Positions 1 through 64,000 of a stretch of 64,000 nucleotides of DNA are shown piece by piece. Where the stretch lies: positions 125,430 to 189,429 of IMG/VR virus record IMGVR_UViG_3300029305_004950, one strand, 5' to 3'. Source of the DNA: a virus. Lineage: Duplodnaviria > Heunggongvirae > Uroviricota > Caudoviricetes. Numbering within the stretch: position 1 is the stretch's first letter; every line of letters begins with the position of its first letter. Both the position numbers and the translations under genes were made by a program. Below the pieces are notes generated by a model. It worked only from the letters and a program-made list of their open reading frames with translations. It did not search any database and was not told the DNA's origin.

Positions 1-628
1 AACCATTTATAGTAACGTTACCATTTAGTTCTATTCCACTTTCAGAAATTACAATAGAATTTCCACCAGCAACTAATTTCATTGTATGTTCATTAGTGTC
101 TACTTCAATTCTACATCCATCCCAATATGATCTAATAACGTCTATATTACAACGTTTTTCAGGATCTTCATAATTTCCAGGATTTATACAATTTGTAGTA
201 TCTATTTTATTACCTTCTGTATTAGCTGAAAATGGTAAGTAATAACATTTCTGTAAGTCTGAATCAAAAAACAATACTAAGATTTGAGAACCTACTCTAG
301 GTATTCTTAATGAACCAGAACTACAATATGATTCATTATATTTCCAATTTGGATTATTACTTTCATAGTAACTCATTGGTCTAGCCCAAATATAATTACT
401 TTCCTCTAATTCCATTTCAGAATCTTCAAAATCTTTAGAATTAAGGATTAAGCTTTTATCTAATTCTACTTTAAATTCATTTTCAAAAGGTTTCTCATCA
501 TATTCATTCTCATACATTAATTGTGGTATAAAAACTGATACTTTTCCCTCATTATCTGGATCAATATTATCTCTAACTTCAGCAATTACAAATTTAGATG
601 TATCTAATTTAGAAATATCTTCTATCAT
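1..628 (-). CDS. Baseplate central spike / hub protein, gp5-like N-terminal OB-fold domain (partial; runs off window start)
   Basis: Minus-strand ORF starting at ATG (complement of 626-628) with RBS AAGGAAGG; translation MIEDISKLDTSKFVIAEVRDNIDPDNEGKVSVFIPQLM...YIWARPMSYYES...RIPRVGSQILVLFFDSDLQKCYYLPF follows the T4 gp5 N-terminal pattern (V..V.D.DP...GRV.V..P...WA.P.....G....P.VG..V.V.F..GD...Y). Not in the ORF track because it has no stop inside the window. Confidence 0.55.
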   Translation of the reverse strand, partial: MIEDISKLDTSKFVIAEVRDNIDPDNEGKVSVFIPQLMYENEYDEKPFENEFKVELDKSLILNSKDFEDSEMELEESNYIWARPMSYYESNNPNWKYNESYCSSGSLRIPRVGSQILVLFFDSDLQKCYYLPFSANTEGNKIDTTNCINPGNYEDPEKRCNIDVIRSYWDGCRIEVDTNEHTMKLVAGGNSIVISESGIELNGNVTING

Positions 629-737
629 ATTGAAAATCACCTTCCTTTTATTATTAGGTTGTTAAAAACAATTTTTCTTATAAATATATATTCTAACATT
701 GTAAGTATATTGTTTTGTAAAGGAGTTTTGATAGAAT

Positions 738-1271
738 ATGAAAGAATTAACAATAGAATCTTTAAAAGAAATTAGTAAACGATATAATGATTATGATAGC
801 CCTTTGATAAAATCATTTAATAATGGTACCTATAAAGTTTCAAAAGCATCTTTAGCTAGATTACTAATTCAAAGTATTACAACATTTAGTCATGACGATC
901 AATTAAAGAAATTTTTAAATGAAGAATTACCAAAATTAACAAAAGATGATTTAAAAGAGATTTATAATTTGAAAGTAATTTCACGTTCAGATATAACTTC
1001 AAAAATGTTTAGTCTTTTCAATTCAGATTTAATAAATCTAACAAATATGGAAAAACAATTCATTTTTCTATATGCTTGGAGACAAAATTGCATTTTATCT
1101 GATAAAGAAGAGAAAATGACAATTATTACATTTCTTAAAAAAGAAAAACATATAAAAAGTAAAGAAATTAAAAAAGATATTGCATTAGCTTTATTAGAGA
1201 TTGATTATCTAGACTACTTTAATCCAAATGATTACAAAAGAGAATTATTTGATATTTCATTAAAAATCTAA
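738..1271 (+). CDS. hypothetical protein
   Basis: 177-aa ORF, RBS AAGGAG 11 nt upstream, no recognisable motifs. Confidence 0.55.
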   Translation: MKELTIESLKEISKRYNDYDSPLIKSFNNGTYKVSKASLARLLIQSITTFSHDDQLKKFLNEELPKLTKDDLKEIYNLKVISRSDITSKMFSLFNSDLINLTNMEKQFIFLYAWRQNCILSDKEEKMTIITFLKKEKHIKSKEIKKDIALALLEIDYLDYFNPNDYKRELFDISLKI

Positions 1272-1298
1272 AACTTTTAGGGAGGATAATAAACATAT

Positions 1299-1781
1299 AT
1301 GGAGAACAAAAAGATTTTAACAGATTACCTAATTGAGAAAATGGAAGACGTTTTAGATTTAGATCATGATAATGGAAAATACACTATGCAGCAGCAGATC
1401 TTTGAAAAAGATAAAGATATTATTTGTAATCTATTTCTACCTTTTAACATTGATGGTAAAACAATTGTTGATTATAGTGAATCTGCTAATGAGATTTTAA
1501 AGAAAGACAACTATAGACATTATATTAGATTCAATCCAATTAAGTATAAATCTCATCTATGTTTACTAGAAGAAGCTTTAGTAGAATTTGGTAAAAGTAT
1601 TGGACAGGATTTAGATAGTTCTGTCATTAAAGATGATGAAGGATATTATGGTATTGTATTGATTACATTCCATGATGGATCTAAAGAAACTTTCTTAGAA
1701 ACATCTAAAGGATATAAAAAAGAAAATGAGGCTATTTTAAAAGCTATCCTGTTAGCTTTAACGGATTATGAAGAGGAATGA
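1299..1781 (+). CDS. hypothetical protein
   Basis: 160-aa ORF with GGGAGGA RBS. Confidence 0.55.
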   Translation: MENKKILTDYLIEKMEDVLDLDHDNGKYTMQQQIFEKDKDIICNLFLPFNIDGKTIVDYSESANEILKKDNYRHYIRFNPIKYKSHLCLLEEALVEFGKSIGQDLDSSVIKDDEGYYGIVLITFHDGSKETFLETSKGYKKENEAILKAILLALTDYEEE

Positions 1782-1787
1782 TATAAG

Positions 1788-2063
1788 ATGTCTTCAGATT
1801 TAGAATCTATTACTACAATTATGTCATTTAAATGTAATAATTGTAAAGGTGAATATATTGATATGAATTTAAAACCAGATTATGATAATTTCTATCATTG
1901 TAAAATTTGTGATACTTATTATGCAAAAACTTATACGTATAATGGTTTTTATTATGTAGCAGACTTATATGAAATTGATAAGAAAATAGTTTTTGATAGA
2001 ATGCTAACTAATAGCAATCATAAGATTATTGATTTAGAAGGGAGGAGTATTTACATTGTCTGA
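1788..2063 (+). CDS. small Cys-rich (CxxC...CxxC) zinc-ribbon-like protein
   Basis: 91-aa ORF, CNNCKG...CKIC motifs, overlaps start of next gene. Confidence 0.45.
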   Translation: MSSDLESITTIMSFKCNNCKGEYIDMNLKPDYDNFYHCKICDTYYAKTYTYNGFYYVADLYEIDKKIVFDRMLTNSNHKIIDLEGRSIYIV

Positions 2064-3405
2064 AATTACTATGGATTCTTTAACACATGATCAGCAAAGA
2101 GCTATAAAGAAAATGGTCATGTGGTGGAATCTGGTTGATAATCAACAGTATTATCGTTTAGTAGGTTATGCTGGAACAGGTAAGACTTTCATAGTCAATT
2201 TCCTTATTAAAGAGTTAGGCCTAGATCCTGTTTCACAGGTTGCATTTTGTGCTTTTACTGGTTCAGCAGCTATGAATTTAGTTAAGAAAGGTAATAAGAA
2301 TGCGACTACTATTCATCAGTTAATCTATGAAACTACAGTTGAAGAATATCCAGTTTACCATAAGAAAAAGAATAAAGAAACTGGAGTTATGGAAGATGAT
2401 TTAAGTCGTGAACCAATTAGATATGAGAAGAAATTCTATACTACTAAGAAAACTCAGCTAAATCCTTTAATCAAACTAATTGTTATAGATGAATACTCTA
2501 TGGCTAGTGATGAAATGTTAAAGGATATACTAAGTTTTGGTATTAAAGTCTTGATGATTGGAGATTCAGGTCAGCTCGAACCAGTGAATAAAGTAAATAC
2601 CTTTATGGATGAGTATGATTCTATACTAGAAGAAATTGTAAGACAACAAGGTGAAAGTCCCATTATTGATCTATCTTTTAAAGCGAGAAATAAGATAGCT
2701 ATTCCATATGGTACTTATAATGAAGATGCTGAAGTATTACCTATGTATTGTTTAGATGATATAGATGATGCTATAGAATTATATACATGGGCAGATCAGA
2801 TTCTTTGTGGTTCTAATAGAACTAGAAAGAATATAAATCGAATTGTTAGAAAACATTTAGGATTTACTGATATAATCCCTCAAGTAGGAGATAAGGTAGT
2901 TTGTACTCAGAATAATTGGAAACTATTAACATATAGTCCTAAATTAGGAACCTATATAAATCTAGTAAATGGCACTATGGGTTATGTAAACAAGATTAAA
3001 GCAGTTAGTCTAGTTTCTAAAGAATTCATCATGGATTTTAGATGTGACTTTGATCCAGAATGTGTATTTGAAGATATCAAAGTTAGTTTCTGTAATTTTG
3101 ATGAAGAAACACAACCACCCTCTCAAAGAGGTAAGTTTGACGGTAGAAGTATTACTAACATCTTTGATTTTGGTTATGCTATGACTGTTCATAAAGCACA
3201 GGGTAATGGATATGGTAAAGTTCTTGTTATAGTCGAAAAAATGTCCTTTAGACCTTTCAATATAGAAACTGAAAGACGTTGGCTGTATACTGCTATTACA
3301 AGAGCTGAAAAACAGTTGATTATGTTAATTGATGATAAATACTATCGTAGTCCTTTGTATGAAAGAGATAGAGAATTTTGGAATAGCTATGATGAATACT
3401 ACTAA
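2056..3405 (+). CDS. Dda/RecD-like SF1 DNA helicase
   Basis: TTG start with GGGAGGAG RBS. Walker A GYAGTGKTF, Walker B LIVIDEYSM, motif VI TVHKAQGNGYG; layout as in T4 Dda. Confidence 0.85.
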   Translation: MSEITMDSLTHDQQRAIKKMVMWWNLVDNQQYYRLVGYAGTGKTFIVNFLIKELGLDPVSQVAFCAFTGSAAMNLVKKGNKNATTIHQLIYETTVEEYPVYHKKKNKETGVMEDDLSREPIRYEKKFYTTKKTQLNPLIKLIVIDEYSMASDEMLKDILSFGIKVLMIGDSGQLEPVNKVNTFMDEYDSILEEIVRQQGESPIIDLSFKARNKIAIPYGTYNEDAEVLPMYCLDDIDDAIELYTWADQILCGSNRTRKNINRIVRKHLGFTDIIPQVGDKVVCTQNNWKLLTYSPKLGTYINLVNGTMGYVNKIKAVSLVSKEFIMDFRCDFDPECVFEDIKVSFCNFDEETQPPSQRGKFDGRSITNIFDFGYAMTVHKAQGNGYGKVLVIVEKMSFRPFNIETERRWLYTAITRAEKQLIMLIDDKYYRSPLYERDREFWNSYDEYY

Positions 3406-3426
3406 AGAAAGGATTGAAACAAACTC

Positions 3427-3819
3427 ATGACTAATAATCCAAATGAAATCATTGAAGAGTATGAAGCTAAAGAACAGATTTCTGACAAACAGAAGAAAAA
3501 GAAACCTAAGACTAAGAAAGCCGATCACAAACATGTATATGATAAGTATGTGATAAAAGAAGAAAAATTAGAAACATTATTTGGTAGCTATACATTGTAT
3601 AAGGACAAAACACAGTTTAGTATATATAAGAAATGTTCTGTATGTGGAAAACTTATTCATGAAAATCTACCACAGTATATAGAAGATGATTTAGCTAATA
3701 CTTTTGAAAAGAATTCAAAAAAATGGAAGTATTTTTATTTCTGTATTAGTAATAGAGATGAAGTAGAGTATATAGAAAAGAATTATCCTGAAATTGAAAT
3801 TTGTTATCTTGAAAAATAA
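3427..3819 (+). CDS. hypothetical protein (Lys-rich N-terminus, CxxC)
   Basis: 130-aa ORF. Confidence 0.5.
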   Translation: MTNNPNEIIEEYEAKEQISDKQKKKKPKTKKADHKHVYDKYVIKEEKLETLFGSYTLYKDKTQFSIYKKCSVCGKLIHENLPQYIEDDLANTFEKNSKKWKYFYFCISNRDEVEYIEKNYPEIEICYLEK

Positions 3820-3862
3820 GTATATATTCTTATAGTGATTCTATTGAGGAGGTTTATTAACT

Positions 3863-4123
3863 ATGAATGAAGTTTCTAATCAGCAAAACAATAATCAAGA
3901 AATGGAAAAACTATATTATAAGCCTAATGAAGCTAGTTTTAATTTCAATGGTATTACTTTGAATGTAGACATTCCTACATTTGTAGGTAACATTAAGAAG
4001 ATTAGAGAAGAAAATAGAAGAAAGAAAGCACTTAAAGAATTAAAGAAACTTGAAGGTAAGACTTTAAGAGACGCACAGCATCATGTTGAAGATGAAACTA
4101 TTGAAGTTGAAGAGGTTAAATAA
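3863..4123 (+). CDS. hypothetical protein
   Basis: 86-aa ORF, GAGGAGG RBS. Confidence 0.5.
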   Translation: MNEVSNQQNNNQEMEKLYYKPNEASFNFNGITLNVDIPTFVGNIKKIREENRRKKALKELKKLEGKTLRDAQHHVEDETIEVEEVK

Positions 4124-4368
4124 TGAATAACGAGAATACTTTTCAATCTACAGAAAATTTAGATGATATTGTATTTACTACAGATACAGAACTACCAATT
4201 GATCCAGAACAAGCTTTTATCAGTACTAAAAATTCAGATGATTTTGATTTCAATTTTAACAATCAGAATAATGCTAATAGAGCTACTAAACCAAAAGCTA
4301 TGACAAAGAAACAAAGAAGATCTCGCACTAAAATGACTAAGGCGAGTCGTAGACGTAATCATAGATAA
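4123..4368 (+). CDS. small protein with highly basic C-terminus (KKQRRSRTKMTKASRRRNHR)
   Basis: 81-aa ORF, start overlaps upstream stop (TAATGA). Confidence 0.45.
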   Translation: MNNENTFQSTENLDDIVFTTDTELPIDPEQAFISTKNSDDFDFNFNNQNNANRATKPKAMTKKQRRSRTKMTKASRRRNHR

Positions 4369-4376
4369 AAAAGTAT

Positions 4377-4425
4377 TAGGGGAAGAATGACAAAAACTGT
4401 CATTCTTCCTTAATTTTTTTGAAAA
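4377..4425 (+). terminator. rho-independent terminator
   Basis: GGGGAAGAATGACA-loop-TGTCATTCTTCC hairpin followed by a T-run. Confidence 0.55.
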
Positions 4426-4515
4426 ACACAAATTTTCACTATAACAAAAAATTACACAAAACATAAATCACTAAGGTGATAGTATTTGTTATAAATGTAT
4501 AAAGGAGATGTTTAG

Positions 4516-6774
4516 ATGAATGTAGCTGAATGGTTAGGAAAAGACAACCAACTTGGAATTGATATTTGGGAAAAGAAATATCGTCAAGATGATGAATCTT
4601 TTGACGAATGGCTAGATAGAGTAAGTGGTAAGGATGATGAAGTAAAACAGTTAATTCTTGAAAAGAAGTTTTTATTTGGTGGAAGAATTCTTTCAAATAG
4701 ACTACTTGATAGAAAAGCTACTTACAGTAATTGTTACGTTCTTCCTGCTCCTGAAGATAACATAGAAAGTATTTTTGATACTGCTAAGAACATGGCTAGA
4801 ACATATAGCTATGGTGGTGGTATTGGTTTTGATTTATCTAAGTTAGCTCCTAATGGTGCTAAGATTAACAATACCGCTAAGTATACTAGTGGTGCTATTT
4901 CATTTATGGATCTATACTCCATGGTTACAGGCTTGATTGGTCAGAATGGACGTAGAGGTGCTTTGATGTTATCTATGTCAGTATCTCACCCTGACATTGA
5001 GGAATTCATTAAGTGTAAGACAGATCTAGATAGAGTTACTAAAGCAAATATCTCTGTAAGAGTTTCTGATGATTTTATGAAAGCTGTTGTAAATGATGAA
5101 ATGTGGACTATGTCTTTTACAAGAGATGAAACTAAAGAAACTATTAGTAAAGAAGTTAAAGCTAAAGATTTATTCAGACTAATTTGTGAAACTAATCATA
5201 ACTATGCAGAACCTGGTCTACTATTCTGGGATACTGTATCTAATGGTAACTTACTAGAATTTGATAAGGATTTTAGTTATGCTGGTACTAATCCCTGTGG
5301 AGAAATGCCTCTACCTGCTGGTGGTGCATGTAATCTAGGTTCTATTAATCTAGCAGAATTTGTAGGTGAACCTTTTACAGATGATGCATATATTGATTAT
5401 ATAGATTTAGAAGAAACCGTTAGAATTGCAACTAGAGCATTAAATGAAGTTTTACATGAAGGTTTATCTAAGCATCCTCTAGACATTCAGAAAGAATCCG
5501 TTAACAATTGGAGACAGATTGGTCTTGGTGTTATGGGTATTTCTGATATGCTTATTAAGCTTGGTGTACGTTATGGTTCAGAAGAAGCATCTACAGTACT
5601 GTATAATGTAATGAAAACTATTGCATATGAATCTTTTAAAGAATCCTATAACTTAGCCGATAAGTATGGTTCTTATCCTAACTTTAAAAAGAATAAAGTC
5701 GTTCAGTCAGCATTTTATAAAAGATTAAATGTATTTACATCTAATAATAAGAAACTAGATAAACTAGCAAATTCTCAGTTACTAACTATTGCTCCTACTG
5801 GTACTCTTTCCACTATGTTAGGTATTAGTGGTGGTATTGAACCTATCTTTGCTAATTCCTATACTAGAACTACTCAAAGCTTACATGGAAATAACAATGA
5901 TGTAGTTTATAAAGTATATACTCCTATTGTAGAAGCATATATGAAAGCCAATGGTATAACTGATGAAAAGGATCTTCCTGATTACTTTGTAACTGCAAAG
6001 GATATCAATTGGAGAGAAAGAATCAATATGCAGGCTGCAGCTCAACATTGGATTGATGGTGCTATTAGTTCTACTCTTAATGTACCTGAAGATTTTACAG
6101 TTGAAGATGTAATGGAAGCATATATGTATGCTTGGAACGCTGGTCTAAAGGGTATCACTATGTTCCGTGATAACTGTAAGAGAGTAGCTATTCTAAATAC
6201 TGATAAACCTAAAGAAGAAGAAAAGTCTGTTATTGAACTAGCTGATAGTCTAGTCGGTAAGAGAAAAACTCTAACTACTGGTTGCGGTAGTTTACATTTA
6301 CAGGCATTCTTTGATAGACATACTGGTGAACTAAAAGAAGTCTTCTTAGCTAAGGGTTCTACTGGTGGCTGCAATAACTTCATGATTGGTTTATCTAGAA
6401 TGATTAGTCTAGCTGCTAAAAATGGTGTTTCTACAGCAGAAATTGTTGATCAGCTTAATAGTTGTGGTGTATGTCCTAGTTATGCAGTAAGAAGAGCAAC
6501 AAAGGGTGATACAAGTCCTGGTAGTTGCTGTCCTGTTGCAGTTGGTAAGGCATTGATTGAATTACAGAAGGAAATGAAAGATGAGATCAATCAATTTTCT
6601 TCTAATACTAAAAAAGAATCTGCTGTTCAAAAGAAAGTAGAGAAAAAAGTAGAGAAGACTAATGCTAATGTTGATCATTCTAAACCTATTAAGTGTCCAG
6701 AATGTGGAGAACCACTAAGCTTTACTAATGGATGTGACAGTTGTACTAACTGTGGTTATTCTACTTGTTCTTAA
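4516..6774 (+). CDS. nrdJ: adenosylcobalamin-dependent (class II) ribonucleotide reductase
   Basis: 752 aa. RNR active-site signature NPCGE...C.LGSINL, a G-Y...GGG glycine-rich block, and a C-terminal CxxC...CxxC zinc ribbon (CPECGEP...CDSCTNC) typical of NrdJ. Confidence 0.88.
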   Translation: MNVAEWLGKDNQLGIDIWEKKYRQDDESFDEWLDRVSGKDDEVKQLILEKKFLFGGRILSNRLLDRKATYSNCYVLPAPEDNIESIFDTAKNMARTYSYGGGIGFDLSKLAPNGAKINNTAKYTSGAISFMDLYSMVTGLIGQNGRRGALMLSMSVSHPDIEEFIKCKTDLDRVTKANISVRVSDDFMKAVVNDEMWTMSFTRDETKETISKEVKAKDLFRLICETNHNYAEPGLLFWDTVSNGNLLEFDKDFSYAGTNPCGEMPLPAGGACNLGSINLAEFVGEPFTDDAYIDYIDLEETVRIATRALNEVLHEGLSKHPLDIQKESVNNWRQIGLGVMGISDMLIKLGVRYGSEEASTVLYNVMKTIAYESFKESYNLADKYGSYPNFKKNKVVQSAFYKRLNVFTSNNKKLDKLANSQLLTIAPTGTLSTMLGISGGIEPIFANSYTRTTQSLHGNNNDVVYKVYTPIVEAYMKANGITDEKDLPDYFVTAKDINWRERINMQAAAQHWIDGAISSTLNVPEDFTVEDVMEAYMYAWNAGLKGITMFRDNCKRVAILNTDKPKEEEKSVIELADSLVGKRKTLTTGCGSLHLQAFFDRHTGELKEVFLAKGSTGGCNNFMIGLSRMISLAAKNGVSTAEIVDQLNSCGVCPSYAVRRATKGDTSPGSCCPVAVGKALIELQKEMKDEINQFSSNTKKESAVQKKVEKKVEKTNANVDHSKPIKCPECGEPLSFTNGCDSCTNCGYSTCS

Positions 6775-6785
6775 TTAAAAACTAT

Positions 6786-6826
6786 AAAAGGTATAATCCA
6801 ATACGGATTATACCTTTTTTTTATTT
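6786..6826 (+). terminator. rho-independent terminator
   Basis: AAGGTATAATCC-loop-GGATTATACCTT hairpin plus T8. Confidence 0.6.
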
Positions 6827-6890
6827 CCTTAAAGTATGTTTTAGTGAAAAAATTATTAATGATACTTTTTATGAAAGGAAGAAGTAAATA

Positions 6891-7322
6891 ATGAGAAAAT
6901 TTTTTAACTGGCTTCATAGCCTATTTAAGAGCGAGAAAAATACAGAAATTGCTGTAATTACAGAACCTACCGATGAGGTAATTGAAGAAAAGAATGATGA
7001 AGAATTAGATATCCCTGTAGAAGAAACTATTGAAACTGAGTGTCACTGTGAAGAGTGTAATTGCGATAAGCAGTCTGATGAAGATTTCTTAAAGAATCTT
7101 GATTGGGATAACTTAGATTTGTATGATTTACATACACTATATTCTCTTGATCTAGAAAATTACTGTGATGACTTAGTTAACTGGTATAAGATTTCTAAGA
7201 TTAAGGGCCTACCTGATGATTTCATTCGTAAGTATAAGGACAAGATCATCTGGAAAGAGTATAACAAGAGTTACTTAAGACATAAGACTAGAGATATGCT
7301 TAGAGAAGAAGGATATCTATAA
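6891..7322 (+). CDS. hypothetical protein, member of Trp-bracketed repeat paralog family
   Basis: 143 aa; the C-terminal half carries repeats W..IS.....L.DDFIRKYKDKIIW similar to those of ORF 7511..8734. Confidence 0.55.
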   Translation: MRKFFNWLHSLFKSEKNTEIAVITEPTDEVIEEKNDEELDIPVEETIETECHCEECNCDKQSDEDFLKNLDWDNLDLYDLHTLYSLDLENYCDDLVNWYKISKIKGLPDDFIRKYKDKIIWKEYNKSYLRHKTRDMLREEGYL

Positions 7323-7329
7323 TAGATAA

Positions 7330-7368
7330 TACAGATATAGCTTAACAAAAGCTATATCTGTATTTTTC
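7330..7368 (+). terminator. rho-independent terminator
   Basis: ACAGATATAGCTT-loop-AAGCTATATCTGT plus T-run. Confidence 0.55.
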
Positions 7369-7510
7369 AATTATAAAAATATCTATTATTCTAACTTTGA
7401 TATAAAAGAATTATTTCTTTAAAAATGCTTAAAATAATTCCATATATCAAAATAACGTATGGTTTACAAACATACATTAAAATTCTATTAAGAAAAGGAG
7501 AAGATCAAAT

Positions 7511-8734
7511 ATGACTGATCAGAAAAGATTTAACAAATCTGTTATTGATGAAGAAGATGAAATTGAAGAATATAGCGATGATCCTAGAAATGTAAAGTAC
7601 AAGAAATTTGTAAAACTATTTGACATGCCTGATGAAGAAAGACTAAAGATGTTTGATCATTTCTTTAGTGAAGAAGCTAATCATAAGTTCTGGAACTATT
7701 GTAATGAGTTTAATCAACTTTCTATTCCATTTGTAGAATACTTTATGGATATGCTTCCTACTAAGTATTGGAAGACTCAGGCTAGAAAACTAATTAGACA
7801 TGATTTAGATGAAACATTTGCTGATCATTTTGCTGATAAGATCTACTGGCCTTTGGCTTCTAAGGAAATGACAAAGCTCAGACAGGTTGATGAAGAACTA
7901 ATTAGAAAATATGATAAGTATTGGGATTGGACTCAGATTTCTAAGGCTAGATTGTCTGAAGATCTAATTGAAGATTACAAGTATTGCGTAGATTGGACTG
8001 AAGTATCTATGCATTCTAGACTATCTGAAAACTTTATTCGTAAACATGTTAATGATGTAAACTGGGAAAAGATTTCTGAATGGCAAAGAACTCTATCTGA
8101 AGACTTTATTCGCCAGTATCAAGATATGGTTAACTGGAAGTTCATCTCTCAGTATCAGAAACTATCTGAAAAGTTTATGGATGAGTTTGCTGATAAGATT
8201 GATTGGTTCTATGCTTCTAAATCTCAGAAAATGTCTGAAGGATTTATTGCAAAGCATAGAGATGATGTTGACTGGGGAAGAATTTCTCGTTATCAAGTAC
8301 TAAGCATGTACTTTATTCGTCAGTATAAGAATTATGTAAAGTGGAATAGTATCTTTATGTATCAGAAAACATCTGAAAAATTTAAAGAAGAATTTGCTGA
8401 GTTCTATCAGCCTTATGAAGACAAGTTAAAGAAAAAGGGAAAAGGTGTTAGAGCACAGAAACGTAAGATGGCAGCAAAGGCAGTCTTAGAAGATGAATGG
8501 CGTAAGGAACGTGGCTTTGAAAATCAATCTGAAAATTTCAAATATAGTAAGAGACCTTCTGGTAAGCCTTTACTAAGAAATGAACAGCAGATTAGAGAAG
8601 AGCGATCTATTGTTAATAGATCTAGTGCTCGTACAGTTGTCAAACCTGGTGATCGTTATACACCTGTTACTAGACCTACTATTGCTAAAGAAGTAAATGA
8701 AGCAAGAGATGAATCTCTTAAGAAACACTTTTAA
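7511..8734 (+). CDS. tandem-repeat protein (about seven ~27-aa W..IS..Q.LSE.FI....D.V.W repeats) with basic C-terminal tail
   Basis: 407-aa ORF; the repeats are visible directly in the translation. Confidence 0.6.
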   Translation: MTDQKRFNKSVIDEEDEIEEYSDDPRNVKYKKFVKLFDMPDEERLKMFDHFFSEEANHKFWNYCNEFNQLSIPFVEYFMDMLPTKYWKTQARKLIRHDLDETFADHFADKIYWPLASKEMTKLRQVDEELIRKYDKYWDWTQISKARLSEDLIEDYKYCVDWTEVSMHSRLSENFIRKHVNDVNWEKISEWQRTLSEDFIRQYQDMVNWKFISQYQKLSEKFMDEFADKIDWFYASKSQKMSEGFIAKHRDDVDWGRISRYQVLSMYFIRQYKNYVKWNSIFMYQKTSEKFKEEFAEFYQPYEDKLKKKGKGVRAQKRKMAAKAVLEDEWRKERGFENQSENFKYSKRPSGKPLLRNEQQIREERSIVNRSSARTVVKPGDRYTPVTRPTIAKEVNEARDESLKKHF

Positions 8735-8747
8735 GTTTTAACAATAA

Positions 8748-8805
8748 AGATAAAGTATGATTAACCTATTTAGAGAATCATACTTTATCTTTTTTAAAAG
8801 AATGA
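8748..8805 (+). terminator. rho-independent terminator
   Basis: AAGATAAAGTATGATT-loop-AATCATACTTTATCTT plus T6; covers the 5' part of track ORF 8757. Confidence 0.5.
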
Positions 8806-8816
8806 GGATTTTACAT

Positions 8817-9221
8817 ATGAATAATTCAGATACAGAAAAGAGTTTTTTAAACTTTGAACTAACTTTGGAAGCCTATGACGCAATAATGGATTATATAGAG
8901 GACAATAACTTACTAAATGAAGATAATGCTGAAAGTTTTAGTATCTATGAAAGTCTAATGTTTGAATTAGCTATAGCTGAAGTAACTAAACTAAAACAAG
9001 TACTAATACAAGAAAATGCTAAATACTTATTAGCATTATTAGAAGTTAAAAAAGCTAAAGCAATGATAGATGATTTAATAAAAGAAATTACAAAAATGGC
9101 TGAGAAAGAAAAGCTAGAAAAAGAAAGAAAAGAGCAAGAACAGAATGATACAGTAAAATCTACTAAGGAATCTTTTATAGATACACTAAAGGGTAAGTTC
9201 TCTAAGTTTTTTAATCTATAA
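8817..9221 (+). CDS. hypothetical coiled-coil protein
   Basis: Start moved to the ATG at 8817 (GAGGA RBS) because the track start at 8757 lies inside the terminator hairpin. Confidence 0.5.
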   Translation: MNNSDTEKSFLNFELTLEAYDAIMDYIEDNNLLNEDNAESFSIYESLMFELAIAEVTKLKQVLIQENAKYLLALLEVKKAKAMIDDLIKEITKMAEKEKLEKERKEQEQNDTVKSTKESFIDTLKGKFSKFFNL

Positions 9222-9332
9222 TCAAAAATAGTATAGTTTTTATAAAAACTATACTATTTTTAAATCTTTATTTTACTTATAAACATATATCATAATTCAG
9301 GTAAAATAAAAAGAAAGGAAATTTCATATCTT

Positions 9333-9938
9333 ATGGAAAACATTAAAAAGACTAAAAATTTCTTTTGTAGAAAATGCTTAACATCATATATCATCCCAAC
9401 TGAATATAAAAATGAAATTGTAAATCTAACAGAGAATATAAAGATTGATCAGCATCTAAACTTTACTTATAAGTGTTGTAAGTGTGGCCATGATGCTGAA
9501 GAAATTGATGAAAAGATGTTTTATAACGTCATAAAACTGAATAAAATGGGTTTCTATACTGATTATTGTTGTGAAGGTCATTCAGAAGATGATAAGAATA
9601 TGGATAGTGGCACTTATATTAAATTTCTAAGTTTTGATGAACGTTTCTGTGATGATTTTAGAAAAATGGATGAAGAAAAACATTTATATCTAAAATCTTT
9701 CTTAGAAAGAGAAATTAGAAATCATCCACTACTAAACTTTGAAATAAGCAAATATGATCATTCAATATCAATCGATATGAACTATAATTCAGATGAATTT
9801 GATAGATACATTGATGATAAAGGTTTTGAATATGTCAAAACTGAAACTCTATCACAATTTGATGAACTCATCAAAAAATTAGAAAAACAAATAACAAGAG
9901 AAGAAAAAATGAAGAACTATAAGAAAGGAAACTATTAA
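9333..9938 (+). CDS. hypothetical protein with CxxC...CxxC zinc-ribbon N-terminus
   Basis: 201-aa ORF. Confidence 0.5.
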   Translation: MENIKKTKNFFCRKCLTSYIIPTEYKNEIVNLTENIKIDQHLNFTYKCCKCGHDAEEIDEKMFYNVIKLNKMGFYTDYCCEGHSEDDKNMDSGTYIKFLSFDERFCDDFRKMDEEKHLYLKSFLEREIRNHPLLNFEISKYDHSISIDMNYNSDEFDRYIDDKGFEYVKTETLSQFDELIKKLEKQITREEKMKNYKKGNY

Positions 9939-9942
9939 AAAC

Positions 9943-10500
9943 ATGAATAATAACGAAAATGCAACTGTAATTGTAAAGGATAGAACTATCATTTTCTCTG
10001 GTGTTATCGATTCTGAAGCCGCTGGTAAAGGTATTTATGCTATCAAATCAATTGAAGATGAAGATAATGATAATGAATCTCATCTAAAGACTTATAATAG
10101 AGAACCTATCAATCTTATCATTAATTCTAATGGTGGTAATGCTTATGATGCATTAGCATTGATTGATGTAATTGAAACTAGTAAAACTCCTATTCATACA
10201 TATGCATATGGGATGATTATGAGTGCAGCATTACCTCTATTTGTAGCTGGTGATAAGAGATTCTGTGGTAGACGTGTAACCTTTATGCATCATGAAGCTG
10301 CTGCTAGAATTGATGATTATTCTAGTATTATTTCAGCAAAAGCTAAAGAAGTTGAACGTGTCGGTAAGGTTATTGATGATGTCTTAATTGAAAGAACTAA
10401 AGTTACTGATAAGATGGTAAAACAGTGGTATAATGAAAGAGAAAAATATTTTGACGCACAGGAAGCATTAAAGTTAGGAATTGTTCATGAAATTCTATAA
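9943..10500 (+). CDS. ClpP-family (S14) serine protease-like protein
   Basis: INSNGGNAYDALALIDVI...GMIMSAALPLF...MHHEAAA aligns with the ClpP blocks i.S.GG....g.AIyD......G.AASMg..ll and MIHQP (candidate Ser and His). Confidence 0.65.
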   Translation: MNNNENATVIVKDRTIIFSGVIDSEAAGKGIYAIKSIEDEDNDNESHLKTYNREPINLIINSNGGNAYDALALIDVIETSKTPIHTYAYGMIMSAALPLFVAGDKRFCGRRVTFMHHEAAARIDDYSSIISAKAKEVERVGKVIDDVLIERTKVTDKMVKQWYNEREKYFDAQEALKLGIVHEIL

Positions 10501-10519
10501 GTAAAGGAACTTTTGGTTT

Positions 10520-11455
10520 ATGGATGGTGAAATGAAAAAGTTTATAAAATATTACAAAAAAGAATTTGATAATAATGGAAATTTGATTGATACTAAAGAA
10601 GTAAAACTTTCATTTGATAACATGATTAAGCATTCAAATTGTTTTGACTGGTATTACTTATCTAATAACATAACTGAAGATACTTGCACCAGAGATTTCA
10701 TTACAACATTTGGCGAACATCTTAAATGGTATAATGGTAATTTCCTTATGTATGTGCCTGATGATATAATTCTAAAAAATATGAATCGAATTGATAAAGG
10801 TTCTATTTTTAGTAGAAGACAATTTTCAGAAGAATTTTGTAGTAAGATTTTGGATGATATTTTGAATACATCTCCAAAATATGCTAATGACATGTACTTT
10901 ACAAACTTGAAGTATATGATAAAGTATCAAAAGAATCTTTCAAATGACTTCTTACAGAAATATCTTTTTACTAAAATCACTACTGATAAGGTTAAAGGTA
11001 TTATTCCAGACTATCGTGTAGGAGAGTTAATGAGGAATCTAGCTGAATATTTTCCTCTTACAGAAGAACAGTATTTGATTTATATAGTAAAAACTTCTAA
11101 ATATACAACCAAATTTAGTAGATTTACAGCTTTAGTTAATGCGGATAGTAATTACAGTCTAGATTTCATTAAAAATCATAGAAAAGGTTTAAATGAAAAA
11201 GCTTTCTTAAATACCGATCAAGTAAAATACTATCTATCACATAATAAGATTTCTGAAAATGCATTAACTGTATTTAAGCAGAGAATTAACTGGATCGATC
11301 TTATTAATAGCCATGAAACAAAAGCTGAAGTTTTAGAATATATGGGAAAACACTGTAAGAAAGAAATATTTGATACTATAATGAAGCATTCAGACAAACT
11401 AAACAACAAAAAGAATCTAGAAATAGTTAATAGATCAATTTCAGAAAAAGTGTAA
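10520..11455 (+). CDS. hypothetical protein, Trp-bracketed repeat family member
   Basis: 311 aa; the N-terminus (DWYYLSNNITEDTCTRDFITTFGEHLKW) resembles the repeats of 7511..8734. Confidence 0.5.
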   Translation: MDGEMKKFIKYYKKEFDNNGNLIDTKEVKLSFDNMIKHSNCFDWYYLSNNITEDTCTRDFITTFGEHLKWYNGNFLMYVPDDIILKNMNRIDKGSIFSRRQFSEEFCSKILDDILNTSPKYANDMYFTNLKYMIKYQKNLSNDFLQKYLFTKITTDKVKGIIPDYRVGELMRNLAEYFPLTEEQYLIYIVKTSKYTTKFSRFTALVNADSNYSLDFIKNHRKGLNEKAFLNTDQVKYYLSHNKISENALTVFKQRINWIDLINSHETKAEVLEYMGKHCKKEIFDTIMKHSDKLNNKKNLEIVNRSISEKV

Positions 11456-11581
11456 AGTTAGAATTTTTAAACATATATTCTAACTATGATAGAATTATAA
11501 AGAGGAGAAAGGATTATTATAGAAAATTTCTGTGAACCTTTCTCCTTTTCCTTGTCTATAAGAAAGGAGATTTAAAGAAAA

Positions 11582-11914
11582 ATGTTTAAAATTATGAAAA
11601 AGGAAAAATATGAACTAAGATACTTTTCTGTAAAAATACCTGATGTTGGTATTGAAAGCATGAATAGCAAACAATTAGAAGCCTATTATTCGAAAGAAAA
11701 AATCATTCAATTAGCACAAGATAATGTAATTGAAATTTCATCATTTACACTATCTAAAATGTCAAATGAAGCTATAATTAGATTTAGTGTATTTGATAAT
11801 TCTTTAAAAGATAAGTTTTTAAACATTCTTAATAAAGACTATCGTGAATTGTTATTGATCAGAAGTTTGACACCGTTAGGAAGAATTAGAAATGTACACT
11901 GGATCTGCAAATGA
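11582..11914 (+). CDS. hypothetical protein
   Basis: 110-aa ORF. Confidence 0.45.
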   Translation: MFKIMKKEKYELRYFSVKIPDVGIESMNSKQLEAYYSKEKIIQLAQDNVIEISSFTLSKMSNEAIIRFSVFDNSLKDKFLNILNKDYRELLLIRSLTPLGRIRNVHWICK

Positions 11915-12338
11915 AAAATTTTTTAGTATAGCTAGAAAAGCAGCTGAGATGTCAAATTTTTATAGATGTCATACTGGTTGCGTAATAGTTTATAAAGGTG
12001 ATATTATTTCATCTGGTTATAATCAAAATAAAACTCATCCCTTGCAAAAAGTCTATAACAAAGAAAGATATGAAGAAGATAGTACACCTCATTATATGCA
12101 TGCTGAGATACATGCATTATCTAGTGTAATTAATGATACTTCTATTAATTGGAAGAAAGTACATATCTATTTATATCGTATTAGTAAGAAAAATGTATAT
12201 GCTTTAGCTAGACCTTGCCCTGCATGTATGAAATTGATACATCATTTAGGCATTAGACATATACATTACACTACTAATAATGGTTATGCTCATGAAATAT
12301 TGAATGAGAGAGGAATTGAGAATGAAATTTGTATCTAA
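11892..12338 (+). CDS. dCMP / cytidine deaminase family zinc enzyme
   Basis: HAEIHAL (H-x-E) and PCPACMKLI (PC..C) zinc-ligand motifs of the CDA fold. Confidence 0.8.
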   Translation: MYTGSANEKFFSIARKAAEMSNFYRCHTGCVIVYKGDIISSGYNQNKTHPLQKVYNKERYEEDSTPHYMHAEIHALSSVINDTSINWKKVHIYLYRISKKNVYALARPCPACMKLIHHLGIRHIHYTTNNGYAHEILNERGIENEICI

Positions 12339-12519
12339 AGAAAAGTTATCTAAGAAGAAACAAAAGGAACTAAACAAACAACATAGAAATTTTTGGTTGA
12401 TAAATCCTATTACTAGAACTCCTAAAAATCCCAAAGCTTATGATAGAAACAAAGAAAAGAATTGGATGAAGAGTCTTGATGACTCTTGATATAGAAAGGT
12501 TTATTAAGCGATTTAAGAG

Positions 12520-12714
12520 ATGAATAACTTTAAGGTTAAGGAAATGCAGAATATTCTTAGAAATAATGGTTATGCAAAGAAAAGACATCGTGGATCTCAT
12601 GAAATCTGGTATAATGATGATAAAAATGATACTGTAGTTATTACTAATCGTAAGAAAGGTGTTAATTACTTTACAGCAACTAAAATGATGAAAGAACATT
12701 GTATTGTAAGATAA
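12520..12714 (+). CDS. HicA/YcfA-like small protein (putative mRNA interferase toxin fold)
   Basis: 64 aa; LRNNGYAKKRHRGSHEIW...V.I..RKKGVNYFTATKMMKE matches the HicA pattern (GSH...h....K...tl). Confidence 0.45.
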   Translation: MNNFKVKEMQNILRNNGYAKKRHRGSHEIWYNDDKNDTVVITNRKKGVNYFTATKMMKEHCIVR

Positions 12715-12715
12715 A

Positions 12716-12762
12716 AATTATAGAGGATTTCTTTTATAAGAAATCCTCTTTTTTTTATTGGT
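12716..12762 (+). terminator. rho-independent terminator
   Basis: AGAGGATTTCTT-loop-AAGAAATCCTCT plus T8. Confidence 0.6.
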
Positions 12763-12829
12763 TAAAATAGGTTTCAAATATATATAATAAAACTAGAATA
12801 CTTTATAAAAGAAAGGAGTTTGTAGTTTT

Positions 12830-13306
12830 ATGCAATATACTTTTAAATTAGAAATCTATACTGATAGTGATTTTAGTTTTCCATACATTCCTATTGGAAT
12901 GAAATATGGCATTGAATGTTATTCTTTAGAAAAAGACTTTAAAAATAAAGAAGCTGCAGTTAAGTACATTAAGGATATTTCTGAATTTCTTAAAACACAT
13001 ATTACTGGAGATAAATATGCTATAGAATCTTTTAAGTCAATGTTAGAAAGATTTTGTAAAAATTTAGAAGATAAACCAAATAACCATTTTCATTCTTGTG
13101 TTGATTACATGGGAGGAAATTATGAAGGAACTAGTATTAGTTTAGAACAAACTTTAAACAAAGTCTATATTACAGAACTTTTCTTAACTGATGAAGAATA
13201 TGATTTGTATAAAAGTGCAAAATACTTATCTTTAGGTGATATTAAAGATGCGGTTTTAGAAAAATGTAAAGAGATAAAGGAGAAGTATAAACATGTCAAC
13301 TACTAA
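12830..13306 (+). CDS. hypothetical protein (weak HicB-like N-terminus)
   Basis: 158-aa ORF, strong RBS. Confidence 0.5.
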   Translation: MQYTFKLEIYTDSDFSFPYIPIGMKYGIECYSLEKDFKNKEAAVKYIKDISEFLKTHITGDKYAIESFKSMLERFCKNLEDKPNNHFHSCVDYMGGNYEGTSISLEQTLNKVYITELFLTDEEYDLYKSAKYLSLGDIKDAVLEKCKEIKEKYKHVNY

Positions 13307-13487
13307 TAAATGGAAAGTGACAGGTTATTATGGTTTCTCAGATTATGATGGTCCTGAAGATGATAACATTAATCTTATAATGGAAATGGATAAATCTGTA
13401 ACAAAAGAAGAATTAGAGTATTTATTATTCAAACGATATGAAAAATATAGATGTGTCGTATTAAAAACTAAAAAGGAGGAAATATAA
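13293..13487 (+). CDS. hypothetical protein
   Basis: 64-aa ORF overlapping upstream gene. Confidence 0.4.
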   Translation: MSTTNKWKVTGYYGFSDYDGPEDDNINLIMEMDKSVTKEELEYLLFKRYEKYRCVVLKTKKEEI

Positions 13488-13489
13488 AA

Positions 13490-15019
13490 ATGGCGACTAA
13501 AAAGAATCTAACATATAACGAAGATAGTATTAAAGTCCAAGAATATCCTGATAATGTAAGATCTAATCCTACAGTCTATATCAGTAGTCTTGGTAAAGAA
13601 GGTAATACGCATCTACTAAGAGAAGTAATTGATAACTCTATTGATGAATTCCTAAATGGTTTTGGTAAAACAATTACAATTGAAATTTCCAATAAAAAAG
13701 GTGTATTTAGAGTAATTGATGAAGGTCGTGGTGTTCCTCCTAAATCTATTGAAAGAGCATTTACTACATTACATGCTTCAGGTAAATTCGATAAAGATAG
13801 TTATAGCACATCAGGTGGTCAGCATGGTCTTGGTAGTACATGTGTTAATGCACTTAGTAAGTATTTCCTTGTCATTACACATGAAGGTGGTCATGAATAC
13901 TCTCAAAGATTTGAATATGGTAAGAAAGTAACTGAACTAAAAGATTTAGGAAAGTCTGATAAGGTAGGTACTATTGTAGAGTTTTGTCCTGATGAATCTG
14001 TAATGGATACATTTGAGATTGACATTGAATCAGTCAAAGATGAATGTAAGATGAAGTCTTTTATCAATAAAGGACTTACTATCATTATTAAGGACATGGA
14101 TGAAAAGAAACAGGCTAAGTATTATCATAAAGATGGTATTGAGGAATACGTACAGTTAAATGCTAAGAAAGCTCTATTTAATCCTATTACATTCTCTACA
14201 TCAACTACTGTTAACAAGGCTAATAAAGAATTGAATGTAGAAATCGATTGTTCCTTTACTTATGATAACTCTACTGATCCTATCAATATTAAATCCTTCT
14301 GTAATTCCATTTATACTAGTGATGGCGGTACTCATGAAACTGGTTTTAAAACAGCTCTTACTAGTTTGATTAAAAAGTATATTGCTGATAATAACCTACT
14401 AACTAAAAAAGATGCAAATCTAGACATTACTGGTGATTCAGTTCAGGAAGGTGTAGTAGCAGTAGTATCTATCAAACATCCTCATCCGATGTATGATCAG
14501 CAGTCTAAGAAAAAGCTTAACTCTACAGAAGTTTCTGGTGCAGTAATGAAAGCAGTTAATGCAGAATTTAGTAAGTGGATTGAAACCCATGCTAAAGAAA
14601 TGAAAGTACTTTGTACTAAAGTAATTGAATCTGCAAAGGCTAACAGTGCTGCTAAGAGAGCTAAAGAACTAGCTAATAAGAAATCTGAAAATGGAATTAC
14701 TGCTGTTTCTGATCTATCAAAATTAGCTAACTGTATTTCTAAGAAACCTGAAGAATGTGAACTGTTTGTAGTTGAGGGTAATTCTGCAAGTTCAAGTGCT
14801 AGAAATGGTAGAGATAAGCAAACTCAGGCTGTTTATGCTCTAAGAGGTAAGATTCTCAATACTAACAATCTAGCTGAAACTAAGATTTTTGAAAATAAGG
14901 AACTATCAGATTTGATTTATATCTTAACTGGTAAGAAAACTGCAATTGGTAAGAATTTCAATGTTGAAGACATGAAGTATCATAAACTGGTAGCCTTGAC
15001 TGATGCTGACGATGACGGT
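13490..15019 (+). CDS. gyrB: type II topoisomerase ATPase subunit (GyrB/ParE-like), exon 1
   Basis: GHKL ATPase motifs EVIDNSIDE, GRGVP, GGQHGLGS; Toprim EGNSASSS and DADDDG. The reading frame hits a stop two codons after the conserved DADxDG motif; the downstream ORF supplies the rest (HIASLILGF...PPLY). Confidence 0.88.
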
Positions 15020-16310
15020 AAATGACACATTAAGTCTGCATCAGTGAGAAATTTTCTAACAATACATTAGTATTAATGTTAGGAGGTTTCATTCAAATGA
15101 AAAATGAAAAAGAAACTAAAGAAAGATATGCTTCTGGTATTGAAAATTGTAAAAAACAAGCTCAAAATCTTAAACAAAAAGCATCTGAAAAATTTTTAAG
15201 TAAAGTTTACGAACAAGTTGGTGATGATTATACTTTTCTGGAAACTTATGTAACGAGTAAAACTAAACTCTGGGTAATACATAATGTTTGTGGACATAAG
15301 TATAGAGTAACTCCAAATGAGTTTACTTCTCATAAAAGACGTTGTCCAAACTGTGCAAATAAAAAAAGAGTACTTAATACTGGAATAAAACCTCATACAT
15401 TAGAATCTATTATTGAAAGTGTAAAAGAATTATCTAATGACGAATATGAGGTAGTTAGTAATGAGTATGAAAATAATAAAGAAAAAATTTGGGTTAGACA
15501 TAAAACATGTAGTTATTCATACCTTGTTCGTTATAATGACTTTCAGCAAGGATATAGATGTCCTTTATGTGCTGACATGAATAAAAGTCAGAATAATTCT
15601 AAACCAATACAGGATATTAAAAGTGTTCTAGATTTTAATAAAATTGAGTATGAATCAGAAGTGTCATTTGAAGAATGTGTAGACAAACGTTTTCTTCCAT
15701 TTGATATATTGGTTTATACTGATAAAGTCAATGATGAATACTTTTTAATTGAGTATGATGGACAACAACATTCTGATCCTAATGCACAATTTGGAGGAAC
15801 TAAAGAAGAAAGACTTATTAGATTTGAGCTAACTCAAAAACATGACACTATAAAAAATGCTTTTTGTGAAGAAAACAGTATAAAACTTTATAGAATTTCT
15901 TATAAAGAAGATTTGATGAGCAAACTAAGAAGTATATTGGAAGAAAATAATCTAATTTGACTTGCAGTGAATGCCGTCTAAAAACCTAGTTAACTGCGGG
16001 AAACTATCAATAAACACTATTTACTAAACTAAGATAGTAATATACTTAGTGGCAATGGGTAACTCCAAAGATATAGTAAAAAGAATAGTGTTTGATACAA
16101 TCGACGCAACGAAGTATCCTACATTTAGTAAAAGATAGGATATGAGTTCAACGACTATCGAAACCAACTAACTTAATGTTAGTAATAAGGTAAGTTGAAA
16201 TACTTACACGAAGGGAGTAGAGTAGGGAAATGTAAATTACAAAGTACCGAAAAGCTAGGCTATACTAATTTAGTATAGAAAATATAGTCTAAATTATGCA
16301 AAGTAATTTG
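15020..16310 (+). mobile_element. group I self-splicing intron with homing-endonuclease ORF in the P1 loop
   Basis: Internal guide GCCGTC (15973-15978) complements the exon-1 end GACGGU with a terminal U-G pair. P-like element AACTGCGGGAAAC (~15992), R element GTTCAACGACTA (16146-16157), S element AAAATATAGTCT (~16279). The intron ends in G (16310), giving an in-frame join DADDDG|LHIASLILGF. Confidence 0.75.
15097..15960 (+). CDS. intron-encoded homing endonuclease candidate: two Zn-ribbon-like modules plus a PD-(D/E)xK (Vsr/DUF559-like) nuclease domain
   Basis: ATG at 15097 with TAGGAGG RBS. Duplicated W..H..C..Y.V....F....RCP.CA modules; C-terminal RFLPFDILVY...LIEYDGQQH resembles the restriction-endonuclease-like fold core. 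Confidence 0.55.
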   Translation: MKNEKETKERYASGIENCKKQAQNLKQKASEKFLSKVYEQVGDDYTFLETYVTSKTKLWVIHNVCGHKYRVTPNEFTSHKRRCPNCANKKRVLNTGIKPHTLESIIESVKELSNDEYEVVSNEYENNKEKIWVRHKTCSYSYLVRYNDFQQGYRCPLCADMNKSQNNSKPIQDIKSVLDFNKIEYESEVSFEECVDKRFLPFDILVYTDKVNDEYFLIEYDGQQHSDPNAQFGGTKEERLIRFELTQKHDTIKNAFCEENSIKLYRISYKEDLMSKLRSILEENNLI

Positions 16311-17135
16311 CTTCACATTGCAAGCCTTATCTTAGGATTTGTATATAGACATGCTAAACCCATTTTGGAAAAAGGTTACATGTATATTGCAATGCCTCCT
16401 CTTTATTCTATCATTGAAAGAAATAAGAAACGTTATTTCTTAAATCAAGAGGAATATGATGCATATATTGAGGAAAAGATTTTTGAAAACTATGTATTTA
16501 GTTGTAATGAGATAGGTTTAAATAAGACTAAAGCTAAAACCATTCTTAAGAATTTTGAAACTTACAAAAACAAAGTAAGTGAACTATCTACTAGTACAGG
16601 TATCAATATGTATTTAATTGATGATGTATGTGATTATTTACGTACTAATGAAAATGCAACAAGTAAGGATATTGTGAATTTATTAAAACAGATTGGTGAT
16701 TTTGAATTCTTTAAGAATGATGAAGGAAATTCTGAGATTAATGGTCTTTATGATAATAGCTTTGTAAATGCAGTAATTAAGGATTTAGTAAAGTCTGCTA
16801 AAAAAGCTAAGAAGATTCTAGAAGATCTTAGTATTCCTGAAGAAGTATTCATCAATGATTATCATCTATCAATTAAGAACTATCAAGACATGTATAACAA
16901 GGTTACACCTAAGTCCAGAAGTCGATTCAAAGGCTTGGGAGAAATGGATGCTAATGAACTTTGGGAAACTACTCTTGATCCTTCAGTTAGAAACATTATG
17001 CAAGTTGTACTATCAGATGAAGAAAAGACAGATGATACTATGGATACACTACTAAATTCTAATAGTAAGTATGCAGACAAACGTAAAGTATTCTTAATGA
17101 AAAATCAGCAAAAGATTAAGGAATTAGAAATCTAA
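16311..17135 (+). CDS. gyrB: type II topoisomerase subunit B, exon 2 (C-terminal)
   Basis: HIASLILGFVYRH...YMYIAMPPLY... matches the GyrB region following DADVDG(S)HI; the KGLGEMDANELWETTLDP block matches the GyrB C-terminus. Confidence 0.85.
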   Translation, partial: LHIASLILGFVYRHAKPILEKGYMYIAMPPLYSIIERNKKRYFLNQEEYDAYIEEKIFENYVFSCNEIGLNKTKAKTILKNFETYKNKVSELSTSTGINMYLIDDVCDYLRTNENATSKDIVNLLKQIGDFEFFKNDEGNSEINGLYDNSFVNAVIKDLVKSAKKAKKILEDLSIPEEVFINDYHLSIKNYQDMYNKVTPKSRSRFKGLGEMDANELWETTLDPSVRNIMQVVLSDEEKTDDTMDTLLNSNSKYADKRKVFLMKNQQKIKELEI

Positions 17136-17146
17136 CTAATACAAAA

Positions 17147-17182
17147 AGAAAGTATCTTATTTTAGATACTTTCTTTTTTTGT
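17147..17182 (+). terminator. rho-independent terminator
   Basis: AAAGAAAGTATCT-loop-AGATACTTTCTTT plus T-run. Confidence 0.6.
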
Positions 17183-17242
17183 TTTAATAGGATTTATAAC
17201 ATTTCTATAATGAAAACTATTTTTAAGGAGTGAAATTACTAT

Positions 17243-17593
17243 ATGGCACAAGTTACTATAGATGCAACTCAGGATTACAAAGTTACTGACATTAGAAAAA
17301 ACGTCAATAATAAGTATGATACTACTATTAAGATGCTTAAGAAGTGGACTATGGAAAACTTCTATTTCAATAACAATGTAGTTCATTATCTACATCCAGA
17401 AGCAGCTTACACTACTCAGATTGATAAATCCATTAGATGTAATGAGGTTGTTTATAAGAAGTCTGAATTCGATACCCCTCTGTCTCATATGATGTACATG
17501 TTCATTGTTATTGGTAAAACAATGGAAGAAGATGAGAGAATTGAAGCTATTGATGCTTTATGTAAGTCAGTTGAGGATGACTCTGTTGTTTGA
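17243..17593 (+). CDS. hypothetical protein
   Basis: 116-aa ORF, AAGGAG RBS. Confidence 0.5.
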   Translation: MAQVTIDATQDYKVTDIRKNVNNKYDTTIKMLKKWTMENFYFNNNVVHYLHPEAAYTTQIDKSIRCNEVVYKKSEFDTPLSHMMYMFIVIGKTMEEDERIEAIDALCKSVEDDSVV

Positions 17594-17722
17594 CTACCAA
17601 TGTTTAGAAAGAATCTAGGTTCAGGAAAACAAAGAAAATTTTGGTAATTTTCTAACTTTCTTTTTAACTATATATAATAAACCTGTCATAAAAATCAAAC
17701 ATTTTTAAGGAGGACATTAGTT

Positions 17723-18160
17723 ATGTATAGTTTTGGTAAGGAAGTAAGAGATCTAAAAGAAGCAGAAAAAGTTACGATTGATCTAATTGAAAATGGTAAG
17801 TTTAATGAATTTTTAGAAAAAACAAACATTGACAAAGACTTTTTAATTAGTAAGATTGAAGTGGCAGAATGTTTTACATTAGGAATTGACTATGATATCT
17901 GTCTAGAAGATTGCTTTAATCCAGAAACTCAGCAGTCGATTATTGATGAAATCAAACAGCGAGAAGGCTATGCTGACAATTCTTTAATTGTTGGAGATTG
18001 TTCTGTATATCTAGAAGATTCTGATAAGATGCTTTTTGGTTATTTCCTATGTAGTGATGTTTTCTCTAATACCAATACTGATAGCATGCTTCTACTATCT
18101 GTAGGTTTTGCTCTAGGAGAAGATATTGCCAATGCAACTAAGCAGTTTGTAACTTTATAA
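17723..18160 (+). CDS. hypothetical protein
   Basis: 145-aa ORF, AAGGAGG RBS. Confidence 0.5.
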   Translation: MYSFGKEVRDLKEAEKVTIDLIENGKFNEFLEKTNIDKDFLISKIEVAECFTLGIDYDICLEDCFNPETQQSIIDEIKQREGYADNSLIVGDCSVYLEDSDKMLFGYFLCSDVFSNTNTDSMLLLSVGFALGEDIANATKQFVTL

Positions 18161-18170
18161 AAACACTAAA

Positions 18171-18212
18171 AAGAGGATGTTTTATTCATTAAAACATCCT
18201 CTTTATTTTGTT
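18171..18212 (+). terminator. rho-independent terminator
   Basis: AAGAGGATGTTTTA-loop-TAAAACATCCTCTT plus T-rich tail. Confidence 0.55.
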
Positions 18213-18229
18213 TTAGAGGAGAGTTAATC

Positions 18230-18487
18230 ATGGAAAGCTTAAAGAATGTAATAGAAAATGAGCATATTTTTATAGTAGAAGTTGAAGAAGTTTTACAAAA
18301 GTTAGTTGCTATTAAAGCAGATAGTAAAGAAGAAGCATTAAAAAGAGCTAAAGAAAAATACAAAAATTGTGAACTTATCTTAAATGAAGAGGATTTTAAA
18401 GAAACTAGCTTTAAGATTTATGAATACAATGATCCTAGAGAAATCATAGAACTAGTAATCACAGCTTTAGCTAATAGAACTTGTTAG
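18230..18487 (+). CDS. hypothetical protein
   Basis: 85-aa ORF, AGAGGAG RBS. Confidence 0.5.
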   Translation: MESLKNVIENEHIFIVEVEEVLQKLVAIKADSKEEALKRAKEKYKNCELILNEEDFKETSFKIYEYNDPREIIELVITALANRTC

Positions 18488-18504
18488 AAAGGACTAATGA
18501 TGAA

Positions 18505-19530
18505 ATGACTATTGAAGAAATCAAAAATATGGTTAATGGTGAATCATACGATTTTCTAAGAACTAATCCACATCTTAAGGATAGAATCATTTTTCTTACA
18601 TTAGGTGGTAGCTATGCCTATGGTACAAATAATGAAAATTCAGATGTAGATGTTCGTGGTTGTGCTCTTAATAGTGTTAATGATATCCTCGGTATGTCAA
18701 ATTTTGAACAGGTAGTAAATACAACAACAGATACGACAATCTATAGTTTTAATAAATTGATTAAACTCTTAATCAGCTGCAATCCTAACACCATTGAATT
18801 ACTTGGTTGTAAACCAGAACACTATTTTTACATTACAGATATTGGTAAAGAACTAATAGACAATAGAAAAATTTTTCTTTCTAAAAAAGCAGTTGAGGAT
18901 TCTTTTGGTGGATATGCAACTCAGCAGCTTCGTCGTTTAGAAAATGCAATAGCTAGAGATAAACTATCACAGGAAGATAATGAAAGACACATTAGAAATT
19001 CCATGCAAAGATCTTTAAATCACTTTATTGATAAATATGGAATTTCTGATGGTAATGGTGTTGAACTCTTTATAGATAAAAGTAATCGTGATGATTTAGA
19101 TTGTGAAATTTTCTGTAAGATTTACCTTGACAAAATTCCAGCAAGAGATTTTACTGTTATGTTAAACTCTCTATCAAATGTAATTAGTAGTTATGGAAAA
19201 CTAAATCATAGAAATCATAAGAAAGATGATGCACATCTTAATAAACATGCAATGCATCTAATTAGACTGTATCTAATGGCTATTGACATTCTAGAAAAAG
19301 AAGAGATCAATACTTATAGAGAAAATGATATAGAATTTCTATTAAGTATTCGTAATGGAAGATATCAAAATGAAGATGGTACTTACCATAAAGATTTCTT
19401 TGATATTGTATCTGATTATGAAAAACGTTTAGTATATGCTAAAGAAAATTCTAGTCTTCCTATGGAGCCAAATATGGAACTTATTGAAGAATTTACAATA
19501 GATGTAAATAGGAGGTCATTAGATGTATAA
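18505..19530 (+). CDS. Pol-beta-superfamily nucleotidyltransferase (GS...D.D motif) with C-terminal helical domain
   Basis: LTLGGSYAYGTNNENSDVDVRG is the hG[GS]x9-13DhD signature (as in OAS/cGAS-like and minimal NTases). ATG at 18505 with AAAGGA RBS preferred over the track's TTG at 18481. Stop overlaps the start of the CCA enzyme gene. Confidence 0.55.
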   Translation: MTIEEIKNMVNGESYDFLRTNPHLKDRIIFLTLGGSYAYGTNNENSDVDVRGCALNSVNDILGMSNFEQVVNTTTDTTIYSFNKLIKLLISCNPNTIELLGCKPEHYFYITDIGKELIDNRKIFLSKKAVEDSFGGYATQQLRRLENAIARDKLSQEDNERHIRNSMQRSLNHFIDKYGISDGNGVELFIDKSNRDDLDCEIFCKIYLDKIPARDFTVMLNSLSNVISSYGKLNHRNHKKDDAHLNKHAMHLIRLYLMAIDILEKEEINTYRENDIEFLLSIRNGRYQNEDGTYHKDFFDIVSDYEKRLVYAKENSSLPMEPNMELIEEFTIDVNRRSLDV

Positions 19531-20866
19531 TGTCTCTTTCAATATTCCAGATAATGTGAATGTTATCTTAGATACTTTACATGATAATGGATATGAAGCA
19601 TATATAGTCGGTGGATGTGTTAGAGATAGTCTGTTAGGATTACAACCAAAAGATTGGGATATTTGTACTTCAGCACTTCCACCACAAATACTAGAAGTTT
19701 TTAATGATAAGCGTATAATTGAAACAGGTTTAAAACATGGAACAGTTACTATAGTTCTAGATGACGAACAGTATGAGATTACAACATATCGTACTGATGG
19801 AAACTATTCTGATAATCGACATCCAGATTCAGTAACATTTGTTAGTAACCTTAAAGAAGATCTTGCAAGAAGAGATTTTACTATAAACGCTATGGCTTAT
19901 AACAAACAAGATGGTTTGATTGACTATTTTAATGGTTATAAGGATTTAAAGAATGGTATAATTTCTTGTGTTGGAGATGCTAATGAACGTTTTAATGAAG
20001 ATGCGTTACGTATTATGAGAGCTTTACGTTTTTCTTCTAGATATGAAATTCCAATTGCAGAATCCACACAAGAAGCTATTCATAAAAATAAGGATTTACT
20101 TAAAAATATTGCCATTGAACGCATTAATAGCGAATTATGTAAATTGTTACTTGGTTATGGTGGATCCTATATTTTAGCAAACTATAAAGATGTGATTACA
20201 ACTATTATTCCAGAATTAAAACCTTGTATTGGATTTAATCAAAATAATCGTTATCATGAATACGATGTTTATGATCATATCAGACATGCAGTATACAATT
20301 ATGGAGGTTCGGATTTAGTAGTAATTATATCACTCTTACTTCATGATATTGGCAAACCTCATTGTTATACTGAAGACTGTAACGGAGGACATTTTTATGG
20401 TCATGGAGTAGTAAGTCATGATATAGCAGAGAAAGTATTAGACAATTTAAGATTTGATAATAAAACAAAACATGATGTTCTTGAATTAGTATTATACCAT
20501 GATTCAACTATTGAACCAACACCAAAAACAGTACGTAGATGGTTAAATAAAATTGGTGAAAAACAATTTTTAAGACTTCTTGATATTCGTGAAGCAGATA
20601 TGTTAGCACACTCCAAAGATACACAGAAGTCTAGATTAGAAAGAAATGATAAACTTAGAAAAATTTTAGCTGAAATAATCCAATCTAATCAATGTTTTAC
20701 TATAAAGGACTTAGCAATTAATGGTAAAGACATTATTGCTATGGGTGTACCTGAAGGTAAACGTATAGGTGAAATACTAAATACAGTCCTTAATGAAGTT
20801 ATTAATGAAACTATTGTAAATGAAAGAAAATTTTTATTAGATTACGTATATTATAATCTAGTATAG
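19523..20866 (+). CDS. cca: CCA-adding tRNA nucleotidyltransferase (class II NTase head + HD domain)
   Basis: YIVGGCVRDSLLGLQPKDWDICT (GGxVRD...D.D) and HD motif LLHDIGKP. Confidence 0.8.
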   Translation: MYNVSFNIPDNVNVILDTLHDNGYEAYIVGGCVRDSLLGLQPKDWDICTSALPPQILEVFNDKRIIETGLKHGTVTIVLDDEQYEITTYRTDGNYSDNRHPDSVTFVSNLKEDLARRDFTINAMAYNKQDGLIDYFNGYKDLKNGIISCVGDANERFNEDALRIMRALRFSSRYEIPIAESTQEAIHKNKDLLKNIAIERINSELCKLLLGYGGSYILANYKDVITTIIPELKPCIGFNQNNRYHEYDVYDHIRHAVYNYGGSDLVVIISLLLHDIGKPHCYTEDCNGGHFYGHGVVSHDIAEKVLDNLRFDNKTKHDVLELVLYHDSTIEPTPKTVRRWLNKIGEKQFLRLLDIREADMLAHSKDTQKSRLERNDKLRKILAEIIQSNQCFTIKDLAINGKDIIAMGVPEGKRIGEILNTVLNEVINETIVNERKFLLDYVYYNLV

Positions 20867-20880
20867 AAGGAGAACACATA

Positions 20881-23800
20881 ATGGCACAGAATGTAATTCA
20901 AAAGGATATTGTTGATATTCAAAAAGACAATATGCTTCAGTATATGATGTCTCTAATGTATGATAGAGCGATTCCTGATATTAGAGATGGATTAAAACCA
21001 GTACAGAAATTTATCCTTTGGAGTTGTTACAGTTCAGGTTTCTTTCCAAATAAACCCCATGTAAAGTGTGCTAAGATTGCTGGTGATGTTATTGCTAACT
21101 TCCATCCACATTCACTAGATGCAGCTTATGAAGCATTGTGTAGACTTGCTCAGACTCATTCTATGAATATTCCATTAATTGATTTTCATGGTGCATGTGG
21201 TTCTATTGATGGATCAGGCGCAGCAGCTCATAGATATTGTGTGACTGGTGATACCTTAATTAGTCTACCAAATGGTAAATTAAAAAGAATTGATGAACTA
21301 ATTGAAAATTCTAATGATGATTCAACTATGGATGTAGATTTTGAAGTATTAGATTTTAAAAATAATCCAGTACATGTTTCTAAATTCTTTAATTCTGGAA
21401 AACATGATATAATCAAGATTAAAACCAGTTCTGGTTGTACTATTAGAGGTAGTTATAATCATCCTATCTTGTGTTTATATAAAAATCCTACTGATGGTCT
21501 ACCAGAATTCAGATGGACAACTTTAGATAAAATTGAAACTGGATGTTATGCTGTTATAGCATCTAAATTCAATAATTCTTTTAATGAAACTATAAGTGAA
21601 GAAGAAAAGCTTAAAGCAATTTTCTTTGGTGGAATGGTTTCTGAAGGAGGTTTATCTAAAAATCAGAGATACTATAGAGTAAGTTTCTCCAATCAAGATA
21701 ATGAATACTATAATCTAGTGGAATCTGGATATAAAGTATATCTTGAAGAGAATAATCTAAGTAATTTGAATATTCGTATTAATCCAAATGCTCGTGGTGG
21801 AGTTAAAGAATTTTGTACTGAAGACAAAAATCTTCATAATTTAGTTAAAGAACAAATTGGTGAAGATGCTCATAATAAACAGATTCCTCCCTATGTTCTA
21901 AACTCTAATTTAGAAATTCAAAGATGGTTTTTAAAGGCACTTTTTGAAGGAGATGGAGGAGTAACATGTCGTTTAGATAAAAGAAGAAAAGATAATGTTA
22001 CTGGACATGTATTTTATTCTACTTCTTCAACAAAACTTTTGAATGAATTAAAAATTCTATTAATGAATTTTGGTATTAGAACTAAAGTTACTAAAGACAG
22101 ATCTAATTTTAAACTTACAATTTATTCTTTAACTGACATGAAAATTTTTAAAGAAAAAATAGGATTTTTAAGTGATAGAAAAAATAAAGTATTGAATGAA
22201 TTAGTAGAAAATAAAGAAATACAAATTACTAAGTCTTATGGTGTTTCTTCTTCAGATAAAATTCCATATCTTGCCGAATTCATTAGAAATAATAAACTTA
22301 GAAATACACATTATTTAAAGTCTCATAGCCTAAATTGTAAACAAGATATAGATAAACATAATGATGTAATTAAAGATTCTTTGAGTTATGAAGAATATTT
22401 TAAGCTTATGAGAAAACTTGAAGTTTTAGATTTATACCATTATGAAGAAATTATTGAAGTTGAAAGACTACCAGAAGAAGTAGTATATTCAATTAAAGTA
22501 GATTCTAATGATCATAGTTTTATTAGTAATGGTTTTATTAGTCATAATACTGAGGCAAAACTTAGTAAATATGGATTAGATATTCTTAGTGAAATCGATA
22601 AGGATGCTGTTGATTTTGAAAAGAACTATGATGTAACTAAAGATCAACCAACTGTTTTACCTGCAGTAATTCCTAATATCCTATTGAATTCTTCAATGGG
22701 TATTGCAGGTGGTTATGCTTCTTCAATTCCTCCACATAACATCAAGGATGTATGTAATACTGTATGTGAACTAATTGATAATCCTAATATGTCAGTTCAA
22801 GATGTAGCTAAGAAACTAGTTCCTGACTTTCCTACAGGTGGTATCTTATGTTCTAAGAAGGAAATTGAAAAAGCTTACATTACTGGTCAGGGTTCAGTAA
22901 AACTAAGAGGTAGAGCAACTATCAATAGAAATAAGAATAACACATCAGAAATTGTTATTACTGAAATTCCATTTATGACTACAATTGGTCCTCGTATGAG
23001 TGGCACATCTACTAATACTGAGGGTGGTTTGATTAATTCCATTGTAGCTAAGATTAAAGATGGTACAATTGATGGAATTAAGGATATTCACGATATTTCT
23101 GATAAGAATGGTCTATGTATTAAAGTTTTTATCAAGAAAGATTATGACCCTGATGTTATTCTAAATCAGTTATACAAGTTCACTCAGTTAGAATCTACTT
23201 TTAAGATCATTCTAGTTTGTAAGAATGGTAATTTCTTTAAGGTTTATAACATCAAGGAAATTCTAACTGAATGGATTGAATTCCGTGTATCTACTATTAG
23301 ACGTATCATTACACATGATATCAAGAAAGCTAAGTATCGTGAACATATTCTAGAAGGTCTATTAAAAGCATTAACTGATATCGATACTGTTATTAGTATC
23401 ATTAAGAAAGCTAATGGAAGAGCTGATGCTAAAGTAAAGTTAGTTAGGAAATATGGATTTACTGATTTACAGGTTGAAGCTATTCTTGACATGAAACTTT
23501 CTCAGTTAAACTCTCTAGATGGAAAGAAGCTAGAAGAAGAAAAACTAAGTAAGCAAAAAGAAATTCTAGAACTAAAAGAGAATTGGAAAGAATCCAATAT
23601 CTATGAAAGAATTAAGAAAGAACAGAAAGAATTTGCTAAAAAATATGGTAGTGAAAGAAAGACTACTGTAGAAGAGATTGATACTGATATTACTACTGAA
23701 GACATTATTGCTGATGAAGATACTTTGATTGTCATTACTCAGGGTAATTACATTAAGCGTATTTCAAATGAGTTTAGAACTCAGAAACGTGGTACTCAGG

Positions 23801-24696
23801 GTATTTCTATTGGTGATAACTCTATCACAGAAATGTTCTCTGCTTCTACTAAGGATCATCTACTATGTTTTACTAATACTGCCAGAGTCTATGATTTAAA
23901 AGCTTATGACATTAAAGAATCTAAGGATCTTAAAGCTAAGGGTTTAAGAATTGAAAATTATCTAAATCTAAAAGAAAATGAAACAGTTACTAACATTCTA
24001 TGTATCAATAATACACAGATGAATGATAATGAATCCTTCCTAGTTTTCGCTACTAAGAATGGTATGATTAAGAAAACTAAGTTAGAAGAATTCAATAACA
24101 TTCGTTCTACTGGTATTATTGCTTTGATGTTAAAGTCTGGTGATGAACTAGTTTCTGTAAAGTATATTGATACTAGTAAACCTATGCAAGATATCTTGAT
24201 TTCTACTAAAAATGCTCAGACAGTTAGATATGATCATGAAGAAATCAAAGAATTAGGTAGAAATACCTATGGTGTAATTGGTATTAATCTAGAAAATGAT
24301 GACCGTATTACAGATATGTGTATCATTGAAGATGACGAACAACTAATCTTCTTTGCTACTAAAAATGGTTTAGGTAAAACTATTCGTATTACTGATAATG
24401 TAGAAAAAGTTGATCCCAATACTAAAGAAAAAGTAATCATCAATGATGGTTTTCCTAGACTAAAACGCTCATCCAACATTAAAGGCAGACTATGCATGAA
24501 ACTAAAAGAAAATGACGAATTAGTTTCAATGGTAGCTATCAATAATGTAAATGACGAACTAATGATTGTTACTGATAGCAAACTATTAGTAGTCAATACT
24601 GAAGAATTCAAAGAACCTTTAAAGAGACCTACTTATGGTAAGAAATTAGTTAGTTTGACTAATGAAGACTATGTAAGAAAGGTGATTCTAAAGTGA
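20881..24696 (+). CDS. gyrA: type II topoisomerase subunit A (GyrA/ParC-like) interrupted by an in-frame intein
   Basis: The extein reads ...GSGAAAHRY|TEAKLSKYGLD, matching GyrA AAMRYTEARL around the catalytic Tyr. A C-terminal beta-pinwheel region is present. Extein is about 834 aa after removing the 437-aa intein. Confidence 0.88.
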   Translation: MAQNVIQKDIVDIQKDNMLQYMMSLMYDRAIPDIRDGLKPVQKFILWSCYSSGFFPNKPHVKCAKIAGDVIANFHPHSLDAAYEALCRLAQTHSMNIPLIDFHGACGSIDGSGAAAHRYCVTGDTLISLPNGKLKRIDELIENSNDDSTMDVDFEVLDFKNNPVHVSKFFNSGKHDIIKIKTSSGCTIRGSYNHPILCLYKNPTDGLPEFRWTTLDKIETGCYAVIASKFNNSFNETISEEEKLKAIFFGGMVSEGGLSKNQRYYRVSFSNQDNEYYNLVESGYKVYLEENNLSNLNIRINPNARGGVKEFCTEDKNLHNLVKEQIGEDAHNKQIPPYVLNSNLEIQRWFLKALFEGDGGVTCRLDKRRKDNVTGHVFYSTSSTKLLNELKILLMNFGIRTKVTKDRSNFKLTIYSLTDMKIFKEKIGFLSDRKNKVLNELVENKEIQITKSYGVSSSDKIPYLAEFIRNNKLRNTHYLKSHSLNCKQDIDKHNDVIKDSLSYEEYFKLMRKLEVLDLYHYEEIIEVERLPEEVVYSIKVDSNDHSFISNGFISHNTEAKLSKYGLDILSEIDKDAVDFEKNYDVTKDQPTVLPAVIPNILLNSSMGIAGGYASSIPPHNIKDVCNTVCELIDNPNMSVQDVAKKLVPDFPTGGILCSKKEIEKAYITGQGSVKLRGRATINRNKNNTSEIVITEIPFMTTIGPRMSGTSTNTEGGLINSIVAKIKDGTIDGIKDIHDISDKNGLCIKVFIKKDYDPDVILNQLYKFTQLESTFKIILVCKNGNFFKVYNIKEILTEWIEFRVSTIRRIITHDIKKAKYREHILEGLLKALTDIDTVISIIKKANGRADAKVKLVRKYGFTDLQVEAILDMKLSQLNSLDGKKLEEEKLSKQKEILELKENWKESNIYERIKKEQKEFAKKYGSERKTTVEEIDTDITTEDIIADEDTLIVITQGNYIKRISNEFRTQKRGTQGISIGDNSITEMFSASTKDHLLCFTNTARVYDLKAYDIKESKDLKAKGLRIENYLNLKENETVTNILCINNTQMNDNESFLVFATKNGMIKKTKLEEFNNIRSTGIIALMLKSGDELVSVKYIDTSKPMQDILISTKNAQTVRYDHEEIKELGRNTYGVIGINLENDDRITDMCIIEDDEQLIFFATKNGLGKTIRITDNVEKVDPNTKEKVIINDGFPRLKRSSNIKGRLCMKLKENDELVSMVAINNVNDELMIVTDSKLLVVNTEEFKEPLKRPTYGKKLVSLTNEDYVRKVILK
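21238..22548 (+). mobile_element. intein (437 aa) with LAGLIDADG homing-endonuclease domain at the GyrA catalytic-Tyr site
   Basis: Starts with Cys (CVTGDTLISLPNG) and ends ...SHN before +1 Thr. Blocks resemble the Mycobacterium GyrA intein (CITGDALVALPEG ... NHPLLCL ... HAFITNGFVSHN). Two LAGLIDADG motifs: FFGGMVSEGG and LFEGDGGV. Confidence 0.85.
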
Positions 24697-24881
24697 CTGG
24701 TTTAGTTATATTTGTATTAGCTATCTTAGTTTTCTTTACAGTATATGTAGTCAAATTTCTATTAGCTTTAAAGAAAATTAAACCAAGTTTTAGTAGATCT
24801 ATTGTCATTACACATACTGTAATTATGTATGTTTTTATGGTAGTACTACTTATTTTTCCTTTATTAGAGGTGATTTTCTAA
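24693..24881 (+). CDS. small hydrophobic membrane protein (GTG start)
   Basis: 62 aa, two predicted TM helices, start overlaps the gyrA stop. Confidence 0.3.
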   Translation: MTGLVIFVLAILVFFTVYVVKFLLALKKIKPSFSRSIVITHTVIMYVFMVVLLIFPLLEVIF

Positions 24882-25052
24882 ATGTCTGTACAAATCTGTA
24901 TGTTTATTGTATCTATTAGTGTACTTCTTATAATTTCTGGTTGTTATATCAACATAAATGATACACTAAACAAAAAAGATGGAGATATTCCTGAATCTAT
25001 TGGAATTATTCTGTTTGTTACCTCTATCATTAAACTTTGGAGAATGATGTAA
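24882..25052 (+). CDS. small membrane protein
   Basis: 56-aa ORF not in the track (below its size cutoff), AGAGGTGA RBS 9 nt upstream, two hydrophobic segments. Confidence 0.4.
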   Translation: MSVQICMFIVSISVLLIISGCYININDTLNKKDGDIPESIGIILFVTSIIKLWRMM

Positions 25053-25067
25053 AAGGTAATCCTATAA

Positions 25068-25112
25068 ATTCGACTATTTCAAGGTTATATCTTGAAATAG
25101 TCGAATTTTTTA
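25068..25112 (+). terminator. rho-independent terminator
   Basis: AATTCGACTATTTCAAG-loop-CTTGAAATAGTCGAATT plus T-run. Confidence 0.6.
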
Positions 25113-25143
25113 TCTCTATATTAAAGGAGAAGTATATTCTAAG

Positions 25144-25317
25144 ATGAACGATCTCTTTAATCTATTCATGATACCATGTATTGTTATAATACTAATTGGA
25201 TTAATCACTATAACACTATTTAAAAAATCTCGTTATGAAGGATTTTGTATTCTATCTATTGGTATTATTGGATTTTTGATCTTATTAGTAACTTTCAAAA
25301 TACTTCTAAAAATCTAG
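25144..25317 (+). CDS. small membrane protein
   Basis: 57-aa ORF not in the track, AAGGAGA RBS, two hydrophobic segments. Confidence 0.4.
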   Translation: MNDLFNLFMIPCIVIILIGLITITLFKKSRYEGFCILSIGIIGFLILLVTFKILLKI

Positions 25318-25329
25318 GAGGAAATTAGA

Positions 25330-25746
25330 ATGCTAGAAAATAAAGAAATGCCTATTAGAATTGAATTCAATCTAAAAATCACCGATCAGGATATTGAAGA
25401 TATTGTAGTTACAGCAATTGAAGGCGGTATTGGATATTGGGCTTGTTTGGATAATACTACTGAAGAATGGAATGAATTTGAAAAATCTAATTTAACCACT
25501 AGTGAATATTGTTCCAAACTACTATTGGATGGAAAGAAACTAAGATTTATTGATGATGAAGATAGGAATACTTCTTGGTTGTTAGATATCGATATGTTAC
25601 TTAATGGAATTAAGATGTATATCGAGAGTTGTTCTACTGATATAGTTGATAGTGGTTGTTTTGAGTTAGACCTATGTAATCTAGATGCTAATTCTGCTGA
25701 TTGTATTTTCCAATATGCCTTATTTAAAGAAATTGTATATGGTTAA
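25330..25746 (+). CDS. hypothetical protein
   Basis: 138-aa ORF, AGGAGG RBS. Confidence 0.55.
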   Translation: MLENKEMPIRIEFNLKITDQDIEDIVVTAIEGGIGYWACLDNTTEEWNEFEKSNLTTSEYCSKLLLDGKKLRFIDDEDRNTSWLLDIDMLLNGIKMYIESCSTDIVDSGCFELDLCNLDANSADCIFQYALFKEIVYG

Positions 25747-25771
25747 AATCTAAGAAAGTAGGTATACTATT

Positions 25772-25927
25772 ATGAAATGTCCTAACTGTGGTTGTGATTT
25801 ATTACTAACAGTAACTACAAATGATATTACAGGAAATAGTTATACTAGTTTTTATAGATGTGAAAGTTGTGAAACTAAATTAGACGAAGATGAAGTAGTG
25901 AAATTTAATGATAATGAGATTATTTAG
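25772..25927 (+). CDS. small zinc-ribbon protein (CPNCGC...CESCE)
   Basis: 51-aa ORF below the track cutoff. Confidence 0.3.
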   Translation: MKCPNCGCDLLLTVTTNDITGNSYTSFYRCESCETKLDEDEVVKFNDNEII

Positions 25928-26022
25928 CTTATAACTATAAAAAGTAAAAATTTTTATAAATATATTTAATAATTCTGTAAACAAAATACTACAACACAAC
26001 TAATCAAAAAGGAGACAAAATC

Positions 26023-26220
26023 ATGAAGTATTCAGAATTGGTCGATCAGGTATTCGTAACTTCGGTGGCAGGTGTTGTACCTTATATCGAAGGACATGCT
26101 GGTGTTGGTAAGTCGCAGATGATTAGAGACGTAGCAAATCTCTATCGTGAAAAAGGATTTGAGGAAGTACCTATCGTTACCTTATTCGGTGCGCTACTAA
26201 AAGAGGGAGAGCTTAACTAA
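26023..26220 (+). CDS. MoxR/AAA_5-type ATPase, exon 1 (Walker A)
   Basis: HAGVGKSQMIRDVANL Walker A. The frame stops after 65 codons; the Walker B half lies 1.2 kb downstream. The exact 3' end of the exon is unresolved. Confidence 0.7.
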   Translation: MKYSELVDQVFVTSVAGVVPYIEGHAGVGKSQMIRDVANLYREKGFEEVPIVTLFGALLKEGELN

Positions 26221-27410
26221 AGGTTACAATTCTTTAATAAAGGGGATGTTTTTATGAGAGTAAAAACAAAACCTAATGTTGATGTTGGAGTTACTTTCAC
26301 AAATAACGATGGTTTAGATTTTATAGTAGATGAGATAGTAGAAATAAAAAAGTATGAAAAAATGTGTAAAATCACATTTTTAGAAAGTGGATATTCAGCT
26401 ATAGTTGGTAGTAGTTCTATAACAAAAGGAAGTGTTAAAGATTACTATCAGATAACTATTCTTGGTGTTGCTTGTTTTGGTGATGCTAAAACAAATCCAA
26501 GGCATACTAAGCAAACATATAGAATTTATAAAAACATGTTACATCGTTGCTATGATGAAAAAAACAAAGACTATAATTCATATGGTGGTATTGGTGTTTC
26601 TGTTTGTTCTAATTGGTTGAACTATAACAATTTTCTAAATGACCTTTATGATATTGAAGGATTTGATTTTGAAAAATTTGAAAATGGTGAAATTAGTATG
26701 GACAAAGATAAGAAACAAAAATACATTCCTAAGAATGAAAGAATTTATAGCAAGGAAACATGTTGTTTCATATCTACTAGTGAAAATTCTACTATAAGAA
26801 ATTTCGAAAATAGTCTAAATCCAGAAAAAAGAAAAATTCTTATAACCTATCCAGATGGTAATACTGAAACAATAGATAGAACAGAATTAAAAATCTATTG
26901 TGAAAAAAAGGGTTTTACAAATCCAAACCATATTAGAAGAGTTTTAAGAAAAGAACGTAATTCTTACAAAAACATTAAATTTGAACTTGTAGACTAATGG
27001 GTTCTTCATTAACAAACCTCATGAACTTAAGGTAAGATCTTAAGGTGTGTTACTTATCGTATTAAGTAATGCTAACGGTATCAGTGGAATAAGGATAGTT
27101 TACTATCACGAAGCAGCTGACTAAGAGACTCTACGGTCCAGAAATGGATAGCAGACAATACCGTGCCAAGCTTCTCAAAAGAGATGAAGGTGTACAGACT
27201 ATCGAAACCAACTAGTTTTAAACTAGTAATAAGGTAAGTTGAAATACTTACACGAAGGGAGTAGAGTAGGATAAACAATCCGAAGGATGAGGATCTAGAT
27301 TGTTTCTAGATAAAAGATAGTCGAAAAATCACATAGAAATATGGTAGTGAAAACTACATGATTTTTGCGGTGGTATTCCCGTTCCTAGACGTGATGAAAA
27401 TAGCAAGAAA
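26221..27410 (+). mobile_element. group I intron interrupting the MoxR ATPase gene (boundaries approximate), with endonuclease ORF near its 5' end
   Basis: Core 27000-27400 holds an R-like GTACAGACTATCG (27192-27204) and an S-like AAAGATAGTCG (27313-27323). A 43-nt block AATAAGGTAAGTTGAAATACTTACACGAAGGGAGTAGAGTAGG (27228-27270) is identical to the gyrB intron at 16184-16226. Confidence 0.7.
26254..26997 (+). CDS. intron-encoded endonuclease-like protein (phage HNH/free-standing homing-endonuclease-associated DNA-binding motif)
   Basis: YRIYKNMLHRCYDEKNKDYNSYGGIGVSVCSNWLNYNNFLNDL matches the Y..W..M..RC......Y..YGGRGI.VC..W..F..F..D module common in phage HNH-family endonucleases. Confidence 0.55.
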   Translation: MRVKTKPNVDVGVTFTNNDGLDFIVDEIVEIKKYEKMCKITFLESGYSAIVGSSSITKGSVKDYYQITILGVACFGDAKTNPRHTKQTYRIYKNMLHRCYDEKNKDYNSYGGIGVSVCSNWLNYNNFLNDLYDIEGFDFEKFENGEISMDKDKKQKYIPKNERIYSKETCCFISTSENSTIRNFENSLNPEKRKILITYPDGNTETIDRTELKIYCEKKGFTNPNHIRRVLRKERNSYKNIKFELVD

Positions 27411-28352
27411 ATGATCAACGATTACACTACACATGTTAAAATGCAGCAGATTTTGGATAATGATACTAGAGGTATCAACACAATCCTCTTTATTGACGAG
27501 CTAAATAGATGTGAAGCAGCAGTGAATCAGGAACTCATGCAGTTGATTCTTGACCGTAGAATCAATGAAACGATTCTTCCTGATTCTTGTATTATTGTTG
27601 CAGCAGGTAACCCTGAGTATGACGATGATAACGACTATCAGGTTCAGGTTATGAACGACGCCATGAAGAATCGGTTTGTTAAGTATACACTTGAAGCTGA
27701 TGTAAAGGACTGGCTTAAGTGGGCATCTAACACAAAGGATGATAACAAAACTGGTACAGAAGCAATTGATTCTGACGTAATTGAGTTTATTGCAGAAATG
27801 CCTAATCTACTTCACGATCCTCATAGTAAAGAAGACATCAAGCCCACTCCTAGAGGTTGGGAACTTCTTTCTAAGGTAATGAGACAGATTAAGAATTACT
27901 ATCCTGAAGATTTTGAAAGTATGTTGTTTGAAGCAGCAAAGGGTGTAGTTGGTCAGACTCCTGCAACCCAGCTAATTGGTTTCCTGAGAGATAAGAAGAA
28001 TCCTATTACTTCTACTAAGGATATTTTCAAGTCTTCTGATAAGGAATTTAACAATAACGTACTTAACAAGATTAAGGGTGATACATCCACTAGACAGTTC
28101 GTTATCATTGATCGTTGCATTCGTTACATTAGCGAAAACATTAAGGAATTCAATGATAAGAAGACTGGTGAAAATAGCTGTAAGAGATTCATTGAAGTAT
28201 GTAAGGTACTTCCCAAGGACATCATGGTTGGCGTTCTAAAGAACATTGGTGTTAATCATAAGAATATTCATGATACTTTTACTAAGTATGATGACTATAT
28301 GGATCTATTCTTTGATACCAATAAGAAGACTATGACTGCGGCAAACATCTAA
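27411..28352 (+). CDS. MoxR/AAA_5-type ATPase, exon 2 (Walker B / sensor region to C-terminus)
   Basis: ILFIDELNRCEAAVNQELMQLILDRR...IIVAAGNPEYDD matches the MoxR vlLaDEiNRa...ATqNP pattern. The frame is open upstream to 27351, so the true 3' splice site lies between about 27351 and 27411. Confidence 0.75.
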   Translation: MINDYTTHVKMQQILDNDTRGINTILFIDELNRCEAAVNQELMQLILDRRINETILPDSCIIVAAGNPEYDDDNDYQVQVMNDAMKNRFVKYTLEADVKDWLKWASNTKDDNKTGTEAIDSDVIEFIAEMPNLLHDPHSKEDIKPTPRGWELLSKVMRQIKNYYPEDFESMLFEAAKGVVGQTPATQLIGFLRDKKNPITSTKDIFKSSDKEFNNNVLNKIKGDTSTRQFVIIDRCIRYISENIKEFNDKKTGENSCKRFIEVCKVLPKDIMVGVLKNIGVNHKNIHDTFTKYDDYMDLFFDTNKKTMTAANI

Positions 28353-28362
28353 GCCATACTAA

Positions 28363-28420
28363 TAGAGTTTAAGAGTTAGAGAAAAATAAAAAATTCTCTA
28401 ACTCTTAAACTTTTTTCTTT
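28363..28420 (+). terminator. rho-independent terminator
   Basis: AGAGTTTAAGAGTTAGAGAA-loop-TTCTCTAACTCTTAAACT plus T-run. Confidence 0.6.
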
Positions 28421-28471
28421 TTTAATGAGTAATCAAAAAATCTTATAGAGAAAGGAGATGTACTATAAGTT

Positions 28472-29641
28472 TTGACTGATAAAGAATTGGAATTTGTAAA
28501 AAAGTTTCTAGATTTTAAAGAAGCTACTGAAAACAGTTACTACTATGATCGTTATATAACACCAAGTGATGTTATGAAGTTTTTACAACCAGATGCAAGA
28601 AGAAACTATAAAGATGCTTGTAACATACTTTCTTATGAAGATAGAATAGATTTAGCAAAAATCTATCTAGAAAGAATAGTAAGTATGACATTTAGTAACA
28701 ATTTTGGTTACTATAAAAATAGTCATAATAGTAATAAAGGTTACTATGAAACGATGTTATCCAATAGTGGAATTGACTGTTATGTTGATGTAGCTAAAAC
28801 AAATGAAGAAGGTTTTCCATTAGAGTTCAACAAGAAAAATGAGAACTTTTTCTATATCTTCTTAGATGGTCTCTATAAGTATTGGGATAAGCAGTTAGAA
28901 TACTATAAAAACAATCAACAAGAAGCTGTAGAGATTATGTTTGAATCTCAATGTAATGGTACTTGGTTTTACTATAACCATTTCAACTATAACTTCCTAA
29001 AAGTATATCTAGAATATCTGAAATCTAGAGGATTTAAGATTAACATCTTTGAGCTTTTCAATAAGAAACTCAAAAGAGTTATAAAAAGTATGGATAAAGG
29101 TTTAGCACATTATACTAAATCTTATCTATTTGAAAGTTTAGCTATAATCTTTGATTTCTATAATGCTATTCTAGATATCTATGGAGAAGATAATGAAAAA
29201 GTAATCAATAAGCTACAGAACAATCTAATCACTATTTTCAAAGATGAAATAGAAACTGAGAAATTTGGTTTCATGAATACTTTCTTATACACAAAGAGGT
29301 GGACTAACAATAGTAAGAATAGAAGTTCTGAATCAACTAGTGATGTAGTTCATTTCTGGGAGTATGTTTACAATAATGAACTAAATCCTACTTTAAAACG
29401 TATCTTCTTGAATGCAATAATTCATACTTGGAATAAGTCACCTATTCCAAAAGTAAGAAACTCAATGCAGTTACTAGTGGATTTAGCAACTTATAAATAT
29501 GATGGAAGATCAGGATTTCCATACCATAATCAAAGATTGTTCTATAATGACATAATTGCAAATGCAAACATGCTAAAGAAATCTGTTAAATCTATACTAT
29601 TTTCTAAAGCAATTCTAGAAGAAGGAGGTTTATTTCTATAA
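28472..29641 (+). CDS. hypothetical protein (389 aa) between the ATPase and VWA genes
   Basis: TTG start with AAAGGAGA RBS. Confidence 0.5.
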   Translation: MTDKELEFVKKFLDFKEATENSYYYDRYITPSDVMKFLQPDARRNYKDACNILSYEDRIDLAKIYLERIVSMTFSNNFGYYKNSHNSNKGYYETMLSNSGIDCYVDVAKTNEEGFPLEFNKKNENFFYIFLDGLYKYWDKQLEYYKNNQQEAVEIMFESQCNGTWFYYNHFNYNFLKVYLEYLKSRGFKINIFELFNKKLKRVIKSMDKGLAHYTKSYLFESLAIIFDFYNAILDIYGEDNEKVINKLQNNLITIFKDEIETEKFGFMNTFLYTKRWTNNSKNRSSESTSDVVHFWEYVYNNELNPTLKRIFLNAIIHTWNKSPIPKVRNSMQLLVDLATYKYDGRSGFPYHNQRLFYNDIIANANMLKKSVKSILFSKAILEEGGLFL

Positions 29642-31137
29642 TGGCAGCTAAAGTTAGTACTAAGAATACTAGTTTAGAAGACATGAATGTAGAAGAACTT
29701 AAGAAAAGATGCTTAGAATGTGTTAACAACAAGGATCTTAATACTGCAACAAGATACTTTAAAGAGTACATTGAATTGATCATCTTCAATCTATTGATTT
29801 CAGATCACTTCTTTGGTACTTTCATTATCCATATGCAAAGAGAAATTCGTTATGATTTCTATGCACCTGCAGGTGTAACTATCAAAAAAGGTTCTCCATT
29901 ATTGGTAATAAATCCTGCTCTACTACTAAGATATACTCATAAAGAAGTTAAAGCTATTCTAAAACATGAGGTTTATCATCTACTTCATTTCCATCTTCTA
30001 AGAAGTAAAGAGAATAACAATCGTTTTGATAGCTATATTGAGAATATCGTTATGGACGTTGCTATCAACCAGTTCATTCCAGAAATTCCTGATGAATGTG
30101 TTACGTTTGACAATTTCTGTAAACAGTTTAAACTAGATCCTTACAGAGTATCTCGTAAAGAATCTTTTGAGTATTACTTAGAACTAGTAAAGAATAGTGA
30201 TGTATACAAAAAAGATTCTGAACAGTATAAGCAAATGATGAAGGATATTCAGGATATTCTTGATCAGCTTAATGAAAGTATGGGTCAGAATGGTAATGGT
30301 TCTGGTAGTGGCTCTGGATCTGGTGATGGTAAAAATGGTAAAGCTTCTGGAAATGGTTCTGGAAATGGTGGAAAATCCATTCAGGAAATGTTAGATGAAA
30401 TTCTAGATAAGAAATATCCTATTGATCATTCTATCTGGAAAGAATCTGATAGTTCCGATGTTCAGAACATCAAGGAGATCGTTAAGCATATGGTAAATGA
30501 AGCAATCAAGAATTGTGGTAATGTACCTGGCGATCTACAAGAGCTAATCAATAAGATTAATGAACCTACTATCATTAAGTGGCAGGATGAACTAAAGAGA
30601 CTTGTTGGTTCTGTTAAGTGTCCTTATAAACTTACTCCTCTAAGAAGACCTAGAAGACAGCCTGATAGAATGGATCTTAAGGGTAAAATGTCTGATAGAA
30701 AAGTTAAAATCGCAGTTGCTATTGATACTTCTGGTTCTATGGGTGAAAGAGAACTTCAGTTTGTATTCTCTGAAATCTTTAAGATTCTAGAATTGGTTAA
30801 GTTTGAAATGACAATCATTGAATGTGATTATAACGTACAGAGAGTTTATAAGGCTAAGAACCTGCAAGAAGTTGACATGAATGTCAAGGGACGTGGAGGT
30901 ACAGCATTTACACCTGTCTTCAAATATCTTAAGGAAGAAATGCGTCAACAAGATAAACCTGACTTACTGGTTTATTTCACTGACGGATGGGGCGAGTCTT
31001 GTCTTGACGAAAAGTATCATATTAGTAGTAGTACCAAACTAATGTGGGTATTAACAGGACGTAAGAAAGATTTATCATGTTCTGGACATGGTGCTTGGAC
31101 TAATAAGATCAAAGAACTTAAGATGAACGAAAGATAA
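29641..31137 (+). CDS. VWA-domain protein with N-terminal HExxH putative metallopeptidase domain (DUF2201-like MoxR partner)
   Basis: HEVYHLLHFH motif; Gly/Ser/Asn linker; VWA MIDAS region KVKIAVAIDTSGSMG...FTDGWGES. Confidence 0.75.
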   Translation: MAAKVSTKNTSLEDMNVEELKKRCLECVNNKDLNTATRYFKEYIELIIFNLLISDHFFGTFIIHMQREIRYDFYAPAGVTIKKGSPLLVINPALLLRYTHKEVKAILKHEVYHLLHFHLLRSKENNNRFDSYIENIVMDVAINQFIPEIPDECVTFDNFCKQFKLDPYRVSRKESFEYYLELVKNSDVYKKDSEQYKQMMKDIQDILDQLNESMGQNGNGSGSGSGSGDGKNGKASGNGSGNGGKSIQEMLDEILDKKYPIDHSIWKESDSSDVQNIKEIVKHMVNEAIKNCGNVPGDLQELINKINEPTIIKWQDELKRLVGSVKCPYKLTPLRRPRRQPDRMDLKGKMSDRKVKIAVAIDTSGSMGERELQFVFSEIFKILELVKFEMTIIECDYNVQRVYKAKNLQEVDMNVKGRGGTAFTPVFKYLKEEMRQQDKPDLLVYFTDGWGESCLDEKYHISSSTKLMWVLTGRKKDLSCSGHGAWTNKIKELKMNER

Positions 31138-31149
31138 GTGTTAAATTCA

Positions 31150-31190
31150 TACTAGAGACTATAATACAACTTATAGTCTCTAGTATTTTA
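31150..31190 (+). terminator. rho-independent terminator
   Basis: ACTAGAGACTATAA-loop-TTATAGTCTCTAGT plus T's. Confidence 0.55.
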
Positions 31191-31223
31191 CATAAATCAA
31201 AAAATAAAAAGGAGACTTAAAAA

Positions 31224-32783
31224 ATGGCAATTATTATCCCTATCATTATTGGCGTAGTACTATTAGGATTAGTCATTGGTTTCATGTGTATGATTTACAA
31301 GGTAGCTGATATTGACAAGGCATTGATTATTACTGGTGGCAAAGAGCCTAAGATTAAGGTATCTGGTGGTAGTTTTGTAATTCCTATTTTTAGAAGAGCA
31401 CAGTATTTTGATCTTTGTATGCTTACTGTTAAGGCCGATAGAGATGAAATTCGTACTGTAACTTCTGTACCTATTGTTACCGACTGGACTGCTCAGATTC
31501 GTCCTGATACCTCTGATGAAGCAAATCTAAAGAAAGCAATTATGTCTTTTAAAGAACGTGGTCAGGAAGGTATTATTAATGATGTTAAACTAACTCTTAC
31601 TGGCGCTGTTCGTGATATTGTTGCATCTATGACTCCTGAAGCTGTTCTTAAAGATAAGGCTGAATTTGCTCAGAAGGTTCGTGATACTGTTGAAGATGAA
31701 ATGAGAAACATGGGTATGGAACTAGTTTCTCTAAACATTCAAGATATTTCTGATAATAATGGTTACTATGATAACATTGCAGCTCTAGATATGGAAGATA
31801 AGCGTCTATCCGCAGAAACTAAGAAGGCTCAGATTAATCAGGAAGTTCGTAAGAAGAAGGCAGAATCTGAACAAGCTGCTGCTCATTCTGAACTTGCTGC
31901 AAATCTAGCTATTGCTGAAAAGAAACGTGATAATGATCTTAAGAGAGCTGAATTTAAGGCTGAAACTGATACTGCTAATGCAAATGCTGAAATTGCTGGT
32001 AGACTTCAGACAACTAAGAGAGAACAGGAAGTTGCAGAACAGGAAGGTAGAATTCAGGTAATCCGTCAGGAACAGGCTAACTTTGCTGCTCAGAAGGAAA
32101 AGGAAGTTATCATCACTAAGGCACAGGCTGAAAAAGAAAAGAATCAGATTGCAGCTGAAGCAGTAGCTAACATCAAGAAGATTGATGCTGAAGCAAAGGT
32201 TATGGTTGCTGAAAGAGAAGCTAATGCTATTAAGATCAATGCTGATGCTAATGCAGAAAAGGTTAAGAAGGAAGGTCAGGCAACAGCTGATGTTACTAAG
32301 CTAAAGGGTATTGCTGAAGCTGAAGTAGCAAAGGAAAAGGGTCTAGCAGAAGTAGAAGTCATTAAGGAAAAGGGTCTAGCAGAAGCTGAAGCTGAGAAGG
32401 CTAAACTACTAGCTAAGGCAGAAGGTGAAAAGGCTCTAGCAGATGCTCGTGCTTCTAATGAAAAGGTTAACTTCGAAATCGAAAAGCTTAAGATTGAAGC
32501 TGAAGCTAGAGTAACTATTGCTACTAAGACTGCTGAAATTATGGCTGAGATTGGTAAGAATGCTGAATTCGTCAACATCAATGGTTCTTCTCAGGGTACT
32601 CAGAGTGGTAATGTACTAATCGATACTCTTAAAGGTATTCCTGAACTTATGAAGGTTCTTAATGTTGAGAATGAAGCTCTTAATGGTAAGGGTATTAATG
32701 ATGAAGTTAAAGGTATTGTCGAGAGTGTAACTGGTCCTGTAAAGGGATTACTTGTTGACAATTCTAACAAGTCTGATACATAA
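31224..32783 (+). CDS. SPFH/band-7 (flotillin-like) membrane protein with long Ala/Glu/Lys coiled coil
   Basis: N-terminal TM helix (IIIPIIIGVVLLGLVIGFM), band-7 core, then about 200 aa of AEKEK/AEAEA-rich coiled coil, as in flotillin/YqiK. Confidence 0.75.
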   Translation: MAIIIPIIIGVVLLGLVIGFMCMIYKVADIDKALIITGGKEPKIKVSGGSFVIPIFRRAQYFDLCMLTVKADRDEIRTVTSVPIVTDWTAQIRPDTSDEANLKKAIMSFKERGQEGIINDVKLTLTGAVRDIVASMTPEAVLKDKAEFAQKVRDTVEDEMRNMGMELVSLNIQDISDNNGYYDNIAALDMEDKRLSAETKKAQINQEVRKKKAESEQAAAHSELAANLAIAEKKRDNDLKRAEFKAETDTANANAEIAGRLQTTKREQEVAEQEGRIQVIRQEQANFAAQKEKEVIITKAQAEKEKNQIAAEAVANIKKIDAEAKVMVAEREANAIKINADANAEKVKKEGQATADVTKLKGIAEAEVAKEKGLAEVEVIKEKGLAEAEAEKAKLLAKAEGEKALADARASNEKVNFEIEKLKIEAEARVTIATKTAEIMAEIGKNAEFVNINGSSQGTQSGNVLIDTLKGIPELMKVLNVENEALNGKGINDEVKGIVESVTGPVKGLLVDNSNKSDT

Positions 32784-32791
32784 GCTTCTTA

Positions 32792-32830
32792 AAAAGAATA
32801 GACTCTATCAAAAGAGTCTATTCTTTTTTT
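32792..32830 (+). terminator. rho-independent terminator
   Basis: AAGAATAGACTCT-loop-AGAGTCTATTCTT plus T7. Confidence 0.6.
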
Positions 32831-32890
32831 GTTATTTTTCTAGACTTTAACAAATCTATAATAGAAAAACATAGAAGAAGGTGAACTAAA

Positions 32891-34078
32891 TTGGCTAGTC
32901 CTAAAGATTGTAGCAGTGTTATAGTTAAAACCAAATACTATCCAGAAATTGAAAAGAATATAGCTAAGAACAATGGTAGAGAGTTCTTAAGTTACATTCC
33001 TAGATACATTGATAGAAATCATGATAAACTATTCAATGCAGATTTCAAACATCTATCTTGGAGAGTTGACAGTATGGATGGCGAAGTTGTTTTTGATACA
33101 GTTGGAAAAAATCCAGAAGAACTAAATCGAATCATAAAGGAAACTAAACAGACTGAAGATAGCTGGGTTCTATACAATAAAGCAGAATATTGGTCTATGA
33201 TCTTCATCATTAAGTACTTCCAAGATAACAAAAAAGAAAGAGAAATGAAGATGTCCATACTTTACTTTGCATTAGCTCTATACTCTAGTGTTATTAGAAA
33301 GTGTTTTAAGTTTGAACCTAATCCAAACATAATGGAATACACTATAAACTCTTTATCTAATCGCTATGACATTAAGAAGTATGGTACTATCATCAATGTT
33401 CTACAAAAGCTATCCTATGGTTGTCATGAGACTTATAAGGATTACTTAGATGATAAGGATTTCTGTGACTTACACATTAAGGATTATCTAAACAACATGT
33501 ATGTTCGTATTAACAACTTTGTTAAGGAAATCCTTACTGTTTATATCAAAAATAAAGAAAACAAAAACTATATGAATACTGAAAGAGAAAAAACTGATGC
33601 TGAAGATTTTTATGAAACTAACAACATCTCAAATAAGATTTATCAGATGACAGAAAAAGTAGCAAATACTATCATAACTTCTAACTTGAATGTAAACATA
33701 GTAGAAATGTCTGCTAAGATGTCTAACGTTTCTATTAGCGAAGTTAGAAACGTAATCACTCGGATCTTAGAAAAAGATGACAAACGTATTAAGGAATTCA
33801 TAGCATTATTCTTACATCAGTATTTAGTAGTTGATAGACATCCAGAAGCAACATTCTCTAGTTCTAATTTCCTAGTTTATGTTAACAAGATTTATGGTAA
33901 GTCTAATACTAACGATAAAGGTGTTATTAGAATGAAGGAAATTCTAGATGAATGGTTAAAAGAAAATTCTGAAAAATACTTAAAAACTCAACGAGTTGCT
34001 AGTTTGATAGCATTTAGAAAGTCTATCATGCTTTTCTTCTGTATTGCAACTCAACAAGTTATACTGAATAAATACTAA
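32891..34078 (+). CDS. hypothetical protein
   Basis: 395-aa ORF, TTG start with GAAGGTGA RBS. Confidence 0.5.
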   Translation: MASPKDCSSVIVKTKYYPEIEKNIAKNNGREFLSYIPRYIDRNHDKLFNADFKHLSWRVDSMDGEVVFDTVGKNPEELNRIIKETKQTEDSWVLYNKAEYWSMIFIIKYFQDNKKEREMKMSILYFALALYSSVIRKCFKFEPNPNIMEYTINSLSNRYDIKKYGTIINVLQKLSYGCHETYKDYLDDKDFCDLHIKDYLNNMYVRINNFVKEILTVYIKNKENKNYMNTEREKTDAEDFYETNNISNKIYQMTEKVANTIITSNLNVNIVEMSAKMSNVSISEVRNVITRILEKDDKRIKEFIALFLHQYLVVDRHPEATFSSSNFLVYVNKIYGKSNTNDKGVIRMKEILDEWLKENSEKYLKTQRVASLIAFRKSIMLFFCIATQQVILNKY

Positions 34079-34104
34079 TTAAAATACAGGTAGGTGAAAA
34101 TACT

Positions 34105-35532
34105 TTGGAAATAATGAATGAAAATGTTCTTTTACAGGAATCTTACTTCGGTAAGGATAGTACTCTACTAGAATGTGAAGAATGTATTAAAGCGATGAAA
34201 GAAGCTATAGTAGCAGGCAAGAATCCTAACTCTATCAATGAAAAGACTACATTTGAATCTTTGATAGCTAAAAAGTTCAACTGTGAAAAAGTCTATTTAT
34301 CTATTTTAGCTGATGAAAGTGGATTGAATGCATATACTGTACCTTTCTATTATGAAAAGAATCGTAGTTATGATGATAAGTTTTTTGAACTAGTATCAGA
34401 TAATAATGGTATACGATATAAGTCTGCTACTGGTAAGACTTTATACATCTATATCAATACTTATACCATTAGAAACTATAGTGTCACTAACATCATGGGT
34501 ATTTTACTACATGAAGTTGGACATAATTTCTTCTATATGAAGGAACAGATACAAAATCGTAAGTCTAAGCTATTTACAGAGTTTGTACTATACTTAATGA
34601 GACTGTTAGATCAATACAATTATGATCCTAGATTAGTATCTGAAGTTGTAAGAGTTTTAATCAATGAAGGATTGAACTTTAAAAAAGGAATTCAAAAGTC
34701 TTCTTATGAAGAAACTAAGAAATTCCTATCTGATAAAGCTTTTGACATCATTAATGGTAGATACAAGTCTACCCATACTGGAATTGGTAAAGCTTTCTAT
34801 ACTTTAGCTACTGTTGTAGGTAAGGTTATAACTACTGCTTTTTCTTTAGTAAATACTGCAATATATACACTAATGTTCCCTCTATTAGTCAATTCTGCGG
34901 CTTATAAGAATCTAGAGAATTCAGCTAAGAAAACTCAGAACTATAATGCTGAAAAGTTCTGTGATAACTTCGCAGCTTCTTATGGTTATGCATTAGGTGT
35001 AGTTGATACTTTCAACTCTTCCTCTAACTTTACTTATTCTAAAAAAATTGCTAGTAAGATTCCTATTGTTAGAGTCTTAGATTACTATTCTGATGTCTTA
35101 TTCTATTTCGTTGCTTATATGAGTGACGAACATCCTACTCATCAGAAACGTGTAACATTTGCTTTAGAGAAATTAAAGTATGAGTTAGAAACTAACAAAA
35201 AGAACATGTCTCCTAAACAGATAGAAGAAATCCAGAATGATATCAATGATATCGAAAAGCTATTAAAGAAAACTCCTTATTTCAAGAAAGCTATAGATAA
35301 GCTATTTGCTGGTATTGATGATAGGAGAGATAAAGCTGGTTCTTTAGGTATGACTGATGAAGAAATCTATGATTTCGATAAGACTATACTAAAGGATAAA
35401 GTTACAACTATCAATAAAGAAGATTTAGGTATACTTTCTTATATGACAGAAGACTATCAAAAAGCTATAGATGACTATTTTGAATCTCCTGTGATGGAAA
35501 TGTTAAATGAATCCTGTATTCTAGAACAATGA
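34105..35532 (+). CDS. hypothetical protein with HExxH zinc-metalloprotease-like motif
   Basis: ILLHEVGHNFFYM; 475 aa. Confidence 0.5.
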   Translation: MEIMNENVLLQESYFGKDSTLLECEECIKAMKEAIVAGKNPNSINEKTTFESLIAKKFNCEKVYLSILADESGLNAYTVPFYYEKNRSYDDKFFELVSDNNGIRYKSATGKTLYIYINTYTIRNYSVTNIMGILLHEVGHNFFYMKEQIQNRKSKLFTEFVLYLMRLLDQYNYDPRLVSEVVRVLINEGLNFKKGIQKSSYEETKKFLSDKAFDIINGRYKSTHTGIGKAFYTLATVVGKVITTAFSLVNTAIYTLMFPLLVNSAAYKNLENSAKKTQNYNAEKFCDNFAASYGYALGVVDTFNSSSNFTYSKKIASKIPIVRVLDYYSDVLFYFVAYMSDEHPTHQKRVTFALEKLKYELETNKKNMSPKQIEEIQNDINDIEKLLKKTPYFKKAIDKLFAGIDDRRDKAGSLGMTDEEIYDFDKTILKDKVTTINKEDLGILSYMTEDYQKAIDDYFESPVMEMLNESCILEQ

Positions 35533-35579
35533 ATTATAGGATTCTTTAATCAAAAATAAAGAAAGGAGATTTTTAATTT

Positions 35580-36311
35580 ATGTTAAACATTACTGCTAGT
35601 AGTTCAGAAGACTTCAGTGCAATAGAAGCTGCGTTATTTGAATTTGATGAAAATGAAGTATTTTTAAAATATTTTGATGTTGCAGTACAGTCTGAAGCTG
35701 ATGTTGAAGGTATTACTGTTATCTTAAGAAATAATAAAAAGTTTAAGAAAGATCTCAATAAGAAAAAGTACATTGTTTCTATTCCTACTACTTTAACTAT
35801 AGATGCTTTTGAGTTCTTAAAGAAATATGAAACCAAAGGTAATAAGAGAGTTCCTTTCTATTCTGTAATAATTAAAGGTCATCTTTATCAGTCTGATGTA
35901 AAACTTATCTTAATTTTATGTGGATTTAATGATGACAATATTCGTATCTTAAGTGCCGATGAATATTCAACTGGTGACGGTATAATTGTTGACGGTGGTT
36001 CAATTGGTGGTAACAATGGTTCAATTGACGATGATTATGTTGACGGTGGTATAATTGGTGAGAATAATGGGAATAACGGTAGTAATAGTGGCGTTAATGG
36101 TGGTTTAATTGGCAACAATAATAACCATAAATGTCACCATACTAATCGTAAAATGCATGAAATGTATCATCCTCCCGCTCCTTTAGGTCCTCCTCCTCAT
36201 CATCATATGAGACCTGAAATGGCACCTCCTATGGATCATCACCATCATTGCAAACCTATAATAAGCTGTGAAGAAGAATCTTTCATAGTTGATACCTTAA
36301 TTGATCAATAA
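35580..36311 (+). CDS. hypothetical protein with Gly/Asn repeats and His/Pro-rich C-terminus
   Basis: GGIIGENNGNNGSNSGVNGGLIGNNNNH, then HPPAPLGPPPHHHMRPEMAPPMDHHHHC. Confidence 0.5.
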   Translation: MLNITASSSEDFSAIEAALFEFDENEVFLKYFDVAVQSEADVEGITVILRNNKKFKKDLNKKKYIVSIPTTLTIDAFEFLKKYETKGNKRVPFYSVIIKGHLYQSDVKLILILCGFNDDNIRILSADEYSTGDGIIVDGGSIGGNNGSIDDDYVDGGIIGENNGNNGSNSGVNGGLIGNNNNHKCHHTNRKMHEMYHPPAPLGPPPHHHMRPEMAPPMDHHHHCKPIISCEEESFIVDTLIDQ

Positions 36312-36321
36312 AAATACAAAA

Positions 36322-36358
36322 AGAAGAGTATAACCTAAAATAGGTTATACTCTTTTCT
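36322..36358. terminator. bidirectional terminator between convergent genes
   Basis: AAGAGTATAACCT-loop-AGGTTATACTCTT flanked by A- and T-runs. Confidence 0.55.
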
Positions 36359-37477
36359 TTATTTAGTTAGATTTATTCTATCAGTTAGTCTAGTAAACAA
36401 ATTTGGTTTTTTAGGAGTTTTCTTTTTAATCTGTAAAGGTTCTAAATAACTCATTGAAGCATAACCTTTTAGATTTTGTATATAACCCCAACCATTATTA
36501 GTTTTTTTATTGATATGAACAGTTTGTCCATTTTTTAATGTAGTTATTATATCATAGTTAGTACTAGGCCCTTTACGAATGTTTAGAACATCACCTTTGT
36601 CTACATTTGTAACTACAAATACCTTACTGCCAGTAACAGGGATTAAATCTATCTTAGGTGCTAAAGTAAGAAAATTCATAGATACCCAACCATCTAAAGA
36701 TTCTATATAACCCCAGTTATCATTAGTCTTTTTACTAATAGTTACTACTTTGCCTCTTTTTAAAGTATCAATAATATAAGAATTGGTATTAGGATTATTA
36801 CGAACATTTAAAGAAGAATTAGCAGCTACATTTACTACATAGTCTTTATTAACTAAAGTAGTTTTGATAGGTTCTTTTTCTAATTTTTCTTCATTAGAAA
36901 TTACAGTATCATCTCCATCAAAAAAACCAATAGGACGTCCGTAACCAGCAATACGATTGTAATCAAGTCTATAAGATTTTCTTTCAACTCCACCACCATT
37001 GGCTACGACACCATCATCAATACTAGTATTACCTTCTATAGTATAAACTCTATTAGAATCTACTTTATAGACAATACCTACGTGTGCCATCATACTATAA
37101 CTTAAATCAGGATATAAGAAAAAGATAATGTCACCAACTTTAGGTTCTTTAAAGATTCTATTCTTAGCCTTAAAGTTGTTATAGCCAACTATACAAGCAC
37201 AGAATAAATCACCACATAGCATTTCCTTAGCCTTTTTTACATTACCTTTGCATAATTCTACCATGATTACTGAAGTAAACATAGCACACCAAGGTTGACC
37301 CTGCCAATAAGTTTCACCTACACCAGTATATACACCATAATCTCGATTAAATCTAGTATAGTTATTATTACCTGCATTTGCTGAGAAATCTTCTAAATTT
37401 TCATTGGATAATTTTTCATGATAATTCTCATATTTCAATGCTATATTTACATAATCAATTGCTTTAATAATTCCCAT
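36359..37477 (-). CDS. endolysin: N-terminal CHAP peptidase + two C-terminal SH3b cell-wall-binding repeats
   Basis: CHAP Cys/His (QPWCAMFTS ... MMAHVGIV). Two SH3_5-like repeats (KVVTISKKTNDNWGYIESLDGWVSMNFL and QTVHINKKTNNGWGYIQNLKGYASMSYL). GGAGGA RBS. Confidence 0.85.
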   Translation of the reverse strand: MGIIKAIDYVNIALKYENYHEKLSNENLEDFSANAGNNNYTRFNRDYGVYTGVGETYWQGQPWCAMFTSVIMVELCKGNVKKAKEMLCGDLFCACIVGYNNFKAKNRIFKEPKVGDIIFFLYPDLSYSMMAHVGIVYKVDSNRVYTIEGNTSIDDGVVANGGGVERKSYRLDYNRIAGYGRPIGFFDGDDTVISNEEKLEKEPIKTTLVNKDYVVNVAANSSLNVRNNPNTNSYIIDTLKRGKVVTISKKTNDNWGYIESLDGWVSMNFLTLAPKIDLIPVTGSKVFVVTNVDKGDVLNIRKGPSTNYDIITTLKNGQTVHINKKTNNGWGYIQNLKGYASMSYLEPLQIKKKTPKKPNLFTRLTDRINLTK

Positions 37478-37497
37478 TTTTATAATTATCCTCCATT

Positions 37498-38127
37498 TTA
37501 GGTTCCATCTAAACTAATGTCATCTATATCCTCATAAATAAAGTCATCACCATAGTGTTTTTTCAATTCTGATAGCTCTTTAGATTGAGAAACTTTCATT
37601 GTAACTAAGTCTTTTTGATAAGCTCGTTTCATATATGCTTTAACACAGATACCTAACATAATAACAATACCTGCACCTACGTAAGCTACTGGTTCTAAAT
37701 TTTGCTGTAAGTGCATTTCAATACATATAAAAAGTATGAATAAGAAAGCTAGTGCAACACAAGCTATAGTAATTTTTTTAGAAAATTCCATTTTATGTTT
37801 AGCTTGTTTTTCTTCTTTAGTATTAAAGTTAGATGTTACTTTTTTTATTTCTTCACTAGTTAGTATGTTTAATAACTCTTTTTTAATACTTTCTTTGTCA
37901 TCTTCAGTAAGAACACTATTGCAAATCTTTTCTTCTTTAATAGGTTCTTCTATTGTAAATTCCTCTTCAGGTATTTCAGAATTTTCTTGATTATTTTCAG
38001 AGATAAACTGTAACTCTTCTGCTAAATCAGTATAATTTGATTTAGTTTCTTTTTCCTCTTTTACATCTTTTAAGATATTACTCATGTTTGATAATCTCTC
38101 TTTCCTAAGACGTTCTTTTTCAGTCAT
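37498..38127 (-). CDS. holin candidate (two C-terminal TM helices) immediately upstream of the endolysin
   Basis: 209 aa. Acidic cytoplasmic N-terminal region, then two TM helices (ITIACVALAFLFILFICI and AYVGAGIVIMLGICV) and a charged tail. Gene order is holin then lysin on the minus strand. Confidence 0.5.
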   Translation of the reverse strand: MTEKERLRKERLSNMSNILKDVKEEKETKSNYTDLAEELQFISENNQENSEIPEEEFTIEEPIKEEKICNSVLTEDDKESIKKELLNILTSEEIKKVTSNFNTKEEKQAKHKMEFSKKITIACVALAFLFILFICIEMHLQQNLEPVAYVGAGIVIMLGICVKAYMKRAYQKDLVTMKVSQSKELSELKKHYGDDFIYEDIDDISLDGT

Positions 38128-38307
38128 AAATAATCACTTCAACTTTCTTTTAAGAAACTTTTATATAGGCTTGATTATTGTATTGTTAAGAGTAATAATT
38201 AGGTAGAGTTTATAATAGTATAATCTTCCATTTCTTCTCATTATAAACAACAAACTATTAATGATTCTTAAAAAATAAAAAGAAAGGAAATGGAGGTTAA
38301 AATAACT

Positions 38308-39675
38308 ATGCCTAGTGTTATTAATATACGTCAAACTATTACTGAATATTTTTCTGGTGATAGTGCTTCTACTAATTTTACTATAACTCACCTTCCTTTA
38401 GCTATACAAAAAATTACTGTAGATGACAATTTATTAGATGAATCTACATATAGTTTATCTGATAAAGTTGTCAAGATTAAATCTGCACCTGCTAGAGGTA
38501 ATAAAAATATAGCAATTACCTATACCTATTATAGTGAACTACCTTTTATTAAAGGTAAGGATGGTAAATCTGTTTATGAAGTAGCTAAAGAAAATGGTTA
38601 TACTGGTAGTGAAATAGATCTTTACGAAGCTTTAGGTGACTTAGATAAATTCCTACCCTTTACTGGTAATGAACCTGGTTTAGTACCTTCTGGTTCTAAT
38701 TCAAATAAAGCTCTTTTCTTATCTGGTGATGGTGTTTGGAGAACTCCAAGTGTTGATTTAAATACAGCTTTAGAAGATTATCCAACTGAAGATGAATTAA
38801 ATAAATTATTAGAAAATTACCTTCAAGATAAGGATTTAAAAAATTCTAATGCATTAGCTGGTATTTTAGAAAATTATGTTAAGTCTAATAATAAAGATAC
38901 TGTATTAGAGACAGTATTAAATGATGGCTATTATACTAAGGATGCAATAGATAAACTATTAGACGGCTATATTAAAAATGGTGAATTAGATGGTAACATT
39001 GGTAGCGATGAAGTAGCTGATTTACTAGCTAACTATGTTAAAAATAGTGAACTAACAGAAACTTTAAAAAAGTATGCACTTCTTACTGAATTAAGTAATT
39101 ATTACAAAAAAACTGAAATAGATGCTACATTAGGTGATTATTACAAAAAAACTGAAATAGATGCTACATTAAAATCTTATACTACTAATACTAACTTTAC
39201 TGATCTTTCAAATAAAGTCACTAATATAGAAAATAATTATACTAAAACATCTGATTTAAGTGATTATGCTAAAACATCTGATTTAACTAATTATGTTAAA
39301 ACTACTGATTTAAATAGTAAATTAACTAGTTATGCTAAAACATCTGATTTAAGTAGTTATGTTAAAACTACTGATTTAAATAGTACATTAAATAGTTATG
39401 CTATTAAATCAACAGCTACTACAGTTACTTTATCAGCTAGTGGTTGGGAAGGAACTGAAGCTCCTTATACCTATAATGCAAGTAATATTTCTGGTATTAC
39501 TGAAAATGGTATTGTTGCATTGGCTGATAGTAATACTTCCGCTCAAAAAGAAGATGCTGCAGATGCTTTAATTAGTGTCAGTGCACAATCTGTAACCAAT
39601 AAAACTATTACATTTGCTGCTAATGGCACTAAACCTACTTCCAATATTGTTTTACAATTGGTATTCTTTGGTTAA
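38308..39675 (+). CDS. tail-fibre-like protein with short tandem peptide repeats
   Basis: ATG at 38308 with GGAGG RBS preferred over the track start at 38290. Repeats YYKKTEIDATL x2 and YAKTSDL(S/T)(N/S)YVKTTDLNS(K/T)L(T/N)SYA x2. Confidence 0.55.
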   Translation: MPSVINIRQTITEYFSGDSASTNFTITHLPLAIQKITVDDNLLDESTYSLSDKVVKIKSAPARGNKNIAITYTYYSELPFIKGKDGKSVYEVAKENGYTGSEIDLYEALGDLDKFLPFTGNEPGLVPSGSNSNKALFLSGDGVWRTPSVDLNTALEDYPTEDELNKLLENYLQDKDLKNSNALAGILENYVKSNNKDTVLETVLNDGYYTKDAIDKLLDGYIKNGELDGNIGSDEVADLLANYVKNSELTETLKKYALLTELSNYYKKTEIDATLGDYYKKTEIDATLKSYTTNTNFTDLSNKVTNIENNYTKTSDLSDYAKTSDLTNYVKTTDLNSKLTSYAKTSDLSSYVKTTDLNSTLNSYAIKSTATTVTLSASGWEGTEAPYTYNASNISGITENGIVALADSNTSAQKEDAADALISVSAQSVTNKTITFAANGTKPTSNIVLQLVFFG

Positions 39676-39732
39676 TAAAATCTTTTTAAACTTTATTTCA
39701 GTTATGATGATAAAGAAAAAAGAATAAAGGAT

Positions 39733-39760
39733 AAAGGGAATTAATTCCCTTTATCCTATT
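39733..39760. terminator. bidirectional terminator hairpin (copy 1 of a repeated element)
   Basis: GGATAAAGGGAATTAATTCCCTTTATCC perfect palindrome between convergent genes. Confidence 0.6.
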
Positions 39761-39766
39761 TTTATA

Positions 39767-39925
39767 TCACTTATTATCAATAAATTCTTCTAATTCAAAC
39801 TTATAAAACCAAATCTCTCTTAGATCCTTAGTACGACAAAGAACTTGTTCTTTACCTTCTCTTAGAACCCATAAATAATCCTTAGTAAACTTGTGAATTA
39901 GCTTTTTACCATGAGTAAATTCCAT
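39767..39925 (-). CDS. small hypothetical protein (52 aa)
   Basis: Minus-strand ORF with AGGTGG RBS, below the track cutoff. Confidence 0.3.
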   Translation of the reverse strand: MEFTHGKKLIHKFTKDYLWVLREGKEQVLCRTKDLREIWFYKFELEEFIDNK

Positions 39926-40089
39926 AGTTAAATACCACCTACAACCTTTTTAAATTTTTAGTTCATATAATTTATATAAACTAATAGTTTTTTAGTAGTA
40001 TTTTTAGTTTTTAAAAAACTTATATGATAAAGAAATATTTTAAATCATTTATCCTAAAATCTAATCTTAAATTATATTCTTATGATATA

Positions 40090-40533
40090 TTAGATGGATA
40101 AATAATAACTAAACTCATTATTAGAAAAACCATAAGCGTTCATATCTATAACCATATTATCTTTAAGGACACGTACAACCCACATAAATGCTTCATCATA
40201 ATCATCACTATTAGAATACTCAAACTTTATAGATTCAAAACTATCTGCAGGAGTAATTTCTGGTATAGTTATCCCCCATTTATAAGCACTACCTGTGTAA
40301 GTCACATTATGCATAATAATAAATATAGAATCTATAGGTACTTGTATTGTGACTCCTGAATTATCAGCATTTACTTTTAAACGAATTAGAGATTTAGTAG
40401 CATAGTCATAGTAAATAATAACATTAGCTGGACTATAAGCTTCTCTATCAGGTTCTCTATCACTATTTAATGTAATAGTAGCCATCTCTGGCATATTACC
40501 AGAATCTCCGCCTCTTTTAACAAAAACAGACAT
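40090..40533 (-). CDS. hypothetical (virion-module) protein
   Basis: 147 aa, AAAGGAGA RBS. Confidence 0.5.
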   Translation of the reverse strand: MSVFVKRGGDSGNMPEMATITLNSDREPDREAYSPANVIIYYDYATKSLIRLKVNADNSGVTIQVPIDSIFIIMHNVTYTGSAYKWGITIPEITPADSFESIKFEYSNSDDYDEAFMWVVRVLKDNMVIDMNAYGFSNNEFSYYLSI

Positions 40534-40554
40534 ATTCTTTCAAGTCTCCTTTCA

Positions 40555-40872
40555 TTATATTACACCAATATTTATAGGTATATCAACTTCAGGAATTTCT
40601 ACAGTATAGAAAGTTAAACTGTTAAGACCTTGAGCTACCTTTTGAGAAGAAGGTCCTTTAATCCAAGCTTCTAATATTGATTTATCAGCTTCTATATCTG
40701 TTCCTGATAATCTTGCATCAACAATAATTATAGGGGTATTAATAGTTACACCAGATACAAATATAGACTGTTTATATCTACCATCAGAATTAGATTCCCA
40801 TCCAGAAATAGTAAGAGTAGCTGAAGAAGCTTTTCCATGATTAGCTTGAGGAATTGAATTTATAATACCCAT
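40555..40872 (-). CDS. hypothetical (virion-module) protein
   Basis: 105 aa, AAGGAGGG RBS. Confidence 0.5.
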   Translation of the reverse strand: MGIINSIPQANHGKASSATLTISGWESNSDGRYKQSIFVSGVTINTPIIIVDARLSGTDIEADKSILEAWIKGPSSQKVAQGLNSLTFYTVEIPEVDIPINIGVI

Positions 40873-41110
40873 AAAGTCTTTATTACCCTCCTTATTAGAT
40901 TTTATTTGAAAACTTAATTTCTAATTAAAACATTTAACAATCAAAAATTTTAAAGAATAAACTATTTTAATTCCTAGAAACAAACTATTATAGTTTGTTT
41001 CTAGATTCAATAGCTTATTAATTTTTTAAAACTAAAAAGGTAAGAAGTTATTGAAAAGCTATTTTTATGTTTTTGTTATTAAATTTTAAAAGGGAGGTTA
41101 TAAATATTTT

Positions 41111-42187
41111 ATGAGTATTATAAATGCTATACCCCAAATTAAAAGTATAGATACTAGTGAATTTGCTAAAATTACTGATTTAAGTGATTGCATGAAAAAA
41201 TCTGAAGTTTTACAATTATCTTCAGAACCAAATTCAACTACAATTGGTTATGCAGGACAAATGGCAATTGTAAATACTGATACAGTATATGTTTGTGCTG
41301 GTGCTATAACTGACGGTACTACAACTCAATATGTATGGAAGAAAAATAGAAGTGGCACTGTTGCTGGAGATAATGGTAGTGATCCTCTAGTTTTTACTAC
41401 AAGTAAAACTATTGATCTTAGTGCTTATGGTTTAGAAACTGGTGATAGTATTACTATTGCTTGTGTTAGTGGTGGTAATGGTGGTCAAGCTGGCGGCGGT
41501 AATGCACTTAGAGATGAAGTAGGTGGTAATGGTGGAGCTGGTGGATGTGGTGGTAAAAGTACTGGTAATAGTCATAGTGGAGGTGGAGGAGGTAGTGGTG
41601 TAGGATATGGTGCAGGTGGCGGAGGTGGTGGAGGTAGACATTATTATAGTAGTACATCTGGCGCCACTAAGTATAAAGCTGGTAATGGTGGAGCTGGTGG
41701 AGCTGGTGGAAAATGTGAGGTAAAAACTGTAACATTAACGTCTACGTCTGTTGCTGTTACTATTGGAGCTGGTGGTACTGGAGGTAGCGGTATTGCTAGT
41801 TCTTCTGGTACTACTAGTGCCGATTATACAATTGGTAATGTTGGTGGTACTGGAGGTACTACATCCTTTGGTAGCTATTTATCAGTTACAGGTGGCGGAG
41901 GTAAAGCTGGTGGTAATGGAAGTAGTGGCGATTATCGTAGTCCTAGTACTTATGATGATTATTCTTATGGTGGTTATGGTGGCGGCGGAGGAGGCGGTTG
42001 GTACTGGACTACTGGAGTAATTGGTTCTCTAAATCAATATGGAGCTGGAAGTAATGGACCTGATACTAGTAGTGCATGGGAAACTTATGGTGGTAGAGGA
42101 GGCGGTGCTGCTGCTGCTAATGGTGGTACTGGAGGTAATTCTGGCACTGATAGTGGTTCTGGTGGCGCAGTCTTTATTTGGTATTAA
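41111..42187 (+). CDS. glycine-rich tail-fibre-like protein (GGxGG/GNGG repeat arrays)
   Basis: 358 aa; long GGNGGAGG / GGGGSG tracts in the C-terminal two-thirds; AAGGGAGG RBS. Confidence 0.55.
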   Translation: MSIINAIPQIKSIDTSEFAKITDLSDCMKKSEVLQLSSEPNSTTIGYAGQMAIVNTDTVYVCAGAITDGTTTQYVWKKNRSGTVAGDNGSDPLVFTTSKTIDLSAYGLETGDSITIACVSGGNGGQAGGGNALRDEVGGNGGAGGCGGKSTGNSHSGGGGGSGVGYGAGGGGGGGRHYYSSTSGATKYKAGNGGAGGAGGKCEVKTVTLTSTSVAVTIGAGGTGGSGIASSSGTTSADYTIGNVGGTGGTTSFGSYLSVTGGGGKAGGNGSSGDYRSPSTYDDYSYGGYGGGGGGGWYWTTGVIGSLNQYGAGSNGPDTSSAWETYGGRGGGAAAANGGTGGNSGTDSGSGGAVFIWY

Positions 42188-42205
42188 TAGGAGAGATGAT
42201 TGATT

Positions 42206-42649
42206 ATGAATAAGAAATATATAAGATTAGATGAAACTAATAGAGTTTTAGAAATTATTCCTGAATTTGATCCTGTATTTCCTGAAATACCATTAAGTGA
42301 AAGATATTCCAAAGTATTTATAGATTCTCTTATGGAAATTGAAGAAGATGTAAAAGTAGAACAAAATTGGTACTACAACAAATCTACTAATGGTTTTGTA
42401 AAAACTATTAATGAAATTCTATCTTCTTCTGAATTAAGAGAAAAGGCTTATAAAGAATTAGCTATTATTAACTGGGAATCTTCTACAATTACTGTTGATA
42501 AGGCTAATGAACTTTGGATTGCTTATACTGCTGAAGGAAATACTGAAAAGTCTAGTAAACTATCTGCTTTAATTGCAGAAGCTAAAGCTAGCATTAGAGA
42601 AATGTATCCTGATGAAGTAGTTGAAGAACCTACTGAATCTGTTGAATAA
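42206..42649 (+). CDS. hypothetical protein
   Basis: ATG at 42206 with AGGAGAG RBS (track TTG at 42200). Confidence 0.5.
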   Translation: MNKKYIRLDETNRVLEIIPEFDPVFPEIPLSERYSKVFIDSLMEIEEDVKVEQNWYYNKSTNGFVKTINEILSSSELREKAYKELAIINWESSTITVDKANELWIAYTAEGNTEKSSKLSALIAEAKASIREMYPDEVVEEPTESVE

Positions 42650-42658
42650 AAATAAAAA

Positions 42659-42687
42659 GGATAAAGGGAATTTAATTCCCTTTATCC
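42659..42687. terminator. bidirectional terminator hairpin (copy 2)
   Basis: GGATAAAGGGAATTTAATTCCCTTTATCC; same 13-bp stem as 39733-39760. Confidence 0.6.
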
Positions 42688-42702
42688 TTAAAAATTACTT
42701 AA

Positions 42703-43476
42703 TTAACCTTCATAGCAAATATAGATATCACCAGTAGGTAGTGAAGCACCAGAACCAATGTCATTAGTTCCAGCATAGATGTTTCTAACTTGTTTAGTAC
42801 CTAAGTTAGTAACAGCACTTGCATTAGCAACAACTTGTCCTGCTAAAGTACCAGCAGTAATAGTATTAGCACCTTGATTGTGAGAAGTAGGAGCTACACC
42901 ACTAACTTCAGATGCACTGTGAGTATGACCTACAGGAGAAGCACCAACTTCAGATAAGGTATAAGTAAGACCACCAGTACCGTCAAAATTCTTACTAGAA
43001 TTACCAATCTTAATAGCTCTACTAGTAGTTAACTTAGCAGCAGAATTTACACTACCAGTAGGAATTACATAATCTACACCAGCTTGAGCAACTGTAATTG
43101 TACCATTACCATTACCTTTTAATAATCCATTAGCAGTAATAGTAGCTTGTTTACCTGCAATACTAGCTAACGCAATATAAAAAGCAGCTTCAGTTCCAGT
43201 ATAACCACCAGCTACAGCAGATTCATATGCTGATTTACCATCAGCACCAGCAGTAGTAGGAATACTATCCCAATAACTATAAGAGATATTAACGAGTCCA
43301 CTAGGGGCAGTATTGAATGTAACAACATTACCAGATAGAGTATAACCAGAGTTAGCACCAGATACAATTATCTTAACATTTTGGTCTGGTATATTTTGTA
43401 AAGTAAAATCCTTCTGAGAACCATTTCCAACAAAAGTTTCAGTAATAGGAATTTTAATTTTTATAGATTCAGCCAT
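42703..43476 (-). CDS. tail-fibre / receptor-binding-like protein
   Basis: 257 aa, Gly/Thr/Ser/Ala-rich, AAGGGGG RBS. Confidence 0.5.
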   Translation of the reverse strand: MAESIKIKIPITETFVGNGSQKDFTLQNIPDQNVKIIVSGANSGYTLSGNVVTFNTAPSGLVNISYSYWDSIPTTAGADGKSAYESAVAGGYTGTEAAFYIALASIAGKQATITANGLLKGNGNGTITVAQAGVDYVIPTGSVNSAAKLTTSRAIKIGNSSKNFDGTGGLTYTLSEVGASPVGHTHSASEVSGVAPTSHNQGANTITAGTLAGQVVANASAVTNLGTKQVRNIYAGTNDIGSGASLPTGDIYICYEG

Positions 43477-43521
43477 TATAATTTACCCCCTTTATTCTAT
43501 AAATTTTTGAAATCATTTTTT

Positions 43522-44283
43522 TTAGGTATTTTTTAATCTTTCGTCTAGTAAATTCATTACAAATTGATAAACTGCATTAGAAGTGACAAGATTATCACTG
43601 CCAAAAGTTACTTCATTATCAATACTAAATCCAGTACCATCAGGATTAAACCAAACATCAATTTCATCAGTAGGTCTAACCTTACTTACTTCAATTCTAC
43701 TATTGAATTTAAGGTTTTGTACGGAAGCTTTTTTATCCTCCATATCAATAATGACAGAAACGATACTATTAACTTCAAATGCATGTTTATAATTACAGGT
43801 ACAGACGTTTTCAGAGTCTACTAATTCATAATTTTCTCCATCAATTACAATGTGAGTTAAATCACAACTAGCTACTGGAGTTTTAAAATTGATCTGTAGC
43901 TTATTCTGTACGTACATACCAGTAGGTAAAGATAATGTTAATTTTTTATCAGCGATACTACCATTAACTGTAGCTGCTACAGTACCAGCACCAGCAGTAT
44001 AAGCTACTTCATATTTTTCAAAAGGAATTAATTCATAAACACCTTTAGAAAAACTAGTAGCTTTAAAAGTATCACCAGAACGTTTATAATAAGTCTTTCC
44101 ACTTACTGCAGAATTATCAGAAGTTACTTGATAGTTAGCATAATCAGCAAAACCAGCTTCAGAAATATCAGAGAATTGTTTAAAACAAAAACCATTAGCA
44201 TCATATAATCTAATAAAAGAAGAACCTCTAACAGCTTTATTATAATCATAAGATACTAAACCTTTTACTAAAACACCTGCCAT
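43522..44283 (-). CDS. hypothetical virion protein
   Basis: 253 aa, GGAGGA RBS. Confidence 0.5.
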   Translation of the reverse strand: MAGVLVKGLVSYDYNKAVRGSSFIRLYDANGFCFKQFSDISEAGFADYANYQVTSDNSAVSGKTYYKRSGDTFKATSFSKGVYELIPFEKYEVAYTAGAGTVAATVNGSIADKKLTLSLPTGMYVQNKLQINFKTPVASCDLTHIVIDGENYELVDSENVCTCNYKHAFEVNSIVSVIIDMEDKKASVQNLKFNSRIEVSKVRPTDEIDVWFNPDGTGFSIDNEVTFGSDNLVTSNAVYQFVMNLLDERLKNT

Positions 44284-44303
44284 AATAAGTTTCCTCCTTC
44301 CGA

Positions 44304-45191
44304 TTAATAGTTAGCTAGGGTAGGTTGAGCATTTACAGAAATAGTACCACCAGTACTATAAGTATATAGAGTTCTAGCAACTAAATTAGTAGTTTTAATA
44401 CTTACAGAACTTCCACTATCAACAATAATACCATCAACAACTTCATTATTACCACCAGTAATGGTATCTATATACATCTGAGATAACTCAGATACTTTAA
44501 CTGCTGTAATGGCACTATTAACATTGATAATACCTTTGCTAATAAAAGTACTAGCTTCTTTTAGTTCAATACCAGTATCAGTACTATTAATAGTAATTGT
44601 ATATCCACTATCAAAAACAACAGCACTGTCAGTAATAGTTATACTATTAGCAGTTAAGTGTATTCCATTAAACTTTACAGAAACACTGTAAGAAATGGAT
44701 AAATTATTGATAGTGATATCATAATTATCTCCACTAAAAATAATAGAACCACCAAAGAAACCAGTTACATTAACGACTTCATTATAAGTTCCATTATCTA
44801 TAAAGGTAATATATGCATTATTACCATTTAAATTTTTAGGAATTACACTTAAAGCCTTATTAATAGTAGCATAAGGAGCATCCTTACTACCATCTCCAGT
44901 TTCATCATTACCAGATATACCTACATAAATAGTTGCATCTACTAATAGATTAGGACTTTTTGAACTAACTATATTGTTTATGCTACTATTGTTATTATTA
45001 CTATTTTCTTTAGTAACAAACCAAACAACTTCACTACCAGAAGGAGCCTCACTACCAACATGAACTTCAGGAGGACTAATGTTATTTTCTAAAGCAGTAT
45101 ATATACCGCCAGATGTAACTAGATTAGGACTACCAGAGATAGGCATTTCATCAATTGGACGAGTAGCTTTTGCTAGGATAGCTTCACCCAT
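44304..45191 (-). CDS. tailspike-like protein with parallel beta-helix-type repeats
   Basis: Repetitive N/T/S/I/V-rich ~22-aa segments (ITINNLSISYSVSVKFNGIHLTANSITITDSAVVFDSGYTITINSTDTGIELK). Confidence 0.5.
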   Translation of the reverse strand: MGEAILAKATRPIDEMPISGSPNLVTSGGIYTALENNISPPEVHVGSEAPSGSEVVWFVTKENSNNNNSSINNIVSSKSPNLLVDATIYVGISGNDETGDGSKDAPYATINKALSVIPKNLNGNNAYITFIDNGTYNEVVNVTGFFGGSIIFSGDNYDITINNLSISYSVSVKFNGIHLTANSITITDSAVVFDSGYTITINSTDTGIELKEASTFISKGIINVNSAITAVKVSELSQMYIDTITGGNNEVVDGIIVDSGSSVSIKTTNLVARTLYTYSTGGTISVNAQPTLANY

Positions 45192-45437
45192 GTATAATCA
45201 CTTTCCTTTCTTCATTAGATTAAAAGAAATTATCTTTTTTAAGAATTTTTACAATTAAAGGACTTTTTAATCATTATTTAATTCATTATAGATTTGTTTA
45301 AAATGTTGCATTTTTCTATTTTGAGTGGTTATTAAGAGTGCATTTTTTATAGAAAATTTATACTCAAACAATACTATAAAACAAATTTTAATAAAGAAGA
45401 TAAAAATCATAAAAATATTAGGAGGTTAACCATTATC

Positions 45438-46358
45438 ATGACTGAGTTTTATCATTCTTATTTTGATGAAAGATGGAATAAAGAAAAATCTAAGAATGAT
45501 ATAGATATTTCTGAGATAACAAGTAATTTATCTATATCTATGTGTCTTTCTATATTATTCAAACAAGAAATCTTACCTACAGAATTTATTAATAACGATT
45601 TATTCGGTATTATTGAAAAGTATAAACTTTATATGACTAAACTAGAAAACATAAATGAAATTATAACTCAGTTAAAAATTGGTAATCCTATTGTAGTAAA
45701 TATACATTCAAGTAATGCAGTATATAATAAAAAACAATCCTTAGTTATTACTAGTTTTGATGAAAGCACTAATACATTTTCTATAAAAGATCCTTATTTA
45801 TATACAACTAAATATACTAAGGCAATAAAAGAAAATCTAGTTAATTATAAAACACCTACAGGATCAGTAAATCTTATTAGTAATAATGATGCACTTAAAG
45901 GTTTTGATATCTTCATATCAAAACATGCATTAGAGGAAATTAGTAATACTATGGATTTTTATTCCATATCTGATAATGAAAAAACAAGTGAAGAAACTCC
46001 TATTTACATTATGAAAATAACTAGTACTAGTAAAGTTTCTATTAGAAAATTACCCAGTTATTCTTCAGGAAAAATCTGTTATAAATACATTAATGATATA
46101 GTCAATATCTATGAATTGGCCGATGAAAATTGGGCTAGAACTGATAAAGGTTGGATACAACTAGAAGAAGGTTTGATTCTAAATCAGCCAGTAACTAAGG
46201 TATTAAAAGAAAAAACTAACATTAGAAAATATCCTAATAATAATGCTACAAAACTAGGTAGATATAATAAGGATGCCGAAGTTAAGATAACTCAAGTTTT
46301 AACAGATTGGGTTAGAACTAATAAAGGTTGGATATTATCTAGTTCCTTAACAGATTAA
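45438..46358 (+). CDS. hypothetical protein with two C-terminal SH3-like repeats
   Basis: Repeats ...ENWARTDKGWIQLEEG and ...TDWVRTNKGWILSSS; AGGAGG RBS. Confidence 0.5.
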   Translation: MTEFYHSYFDERWNKEKSKNDIDISEITSNLSISMCLSILFKQEILPTEFINNDLFGIIEKYKLYMTKLENINEIITQLKIGNPIVVNIHSSNAVYNKKQSLVITSFDESTNTFSIKDPYLYTTKYTKAIKENLVNYKTPTGSVNLISNNDALKGFDIFISKHALEEISNTMDFYSISDNEKTSEETPIYIMKITSTSKVSIRKLPSYSSGKICYKYINDIVNIYELADENWARTDKGWIQLEEGLILNQPVTKVLKEKTNIRKYPNNNATKLGRYNKDAEVKITQVLTDWVRTNKGWILSSSLTD

Positions 46359-46361
46359 AAA

Positions 46362-46392
46362 TGACAAAGGGAATTTAATATTCCCTTTGTCA
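46362..46392. terminator. bidirectional terminator hairpin (related to 39733 and 42659 copies)
   Basis: TGACAAAGGGAATTTAATATTCCCTTTGTCA. Confidence 0.55.
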
Positions 46393-46398
46393 ATTATT

Positions 46399-46758
46399 TT
46401 AAGTAAAAGATAAAACCTGAATATCAAATGCTTCAGTTAAAGCTTTATTACTATAAACTGTAATAGAACCGTCATTAGAAACGATTTTAACAATATTTGC
46501 AAATAAGTTATCTTTCTCTAAAGTTTGCTCATAAGTATCTTCTACTAATTTTTTAACTTGAACTACTAACTTACAACTAGCAGTAATATCTTCCATATCT
46601 CCAATAGTTTGCATATAGTAATTACCATTTAATTCCCAATTAGTAGTTATGGTAACTTCATTTAACTTACAAACACTAGCACCAGCTTTAGCATATCTTG
46701 GATCTAAAACATCATATAATTCAGGTAAATCTAACTGTTTAGATCTAACTAATCCCAT
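46399..46758 (-). CDS. hypothetical protein
   Basis: 119 aa, AAAGGGGAG RBS. Confidence 0.5.
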   Translation of the reverse strand: MGLVRSKQLDLPELYDVLDPRYAKAGASVCKLNEVTITTNWELNGNYYMQTIGDMEDITASCKLVVQVKKLVEDTYEQTLEKDNLFANIVKIVSNDGSITVYSNKALTEAFDIQVLSFT

Positions 46759-46939
46759 ATACTATTGCTCCCCTTTCTATTTTAGTTTTATATAAAACGA
46801 ATCTATATATTTTTTACTTTCTTATATATTTGTTTCCTTTTTATAAGATATATTATTTTACTTTCTATAGTATTTTTAGTTTAACAAAAAATTATACTTT
46901 GTATAAAGTATTTGTATAAAGGAGGATAGTTTTAGAATT

Positions 46940-47299
46940 ATGTATATAGGAGAAACTACATTAACATCTATAATTAAAAATGATGAAAATATTGATTGGA
47001 TTGAAATATTTAGTATTAATGAAAATAGAAGCGAGATTTGTTTATCTAATAATGAAAAATTCACTATTAATAAATCATTGGAATACATAATCAATATTTT
47101 TAAAAAATTTGAAGATAGATATGCTCTTCCGCCATTAGAGGATATTTGTTACAAATTTATAGCTATAAATCATACCAATATACAATATATTGATGATGAG
47201 AATATTTTCTTTAAAGATGGTTTAAAATATACTGATTTTTATGCCAATACAATGATACTAATTGATAAGTATCAATTATCCTTTGAATATCCATATTAA
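46940..47299 (+). CDS. hypothetical protein
   Basis: 119 aa, AAGGAGG RBS. Confidence 0.5.
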   Translation: MYIGETTLTSIIKNDENIDWIEIFSINENRSEICLSNNEKFTINKSLEYIINIFKKFEDRYALPPLEDICYKFIAINHTNIQYIDDENIFFKDGLKYTDFYANTMILIDKYQLSFEYPY

Positions 47300-47302
47300 A
47301 AA

Positions 47303-47342
47303 TAATGAGACTAACCTTTAAATTAGGTTAGTCTCATTATTT
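47303..47342. terminator. bidirectional terminator
   Basis: AATGAGACTAACCT-loop-AGGTTAGTCTCATT. Confidence 0.55.
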
Positions 47343-47349
47343 TAGTCAA

Positions 47350-47853
47350 TTATCTATTAAGAATTAAAATACTTAAATCATCTTTTTCATCAGGTCGATA
47401 TCTATTAAATGTAATTGTGTTAGCATTTAATTTAAATAAATCAGTAGAATATAGAATTCCATTTACAATTACTGCTATTACAGTTTTATTAGCTTGAAGT
47501 ACTAAAGATTCCTTTAAGTTTACAGTAGTATCATCTAATACATTAAAATTATATAATTTGTATTGAGAGATATAACCACTATTACCAGCACTTGAAGATG
47601 TAAAAATCATATATATTCTATCAGTAGAATAAACAGGATAATCTTTATTAATAACAACTTTATTCTTAGCAAAACTATAATTAACAGATTCTAATAGAAT
47701 ACCATTTATAAAAATACCAATAGGAAATTTTAATTTTTTATTTATTTTGAAAATTTCAGTAAGATCTATACAAATATCTTTATTTTCATCTAAATAAAAA
47801 TTTCTCTGATTAGATTTAAAATCTTCCTCTAATTTTATAAACTCATATTTCAT
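47350..47853 (-). CDS. hypothetical protein
   Basis: 167 aa, AAGGAGG RBS. Confidence 0.5.
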   Translation of the reverse strand: MKYEFIKLEEDFKSNQRNFYLDENKDICIDLTEIFKINKKLKFPIGIFINGILLESVNYSFAKNKVVINKDYPVYSTDRIYMIFTSSSAGNSGYISQYKLYNFNVLDDTTVNLKESLVLQANKTVIAVIVNGILYSTDLFKLNANTITFNRYRPDEKDDLSILILNR

Positions 47854-47979
47854 ATAACATTTTTACCTCCTTATCTTTATTATTTTTGATAAGCTTAATA
47901 ATGTTTTGTTTTAAGAAATAAGAAAATCCATAGTAAAACAATTCTATAAATAGTATTATGAAAGGAGGTATCTTTAGTT

Positions 47980-48312
47980 TTGACAATTCAAGAAAAAAGA
48001 AAAAAGATAGAAACTATGATTATCAATACTATGAACTTAATGGATAAGACTGGTAGTAACGGAAACAAGTATAAAGTCTTTTTTAAATCTATGAATGATG
48101 ATCAATTTTCTAAATGGGCAAAAAATTTCTTAAAAGATGATGAGGAAAATTTTTATATGGAAATCTTACCATATAAAAATGAACCAAAGCTAAAAGATTT
48201 AATTGAAGCTGGAGAATACCTAGATGTTCCATTAGATGAGTATATATACTATCGTGATAATGGAAATATGGATAATCCAATTAGAAGTAAGTATAAAGTA
48301 CCAGTTGGGTAA
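47980..48312 (+). CDS. hypothetical protein; possible 5' exon of an intron-split gene
   Basis: TTG start with AAAGGAGG RBS. Stop lies about 35 nt before a group I intron P element. Confidence 0.45.
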   Translation: MTIQEKRKKIETMIINTMNLMDKTGSNGNKYKVFFKSMNDDQFSKWAKNFLKDDEENFYMEILPYKNEPKLKDLIEAGEYLDVPLDEYIYYRDNGNMDNPIRSKYKVPVG

Positions 48313-48752
48313 AAGAATTCATTATATGCTCAACTTATAAATTTTCTTTAAATGCTGGAAATACTCATTTAGTAAAGAGTTAATCAGCAGCTAAAAAATT
48401 AAATGAATTTTTGTTTATATATTTTAATTACGTTCCCAACTCCATGAGATCGTAAAAGTATTCTAAAAACCCTGAGAATACTAATGAGTATAGTTTTAAG
48501 GCTGGTCTATACTCATCCCTCCTTTCCAAAAGTATATAATCAAAAAATCATTTTTGAAGAAGTCTTTACAGGTGACTTCTTTTTTTTTAGTTCAACGACT
48601 ATTTTTGTAGGATTTAAATGAATCTGAAATAAGAAAACTATCTTATATGATAGAAGATATAGTCTAAACTTTATTGAAATATAAAGATTAGTGTAGATTA
48701 ATGGACTACACACTTGAAATAATGATATAATGATACGCAAACTCCAACAGAT
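48313..48752 (+). mobile_element. group I intron core (P/Q/R/S) between two same-frame ORFs, boundaries approximate
   Basis: P AAATGCTGGAAAT 48350-48362, Q AATCAGCAGC 48382-48391, R GTTCAACGACTA 48590-48601, S AAGATATAGTCT 48654-48665, followed by P9-type hairpins. Confidence 0.55.
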
Positions 48753-49167
48753 GTTGATGAAAAAGAACTCTTATAGCCTATCAATAGATTCTCGTAATCT
48801 ACGTACAAATCAGCTTTCTGGCGATGACAAAGTAGCTAGATTAACTGAAGCGGAGAACTTTGCATCCTCAATTTGGGGAATCGAGGATGGATTAAAAGAG
48901 ATGATGGGTCCAAGAGCTGATGATAGTGTAGCTAAAACACAGCTATATAAACAAATAGCACAACAGGGTTATTGTTCTCTAAATGATATAGAAAATGATC
49001 CAGCTAATAAATACACTCTTAATACAGTTGATGTATTTATGATAGGCGCTGGATTAATGTCAGACTTAGTAACTGATGGCTTAGAATTGCGTAGAACTGA
49101 AGATGCTAGAAAACGTAGAACTTCTACATCTGAAAGAATCTCTGATAAAACTGAACGAAAAGATTAA
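48730..49167 (+). CDS. hypothetical protein; possible 3' exon (Arg/Asp-rich, composition differs from neighbours)
   Basis: 145-aa ORF in the same frame as 47980..48312, beginning inside or at the 3' end of the intron core. Confidence 0.4.
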   Translation: MIRKLQQMLMKKNSYSLSIDSRNLRTNQLSGDDKVARLTEAENFASSIWGIEDGLKEMMGPRADDSVAKTQLYKQIAQQGYCSLNDIENDPANKYTLNTVDVFMIGAGLMSDLVTDGLELRRTEDARKRRTSTSERISDKTERKD

Positions 49168-49293
49168 GTTAAATTTTCTGTATAGGATAATAAGTCCTAT
49201 ACAGAAAATTTTTTAACGTATTTATTCAAATTTTAAGTATATATTATAAAAGTAATACAATAATAGTTACTTACAAAGGAGGACTAATCACAC

Positions 49294-51060
49294 ATGGCAC
49301 AACCAATAAAGAAAACCTTACTAAAAAAGAATATGTCTATGGAGGAAATGGAAAGACAGCTTAATGCAATTACTAAAAATGATGTTTTGCTTTCTTTTAG
49401 TACATTATCTTCTAAGCAAGTAGATCCTATTTATCGTAGAAAATACTTGCAACGAATTACAAAGTTATTCACGTTAGAAGAATTGATTAAAAAATGGGGA
49501 TCTAGCAAAACTACTGTATGTAAGTTCTTTATTAACAACAAGATCTCTATTTTCGAAGAAAAAAATCTGTTTGAAAAAGAACTTAACATGCTCTTGGAAG
49601 CAGAAAATGTTACATGTAAAGAAATCAGAAAAAGAATAACATCTATGTTTGCAATGTATAGTGTTCATACTATTCTGAGACGTTACAAAATTTCATTGAA
49701 TGAATTAAAATTCTACTGTAGTTTATTTGGAATGGATGATACAACAAATTTTATTCCTGCTAAGAATGAATTTTTCAAAGATATTCCTGAAAACTATACT
49801 CTCATATTAAATACTGATATTTTGAAAAAGAAAGAGGAACAAACAATGCAAGAAACTAAAACTACTGTAGATATTACTACTGGTTTGGTAGATAAAGTTG
49901 AATTTTTAAATAAGACTTCAAATATTGATAGTCAGCATCAGATTAAGAAATCTGATGATTACTATAAGAAACCTATTTCTATTATTGAATTCCTGAAACT
50001 TCCTGAAAACACCAGAAAAGATAGAATCACCACTCTATTAAAAGATTATGATCTGAAGCATGATGAAATCGAAAAGATTTTGGGTATTCCTTCCGTAAAC
50101 TATTTTAGACAGGTCAAAGCAAGACATCTTATTTTCGATGATCTTCGAAAAAATGAGATTAAGAAAAAATTAGAAACATTCAATACCTTTGAAGAATGTC
50201 AAAATTTCATTTTGGAAGTTTTCAATTCTAATAGTTATAGTAAATATAAGTTTTCTGCAAGTGGTTTTGAAGCATTCGCTAAAAACTATTTTGGTATTTG
50301 CAAAAATAAAAATTCTCTTAGAGTTGATACATGGGAAGACTTTTGTAAGAAAATTACTAAACAAGCAGTACGTGTATACAAAAATGATTCTAGAGTTACT
50401 AATTTTGATAAAGATCAGGTGGATGAATATGATAACACTAATCGTAAAGTAATTAATCTGTCTAGTCTTATTAGAATTACTAGAGAAACTATCAAACAGA
50501 GCCATAGTGAAAATCAGAGTTGGATTTCCATCTATGACTTCAAGTCTGCTATTGAGAAAGAAGGATTTGAACTAGATTCTAATGATACTCTGATTAAGAC
50601 TATTGATAATCTCATTGCAGGTAATTCTTTCAGAAATGAAAATTTCACTCTGAAGAAGATTACTCTTGATAATCCTATTCTTTCTGATGATAGTTCTATT
50701 AGATGGGAATTTGTTAGCACTAAACCTATTGAAGCTCCTGTAGTTACTGCTACTGTTGTTAAAGAAGAAACTCCTGTAATGTCTAATTCTGAGTTGGAAG
50801 AAGCTCTTGCAACTAAGATTGAAGAAGATGTTAAAGAAGAAGTAGTAGTTACTAAGGAAGATATTAAGGAAGAGGAACAGTTCATCAAAGAACCTCCTAA
50901 GAAGGAAGAACCTGTTACTAAGAAGAAAGACTTTATCAATGACACTACTGTTAGTCTTTCTTTCAATGAAGAAAATATTGATGAAGTAATTGACTTTGTC
51001 AAGATGACTTTCAAACTGTTTGGTAGAGGTAACGTTACTCTTAACGTTTCTAAGACTTAA
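49294..51060 (+). CDS. hypothetical protein (588 aa) with acidic/Lys-rich C-terminal region
   Basis: AAGGAGG RBS. Confidence 0.55.
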   Translation: MAQPIKKTLLKKNMSMEEMERQLNAITKNDVLLSFSTLSSKQVDPIYRRKYLQRITKLFTLEELIKKWGSSKTTVCKFFINNKISIFEEKNLFEKELNMLLEAENVTCKEIRKRITSMFAMYSVHTILRRYKISLNELKFYCSLFGMDDTTNFIPAKNEFFKDIPENYTLILNTDILKKKEEQTMQETKTTVDITTGLVDKVEFLNKTSNIDSQHQIKKSDDYYKKPISIIEFLKLPENTRKDRITTLLKDYDLKHDEIEKILGIPSVNYFRQVKARHLIFDDLRKNEIKKKLETFNTFEECQNFILEVFNSNSYSKYKFSASGFEAFAKNYFGICKNKNSLRVDTWEDFCKKITKQAVRVYKNDSRVTNFDKDQVDEYDNTNRKVINLSSLIRITRETIKQSHSENQSWISIYDFKSAIEKEGFELDSNDTLIKTIDNLIAGNSFRNENFTLKKITLDNPILSDDSSIRWEFVSTKPIEAPVVTATVVKEETPVMSNSELEEALATKIEEDVKEEVVVTKEDIKEEEQFIKEPPKKEEPVTKKKDFINDTTVSLSFNEENIDEVIDFVKMTFKLFGRGNVTLNVSKT

Positions 51061-51071
51061 TAGCTTTTATA

Positions 51072-51110
51072 AAGATGCTAGTTTTCTAATGAGAACTAGC
51101 ATCTTTTTTT
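51072..51110 (+). terminator. rho-independent terminator
   Basis: AAGATGCTAGTTCTC-loop-GAACTAGCATCTT plus T7. Confidence 0.6.
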
Positions 51111-51189
51111 GTCTATTTTATAATACTTTACCTTAACAATACATTATAAACAATAAGAAAATCATATAAAAGTAGGTGAATTATATACG

Positions 51190-53649
51190 ATGAATCTATA
51201 TAATATATACACTGAATCTGCTTTAGTAAAAGCTGAACGTGATAAGTTAGCAGATTCTGATTTTGGTTTACCAAAAACTAGACAATTTCCATTACATGAT
51301 GCCGAACATGTAAGAAAAGCTATACAAATGTTTGGTCATTGTCCAGAGGAACATAGAAAAGAATTAGCGGAAAATATTTATAAGGCAGCTAAAAAATTTT
51401 CTGTAGAAATATCAGAGAAATCTCTAGTTTTCAAATATTTATCTAAATCACAACAGTCTGATATTCTAAATACTAATAGAAAACAAAAAAAGTTAAGTGA
51501 GAATAATCCATTTCTAAACTTTGTAGATTTCTATCAGTTACCTTTAACTGAAGGAAACATTGAAAAGTATAGCAAATACTACTCTAAACTAAACTGTATT
51601 CAGGAAAGTAAAGATAGAAAAGGAACATTACTAATTGATAGTAAAGATCAAGTAGCTGGATTTATTCAAGTTGATACTAAATCTGGTTATCTAAACGACC
51701 TTGAAGTTAATCCAATTTATACTAATCAAGGTATTGGTAGTAAGTTACTAAATACTAATACTGGTAAGTTAGCTACTAGAGTCAGTATTAAATCTGATAA
51801 TGACAAAACTATCAATTTTTTTAAGAATAATGGATTTGAAGTAGTTTCTGATAGTAACTATAAAACCATAATGAAACGAAAACTAGCTATTAATGAAGAT
51901 TCTGGATTTATGTTATCTGGAAATACTTCAAAACTAGATATGCAAAGTATTATGGATGAGAAATTAATAGATTCTATAGATCAATTAGAAAATTCTAATG
52001 ATATAGTAACTCAATTAGAAAATTACTTAGATTGTTTAAAAGAAACATCTGTAGCTGGATTAGCTTGTGTAGCTCCATTGGCTGGGAAAACTATAAGAAA
52101 TCCATATGTAAACAATACTGTTAGACCAGCTACTAAAGATTGTCCTAACATGTTTGACTATGATGAATTCTATGAGCCTGAAGAAAGTAATCTTACTTAT
52201 TCCGAAGACTTCTATTCATCTAAGTTAGACACTAGTGAACCAGTTGATGTAGTTAAAAATACTGCTGATAGAGATAAGAATTCTTCTAGTGTTATACAAA
52301 AACCTCAAGCTATGATGGAAAATAATAAAGATATTGATAGCAATATATTTACAAGAGGAGAATTTAAAAAATATAGAAAAGATGATTTAACAGAAAATAG
52401 AGGAGAAATAATAGTTAATGAAGATGATGGTATCTTAAGTGCTATTATTTGGGATATCATTAAGTTCATAGTAAAGTTACCATTCAAAATCGGTAAGTTT
52501 ATTGCAAGAAGAATTAAGAATTCTGATTCTCATAAAATCGAAAAAGCAATTAAAGAATATAGAAAAGCTTATGATAGTTGTTTAGATATTTCTAGAATAG
52601 CTAAAAACCATAAAGAAATTTCTTTACAACAGTTATGTAAGGAACTAGGTGCATCTTCTAGTGAAGTAAAACATATCAAAACAACTGGTATTATAAAAGT
52701 AACTGCATGGTATAAAGGTAAGAATCTAATTTCTTATTTCATAGAAATTCTAAAGAATAAAGATTCCACTCAATATGAATACGTATTAGGTATAGTAGAC
52801 GGAGATTATACTAAAGATCCTACTAAAACCTTATTATGTGCAATTATGGAGTATACTACTAATTCTTATGGTAAATACTTAGATAGACTAAATACTATCT
52901 TAAGAAAACGTGGTAAAAAGCTTTTGGAAGATGTAGTACTATTTGAAGATATAGATGCTACTGCTGCACCAAATAGTAAAGTAGTTGATTACAAAGACCA
53001 ATCTACAGATGTAATTACTGGTATCGATCGTTATACTAACCATAAAGATGAAAATGGTTGTTATTATATAAAACTAAATGCTAATGAATATGAAGATCAA
53101 GTACAAAAGAGTCTAATTCTGCCTTATATTAATGAGGATATGTTTATTACTTCAGATTTACATCTAAATCATAAGAATCGTAACTCAGCTAACTTAGCTA
53201 ATATTCTAGTTAGTGAGATTAATGCTAAAGTTTCAGTAGATGGTGTATTAATGATTCTTGGTGATCTAGGTAATAAAGGTGATGCTAATCAAAAAGAATA
53301 TCTTAAATCTTTTATACAGAGACTTAATGTAAGTAAGAAAATCTTAATACTTGGTAATCATGATAACTTATCATTAAAAGATTACTACGATATGGGATTT
53401 ACCTTTGTTTCCGATAGATTAGAAAATGATGATTACATTTTCTCTCATTGTCCTGAAGATCCAAAAAATAAGATCAATGTTCATGGACATATTCATGATG
53501 AAAAAGAATATTGGAACATACCTGCTGAAGGGCATATCAATGTTTATATCAATTCTCATAATTATAAAGTTCATACATTAAGAGAATACTTAAAGTTTTA
53601 TAAACAAGGTAGATATAAAGGTAAATCTGTAAAAAAGAAATTTAATTGA
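51190..53649 (+). CDS. multidomain protein: GNAT acetyltransferase-like domain + C-terminal calcineurin-like metallophosphoesterase
   Basis: GNAT motif A NQGIGSKLL near residue 190. MPP motifs ITSDLHLNH (D.H), MILGDLGNKGD (GD..D), ILILGNHD (GNHD), HGHIH (GH.H) in the last ~200 aa. Confidence 0.6.
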   Translation: MNLYNIYTESALVKAERDKLADSDFGLPKTRQFPLHDAEHVRKAIQMFGHCPEEHRKELAENIYKAAKKFSVEISEKSLVFKYLSKSQQSDILNTNRKQKKLSENNPFLNFVDFYQLPLTEGNIEKYSKYYSKLNCIQESKDRKGTLLIDSKDQVAGFIQVDTKSGYLNDLEVNPIYTNQGIGSKLLNTNTGKLATRVSIKSDNDKTINFFKNNGFEVVSDSNYKTIMKRKLAINEDSGFMLSGNTSKLDMQSIMDEKLIDSIDQLENSNDIVTQLENYLDCLKETSVAGLACVAPLAGKTIRNPYVNNTVRPATKDCPNMFDYDEFYEPEESNLTYSEDFYSSKLDTSEPVDVVKNTADRDKNSSSVIQKPQAMMENNKDIDSNIFTRGEFKKYRKDDLTENRGEIIVNEDDGILSAIIWDIIKFIVKLPFKIGKFIARRIKNSDSHKIEKAIKEYRKAYDSCLDISRIAKNHKEISLQQLCKELGASSSEVKHIKTTGIIKVTAWYKGKNLISYFIEILKNKDSTQYEYVLGIVDGDYTKDPTKTLLCAIMEYTTNSYGKYLDRLNTILRKRGKKLLEDVVLFEDIDATAAPNSKVVDYKDQSTDVITGIDRYTNHKDENGCYYIKLNANEYEDQVQKSLILPYINEDMFITSDLHLNHKNRNSANLANILVSEINAKVSVDGVLMILGDLGNKGDANQKEYLKSFIQRLNVSKKILILGNHDNLSLKDYYDMGFTFVSDRLENDDYIFSHCPEDPKNKINVHGHIHDEKEYWNIPAEGHINVYINSHNYKVHTLREYLKFYKQGRYKGKSVKKKFN

Positions 53650-53653
53650 AAGG

Positions 53654-54445
53654 ATGATAAAAAAGTATATGTTTGATGAAAGATCTTGTTGTTTAGAAGA
53701 TGCATCCTATTCTATTTTCAGTGAATCTAAAACTAATTACATTATACAAAATAATGAAAAAATGTATCCTATTTATATTTTCTGTTTATCAGGTAATTGT
53801 ATTGCATCTAAAGCAATACAGAAATTTACCAAATCTCCATATAGTCATGCTGCCATTGGTTTTGATTTAGCTTTTAAAAACTTATATTCATTCAATTTTG
53901 ACAATCTAAGAATGGGTGGTTTTAGTAATGAAAGCTTAGCTGGTTATATCGAAGAACTAAAATCAGAAGATGTTTATTTTAAAGTAAATGTATTTTTTGT
54001 AAGAGAAAAATACTATAAGATTATAAGAAATAGAATTTCATACTATAATAAACATAGTAAGGATACTAAATACGATTTTGTTAATTTAGTACGTAATGTA
54101 TTCAAAATACAGGTTAAAGTAGATAGTTTAAAACTAGTATGTTCAGAATTCGTAGCTGCTGTTTGTAACTTTGCAGGTATTAGTATTGTAAATAAGCCAA
54201 TTAATCTAGTAACACCTAAAGATTTAGCTGATGCTGATAAAACTAATAGAAAAGTATATAATCTTTATGAAGGAACTTATAAAGATTTCTCAGTCAGTTC
54301 TATGCGTGGTAAATTAGCAGGTATTAAACATAGAGGTGGATTTATTAGAGTATCTACTAAAAATATGACTAATGAAAATGTAACTAGTAATAAGAAAGAG
54401 TTATATGATATGTGTACTTTCTTAGAATACAAAGAATTTAAGTAA
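53654..54445 (+). CDS. putative permuted papain-fold (NlpC/P60-like, His-before-Cys) peptidase
   Basis: SPYSHAAIGFD (His) precedes LVCSEFVAAVCNF (Cys), the order seen in YiiX/PPPDE-type permuted peptidases; weak call. Confidence 0.35.
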   Translation: MIKKYMFDERSCCLEDASYSIFSESKTNYIIQNNEKMYPIYIFCLSGNCIASKAIQKFTKSPYSHAAIGFDLAFKNLYSFNFDNLRMGGFSNESLAGYIEELKSEDVYFKVNVFFVREKYYKIIRNRISYYNKHSKDTKYDFVNLVRNVFKIQVKVDSLKLVCSEFVAAVCNFAGISIVNKPINLVTPKDLADADKTNRKVYNLYEGTYKDFSVSSMRGKLAGIKHRGGFIRVSTKNMTNENVTSNKKELYDMCTFLEYKEFK

Positions 54446-54474
54446 TATTTTCATTTTAAGGAGGTTAATTAACT

Positions 54475-54627
54475 ATGACTGAAATTGAAAGACTGAGACA
54501 AAAGAAACAAAAAGAAGAGGAAGAAAAGAAAAGAAGACAAACTACTAAGCAGGATTATAATCGTATAATTACTGAAGATGGTACTTTAGCTTCTTTTAAT
54601 TTCAATGATAATTACAAATCTAAGTAA
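54475..54627 (+). CDS. small Lys/Glu-rich protein (50 aa)
   Basis: AAGGAGG RBS 10 nt upstream; below the track cutoff. Confidence 0.45.
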   Translation: MTEIERLRQKKQKEEEEKKRRQTTKQDYNRIITEDGTLASFNFNDNYKSK

Positions 54628-54637
54628 TAATAGAAAA

Positions 54638-54680
54638 AATTTAAGTCTAACTACTTTTTACAGTAGTTAGACTTAAATTT
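54638..54680 (+). terminator. rho-independent terminator
   Basis: AAATTTAAGTCTAACTACT-loop-AGTAGTTAGACTTAAATTT plus T's. Confidence 0.6.
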
Positions 54681-55045
54681 TCACGACACAAAACCAAAAA
54701 TAAGGAGAACAAAAATAAAAACACGGACAAATCACACAAGAGGAGGACCACATACGAAAATCAGAAAGGACTATGTTCCACAGAATCTTTCGCCATAAAA
54801 ATTCTATGACCTATTCTATATTAACTTTCACCCCGGCAGAAAAATATAGAATCTTATTTAGTAAGCTTAATATGAAGAAATTCACGACCATTTCCTTTTA
54901 GATTTATACTATCTGCGAGAAAAAAACAAGATAGTAATTACTCTTTTTAAATCTAAAACATCATATAATTACTTACAACTCTTAAGTAAAGGGTTTTATA
55001 CTAAGACATTATAAGTATATCACTTACCTATTAATAAAATGTTCA

Positions 55046-55645
55046 TTATCTTTTATTCTTTAATTTACAATTAATAAATTCTATTAATTGTTCTTTATTA
55101 CTCATAACTAATAGAGTTAATAGATAAGAAGAAATATATTCATCCAATTTTTTAGTAATAGTCATTATCTCAGTATTGATATAATCCTTATTACTAGCAT
55201 CAGACTTTTCAAGCTTTCTTTTAAGAGCATAAAAATTTTTTCTAATAGAAACATAACGTTGAAATTTCTTATCTTTAATCTGTCTTAAAAACTTTTCATC
55301 ACGAATTAAACGAGTACCATTATCATAAATCATAGGTTCCATATCATGATAAACATCTTTAGCTAAAGAAGAAAAGAATTTACTAACTTCTAATTCATTT
55401 CTAACATCAGCTAAATCATAATCCTTATGAATAAATCTCATTAATTCAAATTCAGTAATATCGAGTTTCTTAAGAAACATATCCTTTTGATATTTCTTAC
55501 GAGCTTTTTCTAACTCTTCTGGAGTTATTTTATCAATACAATCATACTCATCATCTATAATGTCTGATAAATCAGTATTCTTTACTAAAGTAGCTGCTTC
55601 GTCTAATAGATCTGCATCATTTTTAATTTTAGACATTTTAATCAC
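55046..55645 (-). CDS. hypothetical protein
   Basis: 199 aa. Confidence 0.5.
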   Translation of the reverse strand: MIKMSKIKNDADLLDEAATLVKNTDLSDIIDDEYDCIDKITPEELEKARKKYQKDMFLKKLDITEFELMRFIHKDYDLADVRNELEVSKFFSSLAKDVYHDMEPMIYDNGTRLIRDEKFLRQIKDKKFQRYVSIRKNFYALKRKLEKSDASNKDYINTEIMTITKKLDEYISSYLLTLLVMSNKEQLIEFINCKLKNKR

Positions 55646-56297
55646 TTCTTTCCCTATTCAATTTTTTTAATTCTTTTGTATATTCTTTATAATCTTTATG
55701 ATATACTAAAGAATTTATTAGATTACTACTATATTTATGTTTTTTAAATTCATTAAATACTTTTTTAATAGTATCACTATCTGTATAGATAATTTTATCC
55801 TCTAAATCTTTATATGTTAAAACATAAGTTTTATCTGGTTTTACTGGGACATCAATAGTGAACTCTTCAATAGATTTATCATGCCCTCTACCTACTAATT
55901 TTGTAGGTACAGTTTTTTCATAAATAAAAACTTTATCTGATGTAAATAGTTTTATAAACTTTTCTTTATCTTTTTTATCTACTAATACTTTCATATTAGG
56001 AATATCAAAAGCACATTTAATGTTAATATCATTTTTGATTAATTTTCCTAAGTATTCATAAACTGCAAAAGTTTTTGAATGTTCTATATTATTAAACCAG
56101 AAAGAAGACATTCTACCAGTAGATAATCTAGTTCCAGCATTATATGAATTTGGATTAATGTTACTTAAACTAAAAGAAGAAGCATGATATAAAGTAATTT
56201 CTTTACCTATAAATGGTTTAGTTAATTTAGTTTCCAATGTTTCATTTAAGAATATACATTGTGATTGTATATATAGCTGATTATCATTTAAAATCAT
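55638..56297 (-). CDS. hypothetical protein
   Basis: 219 aa; overlaps downstream gene start. Confidence 0.5.
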   Translation of the reverse strand: MILNDNQLYIQSQCIFLNETLETKLTKPFIGKEITLYHASSFSLSNINPNSYNAGTRLSTGRMSSFWFNNIEHSKTFAVYEYLGKLIKNDINIKCAFDIPNMKVLVDKKDKEKFIKLFTSDKVFIYEKTVPTKLVGRGHDKSIEEFTIDVPVKPDKTYVLTYKDLEDKIIYTDSDTIKKVFNEFKKHKYSSNLINSLVYHKDYKEYTKELKKLNRERSD

Positions 56298-56350
56298 ATT
56301 TAGTTCACCTACTTTTATAGTACATATTAATATATTGGTAGTTACTTTAT

Positions 56351-56392
56351 ATAGATTATAAAAAAAGATAGTATTATAAAAATACTATCTTT
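56351..56392 (-). terminator. rho-independent terminator for leftward transcripts
   Basis: AAGATAGTATT-loop-AATACTATCTT flanked by T/A runs. Confidence 0.5.
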
Positions 56393-56400
56393 TTTTATAA

Positions 56401-56835
56401 TCACATACTAATCACAAACCATTTATTCTTAGTAGAATCAAACTTAACTGTATAACTAAAAGATTTAGTTCCAATTTCTTTATCACTACTAAAACTAATT
56501 AAATTGTATTCGTCTTTTTCTTCCCAAAAGACTCTACTATGTTTTGGCTCTTTAAAGAAATATGGACAAATACCATCAGACAATTCAGTTCTCATACTAG
56601 GCTCATAACTAAATTCACTAGACTCAAAGAAAGAAAGTAAATCACAAGCCTTTTCTTTAGATATATTGTTTAGCATCTTTGCAAATTCATAATCTCTTGG
56701 ATGGCAGTTAATATGGTTATGTAATTCATCACAAAATATTCGCCAATACTCATTTCTACCAACTAGATTTTTTAGTTGATAATAATACTCTTCATAATTC
56801 TCATTTGAAAATATCGATTCTTTACTAATAATCAT
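56401..56835 (-). CDS. hypothetical protein
   Basis: Internal ATG at 56835 with AAGGAGA RBS preferred over the track start at 56859. Confidence 0.45.
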   Translation of the reverse strand: MIISKESIFSNENYEEYYYQLKNLVGRNEYWRIFCDELHNHINCHPRDYEFAKMLNNISKEKACDLLSFFESSEFSYEPSMRTELSDGICPYFFKEPKHSRVFWEEKDEYNLISFSSDKEIGTKSFSYTVKFDSTKNKWFVISM

Positions 56836-57241
56836 AATGGGATTCTCCTTATCTTTCATTCAATCTTTTCATTTGTTCTGCAACTTGTTTTCTTTTTTCA
56901 ATTTCTTCTTCAATCAAGTTAATTGCATAGTTTCTATTCATACTAGGTCTATATCTTTTAGATTCTTCAAGTAACATGTTTAATTCTCTATTAGTCATTA
57001 CACTAACTTCTTTTTTTGTTATTTTACAACAATCATAAATTGAATAAAAGCTAAGATCATCATCTTCTTTTTTCCCATAAAATAGTATTCTCCTTTAAAA
57101 GTTTTATAGTATATACTATTATAATATATAACTATAAAATTTTATTATACATATTTTATTATATGCTTAGTTTTTATATATAATTATTTTAATCCCCTAT
57201 ATTATTAGTATTTAATAGTTTTAATTAAAAATTTTTATAAA

Positions 57242-57275
57242 AAAAGAGAATTACTTTTAAAGTAATTCTCTTTAG
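57242..57275 (-). terminator. rho-independent terminator for leftward transcripts
   Basis: AAGAGAATTACTTT-loop-AAGTAATTCTCTT. Confidence 0.5.
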
Positions 57276-57282
57276 TTTAAGA

Positions 57283-57582
57283 TTAATCAGGAAGTAAAGA
57301 AAGAAGTTCTCTAGTTGAAAGAATAGCGCATTCTACACCATTGCTATTTACTTCAGTAAACATTCTTTCAAGTCCACCTCTAGTTTCAGTATATTTCTTT
57401 TCTTCGTCAGTTAGTAAATCAAGGAACTCTAGAGCAACTGCTAACTTACTACTTTCATTAATAAATTTTCCCCAATCTTTAACTTCAGTATAGTAAGTAT
57501 AATTAGAAAATTCTGGTCTATGACAATTCTTAATATAAAATTCTTCTACAATACTTTTTGCATATTGAGTTTTTGTCATCAT
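57283..57582 (-). CDS. hypothetical protein
   Basis: 99 aa. Confidence 0.5.
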   Translation of the reverse strand: MMTKTQYAKSIVEEFYIKNCHRPEFSNYTYYTEVKDWGKFINESSKLAVALEFLDLLTDEEKKYTETRGGLERMFTEVNSNGVECAILSTRELLSLLPD

Positions 57583-57597
57583 AGAATATTACCCCTC

Positions 57598-58176
57598 TTA
57601 TCTAGCTTTAAAGAATTGAATTTTTCTAATTTGTGTTTTAGATAACTTCCAAAATGTAGCCTGAATGTATTTTCCTTGTATAATCCATCCATTATCAATT
57701 GGATCAATATTGAAAATATTATTCCAACTAAGCTCAATTTGTTTTTGTCTTTCGTCGTTAGGTAAAGAATCTAACCAATTATTAATCACATCCCATTCTT
57801 CTTCATTTTTAGAATAATTATGATGCCAATTATTAAGTATATAATGCCATGAATTATGATCTGATAATACAATATCTTCATCAGGAATTTCAATTTCCAT
57901 ACAAACACATTGAGAACCTTTATTACCTAATCCAATACATCTTAAATCAGGTTTTTTATGTTTCCAGTTGTATGTATACCATGCCCATACTGGATATTGT
58001 ATATTTAAAGGAGGTTGACCGATTTTTTCTTTCATTTTTTCAACTAACCAATCATATTGTTTTTCAAATTGCATAGTTTTAATACAACTTGATTCATGAT
58101 TCGGATCACAGAAATAATAACCTTGTTTTTGAATTAAATCATAAACTTCTAGTGTTTGTATTGTCCATAAAATCAT
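57598..58176 (-). CDS. hypothetical Trp-rich protein
   Basis: 192 aa. Confidence 0.5.
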   Translation of the reverse strand: MILWTIQTLEVYDLIQKQGYYFCDPNHESSCIKTMQFEKQYDWLVEKMKEKIGQPPLNIQYPVWAWYTYNWKHKKPDLRCIGLGNKGSQCVCMEIEIPDEDIVLSDHNSWHYILNNWHHNYSKNEEEWDVINNWLDSLPNDERQKQIELSWNNIFNIDPIDNGWIIQGKYIQATFWKLSKTQIRKIQFFKAR

Positions 58177-58212
58177 TGATTAAGAATCAACTCTTTTCTT
58201 AGAAATGTCTTA

Positions 58213-58410
58213 TTAATAACGAGAATCAATAAGTCTAAAGATAGCGTTATCAATAGATTCTTGAGTTTTAAAAGATTTAAGAACTTCTAATTCTTTCTCA
58301 GTAGGATTGATATAAAAGTCATCCTTAAGAATCTTTAATTTTCTATTAAGATATTTGTTATGATCATTTTCCCATCTAGGATTATAAGAAACAGCGTTAC
58401 CAATACTCAT
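58213..58410 (-). CDS. hypothetical small protein
   Basis: 65 aa. Confidence 0.45.
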   Translation of the reverse strand: MSIGNAVSYNPRWENDHNKYLNRKLKILKDDFYINPTEKELEVLKSFKTQESIDNAIFRLIDSRY

Positions 58411-58586
58411 TTTAATTCTCCTTTGTAGTAATAAAATACTAGTAAACTCAATCTATGTTCACTATAGTTAAAATATATGTATATAAAGTGTAAAAATACG
58501 AATTTTTTCATAAAAAACAATAGAAAACTATAAATTACTAATCATTAAACTTGATTAATTTTTATAAAGGAAGGAAAATAAGAATT

Positions 58587-59180
58587 ATGGGTTTATTAAA
58601 AGCACAGTTTAACAAGGCTATTGATAATGGTAAGTTAGGTAAAAAAGTAGAATATATTCCTTTTTATCGTACGGGTATTGATATTTTTGACTATATTAAT
58701 GGTGTAAGAAAAGCAGATGGTACTATGGACTTAGGTATCCAAGGCGGTAGAATCATGATGGATATTGGTCAGTCTGGTACTGGTAAGACTTCTAAGATTA
58801 TTCAGCAGGCATGTTATATCGCCGATCAGTTTGAAGAAGCAGACGTATGGCATTATGATTATGAAAGATCTACTAGTAAGGAACGTGTTATGGCTCTAAC
58901 TGGTTGGTCTTCTGATCATTATGATGAAAAGTATCAAATTTTCCAAGAGAATATTTCTGTAGAAACTCTATTTAGAGCTTGTAAAGAAATTGAAAAGATT
59001 AAGATGGAAAATAAAGAAGCTATTCAGATTGATACTGGTAGAAAAGATGGCAGTGGTAAACCTGTTTACATCTTACCTCCTACAATTATGATTGTAGACT
59101 CCGTCGCTATGTTAGCTCCTGAAGATGTCGAGGATGATGATGAACTAAAGGGATCAATGGGTAAACTTGCAATTGCATAA
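58587..59180 (+). CDS. uvsX: UvsX/RecA-like recombinase, exon 1 (3' end approximate)
   Basis: ATG at 58587 with AAGGAAGGA RBS. Walker A GQSGTGKTS. IMIVDSVAMLAPE matches RecA/UvsX VIDSLGNL / VVDSVAAL. The frame stops at 59180 inside the conserved core, about 25 nt before an intron P element. Confidence 0.8.
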   Translation: MGLLKAQFNKAIDNGKLGKKVEYIPFYRTGIDIFDYINGVRKADGTMDLGIQGGRIMMDIGQSGTGKTSKIIQQACYIADQFEEADVWHYDYERSTSKERVMALTGWSSDHYDEKYQIFQENISVETLFRACKEIEKIKMENKEAIQIDTGRKDGSGKPVYILPPTIMIVDSVAMLAPEDVEDDDELKGSMGKLAIA

Positions 59181-60196
59181 TGTGCTCATTTAAAACTCAC
59201 TTAATTGCTGGAAAAACTAATTTAGAAAATCAGCAGCTTATAAACAGTTGAAAAAATTATTGCACTAATTTTCGCACCCAAAATCTAACATATAATTAAA
59301 TTCTATATGTTAGGAGTTGTAAAAATGAAAATAGATTTTCAAAGTTTTATGGTTGGATGTTGTTTAGGTGATTCTAGTTTTGAATTTAGAGCTAGAACAG
59401 ATACATTTGATAGAATTTCATTTGGACATAAGATAGAGAATAAAGATTATGTTGATTTAAAGAAAAATATTTTATCTGAAAATAACATAGAGTTTTCAGA
59501 ATTAAAAGGATTAAGTATGACTAATATCTGTCGTTTTAGAATTTCTTATTCAAAATATAGTGAGTTAATTGAAACTTATTATGAATTAACTAGAAATAAT
59601 GATAGAAGTAGAAAACTTCCATCAATTGAGTATATTACTCCAACTACTCTTTTCTTTTGGTTTTTAGATGATGGTTATACTACAGCTAGAAATTGTAAAA
59701 ATAAGAGTTCTAAAATTTCTGGTTATGTTAGAACTGAAATAGGAATTGCTTTAAAGAGCTATGCTGACGAGGATATTATGAACTTAACACCTCAAATCAA
59801 TGAAAAATTTGGTTTAAATTTTACTTATAAGTATGATTACTATAATGGTACTAAAAAGATTAAAGATATTATCCTTTCAAAAAAGAAAGACCAATATAAG
59901 TTTTTGGATCTTATGTATCAATTTAAAGAAATTTTACCTGTAAGTATGGAATATAAATTCTGTCTTTGTGAAATACCTAAACGAAATGGAATTAGTGTAG
60001 ATACAAGATACAATATGTGTGATGTACATGAAACTGGATTTTGTACATGTAGAGAAAAAGATTTCTCTAATTGTTTATAAGTTCAACGACTATGTCATTG
60101 CAAGTGCAATGTGAATATTGAGTACTGGAAACAGTAAAGATATAGTCTAATCTAAGTAGTAATACTTAGAAGAAGAACTAACAATTCTTCAAATAA
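59181..60196 (+). mobile_element. group I intron 1 in the recombinase gene, carrying a LAGLIDADG homing endonuclease gene in a peripheral loop (boundaries approximate)
   Basis: P AATTGCTGGAAAA 59203-59215, Q AATCAGCAGC 59227-59236, then the ORF, then R GTTCAACGACTA 60081-60092 directly after the ORF stop, and S AAGATATAGTCT 60137-60148. Confidence 0.75.
59325..60080 (+). CDS. LAGLIDADG-family homing endonuclease (double-motif)
   Basis: ATG at 59325 with TAGGAG RBS. Motif 1 FMVGCCLGDSSF, motif 2 LFFWFLDDGYTT. Confidence 0.65.
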   Translation: MKIDFQSFMVGCCLGDSSFEFRARTDTFDRISFGHKIENKDYVDLKKNILSENNIEFSELKGLSMTNICRFRISYSKYSELIETYYELTRNNDRSRKLPSIEYITPTTLFFWFLDDGYTTARNCKNKSSKISGYVRTEIGIALKSYADEDIMNLTPQINEKFGLNFTYKYDYYNGTKKIKDIILSKKKDQYKFLDLMYQFKEILPVSMEYKFCLCEIPKRNGISVDTRYNMCDVHETGFCTCREKDFSNCL

Positions 60197-60328
60197 AAGC
60201 TGGCAACAGCAATTGCAAAGGCAAATACTAACGTTTTTAAGCGTATTATGTCTCCTATGCAGAATGCTAACATTATTCTAATGCTAGTTAATCATATTAC
60301 ACAGAAAATTGATAGATTTTTGTCAATG
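60197..60328 (+). CDS. uvsX: UvsX/RecA-like recombinase, internal micro-exon
   Basis: Open frame KLATAIAKANTNVFKRIMSPMQNANIILMLVNHITQKIDRFLSM. It aligns with RecA [26 protein letters not shown] and T4 UvsX CIAINHTYETQEMFSKTVM. Bounded upstream by intron-1 S and downstream by the intron-2 P element. Confidence 0.55.
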
Positions 60329-60758
60329 TAAAATCTTAAGAATTGCTGGAAAAATCGATAAGATAAATCAGCATCCCTTATATTAAGGGTTCAACGACTA
60401 TATACTATAGAAATCTATAGTTAGTATAAGACTTAGAAGATATAGTCTGAACTTCTATGAAAATAGAAGACTTAAGTACGATTAATGAACGTACTAATAA
60501 TACAATTGATTAATCCGATGGCTCGAACCAAGGCTCAGATAAACTATCTTAAGCAGGATGAGTCAATTCCAGGTAAACTATTTACTGCCTGATGTATATT
60601 CTTAAATGCTGGAAAATTTATAAAACAATCAGCATCTAGTATTTTATACTAGTTCAACGACTAATTTTACTTTTCAAATGAAAAGGAAATGGAATCTTTG
60701 AAGATATAGTCTCAACTTCTATGGAAACATAGAGAAATTTGTAGCTTAATAAACTACA
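60329..60758 (+). mobile_element. two tandem minimal group I intron cores (introns 2 and 3) in the recombinase gene
   Basis: Core A: P 60341-60353, Q 60365-60374, R 60389-60400, S 60437-60448. Core B: P 60604-60616, Q 60627-60636, R 60652-60663, S 60701-60712. Each has P6/P8/P9-type hairpins. An in-frame stop at 60750 forces the 3' splice site to between 60753 and about 60775. Confidence 0.6.
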
Positions 60759-61379
60759 ATGAAGAAATGTAAAAAATTGGGTAAAGCAGTTTCTTACCTA
60801 ACTAATACACTAACTAAACTAGAAACAGGCTCTAAGCTAGAAACTGATAAGGAATTTGGTATTAAGGGTTTCTATCTATCTGGTATTCTAGTTAAGTCTC
60901 GTTCTACTGAAGCTGGTGTATCCTTTAAGATGGTATTTGAACAGAAGAAGGGTGTTAATAACCTACTAACAAACTTTGCTAATCTTAAGGATCTAGGTCG
61001 TATCACTGGTGCAGGTCGTAGCTTTAAACTAGATACTTGTCCTGATGTTAAGTTCTCTATTAAGGAATTCCAGAATAAGTACTATGAATCTGCAGAACTT
61101 AGAAAAGCTTTTGATGCAGCAGTTCATGAAGAATATTCTAAGTTCCTACCTGAAGCTGGTGTTGCACCTAGTCAGTCTATTGATATGAATAAGCTAGATG
61201 AACTAATTGAAGATGATGTTAAGTCTGCAGGTAAGAAATCTAGTAAGACAACTAAAACTACTAAAGCAACTACTTATGAACTAGTAGATGAAGAAAATGG
61301 TGTTTACCAAGGTACAGATGGTAAGTACTATATCATCGAGAATGGTGAATATGTAGAAGTAGAATATGAAGAAGAATAA
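60759..61379 (+). CDS. uvsX: UvsX/RecA-like recombinase, 3' exon
   Basis: GKAVSYLTNTL...GFYLSGILVKSRSTEAGVSFKMVF aligns with T4 UvsX GPMYSADTVF...GYQFVLNVEKSRTVKEKSKFFIDV and RecA GNALKFYASVRLDIRR; acidic C-terminal tail as in UvsX. Confidence 0.75.
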   Translation: MKKCKKLGKAVSYLTNTLTKLETGSKLETDKEFGIKGFYLSGILVKSRSTEAGVSFKMVFEQKKGVNNLLTNFANLKDLGRITGAGRSFKLDTCPDVKFSIKEFQNKYYESAELRKAFDAAVHEEYSKFLPEAGVAPSQSIDMNKLDELIEDDVKSAGKKSSKTTKTTKATTYELVDEENGVYQGTDGKYYIIENGEYVEVEYEEE

Positions 61380-61389
61380 ATAAAACAAA

Positions 61390-61428
61390 GGAGATAGAGA
61401 ATGTTAAATCTCTATCTCCTTTTCATCT
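61390..61428 (+). terminator. rho-independent terminator
   Basis: AGGAGATAGAGA-loop-CTCTATCTCCT plus T's. Confidence 0.55.
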
Positions 61429-61480
61429 ATATATTCTTTCTATAGTAAATAAAAACTATAGAAAGGAGTTTAGATTCAAG

Positions 61481-61846
61481 ATGATTTGTCCAAATTGTGA
61501 AAAAGAAATGAAAGATAAGTCATATTGGTATTATGGTATTAGTGATTGGGATATGGATTATCCTGCTACATTACATGAAGAACATTATTGTAAAGATTGT
61601 AGAATTACTTTTGTTAATGGAAAATGGAAAATTCCTAAGAAATTTGAAAGACCTACTGAAAAGCAAATTAGAACTGTTCTCTTTATAAATTCAAAATTAG
61701 GTACTAATCTTACACCACTTTTAAAAAGACAGTGTTGGAAGTTTATTTCTAAACATTTTGAAGAAGCTAAACTACAAGCTAAATATGACAGAGAAGAGTA
61801 TTTTGAATGGCACAGAGAAATGTATGGTGAATTTGAATACTACTAA
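61481..61846 (+). CDS. zinc-ribbon protein (CPNCEK...CKDC), paralog of 62420..62839
   Basis: Shared P-T-E-K-Q ... K-R-Q ... K-F-I-S block with ORF 62420. Confidence 0.5.
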   Translation: MICPNCEKEMKDKSYWYYGISDWDMDYPATLHEEHYCKDCRITFVNGKWKIPKKFERPTEKQIRTVLFINSKLGTNLTPLLKRQCWKFISKHFEEAKLQAKYDREEYFEWHREMYGEFEYY

Positions 61847-61865
61847 TGGGAGATATACCAGAATT

Positions 61866-62177
61866 ATGAGTAATAACCTTAAAGACTATGTAGTAATTCT
61901 TTGTAGAGAATATGACAAATATCAAGGAAGAGAACCTATAGTTTATAAACTTGATATAAAACAAGAAGACATGACAAATATTCTATTACATTCTCTAAAT
62001 TTGAGATCCAGATATAATCCTGAATTGGCATATTTCCTAGTTTTAAAGGAAAATTGGGAAGAGAACAAAGAAGATATAACTAATAAGATTTTCAGAGAAT
62101 ATGAATTTGAAATGTTTGATAGTTTTATAGGCAATGGTTCTAATGTATTAGAAAATAATGGTATTGTAAGAATTTAA
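61866..62177 (+). CDS. hypothetical protein
   Basis: ATG at 61866 just after the upstream stop; the track start at 61758 would overlap the previous gene by 88 nt. Confidence 0.45.
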   Translation: MSNNLKDYVVILCREYDKYQGREPIVYKLDIKQEDMTNILLHSLNLRSRYNPELAYFLVLKENWEENKEDITNKIFREYEFEMFDSFIGNGSNVLENNGIVRI

Positions 62178-62205
62178 TAGAGAGAATTTATGAGGATAAT
62201 TGACT

Positions 62206-62412
62206 ATGCCAAAAATTATATTTGAAGGTATTGAAATTCCAAAAAATTGTAATGAATGTGAACATATAGGACACTATGAAAATGGACTATTTTCTCGTAA
62301 TCCACATTGTTGTTGTGAATTGATTTGGCAATTAAAACATGAAGATTATAAAGTTGATAAAAATTCTTTAGATGAAAATTGTCCATTAAAAATTGGATAT
62401 ATAGAACTTTAA
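62206..62412 (+). CDS. small Cys-rich protein
   Basis: ATG at 62206 with GAGGA RBS; CNECEH...CCC motifs. Confidence 0.45.
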   Translation: MPKIIFEGIEIPKNCNECEHIGHYENGLFSRNPHCCCELIWQLKHEDYKVDKNSLDENCPLKIGYIEL

Positions 62413-62419
62413 AAGTATT

Positions 62420-62839
62420 ATGAAATGTATAGAATGTAAAAAGCATATGAAACTAGTAAATGTAGAAAACTTCTACATTTCAGATACTAGTGAAGCTACA
62501 TCTTCTATAAATGAGTATGATTGTCCTAATTGTGGTATTAAGATTTTCATGAACATGAGTATTTCTAATTATGGTATAGAAAAATTGTATATACCAGATT
62601 TACTAAAACCAACTGAAAAACAATTAGAATTTGCTGAGTATCTTTGTAGTATAATGCCAGAATTAAGGTATTCTAGATCAAAGTGTTATACTAAAAGACA
62701 GTTAAGTAAATTCATATCTGAAAATAAGGAAGAAGTATTTAGATTTAAAAAAGAAGAACAAGAAAAAGCTAGTAGTAAAGTAAGTAAATCTATAGCTACT
62801 AGAAGAAGTATAAAGAAAAGGAGTAATACAGATGAGTGA
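62420..62839 (+). CDS. zinc-ribbon protein (CIECKK...CPNCG), paralog of 61481..61846
   Basis: 139 aa, basic C-terminus. Confidence 0.5.
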   Translation: MKCIECKKHMKLVNVENFYISDTSEATSSINEYDCPNCGIKIFMNMSISNYGIEKLYIPDLLKPTEKQLEFAEYLCSIMPELRYSRSKCYTKRQLSKFISENKEEVFRFKKEEQEKASSKVSKSIATRRSIKKRSNTDE

Positions 62840-63284
62840 CAAGAAAGAACTATTAGTTAAAACTGATGTGATTACTTGTATCGATGAAGTTTGGACTCCT
62901 CATAATTGGGGACTTAAAGAAAGACTTAATAATCTGCCTACAACTACTATTGATGGTAATACTTCAGATGGTTATCATACTTTTAATGAACTTTACCATC
63001 ATAGAGCTATGCTTTTTAAGACTATTTGTGAAACTTATTATCAATATGCTTGGAAGTCAATGCAACATGATGATCCTGAAAGTAATCCTATGTATGATGG
63101 AATGTTTATCGTAGGAATTGAAACTCCAGAAGGTCAAGCTACTTATCATTATGATGTTGATCCTTATTGGGATTTATTTAATGTTAGAGAAATCGCAAGA
63201 GCACCTGAATGGGATGGTCATACTCCAGAAGAAGCATTAGAAAGAATTCAAAGTCTTACTAAATATAAAACTTCCATTTACTAA
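62832..63284 (+). CDS. hypothetical protein
   Basis: 150 aa, AAGGAG RBS, overlaps upstream stop. Confidence 0.5.
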   Translation: MSDKKELLVKTDVITCIDEVWTPHNWGLKERLNNLPTTTIDGNTSDGYHTFNELYHHRAMLFKTICETYYQYAWKSMQHDDPESNPMYDGMFIVGIETPEGQATYHYDVDPYWDLFNVREIARAPEWDGHTPEEALERIQSLTKYKTSIY

Positions 63285-63305
63285 AATATAGGAGTTGAAT
63301 TATAA

Positions 63306-63638
63306 ATGGCTAGAATGGTAAAGAAAGATAAAGTAATTGAAAAGAAAACTTTAGTTTTAAAAAATGAAGGATATATTGATAATCTAGATGATTTTAGTGC
63401 TATTCTAATCTGTGCTGTTAGATATTGCCTTGGTAGAATGACTTATATGCCAAAACTAGTAACATCATTTATTAAAAGAAATTTAAAAGATTTCATTACT
63501 GATAACGATATTACTGTTATGATTCAAGATATTCAGAGTTGTAACAATTATGGACATTCTTGTGATGAAGAAACATGGATGGATTTTCTATATTGGTTGA
63601 AAGAAGTTAAAAAAGAAAGAGATGATATTATTAAATGA
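63306..63638 (+). CDS. hypothetical protein
   Basis: 110 aa, TAGGAG RBS. Confidence 0.5.
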   Translation: MARMVKKDKVIEKKTLVLKNEGYIDNLDDFSAILICAVRYCLGRMTYMPKLVTSFIKRNLKDFITDNDITVMIQDIQSCNNYGHSCDEETWMDFLYWLKEVKKERDDIIK

Positions 63639-63776
63639 AAGCACTTTTGGTAATTGGTTTATTGATTTTTTGTACTTTAGCAGTCCAGTATAATATGTTT
63701 AATGATTAATACAAAAGATAATTTAGTTTACTTTTATATATAATGATGAAAACATAAAGAAAGGAAAACTTAATTA

Positions 63777-64000
63777 TGCCTTTAGATATTCAAAAAGTCC
63801 AAGAATCATGTGTAAATTTAGAAAATTCACATAAGTTCTTAGCAGAAGAATTATTGATTCCAAATCTAAACAACTGTGATACTGTACGAATTAACATGTT
63901 TGATAATCATCTACCACAGGCATTAGTTTTATCTAATCCTGACTTTCCAAATGTATTTACTAACTTTGAAAATCAAATTGGTAAGTACAGTACTAGTTAT
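63777..64000 (+). CDS. hypothetical protein (partial, runs off window end)
   Basis: ATG at 63777 with AAAGGAAA RBS; open to the end of the window. Confidence 0.4.

Follow-up and report, generated by a model that had tools for sequence, protein, structure and literature searches.

A probable mobile group I intron, with an endonuclease gene in P1, in the gyrB-like gene of a jumbo phage

In the 64,000-nt stretch of phage DNA analysed here (the window, numbered from its first letter), a gyrB-like gene breaks off inside the acidic motif of its Toprim domain, and another open reading frame (ORF) follows before coding sequence for the remainder of GyrB appears. The locus raises the question of whether these pieces are separate genes or parts of a single one and, in the latter case, how the coding sequence is rejoined. 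From the features of the nucleotide sequence described below, we consider it very probable that a 1291-nt mobile group I intron (15020-16310) interrupts the type II topoisomerase B-subunit gene in the metal-binding motif of Toprim, between DADDDG and LH, and carries an endonuclease gene in P1. The DNA belongs to an AR9/PBS1-like jumbo phage; a nucleotide search of the phage collection with the window returned only tiny matches and no close relative there. All parts of the interrupted gene and its intron lie on the + strand.

The 5' part of the gene, exon 1 (13490..15019), comprises 510 codons for the ATPase domain, the transducer and the first part of Toprim, and ends with DADDDG. Its frame runs into the intron for one sense codon before an in-frame TGA (15023..15025) closes translation, giving an ORF (13490..15025) of 511 aa whose C-terminal end is ...LTDADDDGK. 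The sequence-only reading of this DNA had the ORF stop two codons after the DADxDG motif, which here means a single AAA codon followed by the stop. Pfam matches in exon 1 are to HATPase_c, DNA_gyraseB and Toprim, the last covering only profile positions 1-69 of 96 before it is cut. The frame that opens at 16311, LHIASLILGFVYRH...PPLY (LHIASLILGF...PPLY), matches DNA_gyraseB_C, confirming the proposal that GyrB resumes at this position, and exon 2 (16311..17135, stop codon included) encodes the rest of Toprim and the GyrB C-terminal domain. A strong intrinsic-terminator-like hairpin (17143..17178) lies 3' of exon 2. No such hairpin lies between the exons, and both exons and the intron are therefore probably carried on one transcript.

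The expected product of joining the exons can be read from an uninterrupted gyrB-like gene on a 299-kb IMG/VR contig (L005). It encodes a protein of 783 aa with amino-acid identities of 89% to the window's exon 1 and 73% to its exon 2. Across the junction the L005 protein reads ...DADDDGLHIASLILGFVYRH... / ...LTDADDDGLHIASLILGFVYRH..., and its DADDDG-LHIASLILGF is the join that had been predicted for splicing at U15019 and G16310. The predicted ligated junction is GAC GGU/CUU CAC (the slash marks the splice; in longer form, ...GAUGACGGU/CUUCACAUU), and the intron-less site sequences are ...GATGCTGACGATGACGGTCTTCACATTGCAAGC... for the spliced window and ...GACGCGGACGACGATGGATTACACATAGCAAGT... 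for the L005 allele. Twenty-one further IMG/VR homologues are uninterrupted at DADDDG-xHI, and the gyrB genes of AR9 and PBS1 are likewise continuous at that position. Such a sporadic distribution fits the expectation for a mobile intron. Two neighbouring splice registers were considered and rejected: moving the splice by -1 leaves the protein unchanged and breaks the U(-1) and terminal-G rules, and moving it by +1 gives G-I-H with an intron that would end in C.

Both exon ends can pair with one short segment of the intron. This internal guide (15967..15978) consists of GUGAA (15967-15971), which faces exon 2, followed by U-GCCGUC (15972-15978), which faces exon 1; this order, P10 portion first, is the classical one for group I introns. 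The + strand of the 64-kb window contains the hexamer GCCGTC once, at 15973-15978. Five Watson-Crick pairs and a terminal U15019-G15973 wobble join it to the exon end GACGGU (15014-15019), exactly the match claimed for it earlier. The 5' strand of P1 (GACGGU/A, 15014..15020, with the 5' splice site after U15019) would thus form a helix of 6 bp, or 7 bp if A15020-U15972 is counted. P10 would be formed by GUGAA and UUCAC at 16312-16316 (exon 2 positions +2 to +6), all pairs being standard. The hexamer alone is weak evidence, since chance predicts 0.88 matches over the two strands of the window; the 12-nt composite guide GTGAANGCCGTC has no second copy there, and its expected count is 0.09 even with one mismatch permitted. 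A scan of the intron for other hexamers able to pair with GACGGU returned only GTTGTC at 15341, which we rejected as a guide: it lies inside the endonuclease ORF and has no core adjoining.

The ORF list places the endonuclease ORF (15097-15960) between the 5' splice site and the guide, in agreement with the sequence-only reading. That reading had put the guide "just after" the ORF; the order holds, and the exact gap is 12 nt from the stop codon, with P3 beginning 6 nt beyond the guide. In a cofold of the loop ends, UAAGUC (15031..15036) pairs with GACUUG (15959..15964). This helix is a candidate P1 extension, and its 3' strand overlaps the endonuclease stop codon.

Together with the sequence that follows it, the guide belongs to a complete group I ribozyme: 15967-16310 comprises the guide, the helices P3-P9, among them a P7 with a G-binding site, and a G at the 3' end. 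The core as a whole spans 15985..16310. P3 is assigned to 15985-15990 / 16254-16259, P4 to 15995-16000 / 16101-16108, P5 to 16005-16009 / 16093-16097 (with a P5 extension at 16014-16091), P6 to 16109-16110 / 16146-16147 and P6a to 16115-16121 / 16136-16142. P7 (16151, 16153-16157 / 16285-16290) has a bulged C16152 and, in G16153-C16289, a predicted guanosine-binding pair. P8 (16260-16267 / 16271-16278) and a weak, all A-U P9 (16291-16296 / 16304-16309) precede G16310, the last intron nucleotide. Written in window coordinates, P1, P3, P4, P5, P6, P6a, P7, P8, P9 and P10 consist of 100% standard pairs. The unconstrained minimum free energy (MFE) fold of 15961-16310 (z = -2.8) recovers P3 enclosing P4-P6, plus P7.1 (16167-16172 / 16178-16183), P7.2 (16190-16195 / 16202-16207) and P8. 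P7 is pseudoknotted with P3, so this fold is unable to show it. The extra helices P7.1 (16167-16183) and P7.2 (16190-16207) stand between P7 and P3', and P2 is absent. We would class the modelled intron as IA type, IA2-like.

Standard family models recognise this core poorly. Scanning the whole window at the Rfam gathering threshold gave no match, and a scan of 1.8 kb at E<=1 missed the intron. When only 15940-16340 (401 nt) was searched, RF00028 (Intron_gpI) aligned end to end, over model positions 1-253, with 16.5 bits and E=0.07, below the gathering threshold of 50 bits; the aligned segments include J3/4-P4 UAACUGCGGGAAA, P4'/P6, J6/7-P7 GUUCAACGACUA and J8/7-P7' AAAAUAUAGUCU. We attribute the low score to divergence, to the absence of P2 and P9.1/P9.2, and to a P1 that lies ~950 nt away and is invisible to the model. 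A full-length match at 15969-16290 (E=1.4e-14) came from an nhmmer profile of 13 related introns that left the window out, and the intron that Bacillus phage Internexus has at this gyrB codon scored 64.7 bits against RF00028, above the threshold of 50. As a separate observation, Rfam also overlooked other group I cores in the window, at least four in number. One of them interrupts an RNA polymerase beta gene (47980-48312, 48730-49167); another three, accompanied by a LAGLIDADG ORF (59307-60080), are found downstream of a UvsX-like recombinase fragment (58551-59180).

Three phage genomes, Staphylococcus phage PALS_2 (MN091626), Bacillus phage vB_BpuM-BpSp (BpSp; KT895374) and Bacillus phage Internexus (MW749003), also have gyrB broken after GAT GAC GGT. 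They share with the window the insertion point after DADDDG, the exon hexamer and splice position, a guide GCYGUC and a core with P7.1/P7.2, although their ribozymes are only 51-64% identical to the window's; their GenBank records annotate the intron in none of the three. BpSp and Internexus, unlike the window, have no ORF in the intron, and the guide there lies 9 or 14 nt past the splice site, as GACGGU-GAAAUGAUU-GCCGUC in BpSp (9 nt) and GACGGU-GAAAUGAUUUGAUA-GCUGUC in Internexus (14 nt). PALS_2 has a homologous endonuclease gene between splice site and guide, as in the window: a 288-aa ORF, 35% identical to the window ORF, with the guide GCUGUC directly 3' of its stop. The order splice site, ORF, guide, P3 is thus the same in the window and PALS_2. 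Since the place occupied by the ORF in these two introns is a small P1 loop of 9-14 nt in BpSp and Internexus, the ORF is best understood as a P1-loop insertion, which is where the earlier reading had put it. The loop-closing helix of PALS_2 is, in the cofold, much longer than the window's 6-bp P1 extension.

Comparison across relatives also bears on the predicted helices. P10 covaries in the four introns (GUGAA/UUCAC, UGUAA/UUACA, AUGAU/AUCAU and UGAUA/UAUCA) and in each of them directly adjoins the 5' side of the guide's P1 segment. For the core, covariation was assessed by pair counting on a reduced alignment of 11 relatives, in which 96.7% of cells are paired. Four of the six P3 pairs are changed on both sides among these relatives, and P4 and P7 are invariant. 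The covariation score on these 11 relatives is 0.239; shuffled alignments give 0.104, with none of 500 as high, and sliding the partners gives no more than 0.107. MAFFT aligned the peripheral helices (P5 extension, P6a, P8 and P9) poorly, and these were checked sequence by sequence instead. Two other sequences (L068 and L070) have gyrB introns at different codons, and these are therefore not comparable with the window intron. Standard core pairs, the family profile, the Internexus score and P10 covariation all uphold the original assignment of the element to group I.

An intron of this kind may nonetheless be decaying, splicing inefficiently and leaving gyrB as a pseudogene or in need of a helper protein. 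Several features point that way: the 3' domain is short compared with the other three gyrB-site introns, from which it differs in missing ~60 nt of P9.1/P9.2; P9 is weak; the Rfam score is low; and a competing hairpin (GCAAA-GUAA-UUUGC, -4.1 kcal/mol) would sequester the terminal G16310. We regard decay as quite improbable, given that the core helices and the G-binding pair are all intact, that P4 carries a compensatory double change from U-A to G-C relative to every other relative, that the reading frames of the two exons and of the endonuclease remain open and conserved, and that the locus recurs in a second metagenome with 1 substitution in 3851 nt. Some phage group I introns tolerate the loss of structures 3' of P9.0.

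Even less probable is a gyrB gene that is split without splicing, in which a mobile endonuclease cassette has separated two halves that are translated independently and reassemble, like the products of T4 topoisomerase genes 39 and 60. An arrangement of this sort would make sense of the stop at 15023-15025 that closes exon 1, of an in-frame ATG at 16296, five codons before exon 2, and of the GenBank entries for PALS_2, BpSp and Internexus, in which each homologue appears as a pair of CDS, both named "DNA gyrase subunit B". That ATG, however, sits within P9 and has no Shine-Dalgarno sequence before it (aaaatatagtctaaattATG), whereas gyrB and the endonuclease gene have AGGAGG-type sites. The break also falls inside the Toprim acidic motif, the ORF-less relatives are broken at the same nucleotide with only a ribozyme between the halves, and a full ribozyme with a guide matching both exon ends would be left as an unexplained coincidence. 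Almost certainly wrong is the remaining idea, that the intron is real with its guide elsewhere near the 5' splice site and the ORF in P2 or another loop. In its favour, the majority of the phage intron ORFs described so far occupy P5, P6, P8 or P9 loops (that of I-Bth0305I in P5; PMC3239194), and the polymerase-gene relatives discussed below carry theirs after P7'. Against it, no other hexamer in the intron outside the ORF pairs with GACGGU, the segment 15967-15978 also supplies P10 and keeps the 6-nt distance to P3 seen in the ORF-less relatives, and the PALS_2 order is identical.

The spliced intron with an endonuclease gene in P1 thus remains our preferred reading, and the protein encoded there has properties of its own. 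The predicted homing-endonuclease gene (15097..15960) encodes 287 aa and has an AGGAGG at 15083-15088, 8 nt before its ATG; a longer version of the ORF starting at ATG 15076 was rejected, as it lacks a Shine-Dalgarno site. The protein matches PHROG 559 (1e-53), which is labelled "HNH endonuclease". The HNH Pfam model gave no match in the window protein or in its set of 31 homologues. Its own Pfam matches are to DUF4379/CapR treble-clef zinc fingers in the N-terminal part, and among the 31 homologues scanned (window protein included) DUF2726 was found in 13 and DUF559 in 3. An AlphaFold model (pLDDT 91) has a long N-terminal helix, two zinc-finger modules and a C-terminal alpha/beta domain; the fold of this nuclease domain is Vsr-like (PD-(D/E)xK superfamily). 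D203, E219, D250 and K253 are invariant and H225 nearly so in the 31 homologues, and all are present in the window protein; conserved residues fall within IEYDGQQHSD, and the set was compared with the EDxHD composite motif at the level of sequence alone. A PDB sequence search gave no match at E<=0.01, profile included, and no sequence similarity to characterised enzymes was detectable. The Vsr-like fold and the four invariant residues suggest that the predicted protein is a Vsr-like homing endonuclease that would work like those of the EDxHD type. In many phages, homologues of this endonuclease adjoin group I cores and occupy a variety of loops, and the family is large, biochemically uncharacterised and mislabelled as HNH in databases.

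How the parts may work together can be outlined as follows, and we infer splicing, the activity and target of the endonuclease, and its translational control alike from the sequence. The gene would be transcribed as a single unit. The last six exon nucleotides and A15020 would pair with UGCCGUC (15972-15978), ~950 nt downstream, to form P1, and the extension helix (15031-15036 / 15959-15964) would tie off the loop that carries the endonuclease gene. The core (P3-P9, 15985-16309) would hold guanosine at G16153-C16289 in P7 for attack after U15019. GUGAA (15967-15971) would then position exon 2 through P10, G16310 would dock, and ligation to GAC GGU/CUU CAC would restore an intact GyrB-like protein. 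The endonuclease, for its part, is likely to cut intron-less alleles near the insertion site, where repair would copy the intron in (homing).

One point against the preferred reading is that the two P1 strands lie 950 nt apart on a bacterial mRNA under translation, which makes their pairing kinetically awkward. A hairpin at 15041..15100 (MFE -17.3 kcal/mol, z = -4.38, with 0 of 200 shuffles folding as well) sequesters the Shine-Dalgarno sequence and start codon of the endonuclease gene. With the ribosome-binding site buried in this stable hairpin, and a stop codon that is part of the P1 extension and 12 nt short of the guide, an RNA molecule probably cannot have its ORF translated and form P1/P10 at the same time. 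Ribosomes on the endonuclease ORF would block P1 and P10, and the hairpin may act as a switch between splicing and endonuclease expression on each RNA. We suspect that its regulatory role would be to keep most transcripts splice-competent.

The guide may also have had a part in the spread of the ribozyme. In other phages, the same ribozyme lineage, with a guide GCYGUC, is found at the GACGGU of the NADFDG motif in RNA-polymerase beta'-like genes. The introns at this site have short P1 loops, with ORFs after P7'. Toprim DADDDG in gyrB and NADFDG in the polymerase are unrelated catalytic motifs, both coding through GACGGU. One intron at the gyrB site (L136) is 73% identical to polymerase-site introns, versus 51-69% to other gyrB-site introns, and its closeness to the former hints at site switching by way of the 6-nt guide. 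Ectopic spread could have occurred by reverse splicing guided only by these 6 nt, with different endonuclease genes acquired later in different loops. The two linked readings, a splicing/endonuclease switch through P1 placement and ectopic spread by the 6-nt guide, are put forward together only tentatively, as being rather doubtful in combination.

The element belongs to a known kind of phage mobile intron, and the position of its ORF is uncommon. That DNA-metabolism genes of phages harbour mobile group I introns is textbook knowledge (PMC3984707), and AR9-like and MarsHill-like jumbo phages have been reported to carry introns in gyrB, RNA polymerase and other genes (bioRxiv 10.1101/2020.12.14.422802). 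Like the window intron, those of T4 td, nrdB and nrdD(sunY) and other phage IA-type mobile introns have a self-splicing-type IA core at a catalytic motif of an essential DNA-metabolism gene. An in-frame stop comes early in them as well, a peripheral loop carries the endonuclease ORF, and RNA structure buries the ribosome-binding site of that ORF. They differ in that the ORF is in P6a or P9.1 rather than in the P1 of an intron with no P2, and their endonucleases are GIY-YIG or HNH enzymes, whereas the window's is Vsr-like with zinc fingers. The prototype EDxHD homing endonuclease, I-Bth0305I (PDB 3r3p; PMC3239194), has N-terminal NUMOD2/helix-turn-helix repeats and is encoded in P5 of a recA intron, in contrast to treble-clef zinc fingers and P1 here; no sequence similarity between it and the window endonuclease was detectable, profile included.

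Endonuclease genes in P1 are known from the nuclear S1389 rDNA introns of myxomycetes (PMC8395846). There, too, a sense-orientation endonuclease gene extends P1 and the 5' splice site is far from the guide. The S1389 introns are eukaryotic rRNA introns with His-Cys box enzymes in untranslated host RNA, however, while the host of the window intron is a translated phage mRNA. In the searchable part of the literature we found no description of a phage or bacterial intron with a P1-loop ORF. The architecture of the window intron is nevertheless present already in GenBank, unannotated, in PALS_2. The window intron itself differs from those of PALS_2, BpSp and Internexus in being without P9.1/P9.2.

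For annotation, this means that two "gyrase B" ORFs with a "hypothetical" or "HNH" ORF between them would be one gene and a mobile intron, and the GenBank entries of PALS_2, BpSp and Internexus need the equivalent correction. The endonuclease family, in turn, could yield new long-target nucleases. The locus would be a clear case of a P1-housed endonuclease gene in a translated phage mRNA, for which the ORF-less sister introns show the state before invasion. With this combination one could conveniently study how a ribozyme copes with P1 strands set ~950 nt apart in the presence of ribosomes.

The start of the endonuclease gene in the gyrB intron lies within a hairpin on the plus strand (15041-15100) whose stem of 14 bp or more (GAAAUUUUCUAACA / UGUUAGGAGGUUUC, lengthened by UCA/UGA) buries both the Shine-Dalgarno sequence and the AUG. 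Its minimum free energy is -17.3 kcal/mol (z = -4.38), and none of 200 shuffled sequences folded equally well. The family of the encoded protein (15097-15960; PHROG 559) is labeled "HNH endonuclease" in PHROG and RefSeq, which appears to be a misnomer because no HNH model matches the family and the fold of the nuclease domain is Vsr-like. The intron-bearing locus was found again in a second metagenome, where a contig of 3851 nt (JGI 3300018475) corresponds to window 14199-18049. The sole difference between the two, at 15351 (C/G), substitutes K for N85 in the endonuclease, at a position inside its CPNC zinc-finger motif.

An uninterrupted gyrB-like gene from an IMG/VR relative (L005) allowed the insertion site to be compared with an intron-less allele over five codons per side (window 15005-15019 and 16311-16325; L005 3986-4015). 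The amino acids are identical, yet synonymous differences affect 7 of the 10 codons versus 38% gene-wide, an excess that, in so small a sample of codons, would fit co-conversion or an endonuclease target that has diverged. The L005 site reads GAUGGA|UUA and is not expected to pair with the guide. Breakage of a topoisomerase B-subunit gene is also seen in Yersinia phage phiR1-37 (L004 1587-2677), where the insert contains g313, a homologue of the window endonuclease with 29% identity to it. The phiR1-37 gene is split elsewhere than the window gene, at about residue 434 of the window protein.

Two other plus-strand regions of the window also look interrupted. ORFs at 47980-48312 and 48730-49167 match the N-terminal half (positions 3-106) and the C-terminal half (111-223), respectively, of the same 225-position PHROG profile, "RNA polymerase beta subunit". 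The spacer of ~415 nt between these ORFs lacks a long ORF and contains P4 (AAAUGCUGGAAA...AAUCAGCAG), GTTCAACGACTA at 48590 and AGATATAGTCT at 48655; it is probably a further group I intron, one that had no match in the Rfam gathering scan. The second region (58551-61379) looks like a recombinase gene interrupted by up to three tandem introns. There, a UvsX-like fragment (58551-59180), which matches PHROG 97 over positions 17-195 of 506, lies ahead of an ORF for a LAGLIDADG endonuclease (59307-60080). Next come three pairs of group I P7/P7' motifs (60081/60138, 60389/60438 and 60652/60702), and then an ORF at 60759-61379.

The lineage of window 15967-16290 also occurs in a different host gene. 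IMG/VR introns L126-L135 and L138 share the GCYGUC guide and sit 3' of GACGGT, with the exon ending in NADFDG, the RNA polymerase beta' catalytic motif. The P1 loops of these introns measure 8-18 nt, and several of the introns carry ORFs after P7' instead, the N-terminal sequences of which seem HNH-like, if only by eye. Because the search pattern demanded GCYGUC, the sample comprises relatives with this guide. Within it, L136, an intron at the gyrB site, shows 73% identity to the polymerase-site introns L130 and L135 versus only 51-69% to other gyrB-site introns, a relationship suggesting that the lineage may have moved between gyrB and polymerase sites that have only the 6-nt target in common.

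Follow-up and report, generated by a model that had tools for sequence, protein, structure and literature searches.

The stretch of phage DNA analysed here (64 kb, hereafter the window) carries two overlapping genes on its plus strand, to which all feature coordinates refer. The first specifies an RlaP-family Pol-beta RNA nucleotidyltransferase (18505..19530, 341 amino acids, long form) and the second a class II CCA-adding tRNA nucleotidyltransferase with an HD domain (19523..20866, 447 amino acids, assigned by NCBIfam and Pfam). Directly 5′ of the RlaP gene lies a gene for a DpnD/PcfM-like small protein of 85 amino acids (18230..18487; PF14207, E = 4.1e-13), and 14 nt 3′ of the CCA gene begins gyrA with a LAGLIDADG intein (20881..24696). 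The phage itself is large and of the gut/rumen type, and has a G+C content of 29%; its relatives are found among gut and rumen Clostridia, in their phages as well as in their genomes. Megablast of positions 17000–22000 against GenBank phages gave no match. The phage is represented in metagenomes only.

The reading frame of the RlaP gene is mechanically open from a TTG at 18481 (349 amino acids), but the ATG at 18505 is the supported start because homologues begin with MTIE(Q/E)IK there and the gene calls of JGI and ENA independently arrive at 341 amino acids; a weak GGA is found 11 nt upstream of this ATG. The protein matches PF10127 with 61.7 bits (cut-off 23, E = 1.1e-16), with the match restricted to the N-terminal half (profile positions 18–141 of 249), and PHROG 388 over its full length (E = 1.3e-53). 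A homologue search returned 8000 scored hits at E ≤ 1e-5 and, when clustered at 50% identity, 2553 clusters at E ≤ 1e-10 and 5430 clusters at E ≤ 0.001; all 240 homologues among the matches listed carry a precomputed PF10127 annotation. The nucleotidyltransferase signature G35-S36-x10-D47-V48-D49 (18607..18651), which was read from the sequence and is predicted to bind metal and NTP, had already been recognised in the earlier note and is confirmed here, together with a third catalytic carboxylate, D76 (18730..18732), that is invariant in three homologue alignments (A1, A3 and A4). G35, S36, D49 and D76 are invariant in both A1 (14 sequences) and A3 (53 sequences), and D47 is fully conserved in A1 and almost fully in A3.

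The helical C-domain that the earlier note had read into this protein is borne out in an AF2 model (pLDDT 84.8), which predicts an alpha/beta head, the helical domain and a terminal helix (residues 324–338). The crystal structure of PfRlaP consists of an N-terminal NTase domain and a C-terminal helical domain, with a terminal helix packing onto the NTase domain (bioRxiv 10.64898/2025.12.29.696909). In the long form, a helical/beta-hairpin insertion of ~90 amino acids (residues ~128–234) is present in addition to what is found in the homologues of Bacillus phages Bcp1 and G. Previously described as a minimal nucleotidyltransferase of no named family, the product of the first gene is, judged by its sequence, an RlaP-family Pol-beta nucleotidyltransferase with an intact catalytic triad.

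CCA enzymes rebuild the 3′-terminal CCA of tRNAs, and the product of the second gene scores as an equivalog of this group (NCBIfam NF009814 “CCA tRNA nucleotidyltransferase”, 314.6 bits, cut-off 290), in agreement with the full CCA tRNA nucleotidyltransferase proposed before. Its Pfam domains are a PolyA_pol head (E = 1.4e-40), PolyA_pol_RNAbd, HD and tRNA_NucTran2_2. The motifs GGCVRD, D44xD46, RRDFT and E159-D160-xx-R163 are invariant, and the head and neck align with the CCA enzymes of P. halocryophilus and G. stearothermophilus (E = 1e-59). The flexible-loop region aligns without gaps with bona fide CCA-adding enzymes; the equivalog score and the intact loop suggest that the enzyme adds the complete CCA. 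Its HD phosphohydrolase-type domain (residues 259–361, 20297..20605) is detected by Pfam HD with 28.4 bits (cut-off 22), and the metal ligands H245, H274-D275, H326-D327 and D359 do not vary among 10 homologues. Overall identity of the enzyme among phage relatives is only 40–66%. In E. coli, the HD domain of the CCA enzyme reportedly acts as a 2′,3′-cyclic phosphodiesterase and phosphatase (Yakunin et al. 2004), and the window's enzyme, with its conserved ligands, may have a similar end-healing activity. By these motif and profile matches, the second gene encodes a class II CCA-adding enzyme that is complete and whose HD domain is conserved. Neither frame is open by chance, given the conserved catalytic residues and the thousands of homologues.

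The RlaP stop codon (TAA, 19528–19530) and the CCA start codon (ATG at 19523) lie within an overlap of 8 nt, ATGTATAA (19523..19530), as the stop/start overlap noticed earlier had implied, and a Shine-Dalgarno sequence AGGAGG (19510..19515) is embedded in the last RlaP codons, 7 nt before the ATG. This geometry suggests that translation of the CCA gene is coupled to that of RlaP. A consensus scan placed a terminator-like hairpin 5′ of the transcription unit (18170..18204) and found no terminator-like site between it and 25066; therefore, the DpnD-like gene, RlaP, CCA and gyrA are probably co-transcribed, with gyrA probably sharing the transcript of the pair. The DpnD/PcfM-like gene was found in none of the related loci and is not kept with the pair elsewhere.

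The pairing recurs widely. Of the 41 RlaP lineages (85% clusters) from viral contigs, 19 have the CCA gene directly 3′ of RlaP and four more have it within ~1.3 kb; among the 74 assessable loci from Clostridia genomes and MAGs, it adjoins RlaP in 29 and lies within 5 kb in eight more. Conversely, among the 80 nearest viral CCA loci RlaP is directly upstream in 41 and elsewhere within 4 kb in 23. The link is frequent but not obligatory: in ~44% of the RlaP lineages sampled, no CCA gene lies within 2–5 kb, solo RlaP genes are present on Clostridium chromosomes, and among the nearest cultured-phage homologues no CCA gene adjoins RlaP in the Clostridioides phages AR1086-1 and pCD1602_4 or in the Bacillus phages Bcp1 and G, nor does one in two fecal contigs. 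Where the two genes meet, 34 of 37 distinct junctions overlap, 18 of the 37 have the same 8-nt geometry, and most related junctions have a GGAGG-type Shine-Dalgarno sequence at the same position. No fusion of RlaP and CCA was seen among the best 150 cluster representatives, where a single protein of 649 amino acids carries an unrelated extension. An 89-amino-acid conserved ORF lying between the two genes in some loci was considered as S4-like but found no Pfam support.

Around the pair, the genomic context changes. At least 13 different immediate flank contexts were counted, the G+C content of the host loci ranges from 26% to 58%, and none of the window's other genes is common to the relatives of the pair. 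Mobile islands of Clostridia carry the pair too, with integrases, an ABC-type ATPase and MazF toxins as neighbours. The distance matrices of RlaP and CCA are correlated with a Mantel r of 0.93 (reached in 0 of 999 permutations), a value that partly mirrors shared phage phylogeny. Both the order of RlaP before CCA and the overlap at their junction are found repeatedly, and are inherited together, in many divergent phages and mobile islands. Frequent further neighbours in relatives are a Thg1-like 5′-end polymerase (PF04446) and a calcineurin-like metallophosphoesterase; Macro is found as well, and occasionally an RNA ligase (PF09414). The window contains no RNA ligase, Pnkp, Thg1, metallophosphoesterase or cysteine desulfurase according to Pfam and PHROG searches of its larger ORFs and tblastn with the relatives' proteins, and no tRNA gene or Rfam family at gathering thresholds.

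RlaP enzymes attach one or two NMPs, whatever the base, to the 3′-OH of RNA, prefer the broken end of cleaved tRNA, depend on Mn2+ and are inactive on DNA and on 3′-phosphate ends; this biochemistry was obtained with Pseudomonas enzymes (bioRxiv 10.64898/2025.12.29.696909), which belong to a different RlaP cluster from the window's long form. In jumbo phages, RlaP and CCA enzymes have been grouped as RNA-end-restoring NTases (Iyer et al. 2021, PMC7824862). We propose, with a probability of about 0.6, that the pair is a co-transcribed module, coupled in translation, by which a large phage repairs or maintains tRNA ends. In the infected cell, host RNases, toxins or ordinary turnover would leave the ends of tRNAs trimmed or phosphorylated. 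The HD domain, in relatives together with a separate metallophosphoesterase, would regenerate the 3′-OH, RlaP would then replace one or two missing nucleotides, and the CCA enzyme would restore the CCA so that the tRNA becomes chargeable again. The partner in this tight coupling, a CCA enzyme and not a ligase, hints at the acceptor 3′ end as a substrate common to both; it is speculative that RlaP restores the discriminator position ahead of CCA addition. Where relatives also have genes for a Thg1-like enzyme and an RNA ligase, their RlaP could just as well act in repair of the anticodon loop.

Repair of the anticodon loop is indeed the role that has been put forward for RlaP (bioRxiv 10.64898/2025.12.29.696909; PMC7824862). 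Transferred to the window, RlaP would refill the 5′ half of tRNAs damaged by RloC-type enzymes and a ligase encoded elsewhere in the genome would seal them; the CCA gene would merely be grouped with RlaP in an island for general tRNA maintenance, the two enzymes having no substrate end in common. In the closest relatives (72% identity) an Rnl2-type RNA ligase (PF09414) is encoded 5–8 kb upstream of the pair, eight loci (L008, L040/L041, L061, L078, L230, L307 and L308) have ligase homologues close to it, and since the phage contig extends to up to 320 kb, a ligase could lie outside the window. Against this, no ligase was detected in the 64-kb window by Pfam and PHROG searches of its larger ORFs or by tblastn with the ligase of the relatives, and the invariant partner with overlapping frames across lineages is the CCA enzyme, so that we regard the ligase-dependent account as unlikely. 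We find it more improbable still that the pair serves housekeeping maturation only, with CCA being added to phage tRNAs that lack it and RlaP acting as an auxiliary processing or quality-control NTase outside any conflict with host defence. Phage CCA genes are commonly counted among tRNA-metabolism genes, an encoded CCA is missing from 28 of the 49 distinct phage tRNA genes of related loci, and tRNA gene arrays are found within 5–6 kb of the pair in several loci. However, the window has no tRNA gene, and hosts with tRNA genes lacking an encoded CCA already require a CCA enzyme of their own. Neither the presence of the pair on bacterial mobile islands nor its company of Thg1-like, phosphoesterase and ligase repair genes in relatives fits pure housekeeping.

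Two further readings concern RlaP as an agent of attack or of signalling. In the former, RlaP would extend the 3′ ends of tRNAs or other RNAs of the host in the manner of MenT/AbiEii-type toxins and halt host translation, while the CCA enzyme guards the tRNAs needed by the phage. When RlaP is given total E. coli RNA, tRNAs and rRNAs of full length become labelled, with little NTP specificity, and its action on ordinarily cleaved tRNA would lower the amount of active tRNA (bioRxiv 10.64898/2025.12.29.696909); toxin-antitoxin genes also adjoin the pair in some loci. We nevertheless judge this use very improbable, as the PADLOC models of AbiEii and MenT gave no hits to RlaP and the solo chromosomal RlaP genes of Clostridium stand without an obvious antidote. 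Moreover, CCA enzymes are not known to strip extra 3′ nucleotides. Hardly credible at all is a nucleotide second-messenger synthase or sponge (CD-NTase/cGAS-like, anti-CBASS), which the earlier note had offered beside tRNA repair, or an aminoglycoside/lincosamide nucleotidyltransferase, the assignment it had set against its own proposal. Whereas the repair half of that proposal is supported, its synthase or sponge half is not. Profile and structure comparisons with the CD-NTase, MNT/AbiEii, ANT and Lnu families gave no significant match. The resemblance stays at superfamily level: the head fold is that of Pol-beta, and ANT(4′), LinB and the Hailong HalB NTase turn up as distant matches in structure. 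The protein falls outside the ANT and Lnu profiles, and these families, MNT/AbiEii and the CD-NTase or sponge reading were rejected by profile and fold scores; the MntA model reached 15.9 bits (cut-off 60), confined to the GS...DxD stretch. For CD-NTases, PADLOC returned no hit and CdnC appeared in Foldseek at rank 47 with a probability of 0.28. PADLOC's two sub-threshold hits were to PDC-S09, a candidate family (E = 0.006–0.008, 20–28 residues, again in the GS...DxD stretch), and a sequence search of PDB chains returned no close solved structure, the sole match being an MNT antitoxin (E = 0.19).

Within the tRNA-end repair that we favour, a doubtful but specific possibility is that RlaP and the HD-CCA enzyme make up a ligase-independent pathway for the acceptor 3′ end, which would act as a mobile countermeasure to defences or toxins that trim or block acceptor ends. 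The HD domain would heal the phosphorylated end, RlaP would restore the discriminator and perhaps position 72, and the CCA enzyme would add CCA, with the Thg1-like enzyme of relatives repairing the opposite 5′ strand. Such a cassette would be common to phages and bacterial islands of Clostridia and directed at a class of defence not yet characterised; no host defence acting by acceptor-end trimming was identified here.

The RlaP family is large, and its activity was first described in late 2025; the recurrent coupled RlaP→CCA(HD) cassette points to a concrete partner and substrate for it, namely tRNA 3′ ends with 3′-OH chemistry, while supplying abundant natural variants from phages of gut Clostridia. 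If the counter-defence reading is true, tRNA-end damage beyond the anticodon is a significant battleground in conflicts between Clostridia and their phages; if the pair is housekeeping only, the gain is one of routine annotation, from “hypothetical/nucleotidyltransferase” to RlaP. Both enzyme families are already known, and the new element is their coupled pairing, which appears to be undescribed in the literature searched, a scope that did not include the family-naming paper (Burroughs & Aravind 2016).

The window's RlaP shares with known members PF10127, the G[GS]...DxD motif with a third Asp, the predicted order of NTase head and helical C-domain, the occurrence in large phages and the link to RNA repair. 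The association with RNA ligases, from which the name RlaP derives and which is not universal in the family, is not seen among the window's larger ORFs. Unlike RlaP in operons with RtcB or other RNA ligases, the window's RlaP is coupled to a CCA-adding enzyme; the 3′-OH product of RlaP is incompatible with RtcB, its namesake ligase (bioRxiv 10.64898/2025.12.29.696909). The CCA enzyme has the head and neck motifs and the equivalog-level score of bacterial class II enzymes (1MIV of G. stearothermophilus, 6IBP of P. halocryophilus) and, like E. coli Cca, an HD domain with conserved metal ligands, although the model of the E. coli-type multifunctional enzyme (NF008137) reaches only 110 bits on it (cut-off 451). 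It differs from the bacterial enzymes in being phage-encoded and in having its start codon within the RlaP gene.

As a putative system, the pair resembles T4 Pnkp/Rnl1, Pnkp/Hen1, RtcAB (with or without RlaP) and the jumbo-phage toolkits (PMC7824862) in combining end healing and nucleotide restoration so that function is regained, and the families of these toolkits (RlaP, CCA, Thg1, phosphoesterase and ligase) are also present in relatives of the window's pair. In contrast to T4 Pnkp/Rnl1-type systems, sealing and kinase parts are absent from the window and the conserved core consists of just two genes, RlaP followed by CCA, whose frames overlap; unlike known repair systems, this unit moves among unrelated genomic contexts. 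A counterpart exists in the Vequintavirinae (rV5-like), where Erwinia phage pEp_SNUABM_01 encodes a tRNA nucleotidyltransferase (gp171) and an RlaP-like NTase (gp163), with a “hydrolase” between them and ~28% identity to the window's proteins. As in the window, both genes are on the same strand, in one early-gene region, but they are separated by 2.2 kb and seven small genes, with the CCA gene first and no overlap, whereas in the window RlaP leads and the two frames interlock.

The overlap of two plus-strand ORFs described in the earlier note is present in the sequence: gene 1 (18505–19530) ends with a TAA at 19528–19530, 8 nt into gene 2 (19523–20866; 447 aa), whose ATG at 19523 is preceded at a distance of 7 nt by the Shine–Dalgarno motif AGGAGG (19510–19515, +). 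The gene 1 frame is open from a TTG at 18481 (+), and its start was placed at the ATG at 18505 because the N-termini of homologues match this position and the JGI and ENA annotations, made independently, both give 341 aa. The surrounding DNA is A+T-rich (29% G+C) and phage-like in gene content, encoding split gyrB, intein-bearing gyrA, ribonucleotide reductase, ClpP, an SF1 helicase, CHAP/SH3 lysins and a tail protein. As a scan of the window sequence found no terminator-like hairpin between 18204 and 25066, the two genes are probably co-transcribed with the DpnD-like gene before them and gyrA after them. The former (18230–18487), directly 5′ of gene 1, encodes an 85-aa DpnD/PcfM-like protein (PF14207, E 4e-13); no related locus carries such a gene with the pair.

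On profile evidence, gene 1 is a divergent new member of the RlaP family with an intact active site. It matches Pfam PF10127 (“RlaP, RNA repair pathway DNA polymerase beta family”; 61.7 bits, cut-off 23) over the N-terminal half of the model only, and along its entire length it matches PHROG 388 (“nucleotidyltransferase”; E 1.3e-53); all 240 gene 1 homologues among the matches listed carry precomputed PF10127 annotations. The expected GS-x10-DVD signature was found as G35-S36-x10-D47-V-D49, with D76 as a further invariant Asp, and the AlphaFold2 model (pLDDT 84.8, pTM 0.73) combines an alpha/beta nucleotidyltransferase (NTase) head with the helical C-domain that the note had proposed. Residues ~128–234 of the model form a lower-confidence insertion of two long helices and a beta-hairpin. 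Gene 2, rightly read earlier as a full CCA tRNA nucleotidyltransferase, is predicted to be a complete class II CCA-adding enzyme of conventional type with an HD domain: it scores 314.6 bits against NF009814 (cut-off 290), contains the Pfam domains PolyA_pol (head), PolyA_pol_RNAbd, HD and tRNA_NucTran2_2, and aligns in head and neck to solved CCA enzymes at E 1e-59, without gaps in the flexible-loop region. Across ten phage homologues, neither its catalytic residues nor its HD metal ligands vary.

The reading frames overlap, with a strong Shine–Dalgarno motif inside gene 1, and the linkage of the two genes is conserved and co-inherited. Scanning IMG/VR with the gene 1 protein and with an alignment yielded 135 loci encoding RlaP at 50–71% identity, most of which have a CCA gene directly 3′ at a spacing of −7 to +30 nt. 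After collapsing loci at 85% RlaP identity, 19 viral lineages have an adjacent CCA gene, four have one on the same strand within ~1.3 kb, and 18 have none within 2–5 kb. Seen from the CCA side, 41 of the 80 nearest viral loci carry RlaP directly 5′ and 23 elsewhere within 4 kb (none in 13; three truncated). Overlap occurs at 34 of 37 distinct junctions, by 8 nt in 18 and otherwise by 4, 11, 35–38 or 80 nt, usually with GGAGG within the RlaP 3′ end. Pairwise identities of RlaP and CCA enzymes are correlated among 96 distinct pairs (Mantel r 0.93, reached by 0 of 999 permutations), to which shared phage ancestry contributes. No RlaP–CCA fusion was found among the best 150 RlaP cluster representatives.

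In one-genome-per-species data, almost all bacterial relatives belong to Clostridia (Oscillospiraceae, Lachnospiraceae, Anaerocolumna and others). The CCA gene is adjacent at 29 of these loci, within 5 kb at eight and absent at 37; six loci are truncated. Genes for Tn916-type integrases, an AAA_21/AAA_15 ATPase and a MazF toxin lie around the pair in Anaerocolumna jejuensis and Colidextribacter, and RlaP stands alone on a Clostridium chromosome. The immediate flanks of the pair represent at least 13 different contexts, no other window gene recurs near it in the related loci compared, and the G+C content of pair-carrying loci ranges from 26 to 58%, while in the window the pair matches local composition. 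We infer that the RlaP–CCA pairing is a conserved, co-inherited mobile unit in phages and islands of Clostridia.

The inserts in the four spaced lineages are HNH-AP2 homing endonucleases or a conserved 89-aa ORF. This ORF (MFLNVVIGKPLV...KKRLYVIVGE) separates RlaP from CCA in several lineages (L089, L093, L094, L096, L099 and L104, for example L094 2980–3249; L numbers denote loci with homologues outside the window), and HNH-AP2 endonucleases occupy the same place in L096, L104 and L112. The ORF has no Pfam match; an S4-like RNA-binding fold is our guess. A frameshift splits the called CCA gene into two ORFs in some contigs, and in L306 the Thg1-like gene as well (L144 2375–3717; L306 11016–12377 and 12566–13325), which may reflect assembly error or gene decay.

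Other genes with a bearing on tRNAs or RNA ends often lie before or after the pair in relatives. A Thg1-like 3′–5′ polymerase gene lies directly 3′ of CCA in the closest ones, a 190-aa calcineurin-like phosphoesterase and a class V aminotransferase (cysteine desulfurase type) are among the neighbours, and some loci have an Rnl2-type RNA ligase 5–8 kb 5′. A further group has NAMPT, Macro and NAD synthase genes directly 5′. In one phage lineage (L045–L051 and L060), the NAMPT/NAPRTase-like, Macro-domain (weak match) and NAD-synthase-like genes immediately before the pair place an NAD-salvage set beside the tRNA-repair set. None of these neighbours, and no tRNA gene, occurs in the 64-kb window; because an identical RlaP is present on contigs of up to 320 kb, part of the phage genome lies beyond it. 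Several related loci have tRNA arrays near the pair, where 28 of 49 distinct tRNA genes lack an encoded CCA. One related phage contig encodes a UUA-anticodon tRNA of ochre suppressor type (L122 229–301), a hint that stop codons are reassigned or suppressed in its lineage. Toxin genes of the MazF/PemK endoribonuclease type are found no more than a few kb from the pair, both in the largest phage cluster (L015–L039, e.g. L019 12317–12823) and in the Colidextribacter island (L191 9043–9639), and an ABC-type AAA_21/AAA_15 ATPase gene is directly 5′ of it in A. jejuensis (L200). In the nearest cultured phage, Clostridioides phage AR1086-1 (L001, 220–831), the RlaP homologue (48% identity) adjoins an amidoligase-like gene and has a KptA RNA 2′-phosphotransferase gene ~5 kb away and no CCA enzyme nearby.

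Within the window, both gyrase subunit genes have been invaded by selfish elements, given an intein in gyrA and an interrupted gyrB. The 1,271-aa GyrA (20881–24696) contains an intein with a LAGLIDADG endonuclease domain, based on precomputed Pfam Intein_splicing and LAGLIDADG_3 matches to the identical gene in contig L142. The split gyrB (13490–17135) breaks off inside the TOPRIM motif (...DADDDGK; part one, 13490–15025) and resumes with ...HIASLILGF (part two, 16296–17135); the 294-aa ORF between the two parts (15076–15960) has a faint DUF4379 zinc-ribbon match and probably encodes a homing endonuclease. A group I intron model of Rfam also matches weakly there (15926–16313; 18.8 bits, E 0.05), below the gathering score of 50. 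Elsewhere, a 64-aa HicA-toxin-like ORF (12520–12714, +) is recognised through PF07927 on the identical L142 gene, and an 819-aa protein (51190–53649) has N-terminal DUF6582 and GNAT acetyltransferase domains and a remainder without family match.

The RlaP family takes its name from a genomic link to RNA ligases. Phage T4 NrdC.11 is among its members according to a December 2025 preprint (bioRxiv 10.64898/2025.12.29.696909). In that preprint, two Pseudomonas RlaPs, built of an NTase head and a helical domain, added one or two NMPs to RNA 3′-OH ends from any NTP or dATP, preferring Mn2+ and the 5′ half of an anticodon-cleaved tRNA mimic; DNA, proteins and 3′-phosphate ends were not substrates, and aminoacylation of a tRNA missing a nucleotide could be partly restored (bioRxiv 10.64898/2025.12.29.696909). 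By analogy with such family members, gene 1 would add 1–2 nt to RNA 3′-OH ends and gene 2 would synthesise CCA. We speculate that their shared target is the acceptor end, which is favoured because the constant partner of RlaP is the CCA enzyme, not a ligase, and because a Thg1-like 5′-end repair enzyme often follows. The co-produced enzymes would act on tRNAs with trimmed or blocked ends: the HD domain, or a separate phosphoesterase in relatives, would regenerate the 3′-OH, RlaP would fill in one or two nucleotides, and the CCA enzyme would then complete the end. Yakunin et al. in 2004 reportedly described such end-healing activity for the HD domain of E. coli Cca.

The classical model, in which RlaP fills in the anticodon loop before ligation, is viable wherever a ligase is present, as in the loci with an Rnl2-type gene. 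Less likely is pure housekeeping of phage tRNAs, a reading that concerns the arrays with CCA-less genes in relatives; a toxin-like use of RlaP ranks behind it, and last comes a signalling or antibiotic-NTase function, the former of which the earlier note had set beside tRNA 3′-end repair.

Phage carriage of such enzymes for RNA repair is a published idea. In a 2021 survey of jumbo phages, RlaP was the commonest of the RNA-end-restoring NTases and tracked RNA ligases; the CCA-adding enzyme came next, and Thg1 was sporadic (PMC7824862). Neither enzyme, nor its occurrence in large phages, is thus new, and the locus will not surprise a specialist. The literature searched, the 2016 RlaP-defining paper aside, makes no mention of a recurrent, probably translationally coupled RlaP–CCA cassette or of its distribution among phages and islands of Clostridia, and the pairing provides a concrete handle on the physiological partner and substrate of RlaP. 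Compared with known phages, gene 1 differs from the RlaP homologues of Bacillus phages Bcp1 and G, which lack the ~128–234 insertion, and the tight coupling contrasts with the looser arrangement in Vequintavirinae, where the RlaP and CCA genes lie 2.2 kb apart.

Follow-up and report, generated by a model that had tools for sequence, protein, structure and literature searches.

The interrupted gyrA gene and its intein

The DNA analysed here (a stretch of 64,000 nucleotides, hereafter the window) carries on its plus strand a 1,271-amino-acid open reading frame (positions 20881-24696) for the precursor of a GyrA-like topoisomerase subunit, in which codons 120-556 form a class-1 intein of 437 amino acids (21238..22548, plus strand). 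The N-extein (119 amino acids; 20881..21237, plus strand), preceded by a Shine-Dalgarno site (GAAGGAG), ends with the catalytic tyrosine (...GSGAAAHRY), and the C-extein (715 amino acids and a stop codon; 22549..24696, plus strand) starts with Thr+1 (TEAKLSKYG...) and supplies both what remains of the DNA_topoisoIV domain and, at the C terminus, the beta-pinwheel repeats. Both flanks lie within this single frame, which is open throughout its 3.8 kb. Translation of the insert gave 437 stop-free codons, starting CVTGDTLISLPNG and ending DHSFISNGFISHN, so that the boundaries proposed in a first-pass annotation (an initial Cys, and HN followed by Thr) were recovered exactly; its size estimates of about 95 kDa for the spliced product and 50 kDa for the free intein also agree with the calculated masses (spliced GyrA, 94.3 kDa; intein, 50.5 kDa; precursor, 144.8 kDa).

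Removal of the 437 residues in silico left joined exteins of 834 amino acids that align without a gap across AAAHRY/TEAKL (the slash marks the junction) with solved GyrA structures (E = 4e-134). The N-extein pairs with residues ~19-129 of GyrA 8s7k and AAAHRY stands opposite AAMRY, the junction as a whole aligning to AAMRYTEARL, which places the insertion directly after the catalytic tyrosine, as first suggested. The continuity that this placement calls for extends to a sister jumbo phage (contig IMGVR_UViG_3300031555_004294; 299 kb, IMG/VR), with whose 834-amino-acid allele the exteins are collinear codon for codon. A DNA_topoisoIV domain with its catalytic tyrosine (PF00521, 6e-111) and a C-terminal beta-pinwheel (PF03989, 4e-30) identify the protein as GyrA, the A subunit of a type IIA topoisomerase. 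As to whether it is a true, negatively supercoiling gyrase or a topo IV-like enzyme, GyrA equivalog models gave 717 and 696 bits, above the scores of ParC models and below their own cut-offs of 902 and 877, and the GyrA-box region reads QKRGTQG where the canonical box is QRRGGKG.

The intein comprises an N-terminal Hint half (residues 1-~110), a LAGLIDADG endonuclease (~118-310), a helical region (~313-397) and a C-terminal Hint half (~400-437), with key residues C1, S72/H75, E136, K214, D239, D425/H426, H436 and N437. The class-1 nucleophile is precursor Cys120, that is, intein C1, which is kept in all relatives whose N terminus is present. Block B has the T/S-x-x-H pattern as S72-Y-N-H75 (position 72 is most often Ser in gyrA inteins, and H75 hardly varies), block F carries DH, and the C terminus reads ...GFISHN/T, His-Asn followed by Thr+1. 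The motifs quoted in the annotation are all present, the NHP-LCL equivalent as NHPILCL (intein residues 74-80), FFGGMVSEGG at 128-137 and LFEGDGGV at 234-241. The profile search that it proposed bore out the assignment at a level well past chance: Pfam Intein_splicing (E = 3.5e-13) and LAGLIDADG_3 (E = 1.3e-13) matched the insert, NCBIfam intein_Nterm and intein_Cterm scored above their cut-offs (intein_Cterm, 23.4 bits versus 15.6), and the insert aligned to positions 117-537 of the NCBIfam 'intein-containing GyrA' model (1e-68). The exception model NF038098 (GyrA_w_intein) gave 835.6 bits, far under its cut-off of 1850 bits; the phage GyrA thus resembles this narrowly drawn (sub)family but lies outside it as defined.

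We do not count base composition as evidence, because the GC content of the intein (25.8%; exteins, 31-36%) is no lower than that of some 2-kb windows, which span 23-35%. When all six-frame open reading frames of at least 60 amino acids in the window were searched with a family HMM (alignment A2), which could miss unrelated intein families, the gyrA intein was the only match.

Endonuclease domain and predicted structure

The claim that the intein retains a two-motif LAGLIDADG domain held: motif 1 (...LKAIFFGGMVSEGG...; 21589..21651, plus strand) carries the putative catalytic Glu136 and motif 2 (...FLKALFEGDGGV...; 21913..21972, plus strand) the putative catalytic Asp239. In both motifs (...MVSE136-G and ...FEGD239-G) an acidic residue is followed by Gly, a pairing that is conserved across relatives (E136-G137 nearly invariant among 28, D239-G240 conserved), and Pfam LAGLIDADG_3 spans intein residues 227-309. 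An AlphaFold model of the intein (pLDDT 90.3, pTM 0.90) places the motifs in helices 121-136 and 225-239, and predicts a Hint beta-domain formed by the N- and C-terminal segments (PDB 1am2, TMt 0.85) and split around two alpha-beta-beta-alpha-beta-beta-alpha halves, which together resemble the pseudo-dimeric fold of I-DmoI (TMt 0.72-0.77). The best Foldseek matches were endonuclease-bearing inteins (TliVMA, 7e-22, then PI-PfuI, PI-TkoII and PI-SceI). On the model and the conserved residues, the nested double-motif homing endonuclease is apparently intact.

A group I intron in gyrB

The partner gene is also interrupted. Exon 1 of gyrB (510 amino acids; 13490..15019, plus strand) ends in ...LTDADDDG, at the acidic motif of Toprim; there follow a 1,291-nt group I intron (15020..16310, plus strand; ribozyme core, 15961-16310) and exon 2 (16311..17135, plus strand), which runs from LHIASLILGF... 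to the stop codon. The intron, which splits gyrB at the Toprim DxDxDG motif, holds in its P1 loop an open reading frame for an HNH-type homing endonuclease (15097-15960, plus strand; mechanical start of the frame, 15076). Its boundaries read ...GGU/...UUUG/, with U ending the 5' exon and G ending the intron, GACGGU pairs with GCCGUC in P1, and the core elements P (AACUGCGGGAA), Q (AAUCGACGCAACGAAG), R (GUUCAACGACUAUCGAAA) and S (AAUAUAGUC), defined by Cech/Michel conventions and forming P4 and P7, are largely conserved in four jumbo phages; the insert thus has the splice-site nucleotides, P1 and P/Q/R/S of a group I intron. The sister phage has gyrB without the intron, and the Bacillus jumbo phage Internexus has an intron with a homologous core at the same gyrB site.

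Some T-even phage genes are split into two translated halves by a free-standing endonuclease gene. We rejected this arrangement for gyrB because exon 2 has no ribosome-binding site ahead of it, and its sole upstream ATG falls within element S of the intron, whose ribozyme core, moreover, has been conserved. Rfam Intron_gpI (RF00028) found no match on the whole window at the gathering threshold, nor on 14900-16450 at E <= 1, and the only Rfam matches on the insert (pntA and sR5) were at chance level. Because Rfam missed the intron, we base its identification on the empty allele, on the nucleotides at the splice sites, on P1 and on P/Q/R/S; the paper on phage DC4 describes the same failure of Rfam for Staphylococcus jumbo phages.

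Phage origin of the locus

The host of the intein is a jumbo phage of about 320 kb with a genome of 29% GC, and the exact GyrA protein is present on a 319,626-bp contig. That the intein is a phage copy, as the annotation had it, was borne out by many open reading frames that match PHROG families (among them ribonucleotide reductase, topoisomerase II, endolysin, tail protein and HNH endonucleases) and by a gene order like that of the 299-kb IMG/VR viral contig. A 588-amino-acid open reading frame at 49294-51060 had no match in a tblastn search against phages and so was of no use for classification. Were the window instead a segment of a bacterial chromosome or plasmid, the insert would be a cellular gyrA-a intein; such an origin would suit a bacterial-type GyrA with a C-terminal beta-pinwheel, the lack of a megablast match of the gyrA gene among 50,697 phage records, and the failure to identify genes for capsid or terminase in the part of the window that was examined. 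We consider it extremely improbable, however, because several of the matched PHROG families are phage-only (tail protein, endolysin and several of unknown function), the window has no tRNA or rRNA genes, the gene order is shared with the viral contig, and the core of the gyrB intron is homologous to that of the same-site intron in Internexus.

Relatives and the empty allele

The sister phage encodes an intein-less GyrA of exactly 834 amino acids that is 84% identical to the joined exteins. The extein DNAs of the two phages (2,505 nt each) align ungapped at 78.9% identity, so that the insertion is precise and in frame relative to an intein-less homologue. At the sister's empty site, 8 of 36 nt around the junction differ; the intein-less junction takes the form GCAGCAGCTCATAGATAT/ACTGAGGCAAAACTTAGT as a synthetic site, and the L008 gyrA allele reads GCAGCAGCATATCGTTAT/ACCGAAGCAAGACTTAGT there.

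All 28 aligned relatives of the intein are inserted at RY/C...HN/TE, the gyrA-a site, which the phage intein also shares with Staphylococcus phages, and every one of the best matches examined from two database searches was hosted by GyrA. Nearly all 28 keep C1, S/T72, H75, E136-G137, K214 and D239-G240, and H436-N437 is kept wherever the C terminus is present. The intein is sporadic: among GyrA relatives, none of 25 viral sequences, 61 metagenomic sequences and the sister phage (0 of 87) was interrupted at the site. The nearest intein among 1.84 billion representatives, of which about 58 matched at E <= 1e-30, is 45-46% identical, with an extein that is only 31% identical, and among about 15 billion proteins the nearest relative is at most 46% identical; a scan of IMG/VR with intein peptides found no close copies of the intein. 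This sporadic distribution and the discordance between intein and host gene fit horizontal homing.

All five metagenome copies of the gyrA intein are nucleotide-identical, and so provide none of the population variation that testing the intein for purifying selection would require. This uniformity, and the failure to find a second phage with a closely related copy, would also suit an intein that still splices but whose endonuclease is dead or domesticated, making it a fixed passenger inherited only vertically and without active homing. The homing cycle model predicts such decay after fixation, the GyrA inteins of Staphylococcus jumbo phages appear degenerate in their first LAGLIDADG motif (KKWGEILS), and the low GC content of the intein relative to the exteins could reflect relaxed constraint. 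We regard this as possible but as the less likely interpretation: the acidic residues E136 and D239 and lysine K214 of block D are all kept, as is the complete double alpha-beta-beta-alpha-beta-beta-alpha fold, which the model gives with high confidence, the empty allele in a close sister phage means that the clade has not fixed the element, and the discordant identities of intein and extein argue for transfer at some point.

Predicted splicing and homing

Taken together, these data make it very probable that the jumbo-phage GyrA-like subunit carries a mobile class-1 gyrA-a intein with a nested double-motif LAGLIDADG homing endonuclease. This explanation is built on the boundaries, homology, predicted fold, conservation of catalytic residues, insertion relative to an empty allele and distribution, from which we infer splicing and DNA cleavage. 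The gyrA gene would be translated as a 145-kDa precursor on which the Hint domain would carry out the four standard steps: an N-S acyl shift at Tyr119-Cys120; passage of the thioester to the hydroxyl of Thr557 (+1); cyclisation of Asn556, with release of the 50.5-kDa intein; and an O-N shift that would leave a native Tyr-Thr bond and restore the AAAHRY-TEAKL active-site loop of the 94-kDa GyrA. In co-infected cells, the endonuclease of the released intein would act on the intein-less gyrA of related phages, cutting it at the empty site, and recombinational repair would then copy the intein into the cut allele.

Because the insert directly follows the tyrosine that cleaves DNA, a precursor that has not spliced should lack activity; from this position we can soundly infer, in line with the annotation, that topoisomerase activity would depend on protein splicing. 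The interruption of gyrB as well means that both subunits could in principle be casualties of selfish-element invasion, with a splicing-dead insert, a gyrA that is in effect a pseudogene or encodes an inactive fusion, and a phage that uses the gyrase of its host. This is highly improbable, because the 3.8-kb frame is fully open, every class-1 splicing residue is present, the Tyr-1/Thr+1 flanks are those of the Mxe GyrA intein, which splices efficiently, the exteins show good conservation against those of the sister phage (84% at the amino-acid level), and the gyrB intron keeps its P, Q, R and S core and its U and omega-G splice-site nucleotides. The position at a catalytic residue and the interruption of both subunits raise the idea, for which they are the sole support, that the intein is more than a parasite: its splicing might depend on conditions such as redox state, temperature or DNA binding, and so serve as a post-translational switch for the timing or gating of the phage topoisomerase during infection, perhaps together with the splicing of the gyrB intron from its RNA. 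Both subunits would then mature only under permissive conditions; we consider such a switch very doubtful.

Significance

The value of the finding is modest. The gyrA-a family, whose Mxe GyrA mini-intein is much used in protein engineering, gains a divergent full-length member that is apparently endonuclease-competent. The phage with intein and intron and its 84%-identical sister with neither form a natural pair in which to test whether inteins and introns home from one jumbo phage to another. That a single enzyme is interrupted in both subunits, GyrA at the catalytic tyrosine and GyrB at the Toprim DxDxDG motif, adds weight to the pattern by which selfish splicing elements insert where the catalytic motifs of replication enzymes are most conserved. 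For annotation pipelines, GyrA needs mature-peptide coordinates and gyrB needs joining across its intron, which escapes Rfam.

Comparison with known systems

The proposed homology to the gyrA-a inteins of mycobacterial GyrA was substantiated by a match to the GyrA mini-intein of Mycobacterium xenopi (Mxe; PDB 1am2, also 4oz6) over both splicing halves (1am2, E = 3e-27). Mxe and the full-length mycobacterial GyrA inteins share with the phage intein the site after the catalytic tyrosine and the Tyr-1 and Thr+1 flanks, and the mycobacterial inteins share the blocks CxTGD..., NHPxLCL and DHxFxxNGFxSHN. The Mxe mini-intein (198 amino acids), however, has lost its endonuclease domain, which the phage intein keeps, and its host is an actinobacterium rather than a phage. 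Also comparable are the endonuclease-bearing inteins of solved structure TliVMA (7qss), PI-PfuI (1dq3), PI-TkoII (2cw7) and PI-SceI (1lws), in which a double-motif LAGLIDADG domain likewise splits the Hint domain (Foldseek E = 7e-22 to 1e-11), but which differ in host protein and site, are 12-18% identical in sequence and have other accessory DNA-binding regions.

The same GyrA intein arrangement has been published and annotated in GenBank for the Staphylococcus jumbo phages MarsHill, Madawaska, Machias and DC4. Staphylococcus jumbo phages with a GyrA intein comprise MarsHill (gp228), Madawaska (gp231), Machias (gp238), DC4, PALS_2, S6 and PB50; their inteins occupy the identical site (...AAASRY/C...HHN/TEMRL...) and are class-1, with Cys1, HN, Thr+1 and a nested LAGLIDADG domain, and gyrB is intron-disrupted in these phages, as in the present one. 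They nevertheless belong to another phage lineage from another habitat, and their inteins and exteins are only 26-28% and 32% identical, respectively, to those described here. Their inteins are also shorter (373-374 versus 437 amino acids), and their first LAGLIDADG motif looks degenerate, lacking the acidic-Gly pair, whereas the present intein keeps both catalytic acids. The closest relative found is the uncultured GyrA intein P0039 (ENA metagenome ERZ27256887; a 5-kb contig of 31% GC), which has 436 amino acids, the same site and both LAGLIDADG motifs, and is 45-46% identical over all 437 residues, although the GyrA in which it lies shares only 31% identity with that of the phage. The phage GyrA intein is thus a divergent new member of a group already known, since LAGLIDADG inteins at the gyrA-a site occur in bacteria and in other giant phages.

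An intein directly after the catalytic tyrosine of a phage GyrA

The gyrA gene is a single forward-strand frame of 3816 nt (20881-24696) encoding a 1271-aa precursor, within which a stop-free insert of 437 codons (21238-22548, same strand) starts CVTGDTLISLPNG, ends DHSFISNGFISHN and is flanked by …GSGAAAHRY upstream and TEAKLSKYG… downstream. Pfam recognized DNA_topoisoIV (6e-111, with the insert dividing the match in two) and DNA_gyraseA_C in the precursor, and Intein_splicing (3.5e-13, over residues 8-437) and LAGLIDADG_3 (1.3e-13) in the insert itself; the NCBIfam N- and C-terminal intein splicing regions both exceeded their cut-offs, and the NCBIfam model for intein-containing GyrA aligned the insert to model positions 117-537. 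The first-pass annotation had proposed a 437-aa LAGLIDADG intein at 21238-22548, which translation, Pfam and NCBIfam all bear out, and the motifs it quoted were all found in place. Joining the N-extein (119 aa) to the C-extein (715 aa) yields a protein of 834 aa and 94.3 kDa (calculated masses of intein and precursor, 50.5 kDa and 144.8 kDa) that aligns with solved GyrA structures (E=4e-134). Because the junction aligns without gaps (sgAAAhRYTEAkLskygl in the joined exteins, dppAAMRYTEARLtplam in solved GyrA), the insert sits directly after the catalytic tyrosine, that is, at the gyrA-a site.

Both splicing halves match the Mycobacterium xenopi (Mxe) GyrA mini-intein (PDB 1am2, E=3e-27). An AlphaFold2 model of the intein, built from 28 relatives, was confident (pLDDT 90.3, pTM 0.90) and places N-terminal beta strands (residues 1-108) before two central alpha-beta-beta-alpha-beta-beta-alpha units, each of which opens with a LAGLIDADG-motif helix (121-136 and 225-239); beyond them, residues 313-397 are helical and 400-436 form the C-terminal strands. 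The first Foldseek matches in the PDB were endonuclease-containing inteins (TliVMA at 7e-22, PI-PfuI, PhoVMA, PI-TkoII and PI-SceI), while the Mxe GyrA intein covered the Hint part (TMt 0.85) and monomeric LAGLIDADG enzymes of the I-DmoI type covered the centre (TMt about 0.72-0.77). Across an alignment of 28 database relatives, every junction-containing sequence has the insertion site …RY|C…HN|TE…; C1, S/T72, H75, E136-G137, K214 and D239-G240 are kept in nearly all, and H436-N437 in all whose C-terminus is present. This conservation indicates that the class-1 splicing residues and both endonuclease catalytic acids are all present. Block B has Ser in place of the textbook Thr, and Ser is the commonest residue there among gyrA-type relatives.

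By homology, the precursor would splice by the canonical class-1 route, which begins with an N-S acyl shift at Tyr119-Cys120 and proceeds through passage of the thioester to the Thr557 hydroxyl, cyclization of Asn556 and an O-N shift that would restore the native AAAHRY-TEAKL loop. The Mxe GyrA intein, which has the same Tyr-1/Thr+1 context, splices efficiently. An active unspliced enzyme is implausible, since it would carry a 50-kDa domain beside the DNA-cleaving tyrosine. Once spliced out, the free intein would be a homing endonuclease, attacking empty gyrA alleles during co-infection.

Empty alleles and signs of mobility

The closest GyrA, from a sister phage (IMG/VR contig IMGVR_UViG_3300031555_004294, 299,070 bp), has no intein; it is exactly 834 aa long, reads …GSGAAAYRYTEARLSKYGL… and is 84% identical to the joined exteins, and the extein DNA of the two phages (2505 nt each) aligns ungapped at 78.9% identity. 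By the first-pass annotation's own criterion, its reading would fail if the flanks did not form one continuous GyrA without the 437 aa; alignments to solved GyrA and to this sister allele are both continuous, and its interpretation is supported overall. Among other GyrA loci with a readable junction and N-exteins 42-57% identical, none of 25 viral and none of 61 metagenomic loci has an insertion at the gyrA-a site. Several related N-extein matches end at about query residue 77-83 in a short ORF (L034 and L035, on IMG/VR 3300026549 contigs, and L101-L109); some may be contig ends, and others could be gyrA genes that an intron interrupts further upstream than the gyrA-a site, as has been reported for AR9 gyrA.

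With the intein as query, phmmer run exhaustively over 1.84 billion cluster representatives returned 1917 matches at E<=1e-3, 58 of them at E<=1e-30. The best (P0039, from a 5-kb metagenome contig of 31% GC) is 45-46% identical across all 437 residues, whereas its host GyrA exteins are only 31% identical to those here; judged from these identities, intein similarity does not track host-gene similarity, as would be expected of a horizontally moving element. A scan of IMG/VR found no close copy of the intein. Five retrieved metagenome copies of the gyrA gene were nucleotide-identical and thus represent one phage strain in several samples.

A group I intron in gyrB

The forward-strand gyrB gene (13490-17135) is interrupted at its Toprim DxDxDG motif: the frame halts at a stop after …LTDADDDG-K, within the Toprim domain, and continues 1.29 kb downstream as …LHIASLILGFVYRH…. 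The uninterrupted 783-aa GyrB of the sister phage (gyrB/gyrA locus L008, 1591-3942), which reads …DADDDGLHIASL…, places the insert at 15020-16310 (forward, 1291 nt), with U closing the 5' exon and G closing the insert; exon 2 has no ribosome-binding site. A P1 helix can form between GACGGU at the exon end and GCCGUC at 15973-15978, which locates a forward-strand ORF (15097-15960) in the P1 loop. This ORF has its own AGGAGG ribosome-binding site; its matches are to phage PHROGs for HNH, homing and intron-encoded nucleases (1.5e-53 at best) and to a Pfam family of treble-clef zinc fingers, as for an HNH-type homing endonuclease. Even with the threshold relaxed to E<=1, Rfam missed the intron. 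The 3' segment of the intron (350 nt) has a better fold than shuffled sequence (z=-2.8) and resembles unannotated gaps in other jumbo phages, including one in Bacillus phage Internexus between two CDSs annotated 'DNA gyrase subunit B', the first of which likewise ends DADDDG; Internexus has a homologous but ORF-less intron at the same site. In a four-phage alignment, the P, Q, R and S elements typical of group I introns are largely kept, with R/S pairing GACUAU/AUAGUC as P7 and P/Q pairing UGCG/CGCA as P4. Taken with the gyrA evidence, both type IIA topoisomerase subunits are thus interrupted at catalytic motifs by two classes of predicted self-splicing element, each with its own putative endonuclease.

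Genome context

The window has 29% GC, no tRNAs and no Rfam family at gathering score. The phage families that its ORFs match are ribonucleotide reductase, the topoisomerase II large subunit, endolysin/amidase, tail protein, several HNH endonucleases and PHROGs of unknown function; 14 contigs carry the identical GyrA precursor, the longest of them 319,626 bp. A phage origin is thus supported, and the phage is a jumbo phage.

Between gyrB and gyrA (18230-20866, forward) lie three genes without a counterpart at the sister position (L008, 4976-5644): a small ORF resembling DpnD/PcfM, a nucleotidyltransferase of the RlaP family (18481-19530) and an HD-domain enzyme of the CCA-adding/poly(A)-polymerase family (19523-20866). 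They look like a cassette for RNA repair or tRNA maturation that one of two close relatives gained or the other lost. A free-standing 247-aa ORF (26254-26997, forward) matches phage HNH-endonuclease PHROGs (phrog_2081 at 8e-47) and is a further candidate for a mobile endonuclease gene among these replication genes. An AAA ATPase (27411-28352, forward; phrog_1297, weak AAA_5) lies near a protein that has DUF2201_N metallopeptidase-like as well as VWA-like domains (29641-31137, forward); the pair looks like a putative MoxR/VWA-type module, and the PHROG name 'HNH endonuclease' for the second protein appears misleading. Inteins and introns often target ribonucleotide reductase, but the 752-aa enzyme here (4516-6774, forward; Ribonuc_red_lgC and TSCPD domains) is uninterrupted and has no intein.

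Relation to known GyrA inteins

GyrA is a well-documented bacterial intein host, with 50 inteins from Actinobacteria, Aquificae, Chloroflexi and Proteobacteria in one survey (PMC4760082). In phages, tblastn of INPHARED found relatives in gyrA of the Staphylococcus jumbo phages Madawaska, MarsHill, Machias, PB50, PALS_2, S6, SA1 and DC4, several of whose records bear explicit 'intein' mat_peptide features. MarsHill gp228 has an intein with a LAGLIDADG domain between Y117 and T492, gyrB is intron-disrupted in those phages, and AR9 gyrA has two introns instead of an intein (Korn et al., bioRxiv 10.1101/2020.12.14.422802); the DC4 paper makes the same intein observation (PMC10638138). A gyrA-a LAGLIDADG intein in a jumbo phage would therefore not surprise a specialist. 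What is gained is a new full-length intein sequence of the GyrA type, a naturally occurring pair of phages with and without it that could serve in homing experiments and, from a gyrB intron that Rfam misses, a lesson for annotation.

The present precursor scored 835.6 bits against the NCBIfam GyrA_w_intein cut-off of 1850, which places it outside that curated subfamily; it also fell under the cut-offs of the GyrA equivalog models, and its GyrA-box region reads QKRGTQG, so the enzyme may be either a true gyrase or topo IV-like. An alignment of two of the Staphylococcus phage inteins shows the identical insertion point (AAASRY|C…HHN|TEMRL). The present intein is only 26-28% identical to the Staphylococcus phage inteins and 63-64 residues longer. 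Its first LAGLIDADG motif is intact (FFGGMVSEG), whereas an alignment-dependent comparison puts KKWGEILS at that place in Madawaska. In the Madawaska intein (gyrA locus L001, 6001-7122), KKWGEILS lacks the terminal acidic-Gly and the second motif, ELFKQDG, is kept. Because the first motif appears degenerate in the known Staphylococcus jumbo-phage inteins, comparison of the motifs suggests that their endonuclease, in contrast to the one described here, may not be active. The present intein is thus a divergent gyrA-a intein with a LAGLIDADG endonuclease, of a kind already described in jumbo phages.
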